Shown here: one piece after another, positions 1 through 64,000 of the stretch | How the letters are laid out: the number at the start of each line of letters is the position of its first letter | Numbering within the stretch: position 1 is the stretch's first letter | Source of the DNA: Chloroherpetonaceae bacterium | GTDB lineage: Bacteria; Bacteroidota; Chlorobiia; Chlorobiales; Chloroherpetonaceae | Assembly: GCA_028277445.1 (NCBI GenBank) | Contig: JANQGG010000064.1 | Coordinates: forward strand, 3,124-67,123 | Direction: 5' to 3' | Length of the DNA: 64,000 nt | Position numbers and translations under genes: made by a program | Notes under the pieces: model-generated | Database searches by the model: none | What the model saw: only the letters and a program-made list of their open reading frames with translations | What the model was told of the DNA's origin: nothing

Positions 1-2135
1 TCGTTGATCGATGGTTTATGATGCCCGTTGCCATTTCCGTTAGTATGGGCTTCTTCCGATTGCGCGTTGTCGTTCAACAAGTCCATTGAAGCGGCACGCT
101 CTTTAATATCAAGCAGCAATTCATCAGAAGGGTGTTTTTGATATGCTTCAATCATATCTTTTATTTGTCGCAAGTCTTTATATAGACCAGCTTTTTCAAG
201 CGGCGGCGCCATATAGCTAACAATAGTTGCGCTGCTTCGGCGTTTGGCTATAGTTGCTTCGCTGGGGTTATTGACGCAATAGTAATAAACATTAGGAAGG
301 TGACCCAAAAGCCTTGTTGGCCAGCACGATGCGCTTAAACCGTTTTGCTTACCGGGCATGAACTCCAAAGCGCCGTGCGTGCCGAAGTGCAAAACCACAT
401 CCGATTTGTATTGATGGTTCAACCAGGTATAAAACGCGGCAAAGCCATGATGAGGCGCCGCATCTTTTGCCATGAGCAAACGCATCGGATCGCGTTCGTA
501 TCCAAAACTGGGTTGCTGGCCAATGAATACATTTCCAAAGGAGCATCCAAGGATATAAAATCTTTCGCCATCCGTGAGCAAGTCGCCAGGCGCATTTCCC
601 CAATACGGTTCAATTTCGTGATAATCAGGGAAATGTTTTTTGTAATCGTTTAGGGGCAGAAAGTCCTGAACATTTCCATTGGTTCCGAAAGTATTGTGAT
701 TGCCATTTATAATGGCCTCTCTGAGGTCTTCAGGGCTTGAAGGGACATTCACCGTGTAGCCCTGATTTTTTAGTTCCGAAAGCAACCGATGCAAGCTGGA
801 AAACACATCCAGGTAAGCCGCTGTTCCAATATTGCCAAGATTGGGTGGAAAATTAAATAAGACTATGGCTAATTTTTTCTCAGCGTTGGATTTGCGGTGT
901 AGTTTCACACGTTGGTAAATCCGTTTTACCGCAAGCTCTATTTCTTCTTTAATGGGTTCTATTCGCTCTAATGATGAACCGGGTCCCCCATAAATCCTGG
1001 GTTCAGTGGCGCCATCCAGTTCAGGAATGGCAATGCTTAAGGCCAATTGAACCGGCGAAAGTCCCATCGGATCGTCTTTCCATTCGTGTGTTCGTTGAAA
1101 TGCCAATGGGATCATTTCCATGTATGATACGCCCAAATCTTTCAGAACCTCCTTGGCTTCGTCCGCCCTGCTTTCTGCAGGGCCGCCAACCAGGGAAAAT
1201 CCGGTGGCATTTATGAGCACATCAATACCTAGTTTTTTGGCGTTTTTATACCCGCTTTCAGATAAATCCGCTTTGAAAAATTGCGCAATTGCCGGCCGGA
1301 AATCCAGCCCGCCCGAATAAGCCACACAAACTTCTAATCCTTTGGATTCAAGAGAATAAACCAGGTTTGAAAGATGCTTGGTATTGCCGCCTAAAATGGA
1401 AGCCCTCATTGAGAGAATAGCAACACGTCCTTCATTTAAAGACAACCCACGCGATTTCTGCCATTTGTTATAATCTGCTATTGTATCAAAATGGGTTTCC
1501 GATTCAGGATGATAAATTGCCGTTTCGGGATAGAAAAGCGGATCTTTTACCGGTAATTTCCCTTTATACTCCGGTATGTAATGATCAACAAAAAACATGA
1601 TCATCCGTGAAATGTTTTCATAAGAGCCGTTTAACCAATATTGATGAGCGGCAATAAATGCATAGATGTCTTTTGCTTTGCCAGGTATCATTTTTAAAAC
1701 CTTGGTCAGGTTTCTAACAATACCCAATTGTCGTTGGCTTTCGCCATGCCCATGTTTTGGTTTCAATCGCCCCATTAATTTTTTAATGGGGTTTGAGCTT
1801 TCTTCCTGCTCGGGTTTATTAAGAACAAAGCGTCCTAAGCGCGTTTGTTTAATCAGGGCAGGGTTGCTGGTGATAATACAAACCGGGCATGTGGCCGTTT
1901 GCAACTGTGTTTCAAGTGGACGGACAACATCTTCACTAAAAAGCATTGAGCCGAAAATAAAATCAGCTTCGGAAATGTCTTTGGCTAACTTATCCCAATC
2001 GTTTTGAGAGCGCAATAACGAAACATTATAGAGCTTTAAATCTATACCGAGATCAAACTGGGCATTTAATGCCTTAACAGCTTGATGAAGCGCCATGTTA
2101 TTGGTCACTTCCATCGTTAAAAAAATAAATCGCAT
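1..2135 (-). CDS. bchH: Magnesium chelatase H subunit (BchH/ChlH-CobN family), N-terminal ~711 codons; the 3' end lies beyond the left window edge
   Basis: Absent from the ORF track because it has no stop inside the window. Hand translation of the minus strand from the ATG at 2135 (AGGAGG just upstream) gives an uninterrupted frame MRFIFLTMEVTNN... It is collinear with the paralog at 4441..8265: IPGKAKD..YW, HFGTHGALEFMPGKQ vs HMGMHGTVEWMPGLQ, NNPSEATIAKRR vs NNPSEANIAKRR. Confidence 0.85.
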   Translation of the reverse strand, partial: MRFIFLTMEVTNNMALHQAVKALNAQFDLGIDLKLYNVSLLRSQNDWDKLAKDISEADFIFGSMLFSEDVVRPLETQLQTATCPVCIITSNPALIKQTRLGRFVLNKPEQEESSNPIKKLMGRLKPKHGHGESQRQLGIVRNLTKVLKMIPGKAKDIYAFIAAHQYWLNGSYENISRMIMFFVDHYIPEYKGKLPVKDPLFYPETAIYHPESETHFDTIADYNKWQKSRGLSLNEGRVAILSMRASILGGNTKHLSNLVYSLESKGLEVCVAYSGGLDFRPAIAQFFKADLSESGYKNAKKLGIDVLINATGFSLVGGPAESRADEAKEVLKDLGVSYMEMIPLAFQRTHEWKDDPMGLSPVQLALSIAIPELDGATEPRIYGGPGSSLERIEPIKEEIELAVKRIYQRVKLHRKSNAEKKLAIVLFNFPPNLGNIGTAAYLDVFSSLHRLLSELKNQGYTVNVPSSPEDLREAIINGNHNTFGTNGNVQDFLPLNDYKKHFPDYHEIEPYWGNAPGDLLTDGERFYILGCSFGNVFIGQQPSFGYERDPMRLLMAKDAAPHHGFAAFYTWLNHQYKSDVVLHFGTHGALEFMPGKQNGLSASCWPTRLLGHLPNVYYYCVNNPSEATIAKRRSSATIVSYMAPPLEKAGLYKDLRQIKDMIEAYQKHPSDELLLDIKERAASMDLLNDNAQSEEAHTNGNGNGHHKPSIN

Positions 2136-2220
2136 ATGTCCTCCTTTATACAAGTTGATCCAAAGTTTTTATAAAAAATTCGCTATGAACTCAAAGCGCA
2201 TGTGATTCTTCTTTTTCAAG

Positions 2221-2252
2221 AAAAATCAAAACAGCAAAACAAGATGTTTTGC
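2221..2252 (-). terminator. Hairpin plus U-tract between the small ORF (stop 2264) and the bchH start (2135); candidate terminator or attenuator
   Basis: Minus strand reads GCAAAACA-TCT-TGTTTTGC followed by TGTTTTGATTTTT. The stem is 8 bp and AU-rich. Confidence 0.4.
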
Positions 2253-2263
2253 GGCTCAATGGA

Positions 2264-2755
2264 TCAAATCAAAAGAGGTAAACTTAAAGCGTGTAAATGT
2301 GAAGTTTGGTTGCTGGTTATGTTGCGGGGAAACAAAACAATTGGTTGCGAAGGTCTGGAAAAAAACTCGGTTGGGGTGAGAAATGGCGAACAACTGATTG
2401 AAAATAAAGACGGATGTTTTAATGAACTCAACAGTGCAGGTCGGTCGATTTCTTCATCGGAAGACTCAATATCCTTTTTTTGAACGCTACCATGTGAAGT
2501 GGATACAAAAACACCTGAAATAATTCTTGGAGGCGCAATAAGATGTGCATGCGATTGAAGAGGAACCAAACGCACAATTTCATTTTGTGTGCGATAGTCT
2601 TTCCCTTTCGCAGATATTGAAGAAGGCGCCTTGGCAAATCCTGTAGAACCAAGAACAGAAATCAAGAAAAAGATATAAACCTCAACTATTCGCCAGAATT
2701 CCCGAGCAACCTTATTTATATTTGTGCCTGCCTTCATGATGATAAGTAATCTCAA
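2264..2755 (-). CDS. Hypothetical small single-pass membrane protein, paralog A of a two-member family in this window
   Basis: 163-codon open frame in AT-rich DNA. One predicted TM helix (VEVYIFFLISVLGSTGF). Homologous along its whole length to ORF 12986..13375 (FWRIVEVYIFF / FWRLVEVYLFL; both end in PLLI). Several shared residues use different synonymous codons, which favours a protein over an RNA. Confidence 0.55.
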   Translation of the reverse strand: MRLLIIMKAGTNINKVAREFWRIVEVYIFFLISVLGSTGFAKAPSSISAKGKDYRTQNEIVRLVPLQSHAHLIAPPRIISGVFVSTSHGSVQKKDIESSDEEIDRPALLSSLKHPSLFSISCSPFLTPTEFFSRPSQPIVLFPRNITSNQTSHLHALSLPLLI

Positions 2756-3050
2756 AATCGAGAATATGTAAAACTAATCAAACATTTGCTTTATAAACAA
2801 TACAAAATACAAAGCCCTGCATCCTAACGATAAAGATAGTGTTATACAAGACTGCTTGAAAATTTAATGGATATGCTTTTACAAAATTGTACAACGATGA
2901 TAAGTTATAGATTTATAATCTGTTATACATAATAACGACTTTTACAACGGAATAATCTTATGTACGATTTATTTTTAAGGGCTTAACAAAAAAACGTTTT
3001 ATCGATTTCTCTTGATGAGTTGCATTCCTTGGATTACTATGATGCTTAGT

Positions 3051-4241
3051 CTAAAAAGTTTTGGCTCGTTCGGCCTGGCTCTTTGATCGTGATACACAAT
3101 CTTCAATGGCCATTCCTCCATAATAATTACCGGTTAGCAAAAGTTTTTGCCCATCAAGAAGTTGATTGACTTTTTTAAGCCACTCATTATGGCCGACTCT
3201 TAACGATGGCACGGTATTTTGGATTTCATAATGATGGATAATTTTATCCTCGGAAATACCTAGCACATCGGTTATGCGCTCGGTTTTTGTTTGCGGACTT
3301 ACGCCGGATTTAAAATGAAATGCAAAACCACGATACGTTGTATCAGGGACAGTATCTCTTGATACCGCTGAAAAGAAACTATCGTTGGGTGAAATAATAG
3401 CGGCAACTGGTTTTAGCGATAACTGGTCTTTCTTAACAACAACACCTACAGAATCAACTGTAGCAGATTTAAGTATGCTAAGATGATCGGCAAGTTCTGT
3501 ATTTATGTTTTGAAGGAGATTTGCCGAAATTGCAGAAGGCGTTGCCAAAGCAAGTATCGGCGCCGTATAAGAATCGCCATTAGCAGTTCTTAATTGGTAT
3601 TCATCGCCGCTTTTTTCGATGCCGGCAACCTCCTGAGAAGTTTGTATGGCAATGTCTTTATTTTTTGCAATGGCTTGGGCTACGGATTGTAATCCGTTTT
3701 TAAAGGTGTAATTTTTCAGAACTTCTTTTCGCTTTGAACGCGATTTAAACATGATATCTGCCGGAAAGTCATCGGTGGGTTGAGAAGGTACGGCATTAAA
3801 GAAGTGGCTGAGGGCATTCGCGTAATTGTTCTTTCCAACAATTTGAGAATAGTATTCACGAACGGTTAAACCGTCTTTCTTGAGCGAAAAAACTTTCGGG
3901 ATTGATACCAACGCCTCAAATAGGTTTAGCACAGAAAAAACCGATTTAAGCTCCCGGTCAACCATTAAGGTGAAGGGGACTTTTGCTCTGGGTATAATTT
4001 CGCTGGAAATACCGCAGGCATCTACAATATCCAGTAGATTTTGATACGAATTATAACAAGTATGCGCGCCTAGTTCCAACCAGAAGCTTGAGCCGTTTTC
4101 GGAATATGGGTGAGATACAAATGAACCGCCAACACTGCTGTTTTTTTCGAGTAGGGTTGTTTTTAATCCGGCCTGAGAGCAATAATGCGCAAGACTCAGT
4201 CCACTAATACCGCCACCTACAATAACAACATCACTTTTCAT
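3051..4241 (-). CDS. FAD-dependent oxidoreductase, protoporphyrinogen oxidase (HemY)-like
   Basis: N-terminal dinucleotide fold DVVIVGGGISGLSLAHY...LLEKNSSVGG. C-terminal GNYYGGMAIEDCVSRS resembles the HemY/amine-oxidase family C-terminus. Shorter (396 aa) than typical HemY. Sits between two bchH paralogs. Confidence 0.6.
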   Translation of the reverse strand: MKSDVVIVGGGISGLSLAHYCSQAGLKTTLLEKNSSVGGSFVSHPYSENGSSFWLELGAHTCYNSYQNLLDIVDACGISSEIIPRAKVPFTLMVDRELKSVFSVLNLFEALVSIPKVFSLKKDGLTVREYYSQIVGKNNYANALSHFFNAVPSQPTDDFPADIMFKSRSKRKEVLKNYTFKNGLQSVAQAIAKNKDIAIQTSQEVAGIEKSGDEYQLRTANGDSYTAPILALATPSAISANLLQNINTELADHLSILKSATVDSVGVVVKKDQLSLKPVAAIISPNDSFFSAVSRDTVPDTTYRGFAFHFKSGVSPQTKTERITDVLGISEDKIIHHYEIQNTVPSLRVGHNEWLKKVNQLLDGQKLLLTGNYYGGMAIEDCVSRSKSQAERAKTF

Positions 4242-4440
4242 TGAATTTTGTTTTGAATACTTTTTGAATATTTCCGGGAAATTCTATGAAACTTCTTTAG
4301 CTACCATCTAATATGCCCGGGGTGTTTGTGTCATTAAATAATTAAGAACGAAGCAAGTTCGGCGTCAGGGAAATGATTACAGCACATTATTTCCCTGGAC
4401 ACCGATAAACATTTTGAGGATTTTTAAATCAAACATATGT

Positions 4441-7400
4441 TTAATTCACTTCTATACCTTCAAGCTTATCTTCCAAATCAGAATAGATTTCCTGAAGTTT
4501 ATCGATAGTATCCTGATCAGCTTGCCACATGCCACGACCGGAAGCTTCTAGCATACGGCCAACAATATTTTTCATCGCTTCAGGATTAGCTTTGGATAAC
4601 TTTTCACGCATTTTCGGATCAAAGGCGTAAGTTTCCGCCGCTTTTTCATAAACCCAGTCATCCACACTTTTTGAAACCGCATCCCAACCCAGCATATAAG
4701 TAAATCGATTGCTGATTTCCGTAGCGCCACTATGGCCTTGCGAGATCATGCTTTCATACCATTTTGGATTCAGCAATTTGGATCGGTATTCAACTCTCAA
4801 GGTTTTATCCACATCATCCACTTTAACATCGGCGGTAAAAGACTCAACATAGTTGAGCTTAACGCCGGTACCTTTTTTATTGTGCATACGCGCCGAAAGC
4901 TGAAGCGAACCCGATGAGGAGAAGTAGCGGTCGATATCGGATATGCCGAATTCAGCCGAATCCACTTGTTGAACGACACGATCTACCGTACCCATAAGTC
5001 CTTTCAGAATATCAGTTTCCTGAGCGCCATTCCGGTTGCCGCCATATGCAAAACTGGTTCTGCGAATGAACATATTGTCCAGATCTTCTTCAGATTCCCA
5101 GGACGAGTCTTCAACCATTTCATCAACAAAACTGCCGTAATTGCCTTGCGCTTGTGTGAAGATACGCGATGTGGCGCTCTCAAACGATTTACCTTCTGCC
5201 ATGGCTTCATCGACATGTTTTTTGATGAAGTTCATCTCATGCGGTTCATCGGCCTTTGCAGCGGAGACCACCAAACGATCCAAAAGATCAAGCAGGTTTC
5301 CAAAGTTATCACGGAAAATGGAGCTGACTTGCATGAGCACGTCAATTCGTGGTCGTTTAAGCTTGTCTAATGGAATAAGCTCATAATGGCTGATTTTTCC
5401 TTGGGCATCGTACGCCGGTTTAGCGCCGATGAGCTTAATTACAATCGCTACCGACTCCCCTTTGGTTTTGATGGTATCCAGTCCCCAAAGCACTTGGGCA
5501 ATGGTTTCGGGATACTCACCGCCGGACTCAGCCAAATGACGTTCGATAATGGTATCGGCAATTTGTGAGCCGCGTGTATTGGCAACTTCGGAAGGAATGC
5601 GCCATGGATCGATGGAATGAATGTTTCGACCGGTTGGAAGAATATTCAACCCATCACGAATAAGGTCGCCACCCGGCCCTGCCGGCAAATATTGACCTTG
5701 CAAGGTATTGATGAGCGAATCCATTTCGCCGGTGTTGTTTTTCATGGAGCGAACCATTTCGCGTCCGGTGTGCAAACTATCATCCAAATGTTTGGCCATA
5801 TCTTCGGAAATCGTGACCTGATCGGTAAGTTTGTTGAAGATTTCGCGCGGGTGTTTTCGATCAAAAATACAGGCCTCAACAAAAGTTTTGCAGGCGTCAT
5901 CAACTTTTTCACGCAATACCATAGCGCTTTGATCGCCCTGACGAGCAGTAGCCGCTAATTCGGTATAACCCTGATACTTAGCGCCCTCTTCAAGTGATTT
6001 AAGGAAAATCGATGGCAGAGAATGGCCGTTTCCTCTTAATTTTAGTGTTTCAACAACAGTCGTGATCTGTTCTTCAACCGGAACCGTGTTGCCGAAAACA
6101 TGCATTTCGCTGCTGATCAGGCGATTTTCCAGATCCATCAAGTACATGTAAAGACGGCTTAAATAGTCGGCAAAGGATTCTCCGTCAATTCTTGGGCAAT
6201 CGTCATTAAGATTAAGCTGGGCAACTTTTTCGGTAATGGCTTCTTCGATTTCCGGATTTGAAGTTTCAGCCTCGCCCAAGCCCCGCTCACGATAATCGTT
6301 GATCATATCTTTTAGCGCGGGCAGCTCTTTATACAAGCCAGCGCGTGAAAGTGGCGGGACGGCATGTGAGATCATGGTGGCATACCCGCGTCGTTTGGCA
6401 ATATTGGCTTCGCTGGGGTTATTGACCGGATAGAGGTAAACATGCGGCGTTTCTCCAAGCAACGCATCCGGCCAGCACTCTGAAGTGAGTCCGAGCTGCA
6501 GACCTGGCATCCATTCTACCGTTCCATGCATACCCATGTGGATAGTGCAATCAGCCTGGAATTTTCGGCTGATCCAACGATAGAAGGCCATGTATTGATG
6601 GTGAGGGCAGTTCTCTTTATCGAAAAGGAGTCGCATTGGATCGCCCTGAACGCCAAGCCGCGGTTGAACGCCGATATAAACATTGCCGAAAGTGATCCCG
6701 CCGATATAGACTTTGTCTTCAGCAGCCGGAGCAATATCACCCGGGAACGATTCCCATCGGGTATTGATTAATTCACGTTCGTTATCGGATGTCAGCAACT
6801 CAAAATCTTCTTTACTAACACAAATCGCATCCGAGGAGTTGTATTGTGTTTGAAAGTCTGTGGCCTGATTCAACATATTATAAAGGTCTTCGGATGTTTC
6901 AGGCAAATTTCCCACGTAATAACCTTCCGACTTCAACTTGCGAAGGATTTCCAACAAGCTTTTTGGAACATCAAGCAAAGCGGCGCTGGCTTTACGTCCC
7001 AATCCCGGCGGGTAATCATAAACCACAAAGGCTAATTTTTTCTCGCTATTTGCTTTGCGGCGCAAGTTTGTCCAACCTTTGGCAAGCGTTGCCAAACGAT
7101 TCAAACGATCAGGAACACTGGTGATCCGTCCATTATGCCCGGCGCCTAAAACCAGCGGGCAAATAGCGCCATCCATTTCAGGCATGGAATAAAGCATTGC
7201 CGATTGAAGCGGCGTAACGCCATGTTGTTTCCAAGACTCCATATCCTGAATAAACAACGGTTGAGCTACAATGTAGGGGACATCCAAAGCGCTCAGAATT
7301 TCATCACGAGCTTCAGCAGATGTACCTGGCGTGGTTGATCCTGCCGGACCGCCGATCAAGCCAAATCCCATCATATTGATGAGCAAGTCAAGTTTTTCTT

Positions 7401-8265
7401 TGGTAAACCAATCGCGAACAACCACGTGGCCTTCAACACCCATTACAAAAACCGGTAAAACATAAAGCCCGGCATTTTCTAAAGCGTGTATGGTATTATC
7501 TATATATGCTTTTTCCTGCAGGAGGTGTTTTCTGAAGAAAAGCAACCCGATATGAGGCGCGGTCTTCGGATTGTTTTTAGCAGATGTTAAACGCTTTTTT
7601 TGCCATTTGTTATAATGAGCAGCATCTGCAAAATAATCTTCAGCGTCGGGATGGTAGAATCCCATGGTTGGAACTTCTTCAACAGATTTTACTTTAACAT
7701 TGACTTCAAAGTATTCTTTGAGGATTAAGCGGAACATATTGGTGAGGTTCTCGGCTGTCGGATGAAGCCAATACGAATACACCAGCATCCAGTTTTTGAA
7801 GTCTTTTGCCTTTTTTGGGATTAAAGGCAACATGGTGCGCATAATCTTCAGCAGCTTCACATACCCGTAAAGGGCATCTTCATCGCGGCCTTTAACGAGC
7901 AGCTTGGCAACTTTTTTAACGATATCCGGCATCCCACCGCCTTCAGCATTGGGATTGTAGGTTCCGACTTTAGTCATGCCCATAACTTCAGGCATCGACT
8001 CGTAAGAGAAAATGGTTTTAATTTTCGATTTATTTACACACTCCTGAAGCCAGTCGGACTGGTGTTTGAATTGAATGAGCGTTAAAAATAAACAATCCGC
8101 TTTTTCTAGGGCTTTTGCCAAGTCCTGGTTTTGTTGCTCCAAATCCAAATCGGACCATTCTTCAAGTTCAGCCACATCTGATAAGCTTTGTCTGACATCT
8201 TGCCAAACCCTTCTGTTGTATTGATCCATACCCAGTATGGCTACAATTCTTTTCTTGTCGTTCAT
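4441..8265 (-). CDS. Magnesium chelatase H-subunit family protein (BchH/BchS/BchT-type paralog, CobN superfamily)
   Basis: 1274 aa, the size and collinear motifs of BchH/ChlH (MGMHGTVEWMPG, NNPSEANIAKRRGYATMISH). AGGAG upstream of the ATG. Confidence 0.9.
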   Translation of the reverse strand: MNDKKRIVAILGMDQYNRRVWQDVRQSLSDVAELEEWSDLDLEQQNQDLAKALEKADCLFLTLIQFKHQSDWLQECVNKSKIKTIFSYESMPEVMGMTKVGTYNPNAEGGGMPDIVKKVAKLLVKGRDEDALYGYVKLLKIMRTMLPLIPKKAKDFKNWMLVYSYWLHPTAENLTNMFRLILKEYFEVNVKVKSVEEVPTMGFYHPDAEDYFADAAHYNKWQKKRLTSAKNNPKTAPHIGLLFFRKHLLQEKAYIDNTIHALENAGLYVLPVFVMGVEGHVVVRDWFTKEKLDLLINMMGFGLIGGPAGSTTPGTSAEARDEILSALDVPYIVAQPLFIQDMESWKQHGVTPLQSAMLYSMPEMDGAICPLVLGAGHNGRITSVPDRLNRLATLAKGWTNLRRKANSEKKLAFVVYDYPPGLGRKASAALLDVPKSLLEILRKLKSEGYYVGNLPETSEDLYNMLNQATDFQTQYNSSDAICVSKEDFELLTSDNERELINTRWESFPGDIAPAAEDKVYIGGITFGNVYIGVQPRLGVQGDPMRLLFDKENCPHHQYMAFYRWISRKFQADCTIHMGMHGTVEWMPGLQLGLTSECWPDALLGETPHVYLYPVNNPSEANIAKRRGYATMISHAVPPLSRAGLYKELPALKDMINDYRERGLGEAETSNPEIEEAITEKVAQLNLNDDCPRIDGESFADYLSRLYMYLMDLENRLISSEMHVFGNTVPVEEQITTVVETLKLRGNGHSLPSIFLKSLEEGAKYQGYTELAATARQGDQSAMVLREKVDDACKTFVEACIFDRKHPREIFNKLTDQVTISEDMAKHLDDSLHTGREMVRSMKNNTGEMDSLINTLQGQYLPAGPGGDLIRDGLNILPTGRNIHSIDPWRIPSEVANTRGSQIADTIIERHLAESGGEYPETIAQVLWGLDTIKTKGESVAIVIKLIGAKPAYDAQGKISHYELIPLDKLKRPRIDVLMQVSSIFRDNFGNLLDLLDRLVVSAAKADEPHEMNFIKKHVDEAMAEGKSFESATSRIFTQAQGNYGSFVDEMVEDSSWESEEDLDNMFIRRTSFAYGGNRNGAQETDILKGLMGTVDRVVQQVDSAEFGISDIDRYFSSSGSLQLSARMHNKKGTGVKLNYVESFTADVKVDDVDKTLRVEYRSKLLNPKWYESMISQGHSGATEISNRFTYMLGWDAVSKSVDDWVYEKAAETYAFDPKMREKLSKANPEAMKNIVGRMLEASGRGMWQADQDTIDKLQEIYSDLEDKLEGIEVN

Positions 8266-8385
8266 CCGTTTGTGTCTCCTTTAGCGCTGAAGGTGTTTTT
8301 TAGTTAAACCGTTTTCTCTATGTGAAACCCTTATAAATATTAGGGTATTGGTTATGAGATTGAGAGATAAATTTGAAAATCAAAA

Positions 8386-9153
8386 TTAGGTTTCGTGATA
8401 GATTTTATGCTTATGCATAGACGAAACTCTACAAATTCGGTTTAAGTTTTTAACGGCCACTTCTAATTTGTTGAATGGAAATGCCAGCATTAACTCATTA
8501 TCGCTAAAAACCATGCCTGTATTGCCGCCGATATCCCCTAAAGTAAAAGCCGGCTTATCGGTTTTATAAACATAACTTGAAACCATTTCGCAGGTTGAAC
8601 CACCCGCTATGCCTGAAATAAACTCACCCGTATCAAAACCATAGGAACGCAGAATTCGTTGTCCTTGGGCCGGTGTGCAAATGATAAAAACCAAATCTGG
8701 AAGTAATTCAGGCATCTTCATTTTTTCCAGGGGACCAATAATTTGCGCTTCAAACTCCCCGTCTTCAAAAGGAAGCGTGGTTTCTAAAGCGCATTTTAAT
8801 CCTTCCATAGTCCCATAAATCTTACCATCCCCAATCATGAATTTTTCGGCAATCTCAATTGGCATGGTACTTCCGAAACCCGCCGCTATTGAACCTCCTC
8901 CGCAAATTTGTTGAGATTTTATGGTGTAAAACGGCTCGGCACCGTTGAACGCATCACCCCACATTGCGCACAATAAGGATTTATCTTCACCCTTTCCGGC
9001 TTGATCGCCAAAGCGTTTAATACCTTTTGGCAGATCCGATAAAGTTTTTACAAACTTAATACCAATGGGTTTTCGCTCAAGTTTTTCAATTTTACACAAT
9101 GTTGATGATAACTCCTCAGGCGACATACTCAACTCAGGTGATAATTTACTCAT
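8386..9153 (-). CDS. DUF169 (COG2043) family protein
   Basis: 255 aa with the pattern I associate with DUF169: PIGIKF near the N-terminus, C..GG..AAGFG, PLEK...PDLVFIICTPAQGQRILRS, and a late GGSTC / GDIGG...DNELMLAFP segment. Confidence 0.65.
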   Translation of the reverse strand: MSKLSPELSMSPEELSSTLCKIEKLERKPIGIKFVKTLSDLPKGIKRFGDQAGKGEDKSLLCAMWGDAFNGAEPFYTIKSQQICGGGSIAAGFGSTMPIEIAEKFMIGDGKIYGTMEGLKCALETTLPFEDGEFEAQIIGPLEKMKMPELLPDLVFIICTPAQGQRILRSYGFDTGEFISGIAGGSTCEMVSSYVYKTDKPAFTLGDIGGNTGMVFSDNELMLAFPFNKLEVAVKNLNRICRVSSMHKHKIYHET

Positions 9154-9244
9154 GAACCAAAAAAGAGCAATCCTTACCCTTTTGGTGTTTCAATCTAAAA
9201 TAGATTGTAAAAGTCTTTATTTAGCAAAATGTAAAAAAGCGATA

Positions 9245-11722
9245 TCAGTAAGCATATTCCAACCCAAAGTGGAAACTACGACCAGGCGAACGATAATGCT
9301 CAAGTTCTTCATATTGAACATTGCCCACGTTTTTTATGGCTGCTGATAAAGTTATCGCATCCATAAAACTGTAATTGGCAGATGCATTCCATACAAAAAA
9401 TCCACCGGGGTACTCATCTCCTTGCGGATTGGCATACATTCTGACGGTTTTGATTTTACTAACATATCTGCCGCTCACCATCAATTTTGCAATATCATCC
9501 AATAAAGTATAACCACCTCTAAAGCTGAATGAGTGTTCTGGACGGTACGATAACCAGTCTTTATCTTCTTCAGGATTCATATTCCCGCCTAACATTGTGG
9601 ATCGTTCTGAAGTAAGATCTTTAGCGTTCATGTAATTATAACCGAAATTAATGAACAATTGATCCATTGGATGAATGTCAACCGATGTTTCAAAACCAAT
9701 GATACGTGCCTCAGCCACATTTTTAAATTGAAAAATTACAGATGAGACATCACTGGCTAAAGCATGGGGATTAATATTTTCAGCTTCGATTAAATCTTTG
9801 TAGAAGTTGTAATATGCAGAGATGTCTAACGAAAGGTATTTTGAGAAACTCTTAAACATACCCACTTCCACGCTGGTCATGCGTTCAGCTTTGATCTCCG
9901 TATTTGGAATGCCTCTGAAAAATCCGGCTTCGGTAACAAAGCGCTCTGCAAGCGTAGGCGCTCTCATACTTTGGCCAAACGATGCACGGAAAGAAGTTTC
10001 TGGATTAAGCAGATAGGTTATAGCAGCCCTTGGGCTAAACTGCCATAATGTTTGGTATTTAATACTTCCAGTTTTAGAAGAATAAATGGGTTGAAATGTT
10101 ATAGGATCTACGCCAATTGCATCCAAGTAATTCGTATAAGTAACTTCTGATCGATCAATATGATCCAAATCAAAACGAGCGCCGAAGCTTAAGCGGATTT
10201 GTTCATTGAGTTTAAAATCGTCTTGAGCAAATATACCAAAAGCTTGTGCGGTATTGTCGTAATACATGGTTGATTTTACATCATCGTATTGTACATCAAA
10301 GCCTGTGGTTAAACGATGCCCTTTGGAGAACCAGTTAAACTGCATACCAACTCCATATCGGCGTGCATCAGAATCATTATATGTGGAAGGATCATCCGGA
10401 TCATAAACCCCACGTTTACCGGCTGAGTATTGTTGATAATTCCCAATCACGTTATCCTGACCATCATATAAATTAAATGCCTCATCAAATTCAGGATAAT
10501 ATTTTATTACAAATGAAGATCGGTTGAAAAATGCACGGCTTTCCAAACTCGAGGTATTGCTTATTGTCCATACATGCTTCAAGCCAACCATTTGCATGGA
10601 ATTGTCTTTGATATCATCATATTGGTAGTTACCGGGAACAGGGTCTGCAAGAGCATTGTATTCGTTACGCCATGGGTATGGGATACCTCCTGTCACATAG
10701 GTTAAAATTCCCGATAACTGTAAGAATTGAGTTCCGGATAATGAATAGCGAGCTTTTACCTTAATATCATTACTTTCCATTTGTGCGGATTGTCGGTACC
10801 CATCATCTTCAGAATGAGAGTAAAAAACATTATAATTGAGATTGCCAATGACGTTACTGTGAGATATGTTGGCACTGTAAAAATAAGGTGTTTTATCGCC
10901 GGGATACACTTCAGTATTTACTTCATCACTTGGCGGGGTATCGTAAAAACCATTTGAAAACTTTGCTTTAAATGTAAATTCATTAGGCAAAGCAGCGACA
11001 GCTTGAATAACTCCGCCCATAGCTCCAGCGCCATATAATGCTGAAGATGAGCCTTTTACCACTTCAATTCTCTCAACAGCGTCCATTGATACCATAGACC
11101 AGTAAATAGAACCGGCATCAGGCGCATTTAACGGGTAGCCGTCATACAATAACAAAACGCGTGTTCCTAATCCACCACCCGAGAATGTGTTGGATCCTCT
11201 AATTTGGACTGAACTTGTACCATATCCGCCAGATCTTACCAGATCAACTCCGGGTACACTTTCCAAAACCTGATCTAATTGTTTGATAGGTTCAGCGTCA
11301 ATGGTTTTCATGGATAAAATACTCGTGGTAATCGGAACTTCTGCTCTTTTCTGTTCATACCTGGAAGCCGATATTACAACTTCTGAGCCCATGATACTAC
11401 CCTGGATCAAAGAAACATTAATAGCTTGAGAGTTATTCGGATCAACTTTAACAGTTTTTGTGACGTTTTTGTAGCCAATAGCAGAGATACGAACCTTATG
11501 TTTACCAACCGGAACATTTTTTATGATAAACTCTCCATCTATGCCTGAAACTGCTCCAAGGGTCGTTTCTTGTATGATAATCGTTGCCCCTGGAAGAGAC
11601 TCGTTCGTTTTAGCATCTTTAACAATGCCTTTAATTACGGATTTCTCTTTATCGGATGATCCTAAGAGAGTTGAGGGAATGCTTAATATCATTAAAACCA
11701 ATATGGTGTAATATCTTTTCAT
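9245..11722 (-). CDS. TonB-dependent outer-membrane receptor with N-terminal carboxypeptidase-regulatory-like domain
   Basis: Signal peptide MKRYYTILVLMILSIPS. IKGIVKDAKTNESLPGATIII (CarboxypepD_reg-like), then plug and barrel motifs (IEVVKGSSSALYGAGAMGGVI). Aromatic C-terminus ...FGLEYAY. Start moved to the ATG at 11722 (GGAG upstream) rather than the TTG at 11755. Confidence 0.9.
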   Translation of the reverse strand: MKRYYTILVLMILSIPSTLLGSSDKEKSVIKGIVKDAKTNESLPGATIIIQETTLGAVSGIDGEFIIKNVPVGKHKVRISAIGYKNVTKTVKVDPNNSQAINVSLIQGSIMGSEVVISASRYEQKRAEVPITTSILSMKTIDAEPIKQLDQVLESVPGVDLVRSGGYGTSSVQIRGSNTFSGGGLGTRVLLLYDGYPLNAPDAGSIYWSMVSMDAVERIEVVKGSSSALYGAGAMGGVIQAVAALPNEFTFKAKFSNGFYDTPPSDEVNTEVYPGDKTPYFYSANISHSNVIGNLNYNVFYSHSEDDGYRQSAQMESNDIKVKARYSLSGTQFLQLSGILTYVTGGIPYPWRNEYNALADPVPGNYQYDDIKDNSMQMVGLKHVWTISNTSSLESRAFFNRSSFVIKYYPEFDEAFNLYDGQDNVIGNYQQYSAGKRGVYDPDDPSTYNDSDARRYGVGMQFNWFSKGHRLTTGFDVQYDDVKSTMYYDNTAQAFGIFAQDDFKLNEQIRLSFGARFDLDHIDRSEVTYTNYLDAIGVDPITFQPIYSSKTGSIKYQTLWQFSPRAAITYLLNPETSFRASFGQSMRAPTLAERFVTEAGFFRGIPNTEIKAERMTSVEVGMFKSFSKYLSLDISAYYNFYKDLIEAENINPHALASDVSSVIFQFKNVAEARIIGFETSVDIHPMDQLFINFGYNYMNAKDLTSERSTMLGGNMNPEEDKDWLSYRPEHSFSFRGGYTLLDDIAKLMVSGRYVSKIKTVRMYANPQGDEYPGGFFVWNASANYSFMDAITLSAAIKNVGNVQYEELEHYRSPGRSFHFGLEYAY

Positions 11723-11801
11723 ATCCTGCTCCACAATTTTTCTGGCTGTTACCAAATTATTTTTGGGGCAGAAATGCTCTGCCCCAAAGTGCGATTAAAA
11801 C

Positions 11802-12833
11802 TTATGGTAAGGTTACATCTGCGTGCCAAAACAACATCGGATTGGCACCATCTAAAGTAAATGACTTTTTATCCTGGTTTGAGATATAAGTATCTAATGG
11901 TGGGTCATTTGGATAAGAAAATGCCCCAGTTGGCTCAAAAATATCAACCAACAATAATTTGTAATCACCAAATGAAACACCCGGTTGTGGGCCAAAGGAA
12001 AAACCAGTGCTATCAACAAAAGCTATCATATTAACACCAGGTTCTGTAGGTGCTGAGATCATTTGATAGATACTAGGCGCTGCTTCTGGATCAAATGGGT
12101 TAGCTGTAAATCTTGCAATTACGCTATCTTTGTTATCCAAGTGCTTGTAGCCTACAAGTCCTATAAATTTTCCGCCTGTTGGCCATTTCGATACATTATC
12201 TACGGTTAAGGTTCCACAAATTGTACCGGCATTTGTAGTATCAGGATTTGAGCTTCGTTTAATAGCATGTGCCATATTAATACCTGCAGCGACATCACAG
12301 ATCATGTCAACATTTTCAACAGCGCCACCGCTCACGGTAACAGGAGTGCCAAAATTCCATTTTGTTGGATCGCCCCAATGGCCAATACCAACAGTTTTTC
12401 TAAATCCATTAGGATCAAGAATATTTTCGTAGGTTGGTGCAATTAAGTATGTGCCATCAGCTATACCTTCGAATTTATAATTCCATTTTCCATTGGTTAA
12501 ACCTGAAAACTCTATACCGGTACCATGACCTAATGCTGGCAGACCATCAACCGGGCCACCTGTCGCCATACCGTCAGGATTTGCTGGCATTAAAGCTATT
12601 CGGAAATATCCCGGAATTGAGTCACTTGTTGATGAGCTATGAGGCCAATGAGCAGAGTCAATAGGTGCGCCATTATATGTAAATGTTAAAGTGCCGCTGA
12701 TAGAATTTGTTTTATCCCCGGAGTCACCCCCATTGTCATCATCATCACATGCGGTCATATTGAAAGCAAACAGAACCACAAACAAAGCCATTAGTTGGCG
12801 AAGCATTATGCTTTTTAATTTTTTTGTGTTCAT
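11802..12833 (-). CDS. Lipoprotein of unknown function, probably surface-exposed; two internally repeated beta-sandwich-like halves
   Basis: Lipobox FNMTAC followed by the acidic run DDDDNGGDSGD. Repeated ISGTLTFTYNG / ICGTLTVDNVS segments. Ends 46 nt upstream of the TonB receptor ORF, 79 nt from its preferred start. Confidence 0.7.
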   Translation of the reverse strand: MNTKKLKSIMLRQLMALFVVLFAFNMTACDDDDNGGDSGDKTNSISGTLTFTYNGAPIDSAHWPHSSSTSDSIPGYFRIALMPANPDGMATGGPVDGLPALGHGTGIEFSGLTNGKWNYKFEGIADGTYLIAPTYENILDPNGFRKTVGIGHWGDPTKWNFGTPVTVSGGAVENVDMICDVAAGINMAHAIKRSSNPDTTNAGTICGTLTVDNVSKWPTGGKFIGLVGYKHLDNKDSVIARFTANPFDPEAAPSIYQMISAPTEPGVNMIAFVDSTGFSFGPQPGVSFGDYKLLLVDIFEPTGAFSYPNDPPLDTYISNQDKKSFTLDGANPMLFWHADVTLP

Positions 12834-12985
12834 AGTTAAACGGTGTTTTTAGGTTTGTAAAGAATTGCGTTCAAATTAGAATGCAATGCATCGTATAAAA
12901 AAATTGATTTGGCCAGTGGCCATGAAAAGAACATGAGTTCATAATAATTTTTGAAAACAATAAGAAAACAGAATGGGAGAGTAGT

Positions 12986-13375
12986 TTAAATCAGTAAAGG
13001 GGCGGAAATTTGAGACAAGTTAAAAGCTGTATGATTATTACAATCAGAAGGTAGTAAAACAGAGCGTTGAACGATAAATTTAGAAAATAAGGGCTTTGCG
13101 TGAAGTATGTGGGAAGAGTTGAAAGCTGATTTTTTTACCGAAACATTTTTGTGAGAAACCTCCGAGAATTGCTCATAAAATGAAAAAGATAATGCTTTTG
13201 GCGATTGCTTTGAAACTAATATCCTTACCGGATCGTTTTTAGAGTAGTTCTTTGCAAACGTTGAGCTTTTTATGAATCCATGCCCTCCGGATACGGAGAA
13301 GATTAAAAATAAATAAACCTCAACGAGACGCCAAAATTTCTTTGTTATCGAGCTTATGTTTTGTTCAATAAGCAT
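12986..13375 (-). CDS. Hypothetical small single-pass membrane protein, paralog B (see 2264..2755)
   Basis: 129-codon frame. TM helix VEVYLFLIFSVSGGHGF. Same N-terminal, central (SH..V..KK...SS) and C-terminal (PLLI) blocks as paralog A. Confidence 0.55.
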   Translation of the reverse strand: MLIEQNISSITKKFWRLVEVYLFLIFSVSGGHGFIKSSTFAKNYSKNDPVRILVSKQSPKALSFSFYEQFSEVSHKNVSVKKSAFNSSHILHAKPLFSKFIVQRSVLLPSDCNNHTAFNLSQISAPLLI

Positions 13376-13644
13376 TCTACATCGATAAGTTAAATCACTT
13401 CGTTGTATTTAATTCCTTTATCAAGTACAAGTATATAATTACAGGCAGAATAAGTGCTAAAATATAGTTATTAACTTTTCATTAAAAACGTATTTAATCA
13501 TATCCACCCAACCCGATTAAATTATATAAGCCATTTTTCGGAAACAACATATATCAAATATCGGCCAGAACGTCTTGAAGATGACCGTGCTTTAGAAAAA
13601 GATTTCCAGTCTTCTATTTGTATGATTTGCAAATTGCATGTGAT

Positions 13645-14904
13645 TTAAATAACGCCTAATGCTTTACCGCTTTTTTCAAATTCGGTGACAATTTTATCCA
13701 AATGCCAATCTTCATGCGTGCTCATATAGCTTGTTCTAAGCATTTCATAGCCAGGCATAACACCTGGACGAACAAACGCATTGACAAAAACTCCGGCGTC
13801 ATACAACTTTCTCCAAAAAACCAGCGTTTTTTCCTGATCGCCAATAATCACAGAAACAATGGCTGTTTTTGAGTCCATTAATTTAAATCCGAGAGATTTA
13901 AGACCTTGACGAACCCGATCGGCGTTTTGAAGCAATTTTGTAATACGTTCAGGTTCCAGTTGCATGATTTCAAGCGCTTTCAAGGCTGAAGCAACACTAG
14001 CCGGCGTTGGCGAAGCGCTAAAAATCAAAGCCGGTGCATGGTGTTTAAGATAATTGATAACCGAACGTTTTCCGGCAACAAATCCGCCAAGAGAAGCAAA
14101 TGTTTTTGAAAATGTGCCCATGGTAAGATCGATCTCATTGACCAAATCAAATTCGGAAGCCGTGCCACGGCCATATTTGCCAATAACACCAACAGAGTGA
14201 GCGTCATCAACTAAAATTCGTGCGTTATATTTTTTGGCGAGTCTGTTGAGTTCGGGCAGATCAACAATTTCACCTGAAACTGAAAAAACGCCGTCGGTAG
14301 CAATCAATTTTGCCGCGTCGTATGGGATTTTTTGCAGAACACGTTCCAAATCGGCCATGTCATTATGGCGATAACGCTCCAGGTTTGCCATGCCGCCTTT
14401 CGACATCAAACTTGCGACCACAAGACAAGCGTGGTTATCGCGATCACTGATGATGTATTCACCACGTTGGACAAGTGTTGGAATAACGCCTTGTCCGGTT
14501 TGATATCCGGTACTGAAAAGTAAAACGTCTTCCGTGCCAAAAAACTTGGCAAGTTTTTCTTCCAATTCAATATGTAAATCTACGGTACCTGTTAAATATC
14601 TGGAACCCGAACAGCTTGTTCCATACTGGTTAATTGCGTCTATAGCGGCTTGTTTTACTCGAGGGTCGCCTGTCAATCCAAGATAATTGTTTGAACCGGC
14701 CATAATAACTTCGTGGCCTTCAATAGAAACTACCGGGCCTTCATTTTCTTCAACCGGTCTGAAATAAGGATAAACGCCTTGTTTCTTTACTTCGTCGGCT
14801 GTTGTAAAATCGTAACACTTTTGGAATAGATCCTTTGGTTTAGGGATAGTATCATTAGAGGACTGTGCAATCTCTAGCGCATCGTTTTTTTCGGTCGTGC
14901 TCAT
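13645..14904 (-). CDS. PLP-dependent alpha-oxoamine synthase, serine palmitoyltransferase-like (Kbl/BioF family)
   Basis: [11 protein letters not shown]..., [36 protein letters not shown] (PLP lysine), IFSASPTPA. The N-terminal YPYFR motif resembles Bacteroides Spt as I recall it. Confidence 0.7.
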
Positions 14905-15203
14905 ATTTTCTGGTTCTTACTGTTTTTAAAATTCATTTTGAGCATAAATTTCAAAGATACATTATTCTGTTTTGTTTCAAAACCACTTTACCCTGAATAT
15001 TGCAGATTTTAATCCCACGCCCTTTTTTGGTTGACTTTTTTTTCAGATGTAATGTATCTGATTTCAAAGAGTTAGCTGTAATATTGTAATCGGTTCATAT
15101 TTTTAGTGAGTTAACTAAAAATAGTTATATCTTTAGGCATTTTCATTTGACATCAAAAACTTGTAAGATTTTATTTCAATTCTAATAGAAAAAAACCATA
15201 AAC

Positions 15204-16223
15204 ATGTCAGATACCGCATTAATAACCGGGGCAACCGGATTTATCGGAAGCTGGTTAGCTGAAACCTTAATAGAGAAAGGTTATAAAGTAATTGCCCTTA
15301 TCCGGCAGACGAGTAATAAAGCAAATTTAAACCATTTAAATGTAGAGTACAGGGTTGCTGATTTTAAGGACATTAATTCGCTAAAAAAAGCTGTTGAAGG
15401 CGTTGATTACGTGTATCATGTCGCTGGTGTTACAAAATCCAAAACCGAGTTGGGATATATTGATGGCAATGTTCGTGCTACGGAGAATTTGCTGAAGGCA
15501 ACTTATGAAGCAAATTTGGGTATCAAACGTTTTTTGCATGTTTCCTCTTTGGCAGCAGTTGGGCCGGCTAGCTCGGCAGACAAACCTGTGGATGAAAAAA
15601 CAACGGCCAAACCGGTTACCATGTATGGCAGTTCCAAAAATATTTCGGAGCAAGCTTGTCAACGCTTCATTTATGTACCTACTGCCAAAGTAACAACCAA
15701 ACTTCCGGTTACAATCGTCAGGCCGCCGGCTGTTTACGGACCCCGGGATAAAGATATCCTGGAATTTTTTATCACGGTTAATAAAGGTATTATGCCGATT
15801 GTTGGTAGCGGTAATAAGCTGATCAGCTTAATTCATGTGAAAGATTTAGTGGATGGTATTATTGCGGCAGCCGAATCAGGAGAAAGTAAAGGGCAAACCT
15901 ACTTTATTTCTTCAGAAAAATTCTATACTTGGCAGGAAATTGGCGAGATCACCAAGAATGCACTTGGGAAAAAATCGGTGTTTAAACTGACTATTCCGCA
16001 TTTTGTGGTATCCATTGTGGCAGCGCTATCGGAAATGTCTAATAAATCCAGCCCCACTCCGCCTCCGCTTAATCGTGAGAAGGTCAAAGATATTGTTCAG
16101 GATTATTGGATATGTACGGCTGAAAAAGCCCGAAATGAACTTGGGTTTAAAGAAAAGATCGGTATAGAAGAAGGTATTCAAGAAACTGTTAGCTGGTACA
16201 AAGAAAAGGGCTGGTTAAAATAA
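15204..16223 (+). CDS. NAD(P)-dependent epimerase/dehydratase-family SDR
   Basis: LITGATGFIGSWL Rossmann motif and YGSSK catalytic motif. Divergent from the Spt-like gene. Confidence 0.8.
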   Translation: MSDTALITGATGFIGSWLAETLIEKGYKVIALIRQTSNKANLNHLNVEYRVADFKDINSLKKAVEGVDYVYHVAGVTKSKTELGYIDGNVRATENLLKATYEANLGIKRFLHVSSLAAVGPASSADKPVDEKTTAKPVTMYGSSKNISEQACQRFIYVPTAKVTTKLPVTIVRPPAVYGPRDKDILEFFITVNKGIMPIVGSGNKLISLIHVKDLVDGIIAAAESGESKGQTYFISSEKFYTWQEIGEITKNALGKKSVFKLTIPHFVVSIVAALSEMSNKSSPTPPPLNREKVKDIVQDYWICTAEKARNELGFKEKIGIEEGIQETVSWYKEKGWLK

Positions 16224-16231
16224 TACTGCTT

Positions 16232-16259
16232 GGCTTCCTTGTCCTGAAACAAGGAAGCC
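16232..16259. terminator. 10-bp GC-containing hairpin between convergent SDR and msrB genes
   Basis: GGCTTCCTTG-tcctgaaa-CAAGGAAGCC. The U-tracts are weak on both strands. Confidence 0.4.
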
Positions 16260-16271
16260 GAATTTATAGGA

Positions 16272-16844
16272 TTAGTCTAAAGAAGCGTCTGTTACAAAAT
16301 CTAACGATGCGGAGTTAATGCAGTACCTTAATCCGGTGGGATTAGGGCCATCTTCAAAGACATGACCAAGGTGTGAGCCACAATTGTTGCAAGTTACTTC
16401 AACACGTTTCATGCCATGGCTGTAATCCATTTCTTCATGAACATTTTTTTCATCGTATGGCTTATAAAAGCTTGGCCAGCCTGTGCCAGAATTAAATTTT
16501 GTCTTCGAAGAAAACAGTTCATGACCGCAAACCACACATGTGTATGTACCGGTTTCTTTGTGATCAAGAAATTTTCCGGTAAATGGTCGCTCTGTACCTT
16601 TGTTTTGAGTGACTTGAAATTGTAGCGGCGTAAGCTTTTCCTTAAGCGCGTCTTTAGTTAAATGATCATTGCTTGGCATTGTTCCGGATGTTATGGATTG
16701 TTGAATGAAAGAGCCACTTGATTTTAAATTGGGATTTGATGTCTTATTTGTCGCACTGTTCTCTGTTTGTAATTGATTACTTGAACATGCTCCGGTTAGT
16801 ATGATGATTAGAAAAACAAAACCAATTCGTTTTAATGCGTTCAT
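16272..16844 (-). CDS. msrB: Peptide-methionine (R)-S-oxide reductase MsrB with lipoprotein signal peptide
   Basis: [47 protein letters not shown]-terminal [12 protein letters not shown] lipobox plus a ~60-aa linker. Confidence 0.9.
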
Positions 16845-16916
16845 AATTTCAATATTTAATTAACTAACATAGTCATGAATACCCACATAATTAGTTTGCA
16901 TAAACACAACATTTAC

Positions 16917-18761
16917 ATGATGAATAAAATTCGATTCTTTTTTTATGTTCTGATTTTTACATTGCCGCTGTCAACCAATGCATTTGGGGATACGCTCTCG
17001 TATAGATCGCAGGATATTATCATAACCGCAAACAGAGTGGCATTGGGTTTGTCCGAAGTTGGGCGAAGCGTAGAGGTGATTACCAGCGAAGAATTAAATC
17101 AGCTTCCGGTGCAACATGTTCAGGATATCCTAAAATATGTTGAAGGCGTTCAGCTTAATCGACGAGGCCCATTAGGCGCACAAGCCGATGTAAGCATCCG
17201 AGGTGGTTCGTTCGAACAAACCTTAATTATGATCGACGGAAACAAAGTTTCGGATCCTCAAACCGGCCATCATAACCTGGATATTCCATTAACCATCAAT
17301 GATATTGAGCAGATAGAAATTTTAAGGGGCGTCGGTTCCAGGGTTTATGGCCCGAATGCATTTGGCGGTATTATAAATGTGATCACCAAAAGAACATCGA
17401 AACAAGCTGTTACCGGAACAATAGCCGGCGGTGAGCATGGTTATTTTTCCGGTGGCGTTTCTATGGCAGCGCCGGCATTAGGAGCGGATCACAGGTTGTC
17501 GTTATCGCGCCAGTCTTCGGATGGTTATCGCGCCAACACCGATTTTCAGAACACCGTCTTTTCATATTCCATACATAATGCTTTTGAGAAAGGCAACTAT
17601 TCACTCCAATTTGGTTATCTGGATAAAGAATTTGGCGCTAATCAATATTACTCTGCATCATTTCCTGACCAGTGGGAAAAAATTCTAACAACATATCTTT
17701 CGGCTGGAGGCTCGTATTTCCTGGATCAAAAATCCATATCGCATCGGTTTTCTGCCAAATTGCATTGGCGCAATAAAGACGATGAGTTTTTGTTGAAACG
17801 CCAGGACCCTGACTTTTACAGAAACACGCATACGACCAATGTTTGGGGGACTGAGTTAAGCTGGGATGCAACCTATGGAAACCATAAAACCGCGTTGGTT
17901 TTGGATTTAGGCTTGGAAGATATTGAAAGCAGCAATTTAGGAAATCGGCTCAGGCGGCACGCCGGATTCATTGCCGAACAGCATATTCGTTTATTTGATC
18001 GATTAAACGTTGTGCCTGGCCTATCGCTCTACATGTATTCGGATTGGGAGCCTGAAGTTCAACCGGCAATAGATGTATTGCTGCAAGCTGCGGAAAAGTT
18101 ACAGGTTTTCGGTTCTGTTGGCAGAGCATTTCGAGTGCCAACATACACGGAACTTTATTATCAAGATAGGGTTAATCAGGCAAACGAAGATTTAAAACCG
18201 GAAGAAGCATGGGCTTACGAAATTGGGGGTCGCTATCACGAAAAAAACTGGCAAGTATCGACAAGCGTGTTCTATAGAGATGGGCGCAATTTGATTGATT
18301 GGGTGAAATTGACTGATAGTGATATGTGGCAGGCCCAAAATGTTTCCAATGTCCATACTTTTGGGCTTGAAGCGGATGTTTCCATGTCTACCCGAATGTT
18401 ATTTAAAAAATGGATATCCAGCATTGGACTTTCTTATGCATTTATTAATTCGGGGCGAGACCTTAAAGGCTTACAATCCCGATATGTGTTTCAATATATG
18501 AAACACCAAATACACCTGAAGGTGGCGCAAGAGTGGTTTGGAAGACTTAATCAGCTTTGGGCAATTAGATACCAGGAGCCAAAGGGTAATGATAGCTTTA
18601 TGGTATTGGATACCAAACTATCGTATCCCGTTCAGATCGGGCAAATCCAAACAACAATTTTTGCTGAAATCAGCAATGTTTTTAATACAAGTTACATTGA
18701 AGTCAGCCCGATACCTATGCCTGGCCGATGGATCATTCTTGGCATAAAACCATCTTTTTAG
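16917..18761 (+). CDS. TonB-dependent receptor (BtuB/CirA-size, ~610 aa)
   Basis: Signal peptide MMNKIRFFFYVLIFTLPLSTNAFG. TonB box DIIITANR. Plug motifs IEILRGVGSRVYGPNAFGGIINVIT. C-terminal F. Confidence 0.85.
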   Translation: MMNKIRFFFYVLIFTLPLSTNAFGDTLSYRSQDIIITANRVALGLSEVGRSVEVITSEELNQLPVQHVQDILKYVEGVQLNRRGPLGAQADVSIRGGSFEQTLIMIDGNKVSDPQTGHHNLDIPLTINDIEQIEILRGVGSRVYGPNAFGGIINVITKRTSKQAVTGTIAGGEHGYFSGGVSMAAPALGADHRLSLSRQSSDGYRANTDFQNTVFSYSIHNAFEKGNYSLQFGYLDKEFGANQYYSASFPDQWEKILTTYLSAGGSYFLDQKSISHRFSAKLHWRNKDDEFLLKRQDPDFYRNTHTTNVWGTELSWDATYGNHKTALVLDLGLEDIESSNLGNRLRRHAGFIAEQHIRLFDRLNVVPGLSLYMYSDWEPEVQPAIDVLLQAAEKLQVFGSVGRAFRVPTYTELYYQDRVNQANEDLKPEEAWAYEIGGRYHEKNWQVSTSVFYRDGRNLIDWVKLTDSDMWQAQNVSNVHTFGLEADVSMSTRMLFKKWISSIGLSYAFINSGRDLKGLQSRYVFQYMKHQIHLKVAQEWFGRLNQLWAIRYQEPKGNDSFMVLDTKLSYPVQIGQIQTTIFAEISNVFNTSYIEVSPIPMPGRWIILGIKPSF

Positions 18762-18769
18762 GCCAAAAA

Positions 18770-19252
18770 TTAACTGACCGAGGGTTGGACTTCAGGATAA
18801 TTGGCGTGTTTATCTTCAATGGCTGTAATAGGGGCATCTCCCCATACACGTTCCAAATTGTAAAACTGTCGTGCGTCTTTTAAGAAAATGTGGACAATAA
18901 CATTAAAGTAGTCCAAAAGTATCCAATTGGCGTTGTCAAGTCCCTCAACATGGCAGGGTTTTTCACCAAGCTCGCGAAGCTCGTCCAATATGAAGTCGGT
19001 TATGGCTTTGGCATGTTTATCGGAATCGGCTGTGCAAACCACGAAATAGTCGGCCATATCTGCAAGCCCGATCAGATTCATGATAGTAACATCGGATGCT
19101 TTTTTAGAAACGGCAAGATGGGCGGCTTCTCGAGCAAGCGCTTCCGACTCTTGGTGTTGTTGTTTTGATGCGGAATTGTGTAATAAAGTGGAGCTTGAGG
19201 GTAATTGTTGAATAGTTTTCTTTTGTTTAAGAAGGGTTAAGGTATTTCCCAT
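18770..19252 (-). CDS. rsfS: Ribosome silencing factor RsfS (iojap) with N-terminal extension
   Basis: KKASDVTIMNL...ADYFVVCTADSDKHAKAI...NWILLDYFNVIVHIF. Confidence 0.85.
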   Translation of the reverse strand: MGNTLTLLKQKKTIQQLPSSSTLLHNSASKQQHQESEALAREAAHLAVSKKASDVTIMNLIGLADMADYFVVCTADSDKHAKAITDFILDELRELGEKPCHVEGLDNANWILLDYFNVIVHIFLKDARQFYNLERVWGDAPITAIEDKHANYPEVQPSVS

Positions 19253-19366
19253 TGAGTGTTGTTTAATTGTGTTATAAAATTAGTCAAGTTAATGTTAACG
19301 AAATATGGCCTTGAGTAATGTTAGTATAGCAAATTCTAGTTGTAATATATTCAATACAACAGAGTT

Positions 19367-20077
19367 TTACTTAAAATAATTTTTAAGAAATGGTTGTTTT
19401 TTCGCTGCTTTCGCTTCAAACTCCTTTAAATATAAGGGTGTAGAACGTGATAAATCGGCAGTGGATTGCTCATTGAACAGGCGCTGGTCCGGCTCAAACA
19501 GCGAAGAGGCATCAAAAAAATCGGCTTCAAGCCATTCAATGTTTGAAGCTTTGGCCATATGTTTTTCAAAGTATTTGCTGAGTTTTCGTCCTACAACACA
19601 GCATTGAGTTTCCAAAGCGCTAAGATCGTTCAGCAAATCACTATCCTTTTTATAATCGTAATCCAGCCTGAAAAACGATTGGTTTGATTGCCGATTTGCG
19701 CGCCCACAATAAAATTCATTGGCTTTTGAGTAAATAATAGGAACAATGATTTCGGCAGATGTGTGAGCTTTAGCAGAATAAAACATGGCGTCTAATGTTG
19801 GAATTAAAACCAAAGGCACATCGTGAGCCATGGCCAAACCTTTCGCAATCGACATGCCAACCCTAAGCGCTGTAAACGACCCCGGACCTGAGGAAAGAAA
19901 AATTGCATCCAAACGGCTTGGCTCAACTGAGCTTGTTTTAAAAAGCGTTTGAATAAGAGGTAAAAGGCGTTGAGCCGCATTTTTCCAGCCGCTATCGTGT
20001 TCTATATGTGTTGTTTGGGAAGTTTTTAAAGCAACACTGGTTATCGCATGGGTACATTCAATGGCAAAGTAGTTCAT
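19367..20077 (-). CDS. tsaB: tRNA t6A37 biosynthesis protein TsaB
   Basis: FLSSGPGSFTALRVGMSIAKGLA motif; ~230 aa. Confidence 0.8.
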   Translation of the reverse strand: MNYFAIECTHAITSVALKTSQTTHIEHDSGWKNAAQRLLPLIQTLFKTSSVEPSRLDAIFLSSGPGSFTALRVGMSIAKGLAMAHDVPLVLIPTLDAMFYSAKAHTSAEIIVPIIYSKANEFYCGRANRQSNQSFFRLDYDYKKDSDLLNDLSALETQCCVVGRKLSKYFEKHMAKASNIEWLEADFFDASSLFEPDQRLFNEQSTADLSRSTPLYLKEFEAKAAKKQPFLKNYFK

Positions 20078-20121
20078 ACTGAAAACAACATTTCATGCCG
20101 TATAACTAGCATATTGAAGCA

Positions 20122-20586
20122 TTAAACCCGAAATTTTTTTAAGAGGGATTTGATATCTTCATCGGAAAGATCGTTGGAAAATTCCGATATAAATTGATCA
20201 ATAATGGTTTTCATTGAATCTCTTAATTTGCGAAAACTTTGTTTGCTTCTCCCCGATACATCCCGAAATCCCCAATGGTCCGTGATTTTATGTTCGTAAA
20301 GCCAGCTCGGGCAATCCTGGTAAGCTGTAGAGCCTAAAGTTATCACTATATCAATGGGCGAATATTTAAAATCATCAACCGAATTAACCGTATGATTTAC
20401 AATATCCAAACCAATTTCTTTCATAACGCCAATCGTGTACTTATCTATAAAAGGAGCCGGCCTTATGCCCGCACTAAACGCCATTAGGCCATTGTTCTTT
20501 TGATTAACCAAAGCCTCGGCTATTTGACTTCTAATGGCATTTGCGGTACAGATAAATAGAATATTTTTTTTTCTTGAATGAGTCAT
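20122..20586 (-). CDS. Low-molecular-weight phosphatase family protein (ArsC/LMW-PTP type)
   Basis: ILFICTANAIRSQIAE contains the CX5R(S) P-loop. Start set at the ATG at 20586 (MTHSRKK), which removes the overlap with the upstream gene. Confidence 0.7.
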   Translation of the reverse strand: MTHSRKKNILFICTANAIRSQIAEALVNQKNNGLMAFSAGIRPAPFIDKYTIGVMKEIGLDIVNHTVNSVDDFKYSPIDIVITLGSTAYQDCPSWLYEHKITDHWGFRDVSGRSKQSFRKLRDSMKTIIDQFISEFSNDLSDEDIKSLLKKFRV

Positions 20587-20602
20587 TAAAGAACAAGTGA
20601 AG

Positions 20603-21265
20603 TTAAATGGCAACATGGATGAGAAGACGAAACAGAAAAAACACAAACATGATTACGGTGAAAACAAGAATAATTCTATCGAGATGTTTGATCAAAAACG
20701 GCGTAACTTTAGGCCCTAAGATATGAATCAGGATACCAACCGGTAAAAACCGTATGGCTCTCCCAATAAAAGCAGCCATGGCAAACGTTAAAACAGGAAT
20801 AGTATGATTTGCACCCGCAAGCATTGTATACATGACGTACGGTATGGGTGTAAAACCCGATGTAAATAAAATTTCAATACTACCGGTTTTGTAGGATGTT
20901 AAAAGTTGATTGGCTTCATTTTGCAAACCAAATTGAGCGACAAGCGTAGCGCCTACGGTTTGAAACGCATAAAACCCAATAAAATAACCAACGATGCCTC
21001 CGAAAGCCATACCCATTATTAAGGCAAAGCTAAATCCCAAAGCACGGCTTGGTTTAAAAGCCCCCATGGAAATTAAAACTTCATCTGAAGGAAGCGGGCA
21101 AAGTGTGGCTTCGGTTACGCCCATAAAAAACATGATTACAAAGCTTAGTGGCTTATTAGCCGTATTTGAGGCTAAATCCAATAATTTTTGTTTGAAGCGC
21201 GATTTTTTTCCATTCGATGAATAAAGATCGGAATAATTGTAAGAGGGAGAATTCACTCTTTCCAA
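20603..21265 (-). CDS. DedA/YqaA-family membrane protein
   Basis: Multi-TM protein with a CPLPSDEVLISMGA segment typical of YqaA-like proteins. Confidence 0.6.
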   Translation of the reverse strand: MERVNSPSYNYSDLYSSNGKKSRFKQKLLDLASNTANKPLSFVIMFFMGVTEATLCPLPSDEVLISMGAFKPSRALGFSFALIMGMAFGGIVGYFIGFYAFQTVGATLVAQFGLQNEANQLLTSYKTGSIEILFTSGFTPIPYVMYTMLAGANHTIPVLTFAMAAFIGRAIRFLPVGILIHILGPKVTPFLIKHLDRIILVFTVIMFVFFLFRLLIHVAI

Positions 21266-21867
21266 CCCTCCTTCCCGATCAACGGTACAAATGCGAACAT
21301 ATTCGCAGAGGATTCATAGATTGTATTGCCTTGACGATGGTAGATCATCATTCGCTGTTTTTCTGAATTTCCAATCGGTATAATTAAGCGGCCATTTTCA
21401 TTGAGCTGTTCAAGAAGCGATTTAGGTACATCCGGCGAACCGGCAGTTACGATGATAGCATCGTATGGCGCCATTTCATGCCAGCCCAATGTTCCATCTC
21501 CCAAACGTAGCGCAATATTCAGGCCAAGTTCTTTAAAAATCTTTTCCGATTTTTTATAAAGCATCTCAATTCTTTCTATTGTAAATACTTTATACTTTAA
21601 GTAGTTCAAAATTGCAGCCTGATAACCCGATCCGGTTCCCACTTCCAATATCTTACCTGTGTGATAATGAGAAACAATGATGGACGTCATATAAGCAACC
21701 GTATAAGGTTGCGATATAGTTTGACTGCTGCCAATCGGGAAAGGGCTATCGTCGTAAGCACAATCCCAAAACATAGAATCTACAAATAAATGCCGTTTGA
21801 CATTAAGAAACGCATCAAGCACTTTTGGATCGGAAATTCCATACTCCTGTAGCTTTTCTACCATCAT
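21253..21867 (-). CDS. pcm: Protein-L-isoaspartate O-methyltransferase
   Basis: TISQPYTVAYMT and LEVGTGSGYQAAIL SAM motif. Confidence 0.9.
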   Translation of the reverse strand: MMVEKLQEYGISDPKVLDAFLNVKRHLFVDSMFWDCAYDDSPFPIGSSQTISQPYTVAYMTSIIVSHYHTGKILEVGTGSGYQAAILNYLKYKVFTIERIEMLYKKSEKIFKELGLNIALRLGDGTLGWHEMAPYDAIIVTAGSPDVPKSLLEQLNENGRLIIPIGNSEKQRMMIYHRQGNTIYESSANMFAFVPLIGKEGWKE

Positions 21868-22143
21868 TTGCCGCCGGGGCCGGTATTTGTAATCTTGATC
21901 TTGGATAGTGTTGATACGTTTAAAAAGTTAGTGACGACCAAAGAAAATAATAAAAAAAAAGGTTTCACCGAATTTGAGGCATTATGCCCTGATCAACATA
22001 AATAAAAACAAAAAACTAGTAATAAGTATTTTAAATCTTACCCCATTCTTAGGTCGAAGTCTCAAATTATAGCTGTCTGATAATTAAAATGGATAGCACG
22101 ATGCCATATCAACAATCTGAGAATAAAACCTGTTGGAGAAAAG

Positions 22144-24012
22144 ATGTGTAGAAAACGATCAGTAACATTAATCACAAACAAAAACGCTGTCAACAATCTA
22201 ATATTTGGACAACTTTTTCATGCAAATAATCCGGAGTTTAAGTTTAACACCGAATCTTGGGAAACATATCTCACAAAATACAAAACGCTAAAAACGCAAG
22301 TTTTGCTATTTGATGTCACATGCAAAGAAAAACTGAATCGCGCATTACAAAAGATATTTAATGACATATCTCAAACTTCAGTTGTGATATTGCTGGCTGA
22401 AAAATCTCAGGAGGAATTTTGCGTAGAAGCTTTGAAGAACGGGATTCAGGACTACTTTTTTATTAATGAAATCACAGACTGTTCATTTACACGATTGCTT
22501 TTAAACGCCATTCGCCGTCAGAAAGCCAAAGAGCGCGTTCATAATTCAAGAACGAAAACGGAAATTCAATCCAAACTACTCTCGTTTCTTGAAAAAGAAC
22601 ATCTGGGTACGGTGGTGCATGACAACCTGGGAAAAGTATGGTATGCAAATGCAGCGGCAACCTCAATTTTGGGGTTAAACAACTCAGAAATGAAAAAAGT
22701 CCCATTTTTATATCATCAAAAAGAGTCTAATGGTTCCGAATATGCAATTACCCGTCCCGATGGAGAAGAGCGTTTTATTTGGGTAAATACTAACGATTTT
22801 GAATGGAATGGAAAAAAAGGATGCCTTTCAACAATTTATGATACCACTGAATCGCACCGGGTTAAATCGGAAAAACAGCATTTAACCAAGCAGCTTTTTC
22901 GCGCCCAAAAAATGGAAGCTATCGGTATGCTTGCCGGCGGCATTGCACACGACTTTAATAACATCATGAGTATAACCATGATGGCCAGTTCAAACGCATC
23001 AACTGTTGTAAAAGATCCGAAGTTATTGCGCGATCTTCAAATTATCCAGGAAGCCGCTGAGCGAGGGACATCCATAACAAGACAGTTGTTGGCGTTTTCT
23101 CGCACCAATGAAATGATGAAAATGCCGGTAAGTATATCCGATGTGGTAAAACAACTTTACAAAATGTTAAGTCATTCGCTACCAAAAGATATTGAATTGG
23201 ATGTTGATTTTTGTAATGATGATTATGTGATGGCTGATAGCGGTCAGTTGTATCAGGTACTCTTGAACATGGCCGTGAATGCAAAAGATGCGATGCCAAA
23301 TGGCGGCCATTTAGCCATAAAGGTTTTCTCGCCCGAAACAGACGACAAACAAGAGAGCGTTTGTGTAAGTATAGCCGATACCGGTAGTGGAATTCCTGAA
23401 GATATTCAAGATCACATATTTGAAGCGTTTTACAGCACAAAAAGTATTGATAAAGGAACCGGGCTCGGGCTATCAATCGCCAAGCAAATTATCGATGAGC
23501 ACGATGGTCAGATTTATTTGAAAAGTAAGACCGGATCAGGAACAACATTTACCATTGTGTTGCCAAAAATCAAATCTAAAAAAATTAAACCCATAGAACC
23601 TAAATTCGATATTCACGTTGGTAACAATGAACGCATTTTACTGGTTGAAGATGAGCACTCGCTTCGAAGCATTTTAAATAAAGCGTTGAGTGAATTCGGG
23701 TATGATGTTTATGTGGCAGAAAACGGACAGGAGGGGTATGATCTTTTCAAAAAATATGCGGACACCATAGATTTAGTCATCACCGATTTTGGAATGCCAA
23801 AAATGAACGGACAGGCGCTGCATAAAAAACTCAAACTAATTAATCCCGATATTAAAGTTATTATTGCAACCGGCTACCTGGAGCAAAATTTAAAAGATGA
23901 GCTTATGGAAGCGGGCGTTAGTGAATTTATCTACAAACCGTTTAACATAAAATCAATTTTGCATACCATCCACGATGTGCTTTGCGAATTCGAGTATGAA
24001 AAAACCGGTTAA
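22144..24012 (+). CDS. Hybrid sensor histidine kinase/response regulator (degenerate N-terminal receiver-like domain, PAS, HisKA, HATPase_c, REC)
   Basis: H-box [14 protein letters not shown] boxes [24 protein letters not shown]-terminal ILLVEDE...[12 protein letters not shown]...KP. Confidence 0.9.
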
Positions 24013-25013
24013 TGAATCTCCGGTTTCGGTTCACGAGTCATTAGCTCTAATACGGCTTGCTTGACCGGTTTATTCAGGAAAAGCATATCATAAACACTTT
24101 GGGTAATCGGCATTTCCACGCCAATCTTTTTGGATAGATGTGAAACGGCACGGGTTGTTTCAATGCCTTCGGCAACCATAACCATATCTTTGAGAATTTC
24201 ATCCAATGTTTTACCCTGACCGATCATTTCGCCAACGCGACGATTTCGGCTATGTCGGCTTGAACAGGTAACCACCAAATCGCCAATACCGGCCAATCCG
24301 GAAAATGTCTGCGGATCAGCGCCGAGTTTTTTTCCGAGTCTGGTTATTTCGGCCAATCCCCTGGTTATAATGGCAGCTTTGGCGTTATCGCCATAGCCCA
24401 ATCCATCGGATATGCCGGCAGCGACAGCCATAATATTTTTTACCGAACCGCCAATTTCAACCCCAATCGGATCGGTATTGACATAAACCCGAAACATTGG
24501 CGTGATAAAAATATCCTGAATTTGTTTTGCATTAGTTTCACTGGTGCATGATGCAACAACCGTTGTAGGTTGTTTTAAACTCACTTCTTCGGCATGGCTC
24601 GGCCCATATAACGTGATGATATTATCGTAAGGAATGTTAGGGAGTGCCTCGTGTATCACTTCCGACATTCGCAAACCGGTTTCAACTTCAATGCCTTTAG
24701 AAAGATTAACAATTAAGGTGTTTTCAGGGATGGGTACTTTTGAAAATTGATTCAGGCACGAGCGTATAGCTTGGGTGGGAATGGCGATTACAATCACCGA
24801 ACATCCGGCGATAGTTTCGGCATGATCATAACTTACTTGTAGTGATTGAGGGAAAATTACCCCTTTAAGAAACTCTTTGTTTTCACGATCGGCTTGAAGG
24901 ATTTGGGCAATTTCGGGTTGATGAGCCCACATGTTTACCTGGTAACCTTTTTCAGCCAATAAGACAGCAATGGTTGTTCCCCAGCTTCCTGCGCCAAGAA
25001 CAGAAATTTTCAT
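24009..25013 (-). CDS. gpsA: NAD(P)H-dependent glycerol-3-phosphate dehydrogenase
   Basis: [19 protein letters not shown]..., GSVKN, typical length. Confidence 0.9.
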
Positions 25014-25055
25014 ATATCTACGTTAAATGATCCGGTTAAAATGGGGGCATCCGGG

Positions 25056-25766
25056 TTAATTATTTTTACCAAAAATTGACACCCGATTTTCAGTACCTAA
25101 GCGAAGCCGCTCAATATTGGTGCGATGTTTATAAACTATGCCTAATGCAATAAGGGTTCCAATAATAATGAGATGATAATCCAGGCTATCGTGAATATGA
25201 TGATTGGAACCGAATAGATTAAAATAATAATCAAGACCGTCTCCCACATTAAAAATGTATTTCCTGACAACCAAGGTGAGAGGAAAACTAAGGACGGCTA
25301 TAATTGAAGACAGCGAAACATAACGAGAAATTAATAACACCGAAAAGAAAACGCCCATTACAATTAACATGGTAACCGGCGCCAAACCAAACATGATACC
25401 GGCAGCCGTGCTAACGCCTTTACCGCCACGAAAACTGGCAAACACCGTATACATGTGGCCCACAACCGCTACCACGCCGGCAAGCAATCTTAGCGCAACT
25501 CGATTCATATCCGGTAATTGATCCAATTGATTGTATTCAAAAAATGCAACCACCCAAACAACAACGGCCACGCCTTTTAGCATGTCAAAAACCGTAACAA
25601 ATAAACCGGCTTTCCAGCCTAATACCCGAAAAACATTTGTGCCGCCGGCATTACCGCTTCCATGATCACGAATATCGAATCCTTTTAAAAGTTTACTAAC
25701 AATAATAGCTGTCGGAATAGAACCAATTAAATAACTAACAATAAGTATAGTAATGACTGATAACAT
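25056..25766 (-). CDS. plsY: Glycerol-3-phosphate acyltransferase PlsY
   Basis: [39 protein letters not shown]. Confidence 0.9.
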
Positions 25767-25901
25767 AAGCCGCTTGCTGTTGTATGAATGTAAATAATAG
25801 CCTTAAAAGCGATAACTGTCTTTTAATATAATAATTTTTAGATTTATTGATCTTTTCGGGCCAGAAAGCTTAATTTTTTCAATGTGTCGTTTAAATCGTG
25901 C

Positions 25902-26891
25902 TTAAGACAACACCACTTCGCCAAGTACCCTGCACGGTTCGTTAAGCGATTTAAAGTGCTGAAGCAACCGATCAACTTGAGTTTTATCAACAATGATCAC
26001 TAAGCCAATACCCATATTGAACGTGCGTTTCATGTCTTCAAGCGGGACTTGGCCTTCGTTTTGAATAATTTTGAACAGCGGGGGCGTTTCCCACGATTCC
26101 CAATCAATCGTTAAACCCAGTCCCTCAGGGATGATCCGCATGGTGTTTGAAACCAAACCTCCGCCGGTTATGTGAGCCAATCCTTTAATTTCAGCCCAAT
26201 CCAGCATCGGGTGGATAAGCTTTAAATACGATCGGTGAATTGTTAACAATTCCTGGCCAATGGGCAATTCCAAATCGGAAAAAGTTTCCTGAAGCCGGCC
26301 TTCAAAGATTTTTCGGGCCAATGAATACCCATTTGTATGTAATCCGGTAGAATTAAGTCCAAGTAAAACATCACCGGGGTTGATGTTTTTTCCATTGATA
26401 ATTTTGTGTTTTTCCACAATGCCAACAATCGTGCCGGCAATATCAAAATCCCCTTCGCGATACAGCCCGGGCATTTCGGCAGTTTCTCCGCCAATCAATG
26501 CGCAATCATTTTCTTTGCACCCTTCAACAAGACCTAAAATCACTTGTTCAGCCTCGTTAACTAAAAGTTTTCCGGTCGCATAATAGTCGAGGAAAAACAA
26601 GGGCTTGGCGCCGCAGACCAAAATGTCGTTGGTGCAATGATTCACGAGGCAATTGCCTATGGTGTTGTATGTGTTTAAATCGGCGGCCAGTTTAAGTTTT
26701 GTGCCTACGCCATCAACACTGCTGACCAATACCGCATTTTTATAAGCTGAGAAATCAATTTCAAAAAAACCGCCAAACGAGCCAAGCTCGCTTAATACTC
26801 CCGGTGTAAAGGTTTGACGAACCACGGGTTTGATGCGTTTGACCAGTTCTTCGCCTGCGGCAATATCAACCCCAGATTGTTTATAATCCAT
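25902..26891 (-). CDS. purM: Phosphoribosylformylglycinamidine cyclo-ligase
   Basis: [29 protein letters not shown]. Confidence 0.92.
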
Positions 26892-26935
26892 TCATGTATA
26901 TGTTTAAATCAAAAGTTACTTCGATTGCGATACGC

Positions 26936-28333
26936 TCACGCAAATATCTTTTCATTAAAATGACCTGTAAAGAATTCATGATGCAGGGCTGAAGCGGCTT
27001 TTTGCAGATCCGATTCGGCAACCACAAACCCAACATTGATTTCAGATGCACCTTGCGAGATCATGCGGATATTAACATTCTTCAAGGCATTGAAAATGCG
27101 CCCCGAAACGCCCGGCGAGGAGCGAAGCTTATCGCCAACAACGCACAATATCGCCACGTCGTGTTCAACATCCACTTCGGCTTTATGCTCAAGATCGTGC
27201 ATGATCTGCCGAAGTCTTTGGGTATTATTGATGGTTAAGGATAGTGAAACCTCACTGGTTGAGATCATATCAACCGGCGTTTTATGATTGGCAAAAATTT
27301 GAAAGACTTCGGCTAGAAATCCATATGCGCCAAGCATTTGATTGGATTTAATGCTGACAATGCTTTGGCTGGTTTTATACGCAATGGATTTAACAAGTCC
27401 GTCATACGAAGCGCCTTCCAACAGTCCCGGATCGTTTGTTATTAATGTGCCTTCAATTTCAGGCCGTTTTGAATTCTTGACATATACCGGAACATTTTCG
27501 GTAACAGCCGGATGAATAGTGGCCGGGTGCAACACTTTGGCGCCGAAGTAAGCCAATTCAGCCGCTTCATTGAATGTAATGACTTTCAAGCGTTTGGCTT
27601 CCGGTACCAATCGGGGGTCGCAGGTTAAAACGCCATCAACATCTGTCCAAATTTGGATTTTTGTTCGCTTTAAAAGCGCACCGAAAATGGCAGCCGAATA
27701 ATCCGAACCGCCACGTCCCAACGTGGTTGTTTTCCCTGAGCGGTTTCTTCCGATAAAACCTTGCGTAACCACAACGTTTCCACCTTGCAGTTCAGGGAGA
27801 ACCATCCCTTGCAAGCTCTTCATGGTGAGATCCCACAACGGCTGGGCTTTACCGAAATTATCGTCGGTGATGAGCACATCGCGGGCATCCAGCCAAAATG
27901 TATCTACGCCTTGTTCTTTTAATCCGGCCGCAAGCAGATTGGTTGAAAGCAATTCGCCATAGGAATAAAAGACATCCATGGAGCGTGCGGTCAGCTCGCC
28001 AACGATATCCACGCCGTTGATGAGGGTTTTTAGGTCATCTATGTATTCTTTTATCAGCGCTTTTAAAGATGCAACGGTTTGGGGTTCTTTTAATAGATTT
28101 TCAGCAATGGTTTCATGATGCTTTTGAATCTCATCAGCCCAATGCAAGGCTTCATCACTCCGATTATCGGCGGCGGCATCGGCAATTTTCTCAAGCTTGT
28201 TGGTTATACCGGCACAAGCGCTTAATACCACCAATGGGATTTTGTGTTGTTTTTCGGTTTTAATGATGTTGATCACGTTTTGCATGGCATCGGCATTTTC
28301 AACAGATGTGCCGCCAAATTTCATTACAGCCAT
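26936..28333 (-). CDS. lysC: Aspartate kinase
   Basis: VMKFGGTSV, LGRGGSDYSA, C-terminal ACT-like repeats. Confidence 0.9.
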   Translation of the reverse strand: MAVMKFGGTSVENADAMQNVINIIKTEKQHKIPLVVLSACAGITNKLEKIADAAADNRSDEALHWADEIQKHHETIAENLLKEPQTVASLKALIKEYIDDLKTLINGVDIVGELTARSMDVFYSYGELLSTNLLAAGLKEQGVDTFWLDARDVLITDDNFGKAQPLWDLTMKSLQGMVLPELQGGNVVVTQGFIGRNRSGKTTTLGRGGSDYSAAIFGALLKRTKIQIWTDVDGVLTCDPRLVPEAKRLKVITFNEAAELAYFGAKVLHPATIHPAVTENVPVYVKNSKRPEIEGTLITNDPGLLEGASYDGLVKSIAYKTSQSIVSIKSNQMLGAYGFLAEVFQIFANHKTPVDMISTSEVSLSLTINNTQRLRQIMHDLEHKAEVDVEHDVAILCVVGDKLRSSPGVSGRIFNALKNVNIRMISQGASEINVGFVVAESDLQKAASALHHEFFTGHFNEKIFA

Positions 28334-28544
28334 TGATCTTTCGGTTTTATTTTTTTTGAAACGGTTGTTTAAACCAATTTTAAAAAGATTATCTCTAAGT
28401 TAAGAGATGCTATTATAATAAATTCTATATTCGTTTTATGTTGAAATGAACAACAAAACATAAAGTTAACAAAAATTCGTTAAGCCATAATACAACGCGT
28501 AAATTAACCCGTCGATTTTTTGAACGTTTTTAACATTATAAACC

Positions 28545-29147
28545 ATGAGATTCCCTTTAAAAAAACCATTCCTTTTTGTTGCAATTCTATGTTTGTACTT
28601 ATGCCAGTTTTGGGGCTGCCAAACAACCACGGTCAGTCAGCGATATGGAAAAAAAGAGACAGAGTTTAAAGGGAAAACCATTTACGATAGATTATTCAAA
28701 GCGGCTTACGAGGAAAAAAATGTAGATATCCCAAAAACCAAAGAAGCGCTAAAACAAGCCAGCATTGCTTCGGGCGCCAGGGAAAAGTTCAAACAGGAAA
28801 TCAATGCCTTTATGGGAACCAAATATAAATTTGGCGGGTCGGATCGGAACGGGGTTGATTGCTCAGGATTTGTTTTACGGGTTTATCATTCGGCGCTAAA
28901 CATTAAACTCCCGCATTCGGCGGCGGCACAATCGCAACTTGGCCAGGGCGTGCCCACTTCAGGTTTGGTTTTGGGTGATTTGGTGTTTTTTAGGGCAAAG
29001 CCCAGAAAAATAACCCATGTCGGGATTTATATGGGCGAAGGACAATTTGCCCATGCCAGCACCTCTTCCGGCGTTATTCTAAGCCGGCTTGATGAATCTT
29101 ACTATCAGCATCATTATGCGTTTTCAAAACGATTGATCAATTGGTGA
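28545..29147 (+). CDS. NlpC/P60 (C40) peptidoglycan hydrolase lipoprotein
   Basis: Lipobox QFWGC. GVDCSGFV catalytic Cys. THVGIYMG His. Confidence 0.85.
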   Translation: MRFPLKKPFLFVAILCLYLCQFWGCQTTTVSQRYGKKETEFKGKTIYDRLFKAAYEEKNVDIPKTKEALKQASIASGAREKFKQEINAFMGTKYKFGGSDRNGVDCSGFVLRVYHSALNIKLPHSAAAQSQLGQGVPTSGLVLGDLVFFRAKPRKITHVGIYMGEGQFAHASTSSGVILSRLDESYYQHHYAFSKRLINW

Positions 29148-29171
29148 TGGTTTTCGTAATCCTTCAGCGAT

Positions 29172-29624
29172 TTAAGAGGCGAGTTCGGATTTTTTAGAAA
29201 CGGCGATTTTGCGTTTATTTTCACTTAAACGTTCAAACGAGACCGTTTGCGTGTGCCGAGGCAACAATTCGGGAAACCGGTCGGCCCATTCCAGAATGCA
29301 AATGCCATCATCATACAAATATTCCTCAATCCCAACGCCAAAAAGTTCATCCATGGATTTGATCCGATAGAGATCGAAATGATAGAGGTTGATCTCGCCA
29401 TGGTTATCGCCAAATCTACCTGAGTAAGTATTGACAATAGCGAACGACGGACTGGAGACCCTGGAACCGCATTCAAAGTAATCGCAAAGCCCCCGCGTAA
29501 ATTCGGTTTTTCCCGTGCCTAGTTCCCCGATCAATGCCACAATATCGCCACGTTTTAAGGTTTTGGCAAAAGTGTTTGCATGGCTGCGCGTTTCTTCGGG
29601 AGAAGCGCTGATAAATTCATTCAT
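29172..29624 (-). CDS. tsaE: tRNA t6A37 biosynthesis ATPase TsaE
   Basis: Walker A GELGTGKTEF; FDLYR motif. Confidence 0.85.
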   Translation of the reverse strand: MNEFISASPEETRSHANTFAKTLKRGDIVALIGELGTGKTEFTRGLCDYFECGSRVSSPSFAIVNTYSGRFGDNHGEINLYHFDLYRIKSMDELFGVGIEEYLYDDGICILEWADRFPELLPRHTQTVSFERLSENKRKIAVSKKSELAS

Positions 29625-29636
29625 ACGGATACAACA

Positions 29637-31196
29637 TCAAACTTTCGGGGTTAAGGTTGCAATCGGAACCACCATTTCATCCAGTGAAATGCCCCCATGT
29701 TGGAAAGAATCGCGGTATTGATTGACGAACTTATGATAGTTTGTCGGATAAACAAAGTAGTAATCTTCTTTGGCAATGATGTAATGAATATTCAATGCAT
29801 GCTTGGGTAAGCGATAACGCTCAGGATTGCGGATCATAACGGCTTGCTTGGTCTCGCATTGAAGGTTTTTGCCGAACTTAAATCTTAGATTAGTTGAAGC
29901 TTCACGATCGCCGATGACTTTTGATGGGTGCATGCAACGAATACTGCCGTGATCGGTGGTAACAACAATTGTAACATCCTGTTTGGCGAGCGCTTTGAGC
30001 ATTTTAAAGAAATACGAATGCTCAAACCAGGTTTTGGTGAGCGAGCGAAAGGCATTTTCATCGGGTGAAAGCTCACGAATAACCTGAGAATCGAATCGGC
30101 TGTGCGCTAAAATATCCACGAAATTTATAACCACCGCATTAAGCTGATGATTAAGGTAAGACAGCACAGAATTTTCAAAATTTTTGCTTTCTTCGGTTGT
30201 TGTGAGCTTGCTGTATTTTATGCCATTTACCGAAAGACGCCGGCGTTTGAAAAAGTCCTTAAAGAATTCATCTTCATATTTGTTTTTGCTGTGCTCGCTT
30301 TTCTGACTTTCTGCCCATAATTTCGGATGGCGTTTTTCAATATCATCGGGAAAAAGTCCGCTGAAAATGGTGTTTCTGGCATAAGAAGTCGCCGTAGGCA
30401 AAATGCTGAAATATTGCTCATTATGAATTTGATAACAAGACTGAAGCATAGTTGCCATAATCAACCATTGATCGTAACGAAGGCAATCTACAACAAAGAA
30501 AAACACTTTTTTGCCATCCTTAAGATGCGGTACAACATGTTTATCCAGGATATCAACCGAGAGCGTTGGGCGCTCCTCAAATTCACTTTCGCACCAGGTT
30601 TCGTAATGCCGTTCAACATATTTGGAGAATTCGGCGTTGCAATCCCGTTTTTGGCCGGTCAGTGTTTCTCTTAAATCCAGGTTAGGGTGCTCATCCAATT
30701 CCAATTCCCATTTGGAAAGACGCGCATGGAGATCCATCCAGTCTTCAGGCTCCATAGGCATCATTAACTGTTGGGTGATTTTATTGAATTCGGAAATATA
30801 ATCTTTGGCGGTGCTATCGTCTTTCAGAGATTCGGAATCCAGGAGCTTTTTGCATGCCAGGACGATTTGGTTCGGATTAACCGGTTTGATCAAATAATCG
30901 GAAATTTTTTTCCCAATGGCCTGATCCATCAACGATTCCTCTTCATTTTTCGTGATCATGATAACTGGCGTAGAGGGTGAAGTGGCTTTGATTTCACTCA
31001 AGGCGCCAAGTCCGCCAATGCCCGGCATCTGTTCATCTAAAAAAATGATGTCGTAACTCTCTTTTTGTGATAATGCGATGGCATCTTCGCCATTGCTGGC
31101 TGTGGTGACATCAAAACCTTTATCGGTAAGAAAAATAATATGTGATTTGAGCATATCGATTTCATCATCGGCCCAAAGAATGCGGTATCGTTTCAT
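29637..31196 (-). CDS. Response regulator with C-terminal PglZ (alkaline-phosphatase-like) domain, PorX-like
   Basis: REC domain (ILWADDE...IFLDEQMPG...KP) followed by ~380 aa with VVDCLRYDQW and DHGS-type metal-site motifs. Length (519 aa) and architecture match PorX of P. gingivalis. Confidence 0.75.
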   Translation of the reverse strand: MKRYRILWADDEIDMLKSHIIFLTDKGFDVTTASNGEDAIALSQKESYDIIFLDEQMPGIGGLGALSEIKATSPSTPVIMITKNEEESLMDQAIGKKISDYLIKPVNPNQIVLACKKLLDSESLKDDSTAKDYISEFNKITQQLMMPMEPEDWMDLHARLSKWELELDEHPNLDLRETLTGQKRDCNAEFSKYVERHYETWCESEFEERPTLSVDILDKHVVPHLKDGKKVFFFVVDCLRYDQWLIMATMLQSCYQIHNEQYFSILPTATSYARNTIFSGLFPDDIEKRHPKLWAESQKSEHSKNKYEDEFFKDFFKRRRLSVNGIKYSKLTTTEESKNFENSVLSYLNHQLNAVVINFVDILAHSRFDSQVIRELSPDENAFRSLTKTWFEHSYFFKMLKALAKQDVTIVVTTDHGSIRCMHPSKVIGDREASTNLRFKFGKNLQCETKQAVMIRNPERYRLPKHALNIHYIIAKEDYYFVYPTNYHKFVNQYRDSFQHGGISLDEMVVPIATLTPKV

Positions 31197-31282
31197 GAAT
31201 CTAATGGAATCTGTTTTTGCTGGTTGTGGAGGTTATTACGGCATAAAATGTGTGAATGTTCCAAATGGGGGACATATGCATC

Positions 31283-32557
31283 TTATTTTAAAGAATTAAA
31301 CGCCATGCCGGTCATTACTTTGGGATAGAAGAACGTGGACTTTTGCGGCATCACATGCCCCGATTCCGATACGGAGGTAACTTCTTCTATTTTCGTGGGG
31401 TTCATGACAAATCCCAATTGAAATTTCCCGTTCCTAACCTCTTCAATAACTTCAGTCTGATCTTTGGAATATTTTAAATGCGTTTGATTGGCCTGATCTT
31501 CAACTGAAATGCCCAAAAGCTCCGTTAAGATAGTCTGATGAAGCAGCGTCACATCCAGGGATTTAATTTCCGGTGCAATGGTTTCCGGCAACACATGGTC
31601 TATGGAATTTTTGAGATGAATGCCTAAGATGCCTTCAGGGGTTACCAGGCCATAGGCAAAGTGGTTATGCTTAGAGAGAAACGGTTTTAATTCCGATTGA
31701 TGGTTTAATTGTTGAACATGGAAATGCTGCTGAAGCCTGGTTAAAAAATCAGCGTGATTAAAGTCGTTCAGGCCAAACACCAAACGATGGGTTGGGAAAA
31801 TGATTAATCCTTCATCGTGCATGTTGGCCAGCATCATCATAATATAATTGTAAGGCTCTTTGCCGGTGTGATTCGGGTTTTGAGCCTGCCGCTCACGGGC
31901 ATAGGTTAGCCCGGTTTCATATCGATGATGGCCATCGGCAATGTAAATGCGTTTGTCAGCTAGCGATTGGGAGATGGCTTCAACGAGCATGGGATCATCC
32001 AATTGCCACAGCTTGTTTTCAGACTGTTGATAATCCATCGCTGAAAAAAGCGGACGTGTTGAATCAATCGCATGGGAAATCAATTGATCGGCTTTTTTTT
32101 CGGGATCGGAAAATATCCCAAAAATGCAACTAAAATTTGCCTGGGTTTCCCTAAATAAGCTCAGACGATCCTTTTTAGGGCCGGATAGCGTTTTTTCATG
32201 AGGCACAACCACACCATCCGAAAACTCTTGCAATTTACACGCCACAATAAACCCTTTTCGGTTGTAGGACTTGCCTTCAGCTGTTTTAAACGTTTGATGG
32301 TACGGATAAATCGATGGTTGTGAATCCCGAATTAATATCCCGTTAGCTTGCCATGTGGAAAAACTCTCTGAAGCAGCCTGATAGGGATTTTCGTCATTGG
32401 GCAGTTCAAGCCGAACGGCATTGACATCGGATTTTTGATACAACGCATTTTGAAAATCTTTGGAAATAACATCGTAGGGCGGGCAGAGCACATCAGCCAT
32501 GTCATTTACACGCTCAGGGTTGTAGCGATATCCACAAAATCCGGTGATTGAAGCCAT
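31283..32557 (-). CDS. DUF1015 family protein
   Basis: GYRYNPERV...LCPPYDVIS at the N-terminus; YIADGHHRYETG. Confidence 0.75.
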   Translation of the reverse strand: MASITGFCGYRYNPERVNDMADVLCPPYDVISKDFQNALYQKSDVNAVRLELPNDENPYQAASESFSTWQANGILIRDSQPSIYPYHQTFKTAEGKSYNRKGFIVACKLQEFSDGVVVPHEKTLSGPKKDRLSLFRETQANFSCIFGIFSDPEKKADQLISHAIDSTRPLFSAMDYQQSENKLWQLDDPMLVEAISQSLADKRIYIADGHHRYETGLTYARERQAQNPNHTGKEPYNYIMMMLANMHDEGLIIFPTHRLVFGLNDFNHADFLTRLQQHFHVQQLNHQSELKPFLSKHNHFAYGLVTPEGILGIHLKNSIDHVLPETIAPEIKSLDVTLLHQTILTELLGISVEDQANQTHLKYSKDQTEVIEEVRNGKFQLGFVMNPTKIEEVTSVSESGHVMPQKSTFFYPKVMTGMAFNSLK

Positions 32558-32560
32558 AAT

Positions 32561-33286
32561 TTAAAGGAATTGTTTTTTTGAAATCCAAAAATCATTGTAG
32601 TCGTCTTTGGTGACAACAGAAATTTGCATGTTTTTGCAAAGTTCCAGTATTGCCAGAAATGTTACAACATAATAAATACTATCTTGATATTCCGATACCA
32701 ATTCTCTAAACGATACTTGAATTTTATGTTCAAGGCTTGAAAGTACATGATCGGATTGCTCGGAAATTGATATGGGAACCTGAGTGATTTGGTGAATTGT
32801 TTTTTTTGGCCGGTTTTCAATAACCTGTTTATAGGCATATATCAACTCAAATAAAGTTGGTTTTCGCAAGGGGTCATTGAATTCATCCAAAACAGGGGCG
32901 TCAATATCTTCTACAAAACCTCTCGGGTGCAAATGCCGCCGCCGCTCTTCCTGGTTTTGTAAATGTGCCGTCATCTCTTTAAAACGCTTATACTCCAGAA
33001 GCTTTTCAACCAATTCCATTCTTGGATCAAACTCTTCGTTTTGATCATCCTCACTACCCGATCTTGGCAGAAGCATTTTCACTTTAATGCTCATTAGTGT
33101 GGAGGCCATATAAATAAATTCGGATGCGATTTCAAGGTTGAGGGTATTTAATGTATCAAGATAGCCCATAAAGTCCTCAGTGATTTTGGAAATAGGGATA
33201 TCGGAGATGTTTAGCTCATCGCGCTTAATAAAGAAAAGCAATAGATCAAGAGGGCCTTCAAAATCAGTGAGTTGAATTCGATACAT
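32561..33286 (-). CDS. scpA: Segregation and condensation protein A
   Basis: FEGPLDLLLFFIKRDELNI signature. Confidence 0.85.
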   Translation of the reverse strand: MYRIQLTDFEGPLDLLLFFIKRDELNISDIPISKITEDFMGYLDTLNTLNLEIASEFIYMASTLMSIKVKMLLPRSGSEDDQNEEFDPRMELVEKLLEYKRFKEMTAHLQNQEERRRHLHPRGFVEDIDAPVLDEFNDPLRKPTLFELIYAYKQVIENRPKKTIHQITQVPISISEQSDHVLSSLEHKIQVSFRELVSEYQDSIYYVVTFLAILELCKNMQISVVTKDDYNDFWISKKQFL

Positions 33287-33325
33287 GAGCCGATGAATGT
33301 GTTAAACTTCGGTATCTAAAAAAGG

Positions 33326-34345
33326 CTATACGCCAAAAAATTTTTTCAGCCCTTTTAAGCGATCGCGAAGCCAGTTGCCTTTTTGAGAGGCTTGTTTTTC
33401 AATAATATCAGGGACAACTTGTTTGGCAACAAAATGGACATTCTTTAAAGGCTGGGTACGATAGGAGCGGGCACGCATCATAGCCGATTGAATGGTTTTA
33501 TCCAAATCTTCCACCGAGCAAGGTTTGACATGGTAACGATACACCTGGAATTCATTAATGGATTTAATCGCCAGCAATGCATCACGAACCTGGGTCAGTA
33601 AAATGATGACAATGTTGGGATATTCTTGCTTAATGGCATAAAGAAAGTCAATGCCATCTTCACTGTTTAGATTTAGATCGGTAACCATAACCGGCACTTC
33701 ATGCTTGGAGAGTTGCTCAAAGGCTTCATCAACGCTTGCGCATGGCAACACTTCATACTTCTTGTTAAAAACTTTAACCATCATGTTGAGCTGCTCTTTA
33801 TTAAACTCAACAATCAGCAATTTATCTTTTTGTCCCTGAAAATCGGGCATAGGCGTTTCCACCTGCTCGGTTTCGGCCTGGGTTTCCAATTCAATTTCCT
33901 GGGATTGATCGGTTGTTTCTGGAGATGAAGCCGGTTTTACCGGATACAATTGTGAAACTTTAGATGCAATTTGTGCAGCGGCGGCAACGGTTTCCCGAAG
34001 TTGTTCTACTTTCCACGGTTTGGTCAAATAACGAAACACCTCGCCAGAGTTCACCGAATTCATAATGGCATCTAAATCGGAATATCCGGTGAGTAAAATA
34101 CGAATTGTACTTGGGCTTATGGTTTTAATAATTCTTAAAACTTCATGACCCAGCATGCCCGGCATCCTTTGATCGCTTAAAACAACATGGATTGTATATT
34201 TCCGAATAATTTCTATGGCTTCCTTTCCATTGGTTGCCGTATAGACATTATATTGTTTTCTGAATGTTGCTGAAAGCGATTGTAAAACCAGGGGCTCGTC
34301 ATCAACGAGTAAGATGTTGATATCCGAGGTGATTTCGCCAGGCAT
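33326..34345 (-). CDS. Tandem-receiver response regulator (REC plus degenerate REC, no output domain)
   Basis: First REC: ILLVDDEP...LSDQRMPG...TKPW. Second: LLIVEFNK...VTDLNL...VKP, lacking the acidic pair. Confidence 0.8.
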   Translation of the reverse strand: MPGEITSDINILLVDDEPLVLQSLSATFRKQYNVYTATNGKEAIEIIRKYTIHVVLSDQRMPGMLGHEVLRIIKTISPSTIRILLTGYSDLDAIMNSVNSGEVFRYLTKPWKVEQLRETVAAAAQIASKVSQLYPVKPASSPETTDQSQEIELETQAETEQVETPMPDFQGQKDKLLIVEFNKEQLNMMVKVFNKKYEVLPCASVDEAFEQLSKHEVPVMVTDLNLNSEDGIDFLYAIKQEYPNIVIILLTQVRDALLAIKSINEFQVYRYHVKPCSVEDLDKTIQSAMMRARSYRTQPLKNVHFVAKQVVPDIIEKQASQKGNWLRDRLKGLKKFFGV

Positions 34346-34470
34346 GAACGCTCCTATTCGTTTAATGTTAATGTGGAAGCATTACTTCTCTGATGTATTA
34401 CCAGTGTGGATAAATTACAATAAAATAAAAGAATATCCTTAAAAATTAATGAGTTGCGTTTTCTCAGGAA

Positions 34471-36186
34471 TCAATTTATAACCGCTTCATCAGATACAAA
34501 GACGTTTGTTGTATCTTCTTTATCAAGCGAACGAAGTGGGATATAGATAAAAAAATCCGTACCTACTCCGATTTTGCTTTTTACACTGATTTTTCCGTTA
34601 TGAGCTTCTTCAATAATTTTTCTGGAAATAGATAACCCTAGTCCGGTACCTTGACCAACTGGTTTTGTCGTGAAAAACGGATCAAAAATTTTATCAAGTA
34701 TCTCTTGTGGAATCCCTTTACCGTCATCGGATATTTGTACCACAATTTGATCTTTTTCACACCATGTTTTAATGGTTAAATGGCCTTCCCCTTTTTCTTC
34801 GGTAGCATGAGCCGCATTGCTAAAAATATTTAAGAACACCTGATTAAGCTGAGCCGGAGCGCATACCGTATCGGGAATTTGAGCGTATTGCTTATGTACC
34901 GTTACATGTCGTTTCAACAAATGGTGCGCAATAATCAAAGTAGAATCCAGGCATTCATTAAGATTGGCCATCTGCTCGGCGGTTTGATCCAGGCGTGAAA
35001 AATTCTTTAGATTAACAATTAATTCCTGAATGCGATCTAATCCTTGCAATGAACTTTCAAGCATCGTTGAATTTTCTTCAAATAAACCCACTTGGTCAAT
35101 TTGCTTGATTTTTTGTATGGCTTCTGGAATTGATTTTTCAAGATTATCGTAATTGCCTTTTAACAGATGATCTAAAATCATCTTAATTTTTTTATGAGCC
35201 TCGTTGAATTCTTTTTCATTCTCATCGATGATTTCAACATTATTTCTTACAAATCCAAGAGGAGTATTCATTTCATGGGCCAAACCGGCAACCATTTGAC
35301 CTAATGAAGCCATTTTTTCGGATTGGATCAACTGGCTTTGCGACTCACGGATAATTTCATCCTGCTTACGTAAAGATATCGCCAACCGAACCGACATAGC
35401 AACAAATACAATGATGCTTAAGGCTAAGGCGCCAATTTGAATTAAGAGCAAATTATCGACTCGCCCAGCGGCTAGCGTACCTAGTGAAACAATAAAGCTT
35501 CGATTGTTGGATTGTATGCTTTGGTCTTTTGTAATGGCAAAATCTATGGCGTTGGAAAGCAAGTTTTCGTTAGGTAAGCCATTTGTTTTCTTATGAACAA
35601 ATTCATTGACGAGGTCTTTGGCAAATCGCCATATCACGGAAATGTTCTTTATATGTTTTTTGGACGCTTCATCATTTAATTGATCAATGCTAACGGTTTG
35701 TCCATCAATCTGGATCTCGCCGCCATTATTTAAAACCACTACGGTTTGGTCAAAAAACTGTATGGCTTCTTTATATGTGTTGAATGATGTAATAACCTGA
35801 TCAAGTTTCCAGGCAACCATATTCAGTTTCGCTGAAATTACCGAATCCTGATTTGAGTATCTTTTGGCTAACGCTTTAATAGTTTCAGGGTTATTTAGAC
35901 TATTGATTTCGGAATAGATGTCAGGATGAGAAAAGCCAATCTCTTCCTTTAAAACTGAATATTCAACCAATGAGGTTTGCGTTGAAAGGAGATTTCTGTA
36001 TGAAGTCTGCCAAAATTCCTGTTGCTTGGTTGCCAAATATATCTGGTTGGTAACTTGCTGACTACTCGTTGTAAGATTAATGTTTACGACAAAAACGGCT
36101 GCAACTAAAATCAAAAATAAAATCCCGTAAATGATCAGTTCCGAATACTTAGCAATGAGTTTTTCTTTTGACTTAGGCTTCGGCAT
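34471..36186 (-). CDS. Membrane sensor histidine kinase
   Basis: Two TM segments flank a ~210-aa extracytoplasmic region. H-box GLAHEMNTPLG. NAAHA, DDGKGI, GTGLGLS. Confidence 0.9.
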   Translation of the reverse strand: MPKPKSKEKLIAKYSELIIYGILFLILVAAVFVVNINLTTSSQQVTNQIYLATKQQEFWQTSYRNLLSTQTSLVEYSVLKEEIGFSHPDIYSEINSLNNPETIKALAKRYSNQDSVISAKLNMVAWKLDQVITSFNTYKEAIQFFDQTVVVLNNGGEIQIDGQTVSIDQLNDEASKKHIKNISVIWRFAKDLVNEFVHKKTNGLPNENLLSNAIDFAITKDQSIQSNNRSFIVSLGTLAAGRVDNLLLIQIGALALSIIVFVAMSVRLAISLRKQDEIIRESQSQLIQSEKMASLGQMVAGLAHEMNTPLGFVRNNVEIIDENEKEFNEAHKKIKMILDHLLKGNYDNLEKSIPEAIQKIKQIDQVGLFEENSTMLESSLQGLDRIQELIVNLKNFSRLDQTAEQMANLNECLDSTLIIAHHLLKRHVTVHKQYAQIPDTVCAPAQLNQVFLNIFSNAAHATEEKGEGHLTIKTWCEKDQIVVQISDDGKGIPQEILDKIFDPFFTTKPVGQGTGLGLSISRKIIEEAHNGKISVKSKIGVGTDFFIYIPLRSLDKEDTTNVFVSDEAVIN

Positions 36187-36272
36187 ACGACATCATCTTT
36201 TCTACTGTTAAAAAAACAAGGTTAGTTCGGGATAATATCGTTTTTGATTAAATATTTAAATAGAAACCCTGA

Positions 36273-37211
36273 TTATTTATCATAACTTAACAAATCCTTA
36301 ACAGCCTCTAGTACATCGTAATGTTTAAATTCAAACCCATGCTTTAAAAGCTCATTTGGTGCAACTCTCTGACCTTCGCCCACAACATCAGCCGCCTCGC
36401 CCAACATGGCTTGAAGCACAAATTTTGGTACAGGAAAAGCCGAGGGACGAAATAGCACTTTGCCCACAGCATCAGCAAATGTTTGCATTGTCACCGGATT
36501 TGGAGAAACGGCATTGATTGGGCCACGGATATTTTTATTGGTTAGCGGGTAAAAAAAGACTTCGGATTCGTCATCGATGTGTATCCATGAAACCCATTGT
36601 TGGCCCGATCCGATAGGACCGCCGAGAAAAAACTTAAACGGGAGAACCATTTTACCTAATGCGCCGCCTTTTGTGGAAAGTACAATTCCGGTTCTAATCA
36701 AAGCAACCCGTGTTCCGAACTCCTCGGCTTTTAGCGCTTCAGCCTCCCAATCCACACAAACCTCTGCTAAAAAATCATGACCTGCGGGAGAAGATTCATC
36801 CAGGATCGGGACATCGGGGCGTTGTTCTTGGGAGCCATAAAAACCGATAGCTGATGCTGAAATTAAAACCTCCGGTTTGTTCTTAAGTTTCTTGAGGGCG
36901 TTGACTAAATTACGCGTACCAATAATTCGGGAGTCGTAAATCAGTTTTTTGTGTTCCGACGACCACCGTTCTGCAACGGCAGCGCCAGCCAAATGAATGA
37001 CCGCATCTGATCCTTCCAAAATATCCTGAACGTCAGGGTTTTCCTCAGTGGCATTCCATGCATAATACCCTTGAGCGCCAGGGTGTGATTTTTGAGTTTC
37101 GTTAGGTCTTTTTGTCAAAACATAAACTTGGTAATCTCTTGATATCAAAAGATTGAACAAATGCGTGCCAATTAAACCGGTAGCGCCGGTCATAACGATT
37201 TTTTTGCCCAT
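36273..37211 (-). CDS. TIGR01777/YfcH-type NAD-dependent epimerase-family protein (SDR39U1-like)
   Basis: IVMTGATGLIG and C-terminal DUF1731-like PAFPVPKFVLQAMLGE. Confidence 0.8.
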   Translation of the reverse strand: MGKKIVMTGATGLIGTHLFNLLISRDYQVYVLTKRPNETQKSHPGAQGYYAWNATEENPDVQDILEGSDAVIHLAGAAVAERWSSEHKKLIYDSRIIGTRNLVNALKKLKNKPEVLISASAIGFYGSQEQRPDVPILDESSPAGHDFLAEVCVDWEAEALKAEEFGTRVALIRTGIVLSTKGGALGKMVLPFKFFLGGPIGSGQQWVSWIHIDDESEVFFYPLTNKNIRGPINAVSPNPVTMQTFADAVGKVLFRPSAFPVPKFVLQAMLGEAADVVGEGQRVAPNELLKHGFEFKHYDVLEAVKDLLSYDK

Positions 37212-37400
37212 GAGATCATTTTTTAGAAAATTATTTTACATCATACTAACGGTTCTGAAATGTGATTCGTTTGTTAAAAGCGTTATTAAGATTTATTTAA
37301 TTAAAAATAAAATTGTTAATTCGAGGTTTTAATATGGCGAGATTGTTTGGGAATTTTGACGTTATGACTTAATTGCATTTGCAAAAAACAGTAATCTCAT

Positions 37401-39308
37401 ATGACATGTATTAAGAAATTACCTGAAAATGTTGCTAATAAAATCTCAGCCGGGGAGGTTGTCCAGCGCCCGGCTTCAGTTGTAAAAGAATTAATTGAAA
37501 ACTCGATTGATGCCGGGGCCGATGAAATTACGGTTGTCATAAAAGATGCAGGCAAAGCGCTGATTCAGGTTACAGATAATGGCATTGGAATGTCTGAAGA
37601 TGATGCCCTTATGAGTTTTCATCGGTTTGCGACCAGTAAAATTAAGGATGTCGATGATTTGGAACATTTAACCACGTTGGGTTTTCGTGGAGAAGCGTTG
37701 GCAAGCATTTCAAGTGTGGCTCGGGTTGAGCTTAAAACCCGGCAACAGGAAGAGAAGCTTGGCGCTCTGGTGAAACTATCAGGCGGAATGTTAGAAACTG
37801 TTGATAAAGTGCAAACCAAAGTCGGGAGCAGTTTCAGCGTTCGTAATCTTTTTTACAATGTACCGGCACGCAGAAAGTTTTTAAAAACGAACACTACAGA
37901 ATTCAAACATATTTTTGAAACCGTTCAAGCGCAAGTTCTTTTAAATACGGATATCCGATGGAAGTTGATCAGCAACGACAATGAAGTTTTTCGAATAGGA
38001 TCCGAAACCATTGAGCAGCGAATGAATCTTTTTTTCGGTCAGTCATTTTCAGAAAGCGTTTTTAAAGTTGATGAAGAAAACGATTTTATGAAAATTCGTG
38101 GATTTCTTGGAAAACCTGCAATGATGAAACGTACAAAGAACGATCAGCTCTTGTTTATCAACAACCGGATTACACAAAATCGCATGGTGTCGCATGCTGT
38201 AATGCAAGCTTATGGCGAGTTGCTTGGCGAAAGAGAATATCCCTTTTTTTTAATCTATTTGGATATAGACCCCAAGTTTATAGATGTAAATGTTCATCCG
38301 TCGAAAATGGAAGTTAAATTCGAAGACGAACGAAATGTCCATAACATGATTCTGACGATTATTAAGCGAGCGGTTTCATCGATGGACTTTTCACCGAGAA
38401 TTAACTTAACTGAACGTCCCGAATATCTTCAAAAAACCGAGCAGACGGATTCTGGCAAATCGTCGTTTCCCGGTTTGCAAAAGCGAATGAATTATAATGA
38501 CCGGGATCAGGAACTCTTAAACAGAGATAATCTTTACAGGGATTTTAAAGAAAGGATATCAGCAGTAAAGCCACCACACACACCTTCCGAAGGTTTAAGC
38601 TTTGCAAATGATTTCATAAACGAAAACCAGTCCGAGGTTGAATCGCAATCTTCCACACAAATGGATTTTTCCAAGCCGGAGACTGAGCAAATGGAGATAT
38701 TAATACATTCTAAACCTGATGATCCTGAACGCTGCCAGGATGAACAGGCCGTCTGGCAACTCCATAACACATATATTTTGACACAAATAAAATCCGGCTT
38801 GATGATTATAGACCAGCATGTTGCCCATGAACGCATTTTGTATGAACGAGCCATCGAGGTGATTGAATCCGATGTCCCGAATTCACAGCAGCTGTTGTTT
38901 CCGCATGTTTTTCATTTAAAAGCTTGGGAAGAAGAAGTTCTTCATGAGGTCAAACCGGACCTTGAACGGTTAGGGTTTGTACTAAAAATTAAGCCTAACC
39001 AAAAAGTGATCATCGAAGCGGTTCCGCCGGAAGTTAAAACCGGGTATGAAGAGAAAATTCTTCACGATATGCTATCGCAGTATATGATTTATCAAAAAGA
39101 GCTCAATCTTGAAATTCGAGATAATATTGCAAAGTCTTACGCGTGCCGAAGTTCCATTATGGCCGGTCAAAAACTTTCAAAACCTGAAATGATTTCATTG
39201 ATCGACCGGTTATTTGCGACAAAAATGCCCTATGTTTGCCCTCATGGTCGGCCAATTATAATAAAGCTTTCTATTGGAGAGTTTGATAAAATGTTTGGCA
39301 GAACATAA
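37401..39308 (+). CDS. mutL: DNA mismatch repair protein MutL
   Basis: IKKLPENVANKISAGEVVQRPASVVKELIENSIDAGA; C-terminal CPHGRP. Confidence 0.93.
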   Translation: MTCIKKLPENVANKISAGEVVQRPASVVKELIENSIDAGADEITVVIKDAGKALIQVTDNGIGMSEDDALMSFHRFATSKIKDVDDLEHLTTLGFRGEALASISSVARVELKTRQQEEKLGALVKLSGGMLETVDKVQTKVGSSFSVRNLFYNVPARRKFLKTNTTEFKHIFETVQAQVLLNTDIRWKLISNDNEVFRIGSETIEQRMNLFFGQSFSESVFKVDEENDFMKIRGFLGKPAMMKRTKNDQLLFINNRITQNRMVSHAVMQAYGELLGEREYPFFLIYLDIDPKFIDVNVHPSKMEVKFEDERNVHNMILTIIKRAVSSMDFSPRINLTERPEYLQKTEQTDSGKSSFPGLQKRMNYNDRDQELLNRDNLYRDFKERISAVKPPHTPSEGLSFANDFINENQSEVESQSSTQMDFSKPETEQMEILIHSKPDDPERCQDEQAVWQLHNTYILTQIKSGLMIIDQHVAHERILYERAIEVIESDVPNSQQLLFPHVFHLKAWEEEVLHEVKPDLERLGFVLKIKPNQKVIIEAVPPEVKTGYEEKILHDMLSQYMIYQKELNLEIRDNIAKSYACRSSIMAGQKLSKPEMISLIDRLFATKMPYVCPHGRPIIIKLSIGEFDKMFGRT

Positions 39309-39374
39309 TTGGCAAGGGATTATTTTTTTTTTATAATTATTAAGTAATCAATTAACTCATGATTTTCTCTACTT

Positions 39375-39447
39375 GCCCTTGTAGCTCAGAGGATAGAGCA
39401 GCAGTTTCCTAAACTGCGTGCCGGCAGTTCGAGTCTGCCCAAGGGCA
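39375..39447 (+). tRNA. tRNA-Arg (anticodon CCT)
   Basis: Hand-folded cloverleaf: acceptor GCCCTTG/CAAGGGC; D arm GCTC-AGAGGATA-GAGC; anticodon arm GCAGT-TTCCTAA-ACTGC; T arm GGCAG-TTCGAGT-CTGCC; discriminator A. No encoded CCA. Confidence 0.85.
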
Positions 39448-39476
39448 CGATGGTATTTTTAACTATCATTTTCATT

Positions 39477-40934
39477 ATGAATAGTTTGTTAGTTATTGAT
39501 GATGAACCGGTAATTACCGATTACATTACAGAAGTACTTGAAGAAGAAGGCTATAATGTTGAAGCAGCATATTCAGGTAACGAAGGTTTGGAAAAATTCA
39601 GAAAAGTATCACCGGATGTGATCATTTTGGATTTTATGCTCCCGGATATGAATGGCATTGAAGTGCTTAAGCAATTAAAACAAATTGATGAAAGCATTCA
39701 GGTAATTATGCTTACAGCGTTCAACTCCATTCCAACGGCAATGGAGGCTGTAAAATTAGGCGCTGCGGATTACATTTTAAAACCATTTGAGTTAGAGCCG
39801 TTTAAAATAACGGTTGCAAAAACCATTGAAAAGGCCAACCTTACCAATGAGCTTCGATTTCTCCGCCAGGAAAGTGAAAAAAAACTGTCCGGGAAAGAGT
39901 TTATTATTTGCCCCTCCATTCAGATGTCTAAAATATATGATTTAACGTTTCAGGTTTCTCAAACCAATGATACCACGGTATTGATTTTAGGTGAAAGCGG
40001 CGTTGGCAAGGAACATATTGCAAAAATCATTCATCAAAGTTCGGAACGCTCATCAAAGCCTTTTGTGGAGATGAACTGCGCGGCTATTCCGGAAAATTTG
40101 CTGGAATCTGAATTGTTCGGTCATGAACCCGGCGCTTTCACAGATGCCCGATCAAAAAAACTAGGCTTATTTGAATATGCAGACGGTGGAACCATTTTCT
40201 TAGATGAAATTGGTGATATGCCCCTGGCGACTCAGGCTAAAATATTAAAGGTATTGGAAAGCAAAGAGTTTAGGCGTGTAGGTGGATTGAGAGATATTAA
40301 AAGCGATGTTCGCGTTATTGCAGCCACCAATAAAGATTTGCCGACTGAAATTGAAAAAGGAAAATTTCGCGAAGATCTTTACTATCGTTTGCAAGTTGTC
40401 CCGATAGAAATTCCGCCTTTAAGAGAACGCAAAGAAGATATCCTTCACCTGGCTAACTTTTTCCTCGGCCTGTCTTGTAAGGCGATGCGAAAACGTATGG
40501 AACTTTCCGGTGAAGCGGCCTCCACACTGCTTTCCTATCATTGGAAAGGCAATGTCAGGGAGCTGAAAAATGTCATCGAACGCGCCGTAATTGTAGCGCC
40601 AAATGGGCAAGAGATTAAATCGGAGCATTTGGCTTTTAAGCCGATGTCTGTTAGTGAGCTCAGTGAGAAAGCTGAGGATTTATTGGAAGAAAAACCGGTT
40701 AAAGACGAGTTTTCGGATAAGTATGGTTTTATAGAAAAATCAAAAAGGATCAGTAAAGGATTTAAATTGAGAGAACATCTCGAACAGTTGGAAAGTCAAT
40801 TTATAATGCAGGCGCTCAATGAAACAAACGGTAATCAGTTGAAGGCCTCAAAATTATTGGGCATTGAACGACATGTGTTGCGATATCAAATGAAAAAATA
40901 CGGCATTAGCGATTCGGGTATAATTCAGAAATAA
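39477..40934 (+). CDS. Sigma-54-dependent response regulator (NtrC family: REC, AAA+, Fis-type HTH)
   Basis: LLVIDDEP...ILDFMLPDMNG...KP; GESGVGKE Walker A; GAFTDA (GAFTGA variant); C-terminal NQLKASKLLGIERHVLRYQMKKYGI. Start set at the ATG at 39477 because the tRNA ends at 39447. Confidence 0.9.
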   Translation: MNSLLVIDDEPVITDYITEVLEEEGYNVEAAYSGNEGLEKFRKVSPDVIILDFMLPDMNGIEVLKQLKQIDESIQVIMLTAFNSIPTAMEAVKLGAADYILKPFELEPFKITVAKTIEKANLTNELRFLRQESEKKLSGKEFIICPSIQMSKIYDLTFQVSQTNDTTVLILGESGVGKEHIAKIIHQSSERSSKPFVEMNCAAIPENLLESELFGHEPGAFTDARSKKLGLFEYADGGTIFLDEIGDMPLATQAKILKVLESKEFRRVGGLRDIKSDVRVIAATNKDLPTEIEKGKFREDLYYRLQVVPIEIPPLRERKEDILHLANFFLGLSCKAMRKRMELSGEAASTLLSYHWKGNVRELKNVIERAVIVAPNGQEIKSEHLAFKPMSVSELSEKAEDLLEEKPVKDEFSDKYGFIEKSKRISKGFKLREHLEQLESQFIMQALNETNGNQLKASKLLGIERHVLRYQMKKYGISDSGIIQK

Positions 40935-40947
40935 GTTTGGTATTTGG

Positions 40948-40979
40948 TTAAAAACGTTTTTAATTTGTAACGTTACAAA
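40948..40979. repeat. Two abutting perfect 16-bp palindromes sharing an AACGTT core
   Basis: TTAAAAACGTTTTTAA (40948-40963) directly followed by TTTGTAACGTTACAAA (40964-40979). Confidence 0.9.
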
Positions 40980-41111
40980 AAAAACCCATGTGCCACTATA
41001 AAATTCTAATCGATAAAACTGCTTTTTTTGATCTGCTTAACTCAAAATATTCAACTCTAACATTTAGCTTTGTTCTTTTTTAATTTCAATTCAAACAAAT
41101 GGAGGGAAAAT

Positions 41112-42236
41112 ATGGGTAAATTTCTTTTACCAAAACTGCTGCTTGCTATTATTGTTGCCTTAAGTTTTTCATTGTCGGCATGTGATGATGACAATGGATC
41201 AAGTGAACCAAATGACGACATTCCTGCCGATCCGGGTGGTTCAGCGCCTACTGTCACAGTTGGTAATCTCAGTAAGTCCATACCAAATGTGGCATTTAAC
41301 AAATCGACCGGAGATCCAAAGAGAATCCAGATCAATATGGGTGGAATTAAAGATCCGGTTACGGATACATTTATTGAATTAATTCCCAACGAAACAATAT
41401 TTGTCACTGAAGACGACGTTTTGCAAGGTATTAAAGTTACTAAAGCCAGTGAAACATCGTCCCTTTCTTCAGACCGCACTTCAGCCGTTTTAGCGGCCGA
41501 TGTTGTATTTACTGTTGATAATTCAGGTAGTATGAGTCAAGAAGCTGATTCCATTGCCGCAAGAATTATTGATTTTGTGGAGTTTTTAAACAATAGTGGA
41601 TTAGACATTTTGGTTGGCTGTGTCGGTTATAGCGGTTCAGTGAACGGTGCAATAAATTTAACGGATAAAATAAGTCTGGAAAATTACCTCAACAGATCTT
41701 TTGGTACGTCGCGTACACGTGGTTTTTCCGGGCCGGATTCATTGGTCTTGGATACCACTGCAGACAATTACGCGAGTGGCATATATGGAGAAAATGGCGT
41801 TGTTGGAATCACATTTGCCGATACAATGTTTGATTGGCGAAGTTCATCACAACGGGTTTACATTAACTTTACGGATGAACCAACCCAGCCAAACGGTCAA
41901 TATTGGTACTCTTCTCAGGGATTATGTGATCGTTGGACAGGTCGTGGAACCATTCATACTGTTTGGAGCGGTGGTGATACAAACAGAACATGGACACCAT
42001 TATTTTCAGAAAATCCATATGATCTATCGGCATGCACCGGTGGTACATGGGATTCGGTTGCTTCAAACGCCTCAGATCTGGATTTAACAACAATTCCGGT
42101 TACAGGTGTTCTCTCTGAAAGTGTTTTAATTGAATATGAAACTGAATCGCCAGATAGTATGCACACGGTTAAGATAACCGTTAAAAAAGGATCTTCAGAT
42201 GGTGAGAAATTATTTGAAGGTATTTTCTACAGATAA
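41112..42236 (+). CDS. von Willebrand factor A (vWA)-domain lipoprotein, probably surface-exposed
   Basis: GGAGGG RBS then MGKFLLPKLLLAIIVALSFSLSAC (lipobox) followed by DDDNGSSEPNDD. MIDAS-like VDNSGSM. Confidence 0.75.
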   Translation: MGKFLLPKLLLAIIVALSFSLSACDDDNGSSEPNDDIPADPGGSAPTVTVGNLSKSIPNVAFNKSTGDPKRIQINMGGIKDPVTDTFIELIPNETIFVTEDDVLQGIKVTKASETSSLSSDRTSAVLAADVVFTVDNSGSMSQEADSIAARIIDFVEFLNNSGLDILVGCVGYSGSVNGAINLTDKISLENYLNRSFGTSRTRGFSGPDSLVLDTTADNYASGIYGENGVVGITFADTMFDWRSSSQRVYINFTDEPTQPNGQYWYSSQGLCDRWTGRGTIHTVWSGGDTNRTWTPLFSENPYDLSACTGGTWDSVASNASDLDLTTIPVTGVLSESVLIEYETESPDSMHTVKITVKKGSSDGEKLFEGIFYR

Positions 42237-42248
42237 GAATCATGAATT

Positions 42249-42278
42249 AAAAAGCCGGTTTCTGCCGGCTTTTTTTTT
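42249..42278. terminator. Bidirectional rho-independent terminator between the vWA gene and dapF
   Basis: AAAAA-GCCGG-tttctg-CCGGC-TTTTTTTTT. Confidence 0.7.
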
Positions 42279-43077
42279 ACAAGTTTATTTCTCCCTTGAA
42301 TGTCTCAAACGCCGGACCGGCTAAAAACACGTTGCTAAAATCTTCATCAAAGGATACCTGAAGGCTATCGCCACTCTGAACGGTAACGTTTAGAACATTC
42401 GATTGGGTTTTGCCCAACTTATGGCTTACAATGGCAGCAGCTACAACGCCTGTTCCGCATGCCAGAGTTTCATCTTCCACGCCCCGCTCAAACGTGCGTA
42501 CCCGAATAGACTCTTTGGTGTGCATTTGAACAAAGTTAACATTAGTGCCTTGTTTAAAATGGCTATAAGCGTGGCGAATGGTTTTTCCAATCGCACACAC
42601 ATCGATCTCTTGAATGTTATCTTCAAATAAAACAGCATGAGGTGAGCCAGTGTTTATGAAAGAGCAATCGTAGCCTTCCACAGATAAATGTTCAATAAAA
42701 TCAAATGGGGGCTGCATTTTTAAAACAATCTTTTTCTCATCAACAACTTGAGCTTCATAAGTATCGTCATTAGCCTCAAACATAATTTTCTCATTGTTTC
42801 CAATGAGCTTTAAATCCCAAGCAAAACGTACGGTGCATCTTCCGCCATTACCGCACATACTTCCTAAACGTCCATCTGCATTATAATAGACCATTTTGAA
42901 TGCTGCTTGGGATGAACTCTCAAGCAGAATCAGCCCGTCTGCGCCAATTCCTGTCTGGCGACGGCACAACGCATGAATTTGCTGTTCGCTTAAATTGTAA
43001 GTTTTTGTGCGGTTGTCGATCATGATAAAATCATTCCCGGCACCCGAGTGTTTTCTAAACTCAATCACCATTAACAC
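42277..43077 (-). CDS. dapF: Diaminopimelate epimerase
   Basis: SGAGNDFI, MCGNGGRC, and a second catalytic Cys in LACGTG. Confidence 0.9.
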   Translation of the reverse strand: MLMVIEFRKHSGAGNDFIMIDNRTKTYNLSEQQIHALCRRQTGIGADGLILLESSSQAAFKMVYYNADGRLGSMCGNGGRCTVRFAWDLKLIGNNEKIMFEANDDTYEAQVVDEKKIVLKMQPPFDFIEHLSVEGYDCSFINTGSPHAVLFEDNIQEIDVCAIGKTIRHAYSHFKQGTNVNFVQMHTKESIRVRTFERGVEDETLACGTGVVAAAIVSHKLGKTQSNVLNVTVQSGDSLQVSFDEDFSNVFLAGPAFETFKGEINL

Positions 43078-43187
43078 TAAACGTTTAAATTTTAAATGAA
43101 ATCCGAAATTTTATGGTTAATTATCAAATTGCTGAAGATAAAGATTCGGAGCACATAAAGAAAACACTATTCTAACTTGCGTATGCC

Positions 43188-45017
43188 ATGAAGCGCTTTC
43201 TACATTTAAATATGATTTTAATGGCTGTATGCTCACTTATTATGAGTTCGCTTAGCTACAGTCAAGAAAGTCTGAAATTGCGATTAGCCAACGAAAGTTT
43301 TAAAGCAGGCCATTACCAACAAGCGGCCACATACTACGGCGAAATTATTCAACATCAGACATACAATAGTGTGGTGGTTTCTAATTACATTCATTGCCTT
43401 TATAAGCTTGAAGCACATGATAAACTGGAATCATTTTTAACGCAAAAAACCGCAGACAACCCAAAAATACCTGAGTATTGGGTGGAACTCTCACGATTTT
43501 ATTTCAAAACTTCACAGCCTGAAAAAGCCGGTAAGATTGTTGATGAAACATGCGCGAACTACCCACGATTTCGGATTTATCAACTATTTATAAATCTTCT
43601 GGCTGAAGAATTTCGCCATAAAAAACGTGTGGATTTAATTTTTCATGCACGAAAAGAATTAAACAATGATTCTCTTTTTGCTAAAGAAGCCGCCGAAAGC
43701 CACTTGTTTTTGAACCATTATGAACAAGCAACCCTCGAATTTGTTATTGACCTCTCGTTACATCCCGCGCACTATCAACAGGTCGAGCAACACATCAAAA
43801 GCTTTGCTTCAAAAGATGATCCCAAAATACTTTCAGAGGTGATTGCCGTTCTAAAGCAAGCCAAATCAAAAGTTGCCGGAAATGCTAAAAAGAGTATGGT
43901 AAAATTGCTGGCGGGTTTATATGAAGAGAATGATATGGAACGCGTGGCTCTAGCCGAGTTCAAAGCGCTGGATCAGTTTTATGGCTCAACGGGTCGGTTA
44001 TTATTTCAATTCGCTGAACGCCAGCGTCAAAAAAACAATCTGTTCATAGCTTACGATGCTTATGAAATGGCTCTCGAACAGCACGGAAACAATTACTACA
44101 AACAAAAATCGTTATACTGGTTAGCTATGTTGGGGTTAAAGATGGTTCAAGATGGTAAATCGGATGACGTGCTTCGAGGCGATGCAATTAAAGTCGCTAA
44201 CAAGTATATAAATACATACCCGCTAAAAAACCATGGCAAGTTGTATTTGGAGCTCGCAAAAGTTCAAGCCTATTACGCAAGAGAGAAAGAATCGGCTTAT
44301 GTAATACTTAATCGGATAAAAAGTGGGCGTTTTAATCATCAAGTTAAACAATATGCCAGGTTCATTGAAGCCGATCTGTTGTTTTCCGATGCTAAATTTA
44401 ATGCCTCTAAAACGCTGGCGCTTGAGTTAATCAATCAACTTTCGCCACGAGACGAGTGGTTTAATCAAACACTTTGGTTGTTGGGCCGGATCAGTTTTTT
44501 TGACTATGATTTTCAGCAATCACTAAGCTACCTCAAACAAATATCACATCTCAGCAAATCAAGCAACGATGCCATTAACTTAAAATTGATCATTTTAGAA
44601 GGCTTGGCCGATACTCTGGAAAATCCATCGTTATTTGAGGCGCTTAAAAAAGCCGTTGAGTTTTATAAACCCTTCCCGGAAAGTGAAAATAACAGCAGAT
44701 TGGATGCTGTAACGGAATGGTTAAATGCTTATCCGCAATCATCCCTTCAGGATAATCTCTTACTGTTAAAAGCCGAAATACTTGAATCAAAACAACCGCA
44801 TGTTGCAATAGAGATTTACAAAGATCTGCAAAAACGATTTCCAACAGGCTTTTTTGTTGATCGGGCCATTTACAAGCAAGCGTGGCTCGCCGAAAGACAT
44901 TTAAAGGATAAGGCATTGGCATTAAGGATGTATCAACAACTTATCAAAGATCATCCACGAAGCTTTTATGCTAAAGAGGCACGAAAACGGATTTTAAAGT
45001 TGATGAATCCTTCGTGA
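43188..45017 (+). CDS. Secreted TPR-repeat protein
   Basis: Signal peptide then alpha-helical repeat composition; no enzymatic motifs seen. Confidence 0.6.
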   Translation: MKRFLHLNMILMAVCSLIMSSLSYSQESLKLRLANESFKAGHYQQAATYYGEIIQHQTYNSVVVSNYIHCLYKLEAHDKLESFLTQKTADNPKIPEYWVELSRFYFKTSQPEKAGKIVDETCANYPRFRIYQLFINLLAEEFRHKKRVDLIFHARKELNNDSLFAKEAAESHLFLNHYEQATLEFVIDLSLHPAHYQQVEQHIKSFASKDDPKILSEVIAVLKQAKSKVAGNAKKSMVKLLAGLYEENDMERVALAEFKALDQFYGSTGRLLFQFAERQRQKNNLFIAYDAYEMALEQHGNNYYKQKSLYWLAMLGLKMVQDGKSDDVLRGDAIKVANKYINTYPLKNHGKLYLELAKVQAYYAREKESAYVILNRIKSGRFNHQVKQYARFIEADLLFSDAKFNASKTLALELINQLSPRDEWFNQTLWLLGRISFFDYDFQQSLSYLKQISHLSKSSNDAINLKLIILEGLADTLENPSLFEALKKAVEFYKPFPESENNSRLDAVTEWLNAYPQSSLQDNLLLLKAEILESKQPHVAIEIYKDLQKRFPTGFFVDRAIYKQAWLAERHLKDKALALRMYQQLIKDHPRSFYAKEARKRILKLMNPS

Positions 45018-45026
45018 AGTTTTTTT

Positions 45027-46520
45027 ATGAAGTACGATTGCATTGTCATAGGTTCAGGGATTGGTGGTTTATCATCTGCGGCAATTTTGGCTCATCAGGG
45101 ATGGCGGGTGTTGGTGTTGGAAGCAAACTATTTGCCCGGAGGGTGCGCTTCATCCTATCCTGTAAAAAAGAACCATCAAACCTTCTGGCTGGAAACAGGA
45201 GCTACAACATTGGTTGGCAAAGATTTCAATCAACCCTTAGATCTTCTCCAAAAACAGTTAAATATTACATTGCCCGGCGTTGAAACCAGTCCTGCCATGC
45301 AAGTGCATATGAACGGATTAAATGTAACCCGATTTAAAGATCGGGATGCCTGGGTGGAAGAGTGTTACCGTAAATTTTTTAAGAACGCCAACATACCCAA
45401 ACGAAATGTTACTGATTTTTGGGAAGAGGTTTTTACGATAGCTGATTTTGTATGGGATGTGTCGGGAAAAAACATGGCTTTTCCTCCATTGAACCTGCGC
45501 GATGTTTTTAATCTCATCAGCAATAATAAAGTTTCGGACGTGCCTAAACTTCGGTTTTTATTCCAATCCGCGAAAAACCGTCTGGACGCTTATGGATTAA
45601 GCCATAATGCTGAATTTATACGATTTTGTAATGAGCAATTGCGAATCACAGCTCAGTCCGATGTTGCCAATACCTCGTTTCTTTATGCTGCGCCGTGTTT
45701 GTCTTACGCCAACATTACAAATTATTATGTTTATGGCGGGATGATTGAGCTTTCAAGGGCGCTGATTGCAGCGCTTGAAGCAAATCAAGGTAAAATTTTG
45801 TATCGAAAAAAAGTTCGATCCATTGACAAGGTGGGAGAAGTCTTTAATGTGGAAACGGATGAACCTGAAGCCTATAAGTCCAGAACGGTCATCAGTAACG
45901 CGACCATGTGGGATATGGCTGAAATCACAAACGACCGGGCACGCAGTTTTTTTAAAATGCGCTCGGAAAAATACGATTTTGCCTATGCCGCATTTACGAT
46001 GGGCCTCGTATTAAAACGTGTGATTAATCCACAACCACCCTATCATCATCAGATGATTTTAACCAGACCAATTGTTCATTGCCTCTCGCATTCATTTTTT
46101 GTCTCTTTTTCAAAACCGGACGATACCTATCGGCATCCGGAGGGATATCAAATCCTTTCAATTTCAACGCATGTAGATCCGGAATTTTGGTTTGGTTTGA
46201 GCAAAAAGTATGATGAGTGTAAAGAACAAACGGCAAATGAAATTTTAGGTCATCTTAAAAACATATTCCCTGATTTTAATGAAAACGATGTTGTGGTTAT
46301 TCATACCTCAACGCCACGATCATGGCAAAACTGGGTGCATCGCAAACATGGGCGTGTTGGCGGACTGCCCAATATTTTTTCAAAAAATCCCTTACGCTCT
46401 CCTCAAACCAGAACCCCGTTTGAAGGCCTTTATTTGGTTGGGGATACGGTTTATCCTGGACAAGGTATTGCAGGTGTAACCTTATCGGGTATGGCGGCAG
46501 CCTATCATCTTCTGAAATAA
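45027..46520 (+). CDS. Phytoene-desaturase (CrtI/CrtD/CrtH) family FAD-dependent oxidoreductase
   Basis: YDCIVIGSGIGGLSSAAILA...VLEANYLPGGCA at the N-terminus; C-terminal GLYLVGDTVYPGQGIAGVTLSG. Confidence 0.75.
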   Translation: MKYDCIVIGSGIGGLSSAAILAHQGWRVLVLEANYLPGGCASSYPVKKNHQTFWLETGATTLVGKDFNQPLDLLQKQLNITLPGVETSPAMQVHMNGLNVTRFKDRDAWVEECYRKFFKNANIPKRNVTDFWEEVFTIADFVWDVSGKNMAFPPLNLRDVFNLISNNKVSDVPKLRFLFQSAKNRLDAYGLSHNAEFIRFCNEQLRITAQSDVANTSFLYAAPCLSYANITNYYVYGGMIELSRALIAALEANQGKILYRKKVRSIDKVGEVFNVETDEPEAYKSRTVISNATMWDMAEITNDRARSFFKMRSEKYDFAYAAFTMGLVLKRVINPQPPYHHQMILTRPIVHCLSHSFFVSFSKPDDTYRHPEGYQILSISTHVDPEFWFGLSKKYDECKEQTANEILGHLKNIFPDFNENDVVVIHTSTPRSWQNWVHRKHGRVGGLPNIFSKNPLRSPQTRTPFEGLYLVGDTVYPGQGIAGVTLSGMAAAYHLLK

Positions 46521-46688
46521 ATTGTGTTTATCCTAGCATTTTATTACCAAAGAAAGCATGAGTGGCCGAAATGGTCGTTAAATCAAGATGACATTTTGAT
46601 ATATTAAAGTTATCTTATATTAAAAACCTCATAAATTAACCTATTTTAATACAGGCACATTTTTGTGCTAATAACCCTTTTTGTAACT

Positions 46689-46726
46689 TATGCTTACGCT
46701 GTTTAAGACGTATCAGAATAAGCATA
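46689..46726. repeat. 8-bp inverted repeat upstream of the B12-binding regulator gene
   Basis: TATGCTTA (46689-46696) ... TAAGCATA (46719-46726), ending 16 nt before the ATG. Confidence 0.3.
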
Positions 46727-46741
46727 GTATTTGACAAGGTT

Positions 46742-47788
46742 ATGAATCATTACTTTTCTACACGAGAGTTGTCGAAGCTATGTGGCGTGGGTGAAACCAC
46801 AGTGAAACGGTGGTCTAATATGGGTTTAATCAAACACCACAAAACTGTCGGACGTCACCGAAAATTCAAGCTGGAAGATGTTCTGGATTTTATTAGCAAG
46901 AATCATATCCAGATACCCAATGAACAAATAGAGCAGCTAAAGCTTGAAAAACAATCCTCGGATAATCTTGATTTAGGCGCTGAAATTATTCTGGTAAAAG
47001 GTGATACGGATGCATTGGCGCAAAGATTATACACCAGTTTATGTGCCAAAAATAAGCAAGAAGTTGAGGTTCTGTTAATCCGAGCATTTGAGCAGAAACT
47101 TTCATTTGCTACGATCTTTGATAAAATGATTGCTCCGGCAATGCATAAGGTTGGCAACTTATGGGAAAATCAGAAGATATGTTCGGCAGAAGAACATGTC
47201 ATCTCAAATATTATGGTTGAAGCCATAATGCGATTGAAAACCCGGTATGAATCCCTTCAGAGTGATATTAGCCTGGGTGTTGATGACGATTATGGAATGG
47301 ATGGAGAACCTACTTTGTATCGCCATCGAAAAAGACATGATCAAACGCATCGCATTAAAACACCGATTAATGATTTAGAGCAAGATAAAGCTTCAAAGCC
47401 AAAGGTGGTTGTATGCTCATGCCCTGAAATTGAGCATCACGAAATTGCATTACAAGGCGTTGCCTTAGTATGCGCCAGTCATGGATTTGAAGTCTTATAT
47501 GTTGGGCGGGCTGTGCCTTTTAAGGATTTATTGAAATTTATTGAAGTTTCTGAGCCAGGGCTTGTTTGCATGTTGTTTACATCTGCTAAAATTGATGAGA
47601 TGCTATATAAAAGGTATGAGCAGTTTCGAAAAAAAATGGCAAGAGCAAAAATCAAGCTAATTATCGGCGGTCAATTTTTAGGAGAAAAAAAGTCTTTTCC
47701 GATTAAATCTGATTTCAGGGCTTTCAATTGTGTGTCGCTAGAGCAATATTTGAAGCAAAATTTTCAAGTGAGTAGTTCAATCTTGTGA
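46742..47788 (+). CDS. CarH/LitR-like transcriptional regulator: MerR/excisionase-type HTH plus B12-binding_2 helical bundle plus cobalamin-binding Rossmann domain
   Basis: HTH STRELSKLCGVGETTVKRW. Exact W-x9-E-H (LWENQKICSAEEH). KVVVCSCPEIEHHEIALQG...LIIGGQF matches the E/DxHxxG cobalamin domain with A in place of G. Confidence 0.75.
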   Translation: MNHYFSTRELSKLCGVGETTVKRWSNMGLIKHHKTVGRHRKFKLEDVLDFISKNHIQIPNEQIEQLKLEKQSSDNLDLGAEIILVKGDTDALAQRLYTSLCAKNKQEVEVLLIRAFEQKLSFATIFDKMIAPAMHKVGNLWENQKICSAEEHVISNIMVEAIMRLKTRYESLQSDISLGVDDDYGMDGEPTLYRHRKRHDQTHRIKTPINDLEQDKASKPKVVVCSCPEIEHHEIALQGVALVCASHGFEVLYVGRAVPFKDLLKFIEVSEPGLVCMLFTSAKIDEMLYKRYEQFRKKMARAKIKLIIGGQFLGEKKSFPIKSDFRAFNCVSLEQYLKQNFQVSSSIL

Positions 47789-47891
47789 TTTAATTAGGTT
47801 TTTAAATCACAATGAGAAGAAACTTAAAATAAATGCGCATCCTTTGATGCGACGCTATATTTAATAGGTTTTCTGATTTATTTTGTTTTTT

Positions 47892-47919
47892 TTGCTTGCA
47901 AAAAGAAACTTTTTAATAT
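47892..47919 (+). promoter_or_regulatory. Candidate sigma-70-type promoter for pscA
   Basis: TTGCTT, 16 nt, TAATAT. AT-rich context, so false positives are likely. Confidence 0.2.
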
Positions 47920-47940
47920 TTTTCTGAAGGTCAACTTTTG

Positions 47941-47960
47941 TAAATTGATGCTTCAATTTA
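47941..47960. repeat. 20-bp palindrome in the pscA leader
   Basis: TAAATTGA-TGCT-TCAATTTA, ending 60 nt upstream of the pscA ATG. Confidence 0.35.
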
Positions 47961-48019
47961 AAGTTTTACATTTTTGTCGTATTAAAATTTGTTAATAAGG
48001 AGAATAAAAGGAGAAAACT

Positions 48020-50269
48020 ATGGCAGACCAAGAGAAACCTACCGGAGCTCAACCGGGTGGTGGAAGCGGTGCACCGAAAAGACCTCCAATGCAAGCTGCT
48101 AAATTGCAGGCTGCACAAAAAACAGGCACACCAAAAGCTGCTGCAAAACCTGCTGCTGCAAGGCCAGCAACTGCTAAAAAAGCTCCAGCTAAAGATGTTC
48201 CGCCTACAAAGGAAGCCGATGTATCGGTGATGAAACGCTTTTTATTGAAGCGTTCCGAAACACGTACCACCAAATGGTTCCAAGTTTTTGATGCCGATAA
48301 ACTTGATGACGAACAAGTAGTGGGCGCCCATCTTGCGCTTTTAGGCACGTTGGGTATTGTAATGGGTATCTATTACATCTCGGGTATTCAAGTTTTTCCA
48401 TGGGGACAAATTGGATTCCATGATAATTGGTTCTATTTGACCATTAAGCCGAGATTGGTTTCATTAGGTATCGATACCTACAGCACGGCGGCTGAAGATT
48501 TAATGAAAGCAGGTGAAAACTTGCTTTGGTGGGCAGGAATTCACTTTTTAAGCGGATCATTCCTCATTTTTGGGGGTTGGCGTCACTGGACAAAAAACCT
48601 GACTAATCCATTTACCGGAAGAACAGGTAATTTCAGAGACTTCCGCATGTTCAAATACTTCACAAAACGAAGCGCTAAAAACTACGCTGAAGCATTAGGC
48701 GCTCATACCATTTACCAGTCTTTCCTATTCCTGGCTTGGGGATTTGTGATGTGGTTTGCTTTGGATATTGTTCCTATGCCGGATTTTCAAACCATTAATT
48801 CAGAAGCCTTTATGTCTTTTGTATGGTTTGTAATCTTTTTTGCCGTTGGTTATTACTGGTGGGAAAATCCTCCCGGAGCTGCCAGCCATTTGAATGATGA
48901 TTTAAAAGCGATTTTCTCCGTTCATCTTACAGCAATGGGTTATGTAAATATTGCGCTTGGCATTTTTGCATTCATTGCGTTCAAACAAGAGCAGTTCTTC
49001 TATCAAGACCTTAATAATTTGGTTTATTACATCTACGGTGAGCCATTTAACCGGGTAAGTTTTGATTTTGTTATGGAAGGTGGTAAGATCATATCCGGAA
49101 CAAAAGAATTTGCCGAATATGCGCCTTATGCAATCCTTCCTAAGAACGGTGAATCCTTTGGTATGGCTCAAGTTGTCATTAACCTTGTTGCATTTAACCA
49201 CATTATATGCGGTGTTTTGTATGTGTTTGCCGGTGTTTTCCATGGCGGTCAGTATTTGCTGAAAATTCAAATGTCAGGCTTATACTCTCAGATCAAATCA
49301 TTCTGGGTTGCCTATGGAAGAGATCAGGAACGCCAGGTTCGCATTTTAGGTACAATTATGGTGCTTTGTTTTACAACCATGATCTCAGTTTATGCGGTTG
49401 TGTGTTGGAACTCAATATGTGAGCTGAACATATTGGGCACAAACATTACCATGTCATTTTATTGGCTGAAACCAATTCCACCGTTTAGTTTCTTGTTTGA
49501 AGATCCTAGCGTTAATGATTGGGCAGCCGTTCATGAATTGGTTGCGGGTTCATTGTTCTCATTAATTGCGTTAGTTCGTATCGCATTCTTTGCTCATACT
49601 TCTCCGCTTTGGGAAGATTTGGGCTTGAAGAAAAATTCGTTCTCATTCCCATGTTTAGGACCGGTTTATGGCGGTACATGCGGCGTGTCTATCCAAGATC
49701 AGTTATGGTTTGCCATGCTTTGGGGCGTTAAAGGGCTCTCTGTAGTAGAATGGTATATTGATGGCGGATGGGTAGCTTCAATGAACTACGGTATGGCCGT
49801 AGCCGATTGTAACTCATGGGATGCCATTGCAGGTTTGAGCAATCACTATACTGGCGGTATCTTTTATTACATGTGGGTTGAAACCCAATCAATTTGGGCA
49901 AGCTCTCACTTAACCGTTGTACTTTTAATTGGTCACTTGGTATGGTTTGTAAGTTTTGCCGTTTGGTTTAAAGATCGTGGTTCTCGTTTGGAAGGTGCCG
50001 ATATCCAAACCCGTACTATTCGTTGGTTGGGCAAAAAATTCCTAAATCGCGATGTCCAATTCCGATTCCCGGTATTGAATCTTTCGGATTCTAAACTTGC
50101 TGGAACAGTCATGTACTTTAGCGGCACGTTTATGTTGGTTTGGCTGTATATTGTCAATGGTTTTTATATGACCAATGAACCTCGACCTGCACCAGTGGGT
50201 CAAGCAGCTCAGACGACAAGTGATTTTCTTACGAGTGTCGTGGATTATTTATTGAAATTTATAGCGTAA
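48020..50269 (+). CDS. pscA: Type-I photosynthetic reaction-centre core protein PscA (P840-type)
   Basis: Double AGGAG RBS. 749 aa. Long stretches match green-sulfur PscA as I recall it (HDNWFYLTIKPR, FGGWRHWT, FNHIICGVLYVFAGV). FX loop FPCLGPVYGGTCG at about 49646-49684. Pro/Ala/Lys-rich N-terminus. Confidence 0.95.
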   Translation: MADQEKPTGAQPGGGSGAPKRPPMQAAKLQAAQKTGTPKAAAKPAAARPATAKKAPAKDVPPTKEADVSVMKRFLLKRSETRTTKWFQVFDADKLDDEQVVGAHLALLGTLGIVMGIYYISGIQVFPWGQIGFHDNWFYLTIKPRLVSLGIDTYSTAAEDLMKAGENLLWWAGIHFLSGSFLIFGGWRHWTKNLTNPFTGRTGNFRDFRMFKYFTKRSAKNYAEALGAHTIYQSFLFLAWGFVMWFALDIVPMPDFQTINSEAFMSFVWFVIFFAVGYYWWENPPGAASHLNDDLKAIFSVHLTAMGYVNIALGIFAFIAFKQEQFFYQDLNNLVYYIYGEPFNRVSFDFVMEGGKIISGTKEFAEYAPYAILPKNGESFGMAQVVINLVAFNHIICGVLYVFAGVFHGGQYLLKIQMSGLYSQIKSFWVAYGRDQERQVRILGTIMVLCFTTMISVYAVVCWNSICELNILGTNITMSFYWLKPIPPFSFLFEDPSVNDWAAVHELVAGSLFSLIALVRIAFFAHTSPLWEDLGLKKNSFSFPCLGPVYGGTCGVSIQDQLWFAMLWGVKGLSVVEWYIDGGWVASMNYGMAVADCNSWDAIAGLSNHYTGGIFYYMWVETQSIWASSHLTVVLLIGHLVWFVSFAVWFKDRGSRLEGADIQTRTIRWLGKKFLNRDVQFRFPVLNLSDSKLAGTVMYFSGTFMLVWLYIVNGFYMTNEPRPAPVGQAAQTTSDFLTSVVDYLLKFIA

Positions 50270-50299
50270 GCCATATGGTTTATAGGCTATGTTACAGTT

Positions 50300-50328
50300 G
50301 GGGTATTCGCTCTTGAATGCCCCATTTT
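50300..50328 (+). terminator. Intercistronic hairpin with short U-tract after pscA (possible partial terminator or processing site)
   Basis: GGGGTATTC-gctctt-GAATGCCCC (one G-U pair) followed by ATTTTCA. Confidence 0.35.
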
Positions 50329-50526
50329 CAGTTGCTGTTTGTTGTTAATGTTATGTGAGTTCTTTAAAAAATTGATTATCTCGCCGTCGCCGTAGTTTGT
50401 AATAAATGGTGCCTATGCGCTGCCATGTAGAAGTATGTTTGGTATCCATGCCAAAAAGCTAAAGGAACGAAAACACAAGTTTATATATTTTACTAATAAA
50501 TAAACATAACTTTAACAGGAGGATTT

Positions 50527-50865
50527 ATGGCAGCAACAGCAACGAAGAAAAAAGTTAAGAAGCGCCAAAAAAATAGATATGATATTATAGAAAATCTATG
50601 TGTTGGTTGCGGTTTGTGCTTGGATCAATGTCCGCCAAAAGTTAATTCCATAGGTTGGAAAATTTATGGGGATTGGCAAGAAGGTGGATTCAGATGTTAT
50701 ATAGATCAGAATGTGTGTATTTCTTGTCAATTGTGTTTTGATACCGATGTTTGTCCTTCTGGCGCATTGATTGAAATTAGACCTGAAGGGCAAATTCTGG
50801 ATTTCAGACACACACCAAGCAAACGAATCGAAATGTACGATCAACCGTTTTTTGAAAGAGCCTAG
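50527..50865 (+). CDS. pscB: Reaction-centre FA/FB iron-sulfur protein PscB, short form (112 aa)
   Basis: AGGAGG RBS. CVGCGLCLDQCP and CISCQLCFDTDVCP cluster motifs. IIENLCVGCGLCLD..CPPKVN and GGFRCYIDQ resemble green-sulfur PscB. Confidence 0.9.
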   Translation: MAATATKKKVKKRQKNRYDIIENLCVGCGLCLDQCPPKVNSIGWKIYGDWQEGGFRCYIDQNVCISCQLCFDTDVCPSGALIEIRPEGQILDFRHTPSKRIEMYDQPFFERA

Positions 50866-50889
50866 CGCTTTTTAGCTTTTGATAAAAAA

Positions 50890-50921
50890 GCATTGTTGAC
50901 TATCAACAATGCTTTTTTTTT
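50890..50921 (+). terminator. Rho-independent terminator of pscAB
   Basis: GCATTGTTGA-cta-TCAACAATGC followed by nine T. Confidence 0.85.
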
Positions 50922-50947
50922 GCGATGTTTAAGTACATTTTAACACT

Positions 50948-51739
50948 ATGAGTAAACCCACAGAATTTATTTCCCAAAAGGATGGTGTTTTAACCCAAGA
51001 CAATCCAATGTTAGCTAAAGGTAAAACCTTAGTTATTATTCCTACCTTTAATGAGTCTGAAAACATTAAAGAAATCATCGTATTGGTTTTCAAGTTAAAT
51101 ATTCCGGGTTTGGACATCCTTGTTGTAGATGATAATTCCCCGGATGCAACAGCTGATGTTGTTGAATCTTTAATGAGCGATTTCTCAAATCTTTTTTTAA
51201 AAAAACGACCCGGAAAGTTGGGTTTGGGCACAGCCTACGTTGTGGGATTTAAGTATGCAATTGAAAATCAGTATGATTTTATTGTTGAAATGGATGCCGA
51301 TTTATCGCATGATCCCCAGATGCTTCCCCAATTTTTGAAAGAAATTCAAACGTCGGATTTGGTGATTGGTTCGCGCTATATAAATGAAGTTTCCAATGTG
51401 GTAAATTGGCCGCTTCGTCGATTAATGCTATCGAAAGGCGCAAGTGTATATACCCAGATAATTACTCGGATGCCCATCAAAGACCCGACATCAGGGTTTA
51501 AATGCTTTAGAAGAAAGGTGTTGGAAGCAATTAATTTAGATAATATTCATTCCGGGGGCTATTCCTTTCAGATCGAAATGAATTTTAAGGCATGGAATAA
51601 AGGATTCAAATTAAAAGAAATGCCTATTATTTTTGTCGATAGGACAGTAGGCAAATCCAAGATGTCGAAAAAAATCATTTGGGAAGCAATATGGATGGTC
51701 TGGGGACTAAAATTCAAACAACTCTTTAAGCAGCTATAA
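50948..51739 (+). CDS. GT2 polyprenol-phosphate mannosyl/glycosyltransferase (DPM1/Ppm1-like)
   Basis: IIPTFNESENI, VVDDNSPD, EMDADLSH. Confidence 0.8.
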   Translation: MSKPTEFISQKDGVLTQDNPMLAKGKTLVIIPTFNESENIKEIIVLVFKLNIPGLDILVVDDNSPDATADVVESLMSDFSNLFLKKRPGKLGLGTAYVVGFKYAIENQYDFIVEMDADLSHDPQMLPQFLKEIQTSDLVIGSRYINEVSNVVNWPLRRLMLSKGASVYTQIITRMPIKDPTSGFKCFRRKVLEAINLDNIHSGGYSFQIEMNFKAWNKGFKLKEMPIIFVDRTVGKSKMSKKIIWEAIWMVWGLKFKQLFKQL

Positions 51740-51821
51740 TCGTTAATATCAATTCGGATTTATAGGGCAGTATCATATAATTTGAATAATTCTCATCATT
51801 TTTTATCCACTTTATAGTAGT

Positions 51822-52463
51822 ATGACAAACAGTAAAACCATAATGACGTCGGAAAAACAAAAATTAATGACCCCTTCAGACGTTATAGAAGAGTTAAAAC
51901 AAGGGAATCAGCGATATGTGCAAAACACGTGCTTAAATCGTGATTTTCCAACTGACATTAAACAAACTTCAAACGAACAGTATCCGAAAGCCGTAATCCT
52001 TTCATGTATAGACAGCCGTGTTCCGGTAGAATACATTTTTGATCAGGGCATTGGCGATGTGTTCGTTTCACGAGTTGCTGGAAATGTATCCAATAGTGAT
52101 ATTCTCGGAAGCATGGAGTATGCGTGCAAATTTGCCGGGGCAAAGCTGATTGTGGTATTGGGACACGAAAATTGTGGGGCAGTAAAAGCCGCAATTGATA
52201 AAGTTGATGTGGGCAATATTACCGGCATGCTACATAAGATTCAACCTGCGATTCAGAAATCTAAAAGTTATGACGGTGATCAAACCACCCAAAATCATGA
52301 CTATGTGGGTTATGTGACTGAACAAAATGTGAGGTATACCATTGATGAAATCCGGTCAAATAGCCAGATCATTAATGAATTGGAATCCAATGGAGAAATC
52401 ATGATTGTCGGAGCCATATACAGTTTAAGTACGGGTCGGGTATCGTTTTTCGACAAACGATAA
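51822..52463 (+). CDS. Beta-class carbonic anhydrase
   Basis: LSCIDSRV and GHENCGAV zinc-ligand motifs. Confidence 0.85.
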   Translation: MTNSKTIMTSEKQKLMTPSDVIEELKQGNQRYVQNTCLNRDFPTDIKQTSNEQYPKAVILSCIDSRVPVEYIFDQGIGDVFVSRVAGNVSNSDILGSMEYACKFAGAKLIVVLGHENCGAVKAAIDKVDVGNITGMLHKIQPAIQKSKSYDGDQTTQNHDYVGYVTEQNVRYTIDEIRSNSQIINELESNGEIMIVGAIYSLSTGRVSFFDKR

Positions 52464-52500
52464 AAAAAGTAAAAAAAATCCGCATGGGTTGCATGCGGAT
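52462..52500 (-). terminator. Rho-independent terminator of the EF-G-like gene
   Basis: ATCCGCATG/CATGCGGAT stem. The minus strand follows with TTTTTTTTACTTTTTTT. Confidence 0.75.
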
Positions 52501-52524
52501 TTGGAACATGAATTATAACGGCAA

Positions 52525-54615
52525 TTAGGCGCTTTCTACTTTAGCTTCTTTTGCTTCTTCGACAATTTTTTCTCGTAATTCAAAAGGCACTTCTTCATAA
52601 TGGCTGAATTTGTATGAATACCTTGCTCTTCCCTGAGTTAAACGGTTAAAGGCATTGTACAAATTGTGAAGTTCGGAAAGCGGCAATAAGCAATTCAAAA
52701 CCTGGAAGCGTTTTTCAGTATCCATGCCTTGAATTTTTCCTCGCCTGCTGGAGATTTCTCCAACAATGGCGCCAGTGTGTTGATCGGGTGTTAAGATTCT
52801 CAGCGTATAAATTGGTTCAAGCAATGTCGGGTTGGCTTTTTCAAAAGCAGACTTAAATCCCATACTGGCAGCAATTTTGAAAGCATATTCGGAACTATCC
52901 ACAGGATGATGTGAACCGTCGTAGACAACCGCTTTAACGTCAACAACAGGGTAACCGGCTAATACACCTTTTTCGATGGTTTCTTCTACCCCTTTTTGAA
53001 CCGCAGGAATGTATCGGGTTGGCACAACACCGCCAACAACTTCACTATCAAAATCGATACCTTCTCCGCGATCTCTTGGCTCAATGCGCATCCATACATC
53101 GCCATACTGACCGCGACCGCCGGATTGTCGTTTAAACTTACCCTGTGCCTGTGCTGTTTTATGAATGGTTTCTCGATATGGAATTTTAATTGGCGCTACT
53201 TCCACTTCAACGCTAAACTTTTCTTTTAGACGGCGTATAACGGTTTCTATGTGAGTTTCACCTAAGCCGCTAAGTACGATCTGATTAAATTCACTTTCGT
53301 GTTTTATTGCAAAACTGGGATCTTCTTCGTGAAGGTGATAAAGCCCGGATGATATTTTTTCTTCATCTCCCTGGGCAAGAGGTTTGATTGCAATTTCAAT
53401 GACAGGCTCAGGAAATTCTATCGGATTAATGATATGTTTAACCCCTTTATCAGCTAATGTATCGTTGGTATGGCTGTCTTTTAATTTTACAACAACGCCG
53501 ATATCGCCACCCAAAAGTTTTTCTACAGGGATTTTTTCATGACCAAGCATGGTGTAGACTTGCCCCAGTTTTTCAAGCTGCCCGGTTTGGGCATCCACCA
53601 ACTCATGACCCGATTCCACATGACCCGAATACACCCTGAAATAAGAAATTTCACCAATATGCGGCTCTGAAACTGTTTTGAAAATAAATGCGACGGTTGC
53701 TGATTCAGGATCAGGTTCCACCAAGACATCCTTTTTAGAGGAAGCATCTAATGCATGCTCAGGGCCACGTTCTATCGGATTCGGAAAAATATTCACAAAC
53801 ACATTTAAAAGCCGCTCAACGCCAATTAGATGAAGTGGCGACGTGCAGAAAACCGGAAATAGCGTTCGAGAAACCAAAGCATGTTTAATTCCAGAGCGCA
53901 GATCATCTTCAGATAGCGTACCGTCTTCAAAGTACTTATTCATAAGCTCTTCATCTGTTTCAGCAACGCTTTCAATAAGTTCATGATGATACGCTTTGGC
54001 ACGCTCAAGATACTTTTCAGGTATTTCGGAAACCTTCATGGATCCAGCCTTATCCGGTGAAAACTCAAATTGTTTCATCAGAAGAACATCAATAAAGATG
54101 TGGTGTCCCAAACCTTCTTCAGTTGGAAATTGGATTGGAATGACTCCCAATCCAAAGTGTTCTTTAAGTTCGTTTAAGGTCTTTTCATAGCTTGCGCGCT
54201 CAGCATCAAGTTTTGTAATGACAAATCCCGTGGGTTTATACATGGATTGCGTGTATTCCCAAATCAGGTCTGTTCCAACTTCCACACCCAATGCAGCATT
54301 GATGGTCATTAATACGGTATCGGATACACGAATTGCAGACTTCACATCGCCATAAAAATCATTGAATCCCGGAGTATCAATAATGTTGATTTTATGATCT
54401 CGCCATGTTCCATGTATTAATGATGAATTAACGCTATGTTTTTTTGCAATTTCATCAGGAGCATGATCGGAAATCGTTGTGCCTTCTTCAATGCTGCCCA
54501 TTCGATTGGTTGCGCCCATGGTGTAAGCAAGCGCTTCGGCAAGCATAGTTTTACCCGATCCGGCATGTCCTGTAATTGCAATGTTGCGAATATGAGATGG
54601 ATGAAAAGTTGTCAT
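52525..54615 (-). CDS. Elongation factor G paralog (EF-G2-like translational GTPase)
   Basis: IRNIAITGHAGSGKTM G1 motif, DTPGFNDF G3 motif, full five-domain length. Stand-alone, not in a str operon. Confidence 0.85.
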   Translation of the reverse strand: MTTFHPSHIRNIAITGHAGSGKTMLAEALAYTMGATNRMGSIEEGTTISDHAPDEIAKKHSVNSSLIHGTWRDHKINIIDTPGFNDFYGDVKSAIRVSDTVLMTINAALGVEVGTDLIWEYTQSMYKPTGFVITKLDAERASYEKTLNELKEHFGLGVIPIQFPTEEGLGHHIFIDVLLMKQFEFSPDKAGSMKVSEIPEKYLERAKAYHHELIESVAETDEELMNKYFEDGTLSEDDLRSGIKHALVSRTLFPVFCTSPLHLIGVERLLNVFVNIFPNPIERGPEHALDASSKKDVLVEPDPESATVAFIFKTVSEPHIGEISYFRVYSGHVESGHELVDAQTGQLEKLGQVYTMLGHEKIPVEKLLGGDIGVVVKLKDSHTNDTLADKGVKHIINPIEFPEPVIEIAIKPLAQGDEEKISSGLYHLHEEDPSFAIKHESEFNQIVLSGLGETHIETVIRRLKEKFSVEVEVAPIKIPYRETIHKTAQAQGKFKRQSGGRGQYGDVWMRIEPRDRGEGIDFDSEVVGGVVPTRYIPAVQKGVEETIEKGVLAGYPVVDVKAVVYDGSHHPVDSSEYAFKIAASMGFKSAFEKANPTLLEPIYTLRILTPDQHTGAIVGEISSRRGKIQGMDTEKRFQVLNCLLPLSELHNLYNAFNRLTQGRARYSYKFSHYEEVPFELREKIVEEAKEAKVESA

Positions 54616-54764
54616 AACTGATCCTCAGTTTTTTTTGAGAAATTCATAATATGTTTTCACAGAAAACAAGGTATTTTTTAAGGTAATTAAAAAAAAATTA
54701 GCGCATAAATATTTTGTATCGATTCCCAACGGAGAATCGTTTTTTATCAGAAAAATTGGTAGAG

Positions 54765-55637
54765 ATGACCATCATTTCAGCAAGCCGTAGAACCGATATT
54801 CCGGCGTTTTATATGCCGTGGTTTATGAAGCGATTAAAAGCAGGTTTTGCCGAGTACCCGAATCCATTTAATCAAAACATTGCGCGCGTTTCTTTAAAAC
54901 CCAAAGATGTTCATAGCATTATATTTTGGTCTAAAAACTACCAACATTTTGTGCATTGCATGGATGAGCTTCATGATATGGGGTATAGCTATTGCTTGCA
55001 TTACACCATAACTGGCGCTCAGGCTTTTTATGAGCCAAATGTCCCTTCCTTAACTGAATCGTTTGGAATTGTTGAGCAATTAGCCAAAAAACTTTCCCCT
55101 GAACAACTATTTTGGCGATTTGATCCGATCGTGCTGACCGATCAAACCCCGAAAGGCCTCTATCTTAAACAATTTCAGTTTATAGCGTCAACATTGCATG
55201 AACAGACCCGGCAGTGTTTCATTAGTTTTGTTCAACGGTATAAAAAAGTAAATCGTCGATTTAAGCATCACTCTATTGAGCTTCATAACAACACCATTCA
55301 AGAAATGCGAGATTTAGTAAAGTTATTCAGCGAGATCGCAGCCGATTATGGCATTGAACTAAAGGTGTGTTCACAAGATGGGTTGATTGAAGAAAACACT
55401 ATGAAAGCAGCGTGCATAGATGGCGAGTATTTAAAAAGACTTTTTCCTGAAAAACAACTGGTTGTGAAAAAATCACCTTCGCGAAAAGGATGCGGTTGCA
55501 GTGCAAGTAAGGATATTGGAATGTACAACAGTTGCCGGCATGGCTGTGTGTATTGTTACGCAAATCAGGATATGATAAAACCCTTAAATAATGAGGTTTA
55601 TCATAATCCTGAAGCCACAACCCTACTCAGTTATTAA
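54765..55637 (+). CDS. DUF1848 family protein with C-terminal Cys cluster
   Basis: MTIISASRRTDIPAFYMPWF N-terminus; C-terminal GCGCSASKDIGMYNSCRHGCVYCYAN. The track ORF begins at a TTG (54714); the ATG at 54765 is preferred. Confidence 0.65.
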   Translation: MTIISASRRTDIPAFYMPWFMKRLKAGFAEYPNPFNQNIARVSLKPKDVHSIIFWSKNYQHFVHCMDELHDMGYSYCLHYTITGAQAFYEPNVPSLTESFGIVEQLAKKLSPEQLFWRFDPIVLTDQTPKGLYLKQFQFIASTLHEQTRQCFISFVQRYKKVNRRFKHHSIELHNNTIQEMRDLVKLFSEIAADYGIELKVCSQDGLIEENTMKAACIDGEYLKRLFPEKQLVVKKSPSRKGCGCSASKDIGMYNSCRHGCVYCYANQDMIKPLNNEVYHNPEATTLLSY

Positions 55638-56461
55638 TTGTACATCGCGTTAGAAAACTGCGATGAGGATAAGAAATTTTTAAGCGGTGTTGAAAGGTAG
55701 CTGTGATCAATCACGCACGATTCATACCCAAGCTCCGATAAAATAAGCCTGCGTTCTTTTTGAATCGCTTGCCATAAGCGCATATCGTTATCACTATCAA
55801 GCAAGAATTGTACAAACACGTCATTGATTACATTTAATGCATTTTCAAACTCGCCAAGTTTTCTCAAAAGCCGAACCTTAAACAGAATCAGTTCAACAAC
55901 ATGTGCTGATGTGGGAAAAAGGTCCATAAAAAACTTTGCCGAATCAAATGCATCATCAAGATCTGAAAGCGCATGGATATACTTTTCCTGTTTTTCATAA
56001 ATTACCGCTCTGGAGAGCTTGGCTTGGTACATGACAATGGTTTCATGGTTATTTTCATCCTGTCCGTATTCAATAGCAGAGTTAAAGTCGTTTAAAGCCT
56101 CTTTTTCCAATTCAATTTCGGAGTGAATTAAACCACGCTTGAAATAGCCAATCGAATCATCCGGATTTTGTTCGATGTACATGGAATAATCATCCAAAGC
56201 AGCCTTGAGCTGTCCGAGTTTGTAGTAAGAATCACCACGGTTCAACCGAATAAGCGATTCGGCTTCGAGTTTAAGTATGGCCGTGTAATCTTCAATTGCA
56301 TTTCTATAAAAATCCAAGCTTACAAATATCTTCGCTCGTTGTTCAAGCGCATCAATATTATTTGGGTTCGCTTTTAGTATTTCATTTGAAAGATTAAGAG
56401 CCAATTCATTCATGCCATTTTTATACAACCATTGAGCTTTTTCAAGGAGTTTGCTAGCCAT
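55634..56461 (-). CDS. TPR-repeat protein
   Basis: Repeated A..Y/F..A...P helical repeat pattern. Confidence 0.6.
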   Translation of the reverse strand: MASKLLEKAQWLYKNGMNELALNLSNEILKANPNNIDALEQRAKIFVSLDFYRNAIEDYTAILKLEAESLIRLNRGDSYYKLGQLKAALDDYSMYIEQNPDDSIGYFKRGLIHSEIELEKEALNDFNSAIEYGQDENNHETIVMYQAKLSRAVIYEKQEKYIHALSDLDDAFDSAKFFMDLFPTSAHVVELILFKVRLLRKLGEFENALNVINDVFVQFLLDSDNDMRLWQAIQKERRLILSELGYESCVIDHSYLSTPLKNFLSSSQFSNAMYN

Positions 56462-56639
56462 ATAGAAACATATCCAAGTTTATTATTTCTTAATCAAATA
56501 AATCATAAGATATATGAATTATCAGTTTTTTTGTAAAATTTTTAAAAAATTGTTTGGGAGTTTAAGCAATTTTTACATTTATCAAAAAAAGATTTTAATC
56601 ATAACCCCTTGCTTTTTTATATTCCAGCGACAAAATTAA

Positions 56640-58001
<1,362 letters not shown>

Positions 58002-58021
58002 CTAAGCCAGTGATCAAATAA

Positions 58022-58056
58022 ACACAAAGCGGTCAAATGCCCGTTTTGTGTTTTTA
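58022..58056 (+). terminator. Rho-independent terminator after eno, overlapping the purD stop
   Basis: ACACAAAGCGG...CCCGTTTTGTGT followed by TTTTT. Confidence 0.6.
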
Positions 58057-59337
58057 TAACCCTTTTTGACCGATATCTTTTCTATAGTAAGCCCCTGCGA
58101 AGCTAATTTTTTCAATTCCACGATAGGCATGAGACAATGCTTCTTTAAGTGTATCGCCGATGGCTGTAACCGATAGCACTCTTCCGCCGGAAGTGACTAA
58201 ATGCGAATTTTCCGACCGGGTTCCAGCATGAAAAACCATAAGCCCCTTTTCATTGTTTATCCGATCTAAACCGATGATCTCATTTCCGGTTTTATATTCA
58301 TCAGGGTAGCCGCCCGAAGCCATAACCACTGTTGCAGCCGTTTTTGGTAATAACTCAATGGTTTCATCGGATAATCGCTCTTCAACGGAAGCTAAGATCA
58401 AATCCAACAGCGAGGTTTTAAGCAAAGGCAGAACCACCTGAGCTTCGGGATCGCCTAAACGTGCATTAAATTCAACGACGCGTGGCTGGTTGTTTTCTAT
58501 CATTAAACCAACGTATAAGAACCCTTTGTAAGGATTGCCTTCCTCAGACATAAACGTTAAAACAGGCTCAATAATTTGTTTTTTAACTTTTTCAATAACA
58601 TCATCATTGACAATAAATGTTGGGGGCGGTGCGTATGCGCCCATACCGCCGGTATTTTTTCCGGTATCGCCTTCGCCAATTCGTTTATGATCCTGAGCCG
58701 GAGAAAGCAATTTGTAGCTTTTGCCATCGGTAATCGCAAAAATACTGGCCTCCTGGCCCGTCATGCATTCTTCAATAATCACTTCATTGGCCGCATCGCC
58801 ATGCTTTTTATTTTCAAAAAGATCGATTAATGTCATCAAGGCTTCGGCTTTGCTTTCGGCAATCGTTACGCCTTTTCCACCGGCTAATCCGCTGGCTTTA
58901 ATAACCTGTGGGTATTGATCCTGTTCATGAAAATAGGCCGAAGCTTCGCGATGTGTTCTGAAAATCAAAAACGCAGCCGTTGGAATACTAAGGTGCTTCA
59001 TGAGGTTTTTGGCGTAGGACTTGCTGGTTTCTAATTGCGCCGCTTCTTTTGACGGACCGAAAATTTTTATGTTGTGTTTTTCAAATTCATTCACAATGCC
59101 CAACTCCAACGGTTGCTCCGGTCCAACAACAACCAAATCAATAGCATTGGTCTTTGAAAACTCAATCAAACCATCAATATCGGTAGCTTTGATAGCCACA
59201 TTTTCAACATTTGGGCCCATTTGAGAAATACCGCCATTTCCAGGTGCAACAAAAATTTTTTCTACACGTGAATCTTTATAAAGAGACCAAGCTATGGCGT
59301 GCTCCCTTGCGCCGCTTCCTACGATTAATATTTTCAT
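58054..59337 (-). CDS. purD: Phosphoribosylamine-glycine ligase
   Basis: MKILIVGSGAREHAIAW; ATP-grasp motifs. Confidence 0.93.
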   Translation of the reverse strand: MKILIVGSGAREHAIAWSLYKDSRVEKIFVAPGNGGISQMGPNVENVAIKATDIDGLIEFSKTNAIDLVVVGPEQPLELGIVNEFEKHNIKIFGPSKEAAQLETSKSYAKNLMKHLSIPTAAFLIFRTHREASAYFHEQDQYPQVIKASGLAGGKGVTIAESKAEALMTLIDLFENKKHGDAANEVIIEECMTGQEASIFAITDGKSYKLLSPAQDHKRIGEGDTGKNTGGMGAYAPPPTFIVNDDVIEKVKKQIIEPVLTFMSEEGNPYKGFLYVGLMIENNQPRVVEFNARLGDPEAQVVLPLLKTSLLDLILASVEERLSDETIELLPKTAATVVMASGGYPDEYKTGNEIIGLDRINNEKGLMVFHAGTRSENSHLVTSGGRVLSVTAIGDTLKEALSHAYRGIEKISFAGAYYRKDIGQKGL

Positions 59338-59457
59338 GAAAATTGCATTTGCGCTTGATTGCGAAGTTAAATGAGGGTTACCAAAAAACTGTATAGTAAA
59401 TAAACAAAGTTGTGAATTTCTAAAAGCAATTTTAAATGAGCGCGTTAAAATTTAATG

Positions 59458-60183
59458 TTAATTTTTTGGCGCGTCATTTTTTGGATCAATATCTACAATT
59501 TGAGTTGAGCCGTGCATTTTAAATTTCGGTTGATGAACATCCTTGATTTTTTGCACCACATTTTTTATCCGAAGGCTTTGTTCCAGGCATCGCTCCAGGC
59601 TTTGAATGGTTTTCAGAATATCTTTGTGATGCAAGGTGTTTTTCTTTTCAAGCCTTGATTTTGTCAATTGCAAAAACCCGATCAAACCGGTTAGTGGGTT
59701 GTTAATTTCATGGGCAATTGTGTTTCCCATTTGAGTAAAGGCTTTGTTGCGCTCATGCTCAAATGCTATTTTTTGAAGCAAACAGACCCGGTAGGCAATA
59801 TTGATTCTTGAAATCAGTTCCTGGGTATCAAATGGTTTTGTAATGTAGTCATCGACGCCATTGAGCAAAGCGGTTTCTTTTTCAGCAGAATCGTTACTGG
59901 CCGTAAGCATAATAAAGTAGATATGCGATGTTTCCGGATTGGTTTTGATCTCTTTACAAAACATCAAACCGTCTTCCTTCGGCATTTTCCAATCACAAAT
60001 GATAATGGCGGGTAAAAATTTATGTAGAATTTCTTTAGCCTCTTTAACCGAATGCTTTTGTATGCATTCAAAACCCTGGGGTTGGAGTTGCATGCAAACC
60101 AGCTTTGTGATATCCATATTATCATCTATAACTAAAACTTGTTTAAGAACATCAGCAGCTAAATCCAATTTATCTTGAATCAT
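59458..60183 (-). CDS. Response-regulator receiver fused to a HisKA-like dimerisation/phosphoacceptor domain, with no ATPase domain
   Basis: REC (VLVIDDN...ICDWKMPKEDG...TKP) then the H-box IAHEINNPLTG. The protein ends ~80 aa later with no N/G1/G2 boxes. Confidence 0.75.
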   Translation of the reverse strand: MIQDKLDLAADVLKQVLVIDDNMDITKLVCMQLQPQGFECIQKHSVKEAKEILHKFLPAIIICDWKMPKEDGLMFCKEIKTNPETSHIYFIMLTASNDSAEKETALLNGVDDYITKPFDTQELISRINIAYRVCLLQKIAFEHERNKAFTQMGNTIAHEINNPLTGLIGFLQLTKSRLEKKNTLHHKDILKTIQSLERCLEQSLRIKNVVQKIKDVHQPKFKMHGSTQIVDIDPKNDAPKN

Positions 60184-60265
60184 TTCCCCCTAATTAAAAT
60201 TCAAAAAATCAAGAGCAGGGGGATAAATCCGTATAACAAGTTAAAAATTTATATGGAATAATTCA

Positions 60266-62776
60266 TTACGATTCGGTTGTTTCGGATGGTTTATCCGGCA
60301 ATTTAAGGTTGTGTTCTGCAGATGTGTCTGGTTCAAGAACATAATCAATCAAATCATCCATTTCATGGAAGTATTTAATTGAAAGATATTTTAACACTTC
60401 CGAATTCGTAGATTTAATCTCCTGAATATCTTTTTTATTGCGTTTTGGTAAAAGTACTTCTTTAATACCGGCGCGCTTTGCCGCTAATACTTTTTCTTTA
60501 ATACCTCCCACCGGTAATATTCGTCCCCGAAGTGTGATTTCACCGGTCATGGCTAATTTTGGTTTTACTTTGCGCTGGGTATAGATAGAAGCCAGAGATG
60601 CAAGTATGGTAACCCCAGCCGAAGGACCGTCTTTTGGGATTGAGCCCTGAGGAATATGAACATGGACATCCCAATAACGAAACGCATCATCGGGAATTTT
60701 AAAGTAATCGGCACATGATTTCAGATAGCTCAAAGCCGCCTGGGCGGATTCTTTCATCACTTCTCCAAGTTGCCCGGTTAAAATCAATCGTCCGCTTCCT
60801 TTCATGACGGTGGATTCAAAGAATAGAATGTCGCCGCCTGTTGGCGTCCAAGCCAGCCCAATGGCGATTCCCGAAAGTTCAACCGGTTCGGTAACATCCC
60901 TAAAATAAAGTTCATTGCCTAAATGCTCTTTTATAAATTTTTCAGTTACGGTGAATGCCGGTGATTGCGAATGGTTGACGTTTGCGTTTTTTTCCAGTTT
61001 TAAAACCATATTTTTGGCAATAATTCGGCATACATTGGCAATTTGCCGCTCAAGATTCCTTACGCCGGCTTCGCGAGTATAATCCGAGATGATTTTTTTG
61101 ATGGCGTGATTTTCAAACACAACTGATTCGTTGGGTATGCCGTGCTCTTCGAGCTGACGCGGGATTAGAAATTGATGAGAAATATGCTGTTTCTCGTATT
61201 CGCTATAACCGCTAAGTGGAATAATTTCCATTCGATCACGAAGCGGCGAAGGAATTGTATCCAATGAGTTTGCCGTTGCCAGGAACATGATCTTTGAAAG
61301 ATCGTACGGGATTTCAAGATAGTGATCGCTGAACGAGTAATTTTGGGATGGATCCAAAACCTCAAGCAGGGCCGAGGAGGGATTGCCGCGGAAGTCATGC
61401 CCGATTTTATCAATTTCGTCAAGCATAAAGACCGGGTTGCTGGTTCCGGCGCGTTTTAAACTTTGGATAATTCTACCCGGCATGGCGCCAATGTAAGTTC
61501 GGCGGTGACCGCGAATTTCAGCTTCATCGCGAATACCGCCCAACGATATCCGAACGAATTTTCGGCCCAGCGCTCGTGCAATGGAACGACCAAGCGAAGT
61601 TTTGCCAACCCCCGGAGGGCCGCAAAAGCATAAGATCGGCGCTTTAAGATTTGATTTGAGCTTTAAAACCGCCAGATATTCCAAAATTCGATCTTTAACT
61701 TTCCCAAGCCCATAATGATCCCGATTAAGTATCTGCTCGGATTCATGAAGATTAATATGGGTTTCCGAAAAGGTTGTCCATGGCAAACCCATAATGGTAT
61801 CGATATAATTGCGTGTTAGTGAATAATCCGGCGAGGCTTGGTTTAGTCTCGAAAGCTTATCAATTTCCTTATCCAGAACCAGGTTGACTTCATCGGGGAA
61901 GGATTGGCTTTCTTTGCCCTGACGCAATTTTTGGATATCATGCACATGAACGTCACCTTCGCCCAATTCATTTTGAATGGTTTTCAGTTGCTGGCGAAGT
62001 AAATACTCTTTTTGAGACTGATCAATATCGGTCTTAACTTTGGTTTGGATTTGCTTGGAAAGCTCCAAAACCTGAACCTCGCGATTCAAATACTCAGTAA
62101 GTTTTTCAGCGCGCGTTTTTAAACAGGACGATTCCAAGAGCTTTTGCTTTTCTGGCGCCGGTAAGTTGAGATTGGACGATATAAAATGAATTAGAAACGG
62201 ATGATTCTCAATATTTTGTATCGCATAACTGGCTTCATTCGGAAAATTCGGCGAAAGCTCTATAACCTTAGCCGTAATATGTTTAATAGAACGAGCGTAA
62301 GCATCCAGTTCCAGATCAAGCGATTCGGCCTCTTCTGAGAGTTCAATTTTTGCAACCATGAACGGATCGTACTGCTCAATATCCAGAATCGCAATGCGTT
62401 TGATACCTTGTACAATTAAGCTTGAGGTATTATCCGGCATTTTCAAAACTCTTAAAACCATGCCAATCGTGCCGATGGTGTAGAGATCATGCTCTTGTGG
62501 ATTTTCTATGTCGGAATCTTTTTGCGAGACAAAAACAACCGTGCTATTGGGCTTGAGCGTTTCCAATAAGGTTAATGATCGTTTTCGTGTAATACTAATG
62601 GGTATAATAATATCAGGAAAGAGAACATTGTTTCTTAACGGTAAAACCGGTAGTGTATTTTCAAATTCAAATTCCTGCGGTGTAGATTTAGGTTGCTGAT
62701 TGATGGAATTAACCAAACCATCTAAAATGCCCATAGAGGTAATTCTTTCGAACGCTTCTTTGGCTTTTTCAGGCAT
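60266..62776 (-). CDS. lon: ATP-dependent Lon protease (LonA)
   Basis: GPPGVGKTS Walker A; PKDGPSAGV catalytic Ser; 836 aa. Confidence 0.95.
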
Positions 62777-63103
62777 AATGTGTTAGTTACAAGTTTAATT
62801 CAAAGATATTATGGGTTTAAACATACGCCTTTTACTGTTACTGCGGTTAAATAAAAAATGTTATACGCGTTTGAGCTTTATATACCGATGGTATCTTAAT
62901 ACGCATCAATGAAGCAAAAGCTCCAAAAATACTATACTAAAATTATTGAGGGGTTTCGGATTAATACTGGGCTTAATGAATCAACGTAAAAATGATTTAA
63001 AACAATCAGTACATGATCGGTATGCTTAACTATTTAAGTAAACAATTTTTAGTTCAATTCAAGCCTCTTTAGTGAGAAAATCTATTAATAGACATTTTTT
63101 TTC

Positions 63104-63724
63104 GTGAATCTTAACACTTTCTTAAGCAAAACCCTTTTGCCGGGGCTTATGAAATTAAATTTTATTTTGCTACGAAAAACCATTTCTGGCAAGCCAATTG
63201 AGAATTCGAATGAAAAAGGGGTGTTTTTTGCGTTCTGGCACGGAAAAATGCTGGCCGGTTGGTTGCTTTCAAAATCATTGTTCCCGAAAAAAAATCATCT
63301 GGCCGTTGTTAGCCAATCGAAAGATGGCCAGCTCCTGGCCAATGCATTAGAAGCGTTGAAGTTTTCTTTGATTCGCGGTTCAAGTTCAAAAGGCAGCGAG
63401 GCGATTAAGGCGGAAAGTAAAAAAGCCTTGCAATCTTCGGGCGTTGTGGCCATAACGCCCGACGGTCCGAGAGGTCCGAGAGAAACCCTGAAATACGGAT
63501 TGATCCGTATGGCTTCTGAAACCCAAACCCCAATTGTTTTTGCCAAAATTTCCTACCGGGATTCATGGACATTTAAAAAAAGTTGGGACAGGTTCGAAAT
63601 CCCAAAACCGTTTTCTAAAGTAAATATTGATGTGAATCGAATAGACGTCCCGTTGTTTGAAACCGAAGAAGCATTAAAGGCATTTACGCTGAACTTATCC
63701 GAAACGTTGAAATCCGATCAATGA
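63104..63724 (+). CDS. DUF374 family protein (lysophospholipid-acyltransferase-like, LPS-locus associated)
   Basis: FAFWHGKML, SQSKDGQLLA, ITPDGPRGP. Start codon uncertain (GTG at 63104, or ATG at 63149). Its stop overlaps the lpxK start (ATGA). Confidence 0.65.
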   Translation: MNLNTFLSKTLLPGLMKLNFILLRKTISGKPIENSNEKGVFFAFWHGKMLAGWLLSKSLFPKKNHLAVVSQSKDGQLLANALEALKFSLIRGSSSKGSEAIKAESKKALQSSGVVAITPDGPRGPRETLKYGLIRMASETQTPIVFAKISYRDSWTFKKSWDRFEIPKPFSKVNIDVNRIDVPLFETEEALKAFTLNLSETLKSDQ

Positions 63725-64000
63725 TGAACGGACTCTTAAAAGCGTCGTCATATCTCTATGGTGCGATCATGCATTTAAGGAATGCGTTGTTTGATCGTAA
63801 GGTTTTCAAAACACACCCGTCTCCAATTCCGGTAATTTCTATTGGGAATATTTCCGCCGGCGGAACCGGCAAAACGCCTCTGGTGGATTGGGTGACTGGA
63901 TTTTTGTTGAACCAAGGGGTGCGAGTTGCCATTTTATCGCGCGGGTATGGCCGCTCGCTAAAAGGCGTTCAGTTGGTTTCGGATGGCGAGGTTATAAAGC
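63721..64000 (+). CDS. lpxK: Tetraacyldisaccharide 4'-kinase, N-terminal fragment (runs off the right edge)
   Basis: Hand translation MMNGLLKASSYLYGAIMHLRN...PVISIGNISAGGTGKTPLV...RGYG. Confidence 0.8.
   Translation, partial: MMNGLLKASSYLYGAIMHLRNALFDRKVFKTHPSPIPVISIGNISAGGTGKTPLVDWVTGFLLNQGVRVAILSRGYGRSLKGVQLVSDGEVIK

Follow-up and report, generated by a model that had tools for sequence, protein, structure and literature searches.

A green sulfur Mg-chelatase gene cluster and its neighbouring TonB-dependent receptor in an uncultured Chlorobiales lineage

Background

The closest described counterpart of the locus studied here is CT1955-CT1956-CT1957 of C. tepidum, in which a small ORF lies between two BchH paralogs and bchM comes next, with an epimerase, a serine-palmitoyltransferase-like (SPT-like) gene and a TonB receptor upstream; the CT numbers of the receptor and SPT genes are those suggested by gene order. 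In loci of this type a third BchH paralog is found elsewhere in the genome (L007). CT1955 was called BchS in the original C. tepidum scheme and bchT in one paper, and the BchH paralog of its type is treated in the literature as a Mg-chelatase subunit (PMC3595025). A different arrangement is hmuYRSTUV of Bacteroides and Porphyromonas, which likewise brings together a co-oriented lipoprotein, TonB receptor and chelatase-superfamily protein; its dechelatase HmuS (PDB 9d26) is defined by a Met-rich insertion, and paralogous members of its superfamily could, according to the same paper, serve salvage (PMC12583661). Pairs of an outer-membrane receptor and a lipoprotein are known from SusCD-like, BtuB-BtuG and HmuR-HmuY systems.

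Results and discussion

The window, by which we mean the whole analysed stretch of 64,000 nucleotides, comes from an uncultured Chlorobiales (green sulfur) lineage, a relative of Bacteroidota. All eight minus-strand genes that a sequence-only reading had listed are present at the coordinates it gave, and its gene identifications proved correct: two BchH-family chelatases, which we call chelA and chelB, a HemY-like gene, DUF169, a receptor, a lipoprotein and two small membrane proteins, A and B (Table 1). A ninth, SPT-like gene is co-oriented with them. The whole eight-gene block is found again in identical order in 5 related contigs, and the arrangement is therefore beyond chance. The window lineage has the C. 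tepidum gene order, including the upstream epimerase, SPT-like gene and receptor, but differs in four additions: a lipoprotein and a second small membrane protein ahead of the receptor, DUF169 between receptor and first chelatase, and the HemY-like gene between the chelatases.

Table 1. Features of the locus, with positions in the window
Feature	Position	Strand	Basis
chelB, CT1957-type BchH (Mg-chelatase H subunit), N-terminal 711 residues	2..2135	-	DUF3479 + CobN-Mg_chel; window edge cuts gene
Intrinsic-terminator-like hairpin GCAAAACAUCUUGUUUUGC with U-rich tail	2234..2252	-	terminator scan
Small membrane protein A, CT1956-like, 157 aa from ATG 2737	2264..2737	-	motifs, synteny, codon pattern
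HemY/PgoX-like flavoprotein, 396 aa	3051..4241	-	amine-oxidase/PPO-like; TIGR00562
Strong GC-rich hairpin	4359..4405	-	about 40 nt past chelA stop; fold z = -2.09
chelA, CT1955-type BchH paralog	4441..8265	-	DUF3479 + CobN-Mg_chel; TIGR02025
DUF169 protein, cytoplasmic	8386..9153	-	PF02596, 128.7 bits
Replaceable cassette: lipoprotein past signal peptide + entire receptor	9126..12727	.	comparison with L004
TonB-dependent receptor	9245..11722	-	CarboxypepD_reg + Plug + TonB barrel
GC-rich hairpin between lipoprotein and receptor genes	11762..11788	-	fold z = -3.28
Lipoprotein, receptor's partner	11802..12833	-	signal peptide, lipobox ...NMTAC (Cys29), then DDDD
Small membrane protein B, head of lipoprotein/receptor unit	12986..13375	-	motif common with A; conserved ORF
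SPT-like gene	13645-14904	-	serine-palmitoyltransferase-like alpha-oxoamine synthase

The two chelatases

Judged by their sequences, the two chelatases are genuine Mg-chelatase subunits of the BchH family. chelA scores 1590.6 bits against the TIGR02025 BchH model (cutoff 829), and chelB passes the same cutoff with 847.6 bits despite the truncation of the protein, whose full-length ortholog in another species (L006) has about 1311 aa. Among PDB sequences chelA matches ChlH (789 bits) far better than CobN (446) or HmuS (337), and the HmuS match is weaker and partial. Clustering separates two major BchH clades. In the neighbour-joining tree, the chelA clade joins the Chlorobiaceae paralog that neighbours the receptor, and the third paralog stands apart; a bootstrap of 100% applies to the window-lineage chelA clade itself. 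The chelB protein clusters with the Chlorobiaceae paralog that precedes bchM. Indeed, bchM follows chelB in L006, where Fur and ferritin-like genes come after it, and in Chlorobaculum (L024), where the next gene encodes a BchE-like B12-binding radical-SAM protein. The Met-rich HmuS insertion was looked for in both chelatases and is absent. An identity of either protein as HmuS or CobN is ruled out by the ChlH-best match, the BchH clades and the lack of this insertion.

These results bear directly on the proposal of the sequence-only reading that the lipoprotein and receptor import haem or porphyrin, which DUF169 and the CT1955-type chelatase would then dechelate or re-metallate in the manner of hmuY-hmuR-hmuS. 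Although a role of superfamily paralogs in salvage is conceivable on the grounds given for HmuS, the phylogeny, which places both chelatases inside the green sulfur BchH/S/T clades, argues against the proposal, as does the orthology of chelA to a paralog regarded as a Mg-chelatase subunit. The window lipoprotein is not HmuY by sequence, and neither a periplasmic binding protein nor an ABC importer nor hmuTUV is present in the cluster. The proposal is not supported, and we consider it highly unlikely.

The HemY-like and DUF169 genes

The product of the HemY-like gene is a candidate protoporphyrinogen oxidase common to Chlorobi, as far as its sequence can tell: it has the FAD-binding amine-oxidase fold of PgoX/HemY, protoporphyrinogen oxidases are its top sequence matches in the PDB, and it passes TIGR00562, if barely (101.1 bits, cutoff 97.85). 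It differs from PgoX/HemY in length, with 396 aa against a profile of 470 positions and PDB enzymes of 470-483 aa, and in matching in three separate stretches. Its hosts are presumably strict anaerobes, whereas PgoX/HemY is oxygen-dependent. The place of the gene between the chelatases fits a role in providing protoporphyrin IX to de novo synthesis; thus, of the earlier suggestion that it supplies or consumes this compound, supply fits by position, while the salvage context in which it was put does not hold.

Chlorobiaceae, Prosthecochloris and Chloroherpeton have homologs of the HemY-like protein (62-73% identity), and in these genomes the gene lies away from the chelatases. DUF169 is also conserved across Chlorobi and away from the chelatases in the other families sampled; both are core Chlorobi genes that are gathered into the cluster only in the window lineage. 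The DUF169 protein has four cysteines (C62, C84, C159 and C188) that are invariant in 34 homologs, and its AF2 model (pTM 0.78) yielded no fold neighbour when one was sought in the PDB. The junction between DUF169 and chelA (8266-8385) has no significant RNA structure, and the two genes are probably co-transcribed, with the hairpin past chelA as the likely terminator of their unit; equivalent hairpins with U-rich tails are found in L001, L002 and L006.

The receptor and its substrate

The longest ORF of the receptor begins with TTG 11755, and the ATG at 11722 preferred by the sequence-only reading gives a normal signal peptide. Together with the receptors upstream of chelA in Chlorobiaceae, the protein forms one orthologous family and is 36-42% identical to them; with the window's other receptor it shares 21%. 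As in the receptor-lipoprotein pairs of Bacteroidota, it has an N-terminal CarboxypepD_reg-like domain, a style of receptor seen in Bacteroidota and Chlorobi. It differs from SusC/RagA in having about 825 aa against a profile of 981 positions (TIGR04056), which matches residues 41-250 and gives 108 bits (cutoff 368).

Among curated families, the haem/haemoglobin receptor subfamily comes nearest. TonB-hemin is the top NCBIfam model of the window receptor (202.5 bits) and of the four orthologs also scanned, a point in favour of tetrapyrrole import, but all five scores (177-220 bits) stay under the cutoff of 316.85, and a histidine for haem binding is absent from the FRAP-NPNL loop.

A different substrate was also considered, namely a cofactor or metal for the pigment pathway, such as cobalamin for the B12-radical-SAM enzymes BchE, BchQ and BchR, or an iron chelate, with co-regulation or co-inheritance keeping the genes adjacent. 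The plug region is akin to those of BtuB and CirA, the BchE-like, Fur and ferritin-like genes past bchM in relatives would agree with such a substrate, and links between chelatases and TonB receptors have been speculated on for a different C. tepidum cluster (PMC8620254). However, the TonB-B12 model gives the receptor 129 bits (cutoff 599.7), a different and more BtuB-like receptor is encoded 3.5 kb away (16875-18761), a search of the window and six related loci gave no cobalamin riboswitch, and Fur-box matches were no better than in shuffled sequence. We regard this explanation as unlikely.

A replaceable cassette

The lipoprotein is specific to the window lineage: its clusters number only 4 in 5.8 billion proteins, each directly upstream of the same receptor. 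It has no match in Pfam or NCBIfam and none to SusD, BtuG or HmuY, and its predicted structure (pLDDT 55) is too poor for a fold assignment. The acidic run directly after the lipidated Cys29 resembles what we take to be the Bacteroidota surface-export signal, and the protein is probably surface-exposed.

Lipoprotein and receptor are inherited as one cassette, as in the known receptor-lipoprotein pairs, and have been swapped jointly between conspecific genomes. Compared with the conspecific MAG GCA_028281125.1 (L004), the flanks show 96.6-97.0% DNA identity, whereas the cassette shows just two short weak DNA matches, and the proteins share 44% (lipoprotein) and 49-50% (receptor) identity. With the allele of a different species, L006, the L004 receptor shares 92% identity. 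A hairpin equivalent to the one between the two genes is present in both divergent alleles (L001, L004).

Such exchange of two deep allele classes between genomes with nearly identical flanks, and their sharing by different species, would be expected if the cassette were under diversifying selection chiefly as a target of phages, bacteriocins or predators, its position and any nutrient role being incidental. The much faster evolution of the receptor than of its neighbours, which are 67-70% identical between families, and the tandem duplicates in L045 and L052 point the same way. This explanation would account for variability but not for function, as even a receptor exposed to it still serves import, and 135 positions of the plug and barrel core are invariant across the family; as the main account of the cassette it seems to us quite unlikely.

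Adjacency of receptor and chelatase

The synteny of receptor and chelatase genes, whose absence in all relatives was to be one of three joint grounds for giving up the sequence-only proposal, is real: in 47 of 49 Chlorobiaceae loci the gene immediately upstream of the CT1955-type chelatase is that of the receptor (median gap 160 nt), and the two are also near each other in the window lineage. The two chelatases adjoin each other in 52 of 62 loci; the former adjacency is thus kept oftener, which would fit some selective link and speaks for import of either a tetrapyrrole or a cofactor. The epimerase and the SPT-like gene, both unrelated to pigments, are conserved as neighbours as strongly as the receptor. 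C. chlorochromatii (L084) has lost the receptor but retained the chelatase, which argues against tetrapyrrole import, and in L017 and L036 the receptor is fragmented beside an intact chelatase.

In Chlorobiaceae, intrinsic terminators on both sides insulate the receptor gene, a further departure from an hmu-like arrangement. A strong one lies 32-77 nt past its stop in all 51 loci (dG -16 to -30 kcal/mol, with a U-run), and in 46 of 51 loci the SPT-like gene upstream is likewise followed by a hairpin resembling a terminator, usually 26-70 nt past the stop. A promoter-like TTTATTACATT motif is conserved upstream of chelA (29 of 34 loci) and was never found upstream of the receptor, which counts against co-regulated cofactor uptake. 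The receptor thus looks to be transcribed separately from the chelatase. In the window lineage, DUF169 with weaker hairpins takes the place of terminator and motif; the hairpin between receptor and DUF169 is weak (z = -1.13), and a strict screen found no canonical terminator between the receptor and DUF169-chelA. Read-through from the receptor into that unit is therefore possible, as tetrapyrrole import would have it.

We think it likely that the locus is a standard green sulfur Mg-chelatase cluster beside an independent uptake gene. Its core would be the CT1955-type BchH paralog, the CT1956-like small membrane protein and the CT1957-type BchH, with bchM next in relatives; DUF169 and the HemY-like gene, the latter presumably making protoporphyrin IX for the chelatase, would have moved into the cluster in this lineage of Chlorobiales. 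Upstream would stand a Bacteroidota-style outer-membrane uptake pair, whose receptor would have been beside the chelatase since before the split between the window lineage and Chlorobiaceae, an adjacency that would be a legacy of ancestral gene order and not the mark of a common operon or pathway. Since the cluster is the usual one and the receptor looks separately transcribed, nothing here truly points to the import or salvage of pigments. Running counter to this explanation, the DUF169 and HemY-like genes moved to this exact spot, showing that tetrapyrrole genes are drawn to the locus.

The small membrane proteins

Protein A most likely starts at ATG 2737, and not at 2755 as first read. Its N-terminal motif, FWRxxEVYxFFLxSVLG, is predicted to be a TM helix, and its C-terminal motif is PLLI. 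Each of the nine Chlorobiaceae loci inspected has an orthologous ORF between its chelA and chelB genes. The hairpin at 2234..2252 stands between this ORF and bchH (fold of 2136-2270, z = -3.66). ORF B is conserved in L001, L002, L004 and L006. Differences by codon position (7/1/21 in A, 9/8/21 in B) indicate that both ORFs behave as coding sequence. The family of A has only 9 matches among 1.84 billion representative proteins, one of them probably spurious (P0215, 2384 aa). A and B have a DNA and protein motif in common and, on this sequence evidence, are true paralogs; the small family to which they belong was found in Chlorobiales-type loci only.

Gene content and source lineage

These genes are a lineage-specific variant of the Mg-chelatase cluster known from green sulfur bacteria, and beside it lies an outer-membrane uptake module that is anciently linked to it and apparently independent of it. 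The sequence-only reading had proposed a locus for tetrapyrrole import, salvage and dechelation, modeled on the hmuY-hmuR-hmuS system; this proposal fails every family test that we ran, and we regard it as of low probability for the window lineage. Its gene inventory is borne out by the ORF list, in which the eight consecutive minus-strand genes occupy the proposed positions and are joined by a ninth, co-oriented gene. The coordinates stand overall, and it is in the gene starts that they are amended: at its longest, the receptor ORF starts from TTG 11755, with ATG 11722 giving a normal signal peptide, and the likeliest start of small ORF A is ATG 2737.

Features of the cluster in window positions, with members of the small membrane protein family from related loci (L008; L024, Chlorobaculum) in the coordinates of those loci
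Feature	Coordinates	Strand	Family evidence and remarks
chelB (second chelatase)	2..2135	-	DUF3479 and CobN-Mg_chel; ORF truncated by the window edge
Small ORF A	2264-2737	-	Shared end motifs
HemY-like flavoprotein	3051-4241	-	Amine-oxidase; TIGR00562, 101.1 bits vs 97.85
chelA (first chelatase)	4441-8265	-	Full-length BchH; TIGR02025, 1590.6 bits vs 829
DUF169	8386-9153	-	PF02596, 128.7 bits vs gathering 27, profile positions 2-208 of 209
Receptor	9245-11722	-	TonB-dependent; CarboxypepD_reg-like domain at N-terminus; PF13715 at residues 41-128
Lipoprotein	11802-12833	-	No family match; DDDD after lipobox Cys
Small ORF B	12986-13375	-	Shared end motifs
SPT-like gene	13645-14904	-	Ninth gene beyond the eight; serine-palmitoyltransferase-like by Pfam/NCBIfam
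Small ORF, L024	14102-14515		Shared end motifs
Small ORF, L008 and others	13944-14339 (L008)		Shared end motifs

Scanning genomes with the chelatase returned 80 loci (here given L numbers), every one from Chlorobiales, the closest match being an uncultured Chlorobiales MAG of another species (L006, 91% protein identity) and Chlorobiaceae standing at about 67%. The product of the gene at 48020-50269 matches PsaA/PsaB weakly, as fits a type-I reaction-centre core protein, and the gene is likely a reaction-centre core gene. Together, the restriction of the chelatase loci to Chlorobiales and this PsaA/PsaB-like gene indicate that the source is a green sulfur lineage outside the cultured Chlorobiaceae. 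Directly upstream of the PsaA/PsaB-like gene lies a gene with HTH and B12-binding domains (46742-47788), which resembles CarH weakly (41.5 bits, cutoff 400).

The two chelatases are BchH paralogs

Both chelatase ORFs carry PF11965 (DUF3479, N-terminal) and PF02514 (CobN/Mg-chelatase) in Pfam, and even the truncated chelB passes the BchH equivalog TIGR02025 (847.6 bits against 829). In the PDB ranking, ChlH matches over its full length with 789 bits, ahead of CobN (446) and of HmuS (337), the last of these matching in partial stretches. Clustering of 136 chelatase ORFs taken from the loci gave two major groups. In neighbor-joining trees built from the fetched loci, the first group splits into the receptor-adjacent paralog of Chlorobiaceae together with the window-lineage clade, a third and separate paralog (L007, L068, L083), and basal Chloroherpetonaceae; the support for the node that unites the window clade with the receptor-adjacent clade of Chlorobiaceae consists of tree topology and synteny. 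The second group is the paralog with bchM next downstream, as for chelB in L006 and in Chlorobaculum (L024), where bchM is followed by a BchE-like B12-binding radical-SAM gene. In Chlorobaculum tepidum, CT1957 is bchH, the two remaining paralogs being CT1955 and CT1295 (PMC9316378; PMC3595025), with published sources conflicting on which of these is bchS and which bchT. Because of the tree groups and the published CT1955/CT1957 naming, we assign chelA by sequence as a CT1955-type BchH paralog and chelB as BchH proper. We take CT1955 to be bchS in the original naming. There is no BchI or BchD gene in the window.

The alternative, that the chelatases are HmuS- or CobN-like, does not survive the tree and the clustering, which place both among the green sulfur BchH/S/T paralogs. 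[quoted passage not shown] The insertion was not found in either protein (at most four Met per 40 residues in chelA and three in chelB), and in Pfam and NCBIfam the nine-gene cluster contains neither a HmuY domain nor an hmuT/U/V-like gene. The proposed likeness to hmuY-hmuR-hmuS is not supported by chelatases that lack the insertion and lie nearer ChlH than HmuS, nor by a cluster that lacks the operon context.

A HemY-like gene and DUF169 within the cluster

The flavoprotein gene passes the PgoX/HemY equivalog marginally, being matched in three stretches of the 470-position profile, and its sequence matches in the PDB concern chiefly the FAD-binding N-terminus; the product is marginally PgoX/HemY-like and a candidate protoporphyrinogen oxidase. 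A 497-aa amine oxidase (45027-46520), the sole other one in the window, was considered as an alternative HemY and ruled out as CrtD/carotenoid-isomerase-like.

Homologs of the HemY-like gene (62-73% identity) and of DUF169 (56-79%) occur in Chlorobiaceae, Prosthecochloris and Chloroherpeton, and both are core Chlorobi genes. Neither was detected by tblastn (E <= 1e-5, at least 40% coverage) in the chelatase flanks fetched from Chlorobiaceae loci. DUF169 follows an MreB-like gene on a Chlorobiaceae contig and lies among unrelated genes on a Chloroherpetonaceae contig, and the HemY-like gene is surrounded by unrelated genes in Prosthecochloris and Chloroherpeton. Since neither gene lies near the chelatases in those genomes, their placement inside the chelatase cluster is a trait of the window lineage. 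In one further MAG (L088, 10001-10771), DUF169 comes immediately behind a bchN-bchB-bchL-PucC-methyltransferase cluster, which is its second link to bacteriochlorophyll genes.

DUF169 has four cysteines that are invariant among its homologs and no signal peptide. Its predicted model has a pTM of 0.78; a Foldseek search of the PDB with the better model gave nothing at E <= 0.001, a sequence search of the PDB gave no match, and literature searches gave incidental mentions only. If this is an ordinary Mg-chelatase cluster, the gathering of DUF169 and the HemY-like gene in it gives a first genomic hint that ties green sulfur DUF169 to tetrapyrrole metabolism.

Synteny and apparent insulation of the receptor in Chlorobiaceae

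The receptor is indeed syntenic with a chelatase gene in relatives, as the import proposal would have it: among 49 Chlorobiaceae loci with sufficient upstream sequence, it lies directly upstream of the CT1955-type chelatase in 47, with a median gap of 160 nt, while the second chelatase directly follows the first in only 52 of 62 loci. The receptor is missing from the C. chlorochromatii locus (L084) and fragmented in two MAGs. Tandem duplicate receptors occur in L045 (4368-9795) and L052 (4515-9862), and Chlorobaculum (L024, 8900-9592) has an insertion that separates receptor from chelatase, an FkbM-type methyltransferase.

The spacer between the two genes is fixed because it holds a terminator and a promoter-like element. 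All 51 Chlorobiaceae loci that contain the receptor 3' end have a strong intrinsic terminator 32-77 nt past the stop, with hairpins of -16 to -30 kcal/mol followed by a U-run, and 29 of 34 loci have a conserved promoter-like TTAG...TTTATTACATT element after it and upstream of the chelatase. Across L008-L085, the distance from the receptor stop to the terminator is about 32-77 nt, and that from the TTTATTACATT motif to the chelatase start about 60-90 nt. This motif is also present ahead of the SPT-like gene and was never found upstream of the receptor. A terminator-like hairpin follows the SPT-like gene as well, in most cases 26-70 nt beyond its stop, in 46 of 51 loci. With terminators on both flanks and a promoter-like motif before the chelatase, the receptor gene in Chlorobiaceae seems to be a unit by itself, shielded at either end.

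An epimerase gene and the SPT-like gene upstream of the receptor are conserved in all Chlorobiaceae loci, equally with the receptor, and are unrelated to pigments; from their family matches, we infer that they are lipid-synthesis genes. Because these non-pigment neighbors are equally kept, gene order by itself is weak evidence for a common function. In the window (13645-16223), the SPT-like gene may pair in sphingolipid synthesis with a divergent NAD-dependent epimerase/reductase gene. A literature search on the locus tags CT1954-CT1957 gave nothing about the receptor or the small ORF.

Receptor substrate and the exchanged cassette

A single family comprises the receptors that precede the CT1955-type chelatase, with 36-42% identity between the window lineage and Chlorobiaceae; the window receptor shares 21% identity with the window's other TonB receptor. 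The best curated model is TonB-hemin (TIGR01785), which gives 202.5 bits for the window receptor and 177-220 for four orthologs, none of them reaching the cutoff of 316.85. In HemR/ShuA-type haem receptors, a histidine is conserved in the loop from the FRAP box to the NPNL box; it is absent from all 18 family members (loop FRAPTLAERFV...NPNP). Both the subthreshold score and the loop without histidine speak against the haem-receptor part of the hmu analogy. A cobalamin substrate fares similarly, the BtuB model TIGR01779 giving 129 bits (cutoff 599.7). The sole Rfam match in the window at the gathering threshold is tRNA, six related loci gave no matches and thus have no cobalamin riboswitch, and a permissive search of 1-15300 gave chance-level matches alone, with no cobalamin or other riboswitch. 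Fur regulation of the receptor was rejected: in 45 spacers between the SPT-like gene and the receptor, the best sites reached 10-14 of 19, equal to the shuffle mean of about 11. The second TonB receptor (16875-18761, plus strand, 628 aa) keeps its position in L001, L004 and L006; its best curated model is the vitamin B12 receptor (134 bits, below cutoff).

The lipoprotein reads ...NMTAC-DDDDNGG, with an acidic run directly after the lipidated Cys. It had been likened to HmuY, a family that it does not match in sequence: no Pfam model at E <= 0.01 and no NCBIfam model, HmuY included, was found. Among 5.8 billion proteins it has four clusters, from metagenome contigs and one NCBI MAG, with identical gene order and always adjoining the same receptor. 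Its AF2 model, built from only four sequences, is of low confidence (pLDDT 55, pTM 0.44), and Foldseek with this model gave pilins and adhesins only, at TM of about 0.2 or less. With the Bacteroidota type of TonB transporter and surface lipoprotein, the window pair shares the CarboxypepD_reg-like N-terminus and the adjoining lipoprotein with an acidic motif.

Comparison with a conspecific MAG (L004, GCA_028281125.1) reveals that this pair has been replaced. In the flanks the two genomes share 96.6-97.0% DNA identity, with breakpoints at 12727, just past the lipoprotein signal peptide, and at 9126, near the beginning of DUF169; between them (9126-12727 against 10068-13479 in L004) there are only two short, weak DNA matches, and protein identity is 44% for the lipoprotein and 49-50% for the receptor. 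The receptor allele of L004 shares 92% identity with the one in L006, a different species, and the window allele 78% with those in L001 and L005. This joint replacement between conspecific genomes indicates that lipoprotein and receptor move as one unit, which, at the level of sequence, favors their being physical partners with a role that is variable and exposed at the surface. In natural populations of green sulfur bacteria, the swapped cassette would mark a site of cell-surface variation.

A small membrane protein family

Small ORFs A and B share an N-terminal FWRxxEVYxFFLxSVxG, a predicted TM helix and a C-terminal PLLI, and an ORF with both end motifs lies between the two chelatases in 9 of 9 Chlorobiaceae loci examined. 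When 1.84 billion representatives were searched exhaustively, there were nine matches, one being the query's own cluster and another (P0215, 2384 aa) probably spurious; the seven that were inspected have identical end motifs. A repeated non-coding leader was considered and rejected, given the conservation of the ORF and the codon-position bias, differences in small ORF A falling 7/1/21 by codon position with the third dominating. A and B are thus genuine proteins, and we found their small family in Chlorobiales-type loci only; copy A corresponds to CT1956, and copy B is an extra paralog that heads the lipoprotein/receptor unit. We found no published function for the family, and the CT1956-like protein could serve Mg-chelatase as an accessory or anchoring factor that has so far been missing.

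Proposed transcription units in the window lineage

A GC-rich hairpin (11762-11788, z = -3.28) lies at the lipoprotein-receptor junction in both divergent alleles. At the receptor-DUF169 junction, a hairpin is accompanied by an A-tract and a T-tract; the window's version is weak (z = -1.13), and those of L001, L004 and L006 are stronger (-24 to -31 kcal/mol for the fold of the whole spacer). Folding of the DUF169-chelA junction gave no significant structure. A strong hairpin (4359-4405) follows chelA, with U-rich tails in relatives, and a classic terminator (2234-2252) follows small ORF A. In a sigma-70 promoter scan, sites were rarer than in shuffles, which makes the scan uninformative. From these junctions we infer that small ORF B, lipoprotein with receptor, DUF169 with chelA, the HemY-like gene, small ORF A, and bchH onward form separate units, and in the window lineage there may be read-through from the receptor into DUF169-chelA.

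Such read-through leaves a place for a coupled function, in which lipoprotein, receptor, DUF169 and chelA would be one unit and an imported porphyrin-like compound or metal chelate would pass to the cysteine-rich DUF169 protein and the chelatase. This would account for the more faithful retention, across Chlorobiaceae, of the receptor-chelatase pair than of the chelatase pair, and it would make chelA a salvage or re-metallation enzyme, not a plain de novo Mg-chelatase; we give it very little credence. If the ordinary reading of a green sulfur Mg-chelatase cluster is right, the value lies mainly in annotation, with the chelatases assignable as CT1955-type and CT1957-type BchH paralogs. The terminator-insulated receptor-chelatase synteny, the family of CT1956-like proteins, the move of DUF169 into the cluster and the swapping of the cassette can be tested cheaply in the tractable model C. 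tepidum.

In the related loci L001 (18489-19006) and L005 (8955-9472), a ParE toxin/antitoxin pair that is not in the window lies between chelatase and HemY-like gene. In L006, the closest reference genome, bchM is followed immediately by genes for a Fur-family regulator and ferritin-like proteins (21264-22207), in a region that would fall beyond the window edge.

Follow-up and report, generated by a model that had tools for sequence, protein, structure and literature searches.

The class I CarH/LitR proteins of Thermus thermophilus, Myxococcus xanthus and Bacillus megaterium are adenosylcobalamin (AdoCbl) photoreceptor repressors, which carry a MerR_1 DNA-binding domain and form, in the dark, a tetramer on tandem direct repeats of 11 bp that is disassembled by light. 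CtMerR of Chloracidobacterium thermophilum (PDB 8JBS/8JBT; Yu et al., FEBS J 2024, PMC11796333) has an HTH_17 winged helix-turn-helix (wHTH), a helical bundle and a Rossmann-type B12 domain in this order, and its B12 domain binds AdoCbl, undergoes photolysis in green light and passes from tetramer to monomer. Streptomyces BldC (PDB 6AMK/6AMA) is a stand-alone wHTH domain of 68 residues without a sensor, which binds 9-bp direct repeats head-to-tail and contacts the DNA through Arg30, His46 and Gly44 (PMC5859096). In purple bacteria, photosystem genes are modulated by the B12-binding AerR/PpaA proteins, which have no DNA-binding domain and act on CrtJ/PpsR. Transcriptional control in green sulfur bacteria and their relatives is, to our knowledge, poorly understood, and we are aware of no photoreceptor linked to the reaction centre of these organisms. 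Our literature search found no paper linking such a B12 regulator, or any photoreceptor, to pscA or to a green-sulfur-type reaction centre, in line with an earlier note on this DNA, whose author knew of no light- or B12-sensing regulator tied to a PscA reaction centre.

The window analysed here is a stretch of 64,000 nucleotides from a Chloroherpetonaceae bacterium, with a GC content of about 40% and Chloroherpeton thalassium as the nearest named relative; all features given below lie on the + strand unless stated otherwise. As the earlier note had located it, an open reading frame at 46742-47788 encodes a regulator of 348 amino acids and is separated by a spacer of 231 nt from the start of pscA at 48020. 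The predicted protein begins with a wHTH (residues 4-54, 46751-46903), which matches Pfam HTH_17 (43.1 bits, gathering score 27; E = 5.3e-11). This is followed by a four-helix bundle (residues 89-180, 47006-47281; Pfam B12-binding_2, 2e-11, above the gathering score) containing G138-x-x-W141 and E151-H152, a disordered, charged linker (residues 179-216, 47276-47389; pLDDT of about 30) and a Rossmann-type B12-binding domain (residues 221-340, 47402-47761), which was recognised by Foldseek and by Pfam B12-binding (PF02310; 2.8e-7, 30.8 bits, 1.3 below the gathering score of 32.1). The Rossmann domain carries His233 (47438-47440), which aligns with CtMerR H204 and is the predicted lower axial ligand, and G255-x-x-x-P259 (47504-47518). 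The exact W-x9-E-H signature (W141 codon 47162-47164, H152 codon 47195-47197) and E231-H232-H233-E234-I235-A236 (47432-47449) were found where they had been reported. The AlphaFold model is confident (pLDDT 80.8) and, when used in Foldseek, has 8jbs as its top match (E = 4.5e-13, TM-score 0.83), the ranking being 8jbs/8jbt, then TtCarH, then photocobilins; the matches to 5c8d, 5c8e and 5c8f have E-values of 3e-11 to 1e-9, and 8c31-type B12 domains reach TM-scores of 0.7. The profile search and structure prediction proposed in the earlier note hence bear out its reading of an HTH, a Wx9EH helical bundle and a B12 Rossmann domain, and the cobalamin-binding part of the model is a CarH-like fold.

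By sequence comparison, the nearest characterised protein is CtMerR and not CarH, 8jbs being the top PDB match of the regulator (E = 9e-24). The profile of the DNA-binding domain matched only CtMerR (3.9e-23) and BldC (6amk and 6ama, about 3e-9) in the PDB, and R23, G37 and H39 of the wHTH correspond to BldC Arg30, Gly44 and His46, which places the domain as BldC-type and not CarH-type. Other models of this kind scored below their thresholds (MerR_1, 21.5 against a gathering score of 21.6; MerR, 22.8 against 28.2; NCBIfam HTH_BldC, 28.5 bits against a cut-off of 77). A CarH/LitR orthologue is ruled out by the BldC-type domain and by the NCBIfam CarH model (NF052513, TransRegCarH), which gave 41.5 bits against a cut-off of 400; a stand-alone member of the BldC family by the length of 348 amino acids with a fused cobalamin-binding domain; and an AerR/PpaA-type protein by the presence of a DNA-binding domain. 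The earlier designation as CarH/LitR-like thus holds for the likeness to AdoCbl photoreceptor repressors but not for the family, since CtMerR is nearer and the wHTH is of the BldC type. Taken together, we lean towards the regulator being a B12-based, light-sensing DNA-binding protein of the recently validated CtMerR family, which would bind the cofactor, respond to light and bind DNA.

We then compared the gene order across relatives. The regulator is followed by pscA in 17/17 distinct Chloroherpetonaceae loci, including that of the cultured C. thalassium ATCC 35110, so that the adjacency on which the earlier note had made its proposal depend is conserved. The pscA gene (48020-50269) encodes a type-I reaction-centre core subunit with 68-95% identity to proteins named P840 reaction-centre large subunit, and in the window pscB (50527-50865) encodes a short form of 112 amino acids with two 4Fe-4S motifs. 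Around this junction the order varies: at least seven different genes stand upstream of the regulator across the 17 loci, at least four different genes follow pscA, and pscB is detached from pscA in five loci. In Chlorobiaceae, whose neighbourhood is otherwise the same, no regulator was found upstream of pscA, the order there being dapF|pscA-pscB-GT2-EFG, without the block of three genes that in the window starts with a secreted TPR protein (43188-45017), continues with a CrtD/CrtH-like oxidoreductase of the CrtI family (45027-46520; NCBIfam CrtD/isomerase-like, below cut-off) and ends with the regulator. The CrtI-family gene is indeed the direct upstream neighbour, as previously described, and since a CrtD-like gene occupies this position in 6/17 loci belonging to both clades, the arrangement is ancestral. 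Distant homologues of the regulator head crtI-crtB-cyclase operons in Bacteroidota and Ignavibacteria, which makes carotenoid control the ancestral role, and the homologue of C. thermophilum is divergent to a polyprenyl synthase operon. Two further candidates were set aside: CtMerR and pscA are not neighbours in C. thermophilum, and locus L012, considered as a paralogue, belongs to a second population of that bin and shares the upstream elements.

Upstream of the regulator, we found two tandem 9-bp direct repeats, GGCCGAAAT and GGTCGTTAA (46564-46581), at 161-178 nt from the regulator ATG. The conserved repeat block lies at -172 to -232 from the ATG in 16/16 Chloroherpetonaceae loci, and the pattern GG[CT]CGWWWT x2 keeps its distance and orientation in all 16. 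A 9-bp CGWWWW repeat also occurs just upstream of distant homologues, and repeats of this kind are found at the promoters of those which, in Bacteroidota and Ignavibacteria, stand at the head of carotenoid operons. In loci L013 and L014, the degenerate pattern CGWWWWNNNCGWWWW matches nowhere but about 15-45 nt upstream of the homologue start, and L025 has a run of three to four 9-bp units matching it 3-26 nt upstream. A cross-clade test with a position weight matrix (PWM) was only partly passed (3/5 loci in one direction, about 4/10 in the other). From its conservation and by analogy with BldC, this tandem repeat is likely the operator of the regulator. A sigma-70-like match just downstream of it (ATGACA-17-TATCTT, 46588-46616) is a candidate for the regulator promoter, although it agrees with the consensus only and its details are not conserved, and a conserved block upstream of the regulator start, TTTTGTAACTTA (46679-46690), could belong to a promoter or leader. 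The region upstream of the TPR-CrtD-like operon in the window gave no repeat, and neither a cobalamin riboswitch nor any other known RNA was detected in it, Rfam giving a tRNA-Arg only. The second-best PWM match (13558, - strand) was dropped because it falls in an unrelated spacer, close to an aminotransferase and a lipoprotein/TonB operon, as were recurrent matches downstream of pscA in L003, L006 and L011, which fall inside a coding region.

The spacer between the regulator and pscA (47789-48019) had also been put forward as a target. Scanning it with the PWM and the strict pattern revealed no operator-like repeat in the window or in close relatives (best PWM score about 0 or below in the nearest relative), leaving the repeat upstream of the regulator gene as the only one; a lone unit-like GACGCTATA at 47851-47859 was rejected because close relatives do not have it. 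The spacer does contain a conserved promoter-like block, TTTG-N22-TATTTTTC (47891-47924; TTTG-N22-TACGTTTG in C. thalassium), which can be compared with the Bacteroidetes-type -33/-7 promoter consensus, and a pscA leader with a ribosome-binding block (47988-48019). Both are common to Chlorobiaceae, which are without the regulator. Since the repeat stands only upstream of the regulator and regulator-less Chlorobiaceae keep the pscA promoter-like block and leader, the case for a direct regulation of pscA is drawn from gene order. In six loci of the Thermochlorobacter clade, 2-5 extra repeat units follow the regulator stop, ahead of the pscA promoter block. No canonical intrinsic terminator was seen between regulator and pscA, the hairpins at 47783-47812 and 47836-47851 being without a U-tract on the + strand. 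Hence, a control of pscA by the regulator, via read-through or an unseen site, is plausible.

We propose that the regulator is an AdoCbl-dependent photoreceptor factor of the CtMerR type, with a BldC-like wHTH and a CarH-like domain, that adds a light-dependent component to pscA transcription, a reading we hold to be slightly more probable than not. In the dark, AdoCbl would be enclosed by the Rossmann domain, which would supply His233 as the lower ligand, and by the helical bundle with W141, E151 and H152. Its binding would drive the formation of tetramers whose clustered DNA-binding domains sit head-to-tail on the 9-bp repeats, just upstream of the regulator's own promoter. Green or blue light would break the Co-C bond, the tetramer would come apart and the DNA would be released. 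The distant homologues, with repeats overlapping the promoter of a regulator-crt operon, suggest by analogy that the dark form would most likely be a repressor. In this way, a former carotenoid regulator, fixed immediately upstream of pscA(-pscB), could act on pscA in the window by read-through from its autoregulated promoter, since no intrinsic terminator is seen, and in part of the Thermochlorobacter clade through a further repeat array directly adjoining the promoter block of pscA. In favour of the proposal, reaction-centre transcripts of anoxygenic phototrophs in mats, including Thermochlorobacter, track the diel cycle; against it, their expression in situ is higher at night (PMC11788075), the reverse of what would be expected if pscA were under a simple dark repressor. 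A stronger form of the proposal, in which the factor recruited from carotenoid control sets pscA(-pscB) transcription directly by light, by binding in the manner of BldC to 9-bp arrays on both sides of its gene and possibly by looping between the upstream and pscA arrays, is conceivable but somewhat doubtful.

The carotenoid connection also lends itself to a plainer explanation, namely that this is an ordinary light-induced regulator of carotenoids or photoprotection, which regulates itself and crt genes located elsewhere, and that the adjacency to pscA was inherited without regulatory meaning. The operons headed by the distant homologues, the polyprenyl synthase operon beside the C. thermophilum homologue and the ancestral CrtD-like neighbour all agree with this, as do the position of the window's sole operator-like repeat in the regulator's own upstream region and the independent promoter-like block of pscA shared with Chlorobiaceae. 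However, the regulator-pscA junction survived all rearrangements seen in the 17 loci, even though the CrtD-like gene was lost from the vicinity in most loci and pscB moved away in five, the repeat arrays of six loci abut the pscA promoter block, and the TPR-CrtD-like operon of the window has no such repeat of its own. We regard this explanation as possible but unlikely, and favour the proposed light-dependent input into pscA.

The signature residues of the sensor domain bear on whether it would serve for light. G138, W141, E151, H152, H233, G255 and P259 show little or no variation among 22 close family members and none in a separate set of ten sequences including distant homologues; the first four align with CtMerR G153, W156, E166 and H167. 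The regulator keeps seven of the eight CtMerR signature positions (GxxW, EH, GxxH, GxxxP; SignatureFinder motif), and the literal light-response motif fails at one, where the regulator has Ile230 in place of the Gly of GxxH and the clade as a whole has Ser, Ile or Phe. The second motif of the CarH/LitR type (E/DxHxxG) reads ExHxxA, and this Gly-to-Ala change, previously called atypical, is not unusual for the subfamily, the validated CtMerR having D-L-H-E-I-A. Similarly, the charged "insertion" of about 55 residues does sit between the two B12 subdomains, as had been noticed, but it is a clade-wide disordered linker and not peculiar to this protein, being present in every Chloroherpetonaceae member with variable length and sequence and absent from the Bacteroidota, Ignavibacteria and Acidobacteriota homologues compared. 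Two family members, P0038 and P0041, have no precomputed B12-binding (PF02310) match, and in P0041 the axial His is replaced by Gln, which suggests decay in that protein.

Green sulfur bacteria make bacteriochlorophyll with the B12-dependent radical-SAM enzymes BchE, BchQ and BchR, and the regulator could accordingly sense cobalamin supply rather than light, coupling the photosynthetic apparatus to the B12 needed for bacteriochlorophyll by a logic like that of AerR/PpaA. Such a sensor would need the intact B12-binding domain seen by Pfam and Foldseek, and W141 is followed by Glu, where TtCarH has the His of its bis-His light state. However, CtMerR is light-responsive although it also lacks that His, the Wx9EH mark of light-responsive domains, which contacts the adenosyl group, is invariant, and AdoCbl in such a pocket is intrinsically photolabile, so that we consider supply sensing improbable. 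That the cobalamin domain is degenerate and without cofactor, leaving a constitutive BldC-like architectural regulator, would fit the Pfam B12-binding score just below gathering, the lost Gly of GxxH, the long disordered linker and the missing axial His of P0041, but is very improbable given that seven of eight signature residues, the axial His included, are kept in relatives that diverge by about 50% in sequence as well as in distant homologues, that the confident model best matches photoreceptor cobalamin-binding domains, and that the lost Gly touches the corrin by its main-chain carbonyl alone (PMC11796333).

As a putative light-dependent factor, the regulator is the first concrete candidate light sensor for a green-sulfur-type photosystem, to which it would be wired through pscA. 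The locus offers a testable candidate, consisting of a relative of a proven AdoCbl photoreceptor, a predicted operator and a putative target gene that is adjacent in all loci seen, and its presence in the cultured type strain C. thalassium ATCC 35110 makes experimental tests feasible now. With the repeat, an operator is predicted for the first time for the HTH_17-B12 regulator family as a whole, CtMerR included, and the protein couples a BldC-type domain to what would be a ligand and light sensor. If a direct control of pscA is true, this light sensor would be the first known to act on a type-I reaction centre of the homodimeric kind, and would represent a class of photoreceptor new to Chlorobi; if the link to pscA is false, it would be one more, ordinary, CarH-like carotenoid regulator.

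Among the known systems, AerR/PpaA, the analogy drawn in the earlier note, are likewise B12-binding, but the regulator has its own DNA-binding domain and a PpsR-type partner is not implied. With CarH/LitR it has in common the cobalamin-binding fold, Wx9EH, the axial His and the ancestral link to carotenoid genes, and by analogy the dark tetramer on tandem repeats and its disassembly by light would be expected; it differs in its BldC/HTH_17-type domain, for which the PDB gave no CarH match, in a repeat unit of 9 instead of 11 bp, in lacking an equivalent of His132 and in being fixed beside a reaction-centre gene. BldC resembles the regulator in its wHTH sequence, including the three kept residues, and in its sites, which like the candidate operator are direct repeats of 9 bp in which an AT-rich tetramer comes after a CG step (optimised BldC site, GTCCGAATT x2; units here, GGTCGATTT, GCACGAATT and GGCCGAAAT); unlike in BldC, a fused cobalamin photosensor would supply oligomerisation. 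CtMerR differs in its gene neighbours, a polyprenyl synthase operon and a CRISPR Cmr cluster and not pscA, in having Gly where the regulator has Ile in GxxH, in lacking the clade-specific disordered linker of about 40-55 residues, and in overall sequence (identity of only 22-25%). Both proteins, however, have the same domain order, GxxW, EH, the axial His, GxxxP and Ala for the Gly of ExHxxG, both are without the His after Trp and so without a bis-His light state, and both come from organisms with a homodimeric type-I reaction centre.

The open reading frame at 46742-47788 (+ strand) is real and encodes a 348-aa regulator, and all coordinates in the earlier note proved correct: a 231-nt spacer separates its stop from pscA (48020-50269), a CrtI-family gene (45027-46520) is its immediate upstream neighbour, W-x9-E-H is exact (W141 at 47162-47164, H152 at 47195-47197), and E231-H-H-E-I-A236 lies at 47432-47449. 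For a 99% identical protein (P0001), the database gene call adds 16 codons at the 5' end (window 46694-46741), giving 364 aa; since the alignment with every homologue begins at the ATG at 46742, the shorter start is likely. Pfam matched HTH_17 (residues 4-54, E 5.3e-11) and B12-binding_2 (residues 93-165, E 2e-11) above their gathering scores, and B12-binding (residues 223-312, E 2.8e-7, 30.8 bits) 1.3 under it. An AlphaFold2 model based on 22 homologues (mean pLDDT 80.8) contains a wHTH (residues 1-55) followed by a connecting helix, a four-helix bundle (89-180), a disordered stretch (179-216, pLDDT about 30) and a Rossmann domain (221-340). The CarH/LitR assignment made earlier holds for domains and fold but not for orthology: with just 41.5 bits against the NCBIfam CarH equivalog (cut-off 400), the regulator has the CarH architecture without being a CarH orthologue. 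Its top PDB sequence match, by a wide margin, was 8jbs (E 9e-24), with Thermus thermophilus CarH (TtCarH) and LitR behind (about 1e-4), and Foldseek against the PDB also ranked 8jbs/8jbt first (E 4.5e-13, TM-score 0.83 on the target), followed by full-length TtCarH and then photocobilins. These two records are titled 'B12-binding domain from Chloracidobacterium thermophilum MerR family protein'.

The cobalamin domain of this C. thermophilum protein (CtMerR) binds AdoCbl and undergoes photolysis under 530 nm light (Yu et al. [quoted passage not shown] A HMMER alignment pairs G138/W141, E151/H152, H233 and G255/P259 of the window regulator with G153/W156, E166/H167, H204 and G226/P230 of CtMerR. 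The sole differing signature position is Ile230, opposite G201, which contacts the corrin via its backbone carbonyl in CtMerR (PMC11796333). Across 22 family members (47-73% identity) the conserved positions show little or no variation, and they do not vary at all in a set of ten sequences, among them homologues at 25-28% identity. Neither feature that the earlier note called atypical is peculiar to this protein, as the Ala of E-x-H-x-x-A is shared with CtMerR, and the charged 'insertion' is a disordered, variable linker found clade-wide in Chloroherpetonaceae and absent from the homologues outside that family (287-297 aa). The residue after Trp141 is Glu, compared with His132 in TtCarH and Arg in CtMerR, and hence, as for CtMerR, no bis-His light state is expected. 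In the family member P0041, Gln replaces the axial His, and both P0041 and P0038 lack a Pfam B12-binding match; some lineages may be losing the ability to bind the cofactor.

A profile of residues 1-80, built from 16 homologues and run against the whole PDB (E <= 0.01), matched CtMerR (3.9e-23) and BldC (6amk/6ama, about 3e-9) and nothing else, CarH included, and the DNA-binding domain is thus of the BldC type. BldC binds direct-repeat units head-to-tail, its optimised site being two copies of GTCCGAATT; Arg30 reads the YpG step, His46 lies in the minor groove of the AT-rich tetramer and Gly44 at the subunit interface (PMC5859096). The equivalents in the window regulator, R23 (in VKRW) and H39 and G37 (in G-x-H-R-K-F), are all family-invariant.

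The adjacency with pscA is conserved: the regulator gene immediately precedes pscA, in the same orientation, in 17/17 distinct Chloroherpetonaceae loci (the window, L001-L011, L017, L018/19, L020/21, L022 and L023; L017 being Chloroherpeton thalassium ATCC 35110, CP001100), with regulator identities of 49-72%. At least seven different gene families occupy the position upstream of the pair and at least four the position after pscA, and pscB does not adjoin pscA in five Thermochlorobacter-clade loci (L003, L004, L006, L008, L011), so that the regulator-pscA junction has been kept more consistently than pscA-pscB. The order TPR, CrtD-like, regulator, pscA, pscB is found in the window, L001, L018 and L010, as well as in the partial contigs L022 and L023; its presence in both clades makes it probably ancestral. 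In the Chlorobiaceae compared (Prosthecochloris L026/27, Chlorobium L028/29), the order is MutL ... dapF(-) | pscA-pscB-GT2-EFG(-), which is the window frame (MutL 37401-39308, dapF 42277-43077, GT2 50948-51739, EF-G 52525-54615) minus the three-gene TPR/CrtD-like/regulator block between dapF and pscA.

Other features of the region were also recorded. The genes for the secreted TPR protein and the CrtD/CrtH-like oxidoreductase are closely paired, 9 nt apart (43188-46520). The window PscB (50527-50865) has 112 aa and consists of the two-4Fe-4S core alone, compared with 245-317 aa in Chlorobiaceae (L026, L028). A few kb before the photosystem locus there are genes for a histidine kinase (34471-36186) and a sigma-54-dependent response regulator (39450-40934); the latter is placed equivalently in L019. 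An 811-nt gene-poor spacer (12834-13644) precedes a lipoprotein (11802-12833) and TonB-dependent receptor (9245-11755) operon on the - strand; it held no Rfam family above threshold, cobalamin riboswitch included.

When the spacers upstream of the regulator were aligned separately for the Chloroherpeton-like clade of the window and the Thermochlorobacter-like clade, the same two conserved blocks appeared in both, regardless of the upstream gene. One is a tandem 9-bp direct repeat, GGCCGAAAT-GGTCGTTAA at window 46564-46581 (+) and GGTCGATTT-GGTCGATTT in L010; all 16 loci scanned have the repeat on the + strand, at -172 to -232 relative to the regulator ATG. A PWM from one clade recovered it as the top match in just some loci of the other, which on that test alone leaves the motif suggestive, and the degenerate pattern CGWWWWNNNCGWWWW was not enriched window-wide (3 matches vs 4.7 expected). 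In the loci of distant homologues, CGWWWWNNNCGWWWW matches lie directly upstream of the regulator start: GCACGTTTT-GCACGTTTT and GCACGATTT-GCACGTTTT in two Bacteroidota (L014 and L013), and CGATATAAA-CGTTTTGCA-CGTTTTAAA-CGTTCC, three full units and a partial fourth, in Ignavibacteria (L025). This placement is independent support for the candidate motif; the chance that a single match falls into a 60-nt interval within 16 kb is about 0.004 per locus. In unit sequence, G(G/C)(T/A)CGWWTT, in 9-bp periodicity and in the layout of a CG followed by an AT tetramer, the repeat agrees with the BldC site, and we therefore take it as the predicted operator of the regulator family. The window repeat ends 6 nt ahead of a sigma-70-like match, ATGACA-17-TATCTT (46588-46616), a spacing that fits occlusion of a putative regulator promoter. 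In all Chloroherpetonaceae the second block, TTTTGTAACTTA (window 46679-46690) or, in the Thermochlorobacter clade, TTTTCGTAAGTTA, precedes the regulator start by ~50-65 nt, and it may belong to the promoter or the leader or be a further binding site; a similar TTTTGTAAGTTTG is found upstream of the C. thermophilum homologue (L024 9924-9939). A second, L003-like copy of the regulator 5' end in the Ca. Thermochlorobacter aerophilum OS bin (L012 8030-8445) carries the same repeat and TTTTCGTAAGTTA block; it appears to derive from another population in that bin and not to be a paralogue.

Six Thermochlorobacter-clade loci (L003, L004, L006, L007, L008, L011) have 2-5 more phased units directly after the regulator stop, in inverted orientation (for example, TATGGTCGATAT-GCACGAATT) and 10-15 nt from a conserved GCAAAAAATGAAC...GTTCTTTG block before pscA. 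PWM and pattern scans gave no repeat array in the regulator-pscA spacer of the window or its close relatives. The pscA leader/ribosome-binding block and an AT-rich promoter-like block can be aligned between Chloroherpetonaceae and Chlorobiaceae, which suggests a separate promoter for pscA. The C. thalassium version of the promoter-like block, TTTG-N22-TACGTTTG, resembles the Bacteroidetes-type -33/-7 consensus. An imperfect palindrome, AAAATGAAC...GTTCTTTG, occurs once or twice upstream of Thermochlorobacter-clade pscA (e.g. L003 11060-11095), the equivalent place holding GCAAAAAGAAAC in the window clade (window 47891-47924) and GCAAAAAAATTTAT in Chlorobiaceae, and may be the site for another pscA regulator. 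In Thermochlorobacter-clade loci (L003 11103-11136, and the regulator-pscA spacers of L002, L005, L008, L009 and L010), four to six phased (A/T)GCAGTA copies (TRF period 8) separate the GTTCTTTG block from the pscA leader; the window clade lacks them.

[quoted passage not shown] No intrinsic terminator was seen between the regulator gene and pscA in the window, so that light-dependent read-through into pscA-pscB would be the simplest coupling route in its clade; in the Thermochlorobacter clade, the route would be the direct predicted site beside the pscA promoter. Direct light gating of pscAB by the regulator is a tentative reading, somewhat short of probable. The anoxygenic phototrophs of hot-spring mats have higher reaction-centre transcript levels at night (PMC11788075), which, if the regulator governs pscA there, would call for dark activation, light-state repression or dominant oxygen-linked control.

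Alternatively, the regulator might simply control carotenoid synthesis or photoprotection, its gene standing before pscA for historical reasons. In Bacteroidota (L013, L014), the regulator is followed by crtI, crtB, lycopene cyclase and further genes, and in Ignavibacteria (L025) by an acyltransferase, a GT, a carotenoid synthase, cyclases, crtI, crtB and a crtI-like gene; because the repeats of distant homologues fall across the promoter and leader of the regulator-crt operon, dark repression is favoured there. In C. thermophilum B (L024), the homologue is divergent from a polyprenyl synthase operon, away from pscA. Carotenoid photoregulation is thus the ancestral job of the family, and the association with pscA is Chloroherpetonaceae-specific; with the junction so constant in that family, the purely historical explanation seems rather unlikely. 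The cobalamin domain would also suit a sensor of B12 supply, and with the light-responsive CtMerR as the closest structural match this is improbable. A degenerate cobalamin domain without cofactor, for which P0041 might speak and the conserved signature against, is very improbable.

Our literature search found no paper tying such a regulator to pscA or Chlorobi. In summary, the protein is of an already known kind, the CarH-like AdoCbl photoreceptor regulators of the CtMerR subgroup, and what is new compared to these is the fixed association with a type-I reaction-centre gene throughout a whole family, the clade-specific linker and the prediction of a BldC-type operator for the regulator family.

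Follow-up and report, generated by a model that had tools for sequence, protein, structure and literature searches.

The locus described here is almost certainly an ordinary reaction-centre locus of a green sulfur bacterium of the Chloroherpeton clade (Chloroherpetonaceae), uncultured, probably marine and already represented by a public MAG, and the short, 112-residue PscB that it encodes is the norm of this family and no truncation. It lies in a 64,000-nt stretch of DNA, hereafter the window (Table 1). A sequence-only reading of this DNA had recognized PscA, and correctly so: the FX loop FPCLGPVYGGTCG is present and fits the two-Cys pattern FPCxGPxxGGTC, Pfam PsaA_PsaB scores above its cutoff, and residues 38-749 match residues 12-731 of the solved PscA of Chlorobaculum tepidum (6m32_A) with 1198 bits. 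Database PscA proteins show 66-95% identity to the window protein, that of Chloroherpeton thalassium (ACF13876.1 / WP_012499960.1) reaching 90% over 691 aa in a gap-free alignment, and dN/dS against the related locus L082 is ~0.02-0.07. From the identity to C. thalassium and the homology to the solved structure we infer eleven transmembrane helices, the binding of BChl a and Chl a, and P840 photochemistry.

Table 1. Features of the pscA-pscB region, in positions of the window
Feature	Position	Strand	Remarks
CarH/LitR-like regulator gene	46742..47788	+	Pfam HTH_17/MerR + B12-binding_2 + B12-binding; 5' neighbour of pscA
pscA ribosome-binding site GGAG	48010..48013	+	6 nt 5' of ATG; read from sequence
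pscA, type-I (P840) homodimeric reaction-centre core subunit	48020..50269	+	749 aa ORF; homology
PscA cytoplasmic N-terminal tail, residues 1-83	48020..48268	+	
PscA FX-binding loop FPCLGPVYGGTCG, residues 543-555	49646..49684	+	identical in C. thalassium
Terminator-like GC-rich hairpin, then TTTT	50299..50324	+	30 nt 3' of pscA stop codon
Conserved element GGAACGAAAACACAAGTTTATAT	50464..50486	+	40 nt 5' of pscB ATG; six-locus alignment
pscB ribosome-binding site AGGAGG	50517..50522	+	
pscB, FA/FB iron-sulfur subunit, short Chloroherpetonaceae form	50527..50865	+	112 aa
PscB first cluster motif CVGCGLCLDQCP, residues 25-36	50599..50634	+	
PscB second cluster motif CISCQLCFDTDVCP, residues 64-77	50716..50757	+	
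Intrinsic-terminator-like hairpin 3' of pscB	50884..50921	+	A-run, GCATTGTTGA-CTA-TCAACAATGC, 9-T run; read by eye from sequence, absent from pattern-scan list
Family-2 glycosyltransferase (GT2)	50948..51739	+	3' neighbour of pscB

PscB carries both of the 4Fe-4S motifs that had been ascribed to it, as Cys25/28/31/35 (CxxCxxCxxxCP) and Cys64/67/70/76 (CxxCxxCxxxxxCP); these eight ligand cysteines are invariant in the PscB alignment (A2), and Cys57 is an extra, non-ligand cysteine. Residues 8-109 align with residues 123-223 of the solved C. tepidum PscB (6m32_B; E = 7e-45), and the window protein is essentially the ordered core of a Chlorobiaceae PscB (~123-223 in C. tepidum) with a short basic leader. 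An AlphaFold2 model from an 11-sequence alignment reached a mean pLDDT of 47.6, too poor for a fold search. The claim that the Chlorobiaceae PscB is roughly twice as long holds, with 219-305 aa (median 239 over 68 loci) against 112 aa, and the difference lies ahead of the first cluster, where 127-213 residues stand in 69 of 69 Chlorobiaceae loci as opposed to 20-24 wherever pscB adjoins pscA in Chloroherpetonaceae (the window, L081, L006 and L008); in L082 and L083 PscB is likewise 112 aa long. In the 230-231-aa PscB of C. tepidum this extension includes two disordered Pro/Ala/Lys-rich (PAK) stretches flanking an N-arm (residues 60-80), which together with a C-arm clamps the first FMO trimer (PMC9945994). 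The window PscB lacks that extension, and the FMO-binding motif of the N-arm (LGRxGxRxESALP) is absent from both window PscA and window PscB. Nor does its C-terminus show the C-arm tail of Chlorobiaceae (...FDLRFLHRFHRExR; ...RFLHRFHREVR in C. tepidum): it ends ...MYDQPFFERA, and all Chloroherpetonaceae PscB proteins end ...PFF(E/A)R. At the ferredoxin site, Lys149 of C. tepidum is replaced by Gln33 in the window protein, while Lys153 is kept (PMC10968294). The two-cluster FA/FB protein of Chloracidobacterium thermophilum (CabRC, PDB 7VZG) is much more distant, its modelled 76-residue core matching window residues 18-82 at E = 2e-17; at 179 aa in full length (PMC10968294) it too has sequence outside the core, and its reaction centre has PscZ as a partner rather than PscD (PMC9751088).

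The type species of Chloroherpeton was described in 1984, and a finished genome is public. The locus of C. thalassium ATCC 35110 (CP001100.1) has the same layout as the window, namely HTH/B12 regulator, pscA (751 aa), pscB (111 aa), GT2 and fusA, with the same long PscA tail and short PscB ending ...PFFER; the proteins are 90-91% (PscA), 82% (PscB), 67% (GT2) and 59% (regulator) identical. It is nonetheless a different species, its DNA being alignable in patches only, at ~72-76% identity, with a pscA-pscB spacer of 351 nt against 257 nt; the window also has two genes that the C. thalassium locus lacks, one for a beta-carbonic anhydrase following GT2 and one resembling a carotenoid desaturase ahead of the regulator. 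C. tepidum (FMO-GsbRC; PDB 6M32, 7Z6Q, 7UEA, 8GWA) shares a PscA homologous end to end, whose FX loop is of identical type, a homologous PscB core with both cluster motifs, and the order pscA, pscB, GT2, fusA; by tblastn, GT2 follows pscB as a conserved neighbour in the two families of Chlorobiales (72 loci). Chlorobiaceae, C. tepidum included, differ in a PscA tail ~25 residues shorter, a spacer of 79-103 nt and the lack of a CarH-like gene upstream. In a neighbour-joining tree built without outgroup or bootstrap, the window PscA is nested in the clade of Chloroherpeton, which also contains C. thalassium, L082 and GCA_028282215.1; its core is 91%, 95% and 99.4% identical to theirs, 74-77% identical to that of the thermophilic Thermochlorobacter/GBChlB clade and 73-75% to that of Chlorobiaceae. 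The window DNA is ~97% identical to GCA_028282215.1, the assembly of an uncultured MAG, 96.8% identical to JANQIK010000007.1 over 20.3 kb and 97% identical to a TARA scaffold, and shares 20 kb of gene order with L082 and L083. No rRNA genes occur in the 64 kb of the window. The comparison with relatives covered 20-22 kb, so assignment to the genus, rather than to the family, depends on a single protein tree together with local gene order.

Two readings would set this locus apart from its relatives, and neither withstands these comparisons. The sequence-only reading had proposed a deep or atypical lineage, and a new phototroph with a type-I reaction centre, separate from the green sulfur bacteria described so far, might indeed be suspected from the short PscB, the long PscA tail, the Bacteroidota-like neighbours and a scan of species-representative genomes that returned no match above 76% identity. 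This is very improbable: it is refuted by the PscA core, which shares 91% identity with that of C. thalassium ATCC 35110 and nests within the clade of that species, and by the equal synteny with C. thalassium, and the 97%-identical public MAG also counts against it. The architecture is standard in a described genus, although the genome of its type strain is not essentially identical to the window (~72-76% DNA identity), the near-identical one being that of the uncultured MAG. The neighbours named in support of an unusual lineage are real, among them a CarboxypepD_reg TonB receptor (9245-11755) and a PorX-like response regulator with a PglZ domain (29637-31196), as are the cited mutL, eno and lon, and the neighbourhood was rightly described as unlike Chlorobiaceae. 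The Bacteroidota-like genes do, however, fit Chloroherpeton. It is the gliding member of its group (PMC3362086), so that genes for gliding and type IX secretion are to be expected in it, and its own pscA locus in C. thalassium contains SprA and Por_Secre_tail genes. That the short PscB is instead an artefact of a wrong start, a frameshift, an assembly collapse of repetitive PAK-coding DNA or pseudogene decay has practically no probability left. Such artefacts do exist: among the Chlorobiaceae-type PscB entries of the protein database, several of 110 aa begin with Val or have frameshifted N-termini. In the window, however, the frame is closed, as had been noted, by an in-frame TAA (50497-50499) ten codons before the ATG with no start codon between; the 257-nt spacer upstream is AT-rich, and no Pro/Ala/Lys-coding remnant was found in it by eye. 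Moreover, PscB has equal length in a finished isolate genome and at least five independent assemblies. Its divergence from L082 (dN 0.036, dS 1.06; dN/dS ~0.03), the retention of all eight ligand cysteines and a strong ribosome-binding site indicate that pscB is functional. Hence the C. thalassium genome, the closed 5' frame and dN/dS refute the artefact, and the short PscB stands as the family norm.

What does distinguish the family is the arrangement of the two genes and the PscA tail. The position of pscB 3' of pscA on the same strand, 257 nt away in the window, is alike in 75 related loci, with spacers of 153-351 nt in Chloroherpetonaceae versus 79-103 nt in Chlorobiaceae. The hairpin 3' of pscA folds at -19.1 kcal/mol (z = -3.1), and a hairpin with T-run, of differing stem sequence, occupies the equal position in L081, L082, L006 and L008. 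The element GGAACGAAAACACAAGTTTATAT, aligned across six Chloroherpetonaceae loci and found only once within the window, may be a pscB promoter or 5' UTR element; the AAGGAG(A)ATAAAAGGAGAA stretch around the pscA ribosome-binding site is likewise kept in L081 and L082. The terminator-like hairpin, the spacer and the conserved element together point to at least partly separate transcription of pscB, in which case pscA-pscB would not be a tight operon. A single obligate co-transcript, in which the hairpin merely stabilises or processes the mRNA, is a less favoured but quite conceivable alternative: the genes are adjacent on one strand, the 79-103-nt spacers of Chlorobiaceae contain a GC hairpin as well, and only 4 T follow the hairpin in the window. 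It accords less well with a Chloroherpetonaceae spacer 2-4 times longer, the 5-8 T that follow the hairpin in L081, L006 and L008, the conserved element ~40 nt 5' of pscB, and five Chloroherpetonaceae loci (L001-L005) in which pscB lies outside the 3' flank of pscA that was examined (~6 kb in L002-L005). The coupling of the two genes thus looks looser in Chloroherpetonaceae, and in one subclade pscB seems not to be linked to pscA. As for the tail, the richest 60-residue PAK stretch of PscA (residues 7-66) is 62% Pro+Ala+Lys, as against 35% in the next-best ORF of the window and a mean of 17.6% (47 ORFs, minimum length 150 aa). In Chloroherpetonaceae the tail measures 81-85 residues with 48-51% Pro+Ala+Lys and a conserved QAAKLQAA.K(K) motif, which in the window lies within residues 7-66; in most Chlorobiaceae it measures 58 residues (MAEQVKPAGVKPKGTVPPPKGNAPAPK...) with 33-43% Pro+Ala+Lys, and is also Gly-rich. 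In all Chlorobiales, PscA therefore starts with a cytoplasmic tail rich in Pro, Ala and Lys, which is ~25 residues longer in Chloroherpetonaceae. The PAK tract reported at the PscA N-terminus is accordingly there, but not in place of one on PscB: as the Chlorobiaceae tail is PAK-rich already, the family difference comes down to ~25 extra residues and involves no relocation. One might still propose that the tethering role of the PscB extension, as FMO clamp or spacer, has passed to the lengthened PscA tails, two per reaction centre. The traits are reciprocal in every Chloroherpetonaceae locus examined, a short PscB going with the ~25-residue-longer tail; the extra segment, with its conserved QAAKLQAA.KK, is under purifying selection (tail dN 0.06, dS 0.80 against L082); and the PscA N-terminus of C. 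tepidum adjoins PscB and FB, with Lys45, Arg47 and Arg48 cited there (PMC10968294). We nevertheless regard such a compensation as unlikely: the Chlorobiaceae tail leaves nothing that needed to move, PscB lacks 120-190 residues, far more than these 25, which bear no similarity to LGRxGxRxESALP, and low-complexity sequence is untraceable by homology.

A CarH-like regulator gene directly precedes pscA in 12 of 12 loci of Chloroherpetonaceae, but not at a single Chlorobiaceae locus. The best PDB match of the regulator is CtMerR (8jbs_A, E = 9e-24), with CarH at ~1e-4, and the NCBIfam CarH model gives 41 bits where the cutoff is 400. It shares the three-domain layout (MerR/HTH DNA-binding domain, four-helix bundle, Rossmann B12 domain) of the adenosylcobalamin photoreceptors CtMerR and CarH (PDB 8JBS, 5C8D), but differs from them in that a variable linker of ~60 residues joins the helical bundle to the Rossmann domain. 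CarH-type light responses are marked by the signatures GxxW, EH, GxxH and GxxxP (PMC11796333); 13 regulator orthologues all keep GxxW, EH, the lower-ligand His and GxxxP, but the Gly of GxxH is replaced. The regulator is probably a B12 photoreceptor, and its invariable place beside pscA is a hint that light may control the synthesis of reaction centres in the branch to which aerobic photoheterotrophs belong. A CarH-type mechanism would involve light-dependent AdoCbl photolysis, a switch from tetramer to monomer and operator binding; a convincing operator was not found in the 231-nt spacer between regulator and pscA in the window.

On the model of the homologous complexes solved for C. tepidum and C. 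thermophilum, two copies of PscA would form the membrane core and share the FX cluster through their FPCLGPVYGGTCG loops, with PscB on the cytoplasmic face carrying both terminal clusters. Following the ligand assignment of PMC9751088, FA would be held by Cys25/28/31 and Cys76 of PscB, and FB by Cys64/67/70 and Cys35, from where electrons would pass to ferredoxin. The window PscB is accordingly predicted to bind the clusters, to take part in FMO docking and to reduce ferredoxin. With respect to the antenna, the contrast between leaders of 20-24 and 127-213 residues amounts to a natural deletion of the FMO-clamping N-arm and C-arm seen in the 2023 C. tepidum structure. In the absence of such a clamp, the task of holding the FMO trimers might fall to the two lengthened PscA tails with their motif, or to PscD alone, which would make the RC-FMO complex more symmetric or looser. 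We offer it as a speculation, with the odds clearly against it, that the Chloroherpetonaceae antenna is attached or regulated in this way, unlike that of C. tepidum, and, separately, that pscA is under direct control of green light and B12 through the CarH-like regulator; neither idea was found in the literature searched. As a natural deletion of both arms, C. thalassium is a good system in which to ask what the FMO clamp and the disordered PAK stretches do.

Both reaction-centre genes, pscA for the core subunit and pscB for the FA/FB iron-sulfur subunit, occupy the open reading frames that the sequence-only reading had assigned to them. PscA matches the Pfam family PsaA_PsaB in a domain search, aligns across residues 38-749 with the solved Chlorobaculum tepidum PscA chain (6m32_A; 1198 bits) and carries the FX loop FPCLGPVYGGTCG, which begins at residue 543. 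PscB matches 4Fe-4S dicluster families of Pfam, and its residues 8-109 correspond to residues 123-223 of the solved C. tepidum PscB (E = 7e-45). Its cysteines lie at positions 25/28/31/35 and 64/67/70/76, along with Cys57, a non-ligand because the thermophilic relatives have Tyr there. The contention that this PscB cannot be extended is borne out by an in-frame TAA ten codons 5' of the ATG, with no other start between; AGGAGG precedes the ATG. An AlphaFold2 model of the protein has a mean pLDDT of 47.6.

Features of the window discussed in the text
Feature	Position	Strand	Length	Remarks
Flavin amine-oxidase-type gene	3051-4241			flanks BchH-type gene
CobN/Mg-chelatase H-subunit homologue (BchH-type)	4441-8265	-	1274 aa	
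DUF169 gene	8386-9153			flanks BchH-type gene
TonB-dependent receptor	9245-11755	-		
TonB-dependent receptor	16875-18761	+		
PorX-like response regulator	29637-31196	-		receiver + PglZ domain (domain search)
tRNA-Arg(CCT)	39375-39448	+		between mutL and sigma-54 response regulator
Amine-oxidase/phytoene-desaturase-family gene	45027-46520	+	497 aa	immediately 5' of CarH-like regulator
CarH/LitR-like regulator	46742-47788	+	348 aa	HTH_17/MerR, B12-binding_2, B12-binding domains
pscA	48020-50269	+	749 aa	
Terminator-like GC hairpin, then TTTT	50299-50324			30 nt after pscA stop
Conserved ~25-nt element GGAACRAAMAMAAGWGTNTWTAT	50464-50486			~40 nt before pscB ATG; kept in 6/6 loci aligned
pscB	50527-50865	+	112 aa	
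Clean terminator-like hairpin	~50884-50921			after pscB
Beta-carbonic anhydrase	51822-52463	+		between GT2 and fusA

To place the short PscB in its family, pscA and pscB were taken from the window and 81 related loci and surveyed as stop-to-stop ORFs. The residues ahead of the first Cys motif number 24 in the window and in Chloroherpeton thalassium and 20 in GBChlB and Thermochlorobacter, against 127-213 in the Chlorobiaceae (median 147; 69 loci), and total lengths are 107-112 aa in the Chloroherpetonaceae and 219-305 aa (median 239) in the Chlorobiaceae. The C-termini likewise separate the families (...PFF(E/A)R(A) and ...FDLRFLHRFHRExR, respectively), and the 112-aa form recurs in two further Chloroherpetonaceae loci, L082 and L083. 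Judged from these reading frames, a short PscB is thus the norm of the Chloroherpetonaceae, the described type species included. Its recurrence in C. thalassium and others, together with strong purifying selection on pscB (dN 0.036, dS 1.06 against L082), rules out a pseudogene or artefact. The window's pscA-pscB spacer is AT-rich and, by eye, holds no remnant DNA coding for a Pro/Ala/Lys-rich (PAK) tract. Among Chlorobiaceae loci the stop-to-stop survey recovered no short PscB; the 110-aa database entries that might suggest one are gene-call or frameshift artefacts, being Val-started or frameshifted while keeping the Chlorobiaceae C-terminus. Entries P0040, P0042, P0044, P0046 and P0048 are Chlorobiaceae-type PscB of 110-194 aa with such N-termini. 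Metagenome assembly or gene calling evidently goes wrong often in the repetitive, GC-rich DNA that encodes PAK stretches, a possible pitfall for surveys of PscB length. In a literature search, no openly available paper described the Chloroherpetonaceae PscB as short; genomics papers from the Bryant laboratory reportedly discuss these genes.

The PAK tract at the N-terminus of PscA is likewise real and beyond chance: residues 7-66 are 62% Pro+Ala+Lys, as against 35% for the next-best 60-residue stretch among 47 ORFs and a mean of 17.6%. The proposal that it sits on PscA instead of PscB is wrong in the strict sense, since Chlorobiaceae PscA also has such a tail (for example, MAEQVKPAGVKPKGTVPPPKGNAPAPKANGAPGG...). 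All Chlorobiales PscA start with MA(D/E)Q.(K/N/T)P.G and continue through a Pro/Ala/Lys(/Gly)-rich tail into a conserved M(K/R)RF(L/I)...TKW region. What does hold across both families is the reciprocal pairing of a short PscB with a longer PscA tail: 81-85 residues (48-51% Pro+Ala+Lys) precede TKW in the Chloroherpetonaceae, and 58 in most Chlorobiaceae (33-43%). The ~25 extra residues contain a conserved QAAKLQAA.KK island, and selection constrains the tail (dN 0.06, dS 0.80).

The sequence-only reading took these features, together with Bacteroidota-flavored neighboring genes, as signs of a deep or atypical phototroph lineage. In the database, the nearest PscA proteins share 95% and 94% identity with that of the window, and the 94% cluster includes ACF13876.1, the PscA of C. 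thalassium ATCC 35110, itself 90% identical over 691 gap-free residues. In a neighbor-joining tree of the PscA core, the window groups with the uncultured public MAG GCA_028282215.1 (99.4%), L082 (95%) and C. thalassium (91%); this Chloroherpeton clade is sister to a Thermochlorobacter/GBChlB clade (74-77%) and apart from the Chlorobiaceae (73-75%). The C. thalassium chromosome (CP001100.1) matches the window in gene order, with a regulator that has HTH and B12-binding domains (347 aa), pscA (751 aa), pscB for a dicluster ferredoxin of 111 aa, a family-2 glycosyltransferase (GT2) and fusA. Over 20 kb, independent assemblies keep the window's gene order, from the sigma-54 regulator through DAP epimerase, TPR, amine oxidase, regulator, pscA, pscB and GT2 to carbonic anhydrase, fusA, DUF1848, TPR, eno, purD, response regulator and lon. 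In nucleotide comparisons the window and JANQIK010000007.1 of the same MAG share 96.8% identity over 20.3 kb, and a TARA metagenome scaffold reaches 97%; C. thalassium and L082 reach only ~72-76%, and this in patches. The tree, synteny and DNA identity together indicate that the source is an uncultured Chloroherpeton-clade species already in public data, and the locus is an ordinary Chloroherpeton-type reaction-centre locus rather than that of a new deep lineage. A PscA search of species-representative genomes gave 80 loci, none more than 76% identical (top 74-76%), and both C. thalassium and the window's own species, as the 97%-identical MAG, were missing from the matches. As both are present in another collection, this gap is not evidence of novelty; they may be masked or absent among the representatives. 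The Bacteroidota-flavored neighbors exist as described and suit a place in the Chloroherpeton clade. The PorX-like regulator and the TonB-dependent receptors, of which one has a CarboxypepD_reg domain, are consistent with type IX secretion and gliding in Chloroherpeton; this organism glides (PMC3362086), and SprA and Por_Secre_tail genes occur in the C. thalassium pscA locus itself.

Modest interest remains in a missing clamp for the FMO antenna protein and in a conserved B12 regulator. By homology with solved complexes, two PscA would form the core with FX common to both, and PscB would lie on its cytoplasmic face; transferring the ligand assignment made in GsbRC and CabRC (PMC9751088), FA would be bound by Cys25/28/31 and 76, and FB by Cys64/67/70 and 35. 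C. tepidum PscB is ordered only at residues 139-228 and in an N-arm (residues 60-80); this arm, flanked on both sides by intrinsically disordered sequence, works with a C-terminal arm to clamp the first FMO trimer (PMC9945994). The window PscB amounts to that ordered core plus a short basic leader; it differs at the C-terminus, and a motif search found the N-arm motif in neither PscA nor PscB of the window. In the Chloroherpetonaceae, FMO would accordingly have to be held by other contacts, such as PscD or PscA, possibly including the longer PscA tail. Of the two C. tepidum PscB lysines proposed for ferredoxin docking (PMC10968294), Lys153 is kept as Lys37 while Lys149 is replaced by Gln33. 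Among the scanned window ORFs, those of at least 150 aa and pscB below that size, Pfam gave no match to pscC, pscD, fmoA or csm genes.

In each of the 12 Chloroherpetonaceae loci (L001-L006, L008 and L081-L085) an orthologue of the CarH/LitR-like regulator directly adjoins pscA on its 5' side, and none does so in the Chlorobiaceae loci. The GT2 and fusA genes on the downstream side occur in both Chlorobiales families. Among 43 database homologues (E <= 6e-89), generically named 'excisionase family' or 'B12-binding domain-containing', the organism-named ones are all from Chloroherpetonaceae with one exception, which sits on a 4.2-kb contig in a Rhizobacter bin, together with a partial PscA. The nearest solved protein is CtMerR (8JBS; E = 9e-24), an AdoCbl-binding regulator whose tetramer is converted to monomers by green light (PMC11796333). 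Four signatures come from that work. Across 13 orthologues GxxW, EH and GxxxP never vary, nor does the lower-ligand His; GxxH does not retain its Gly. This conservation suggests B12- and light-dependent control of pscA, a type-I reaction-centre gene. An operator search in the regulator-pscA spacer met an alignment too diverged across genera, and the window has nothing like the tandem GCAGTA/GTAGTA-like repeats (period ~8, TRF score 33) seen in the thermophilic clade only (L005, 5792-5825; also L001-L004 and L008), which are operator-like, if weakly so. CarH-type regulators classically control carotenoid genes, and hence the adjoining desaturase-family gene could be the target, alone or together with pscA; such a gene lies near the regulator in L082, L083, L002 and L006 and is absent from that position in C. 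thalassium.

The pscA-pscB spacer measures 153-351 nt in the Chloroherpetonaceae and 79-103 nt in the Chlorobiaceae, and its features point to pscB probably being transcribed at least partly independently of pscA. The post-pscA hairpin of the window has a folding energy of -19.1 kcal/mol (z = -3.1). Hairpins also stand at the equivalent position in C. thalassium, L082, GBChlB and Thermochlorobacter, with stem sequences that differ between genera. The T-run that follows comprises 5-8 T in L081, L006 and L008 and is shorter in L082, and the short Chlorobiaceae spacers also hold a GC hairpin, mostly without one. The pre-pscB element was rejected as a general photosynthesis promoter motif, having a single match in the window, and Rfam gave no match in the pscA-pscB locus. 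In L001-L005, MAGs of the Chloroherpetonaceae/Thermochlorobacteriaceae, pscB, GT2 and fusA are not in the available flank downstream of pscA (~6 kb in L002-L005), such that the pscA-pscB linkage appears broken in that subclade. The beta-carbonic anhydrase gene recurs in L082, L083 and L085, and C. thalassium differs from the window in lacking it between GT2 and fusA. Elsewhere in the window, a tRNA gene lies between mutL and the sigma-54 response regulator, and the BchH-type gene is the second gene with a link to photosynthesis.
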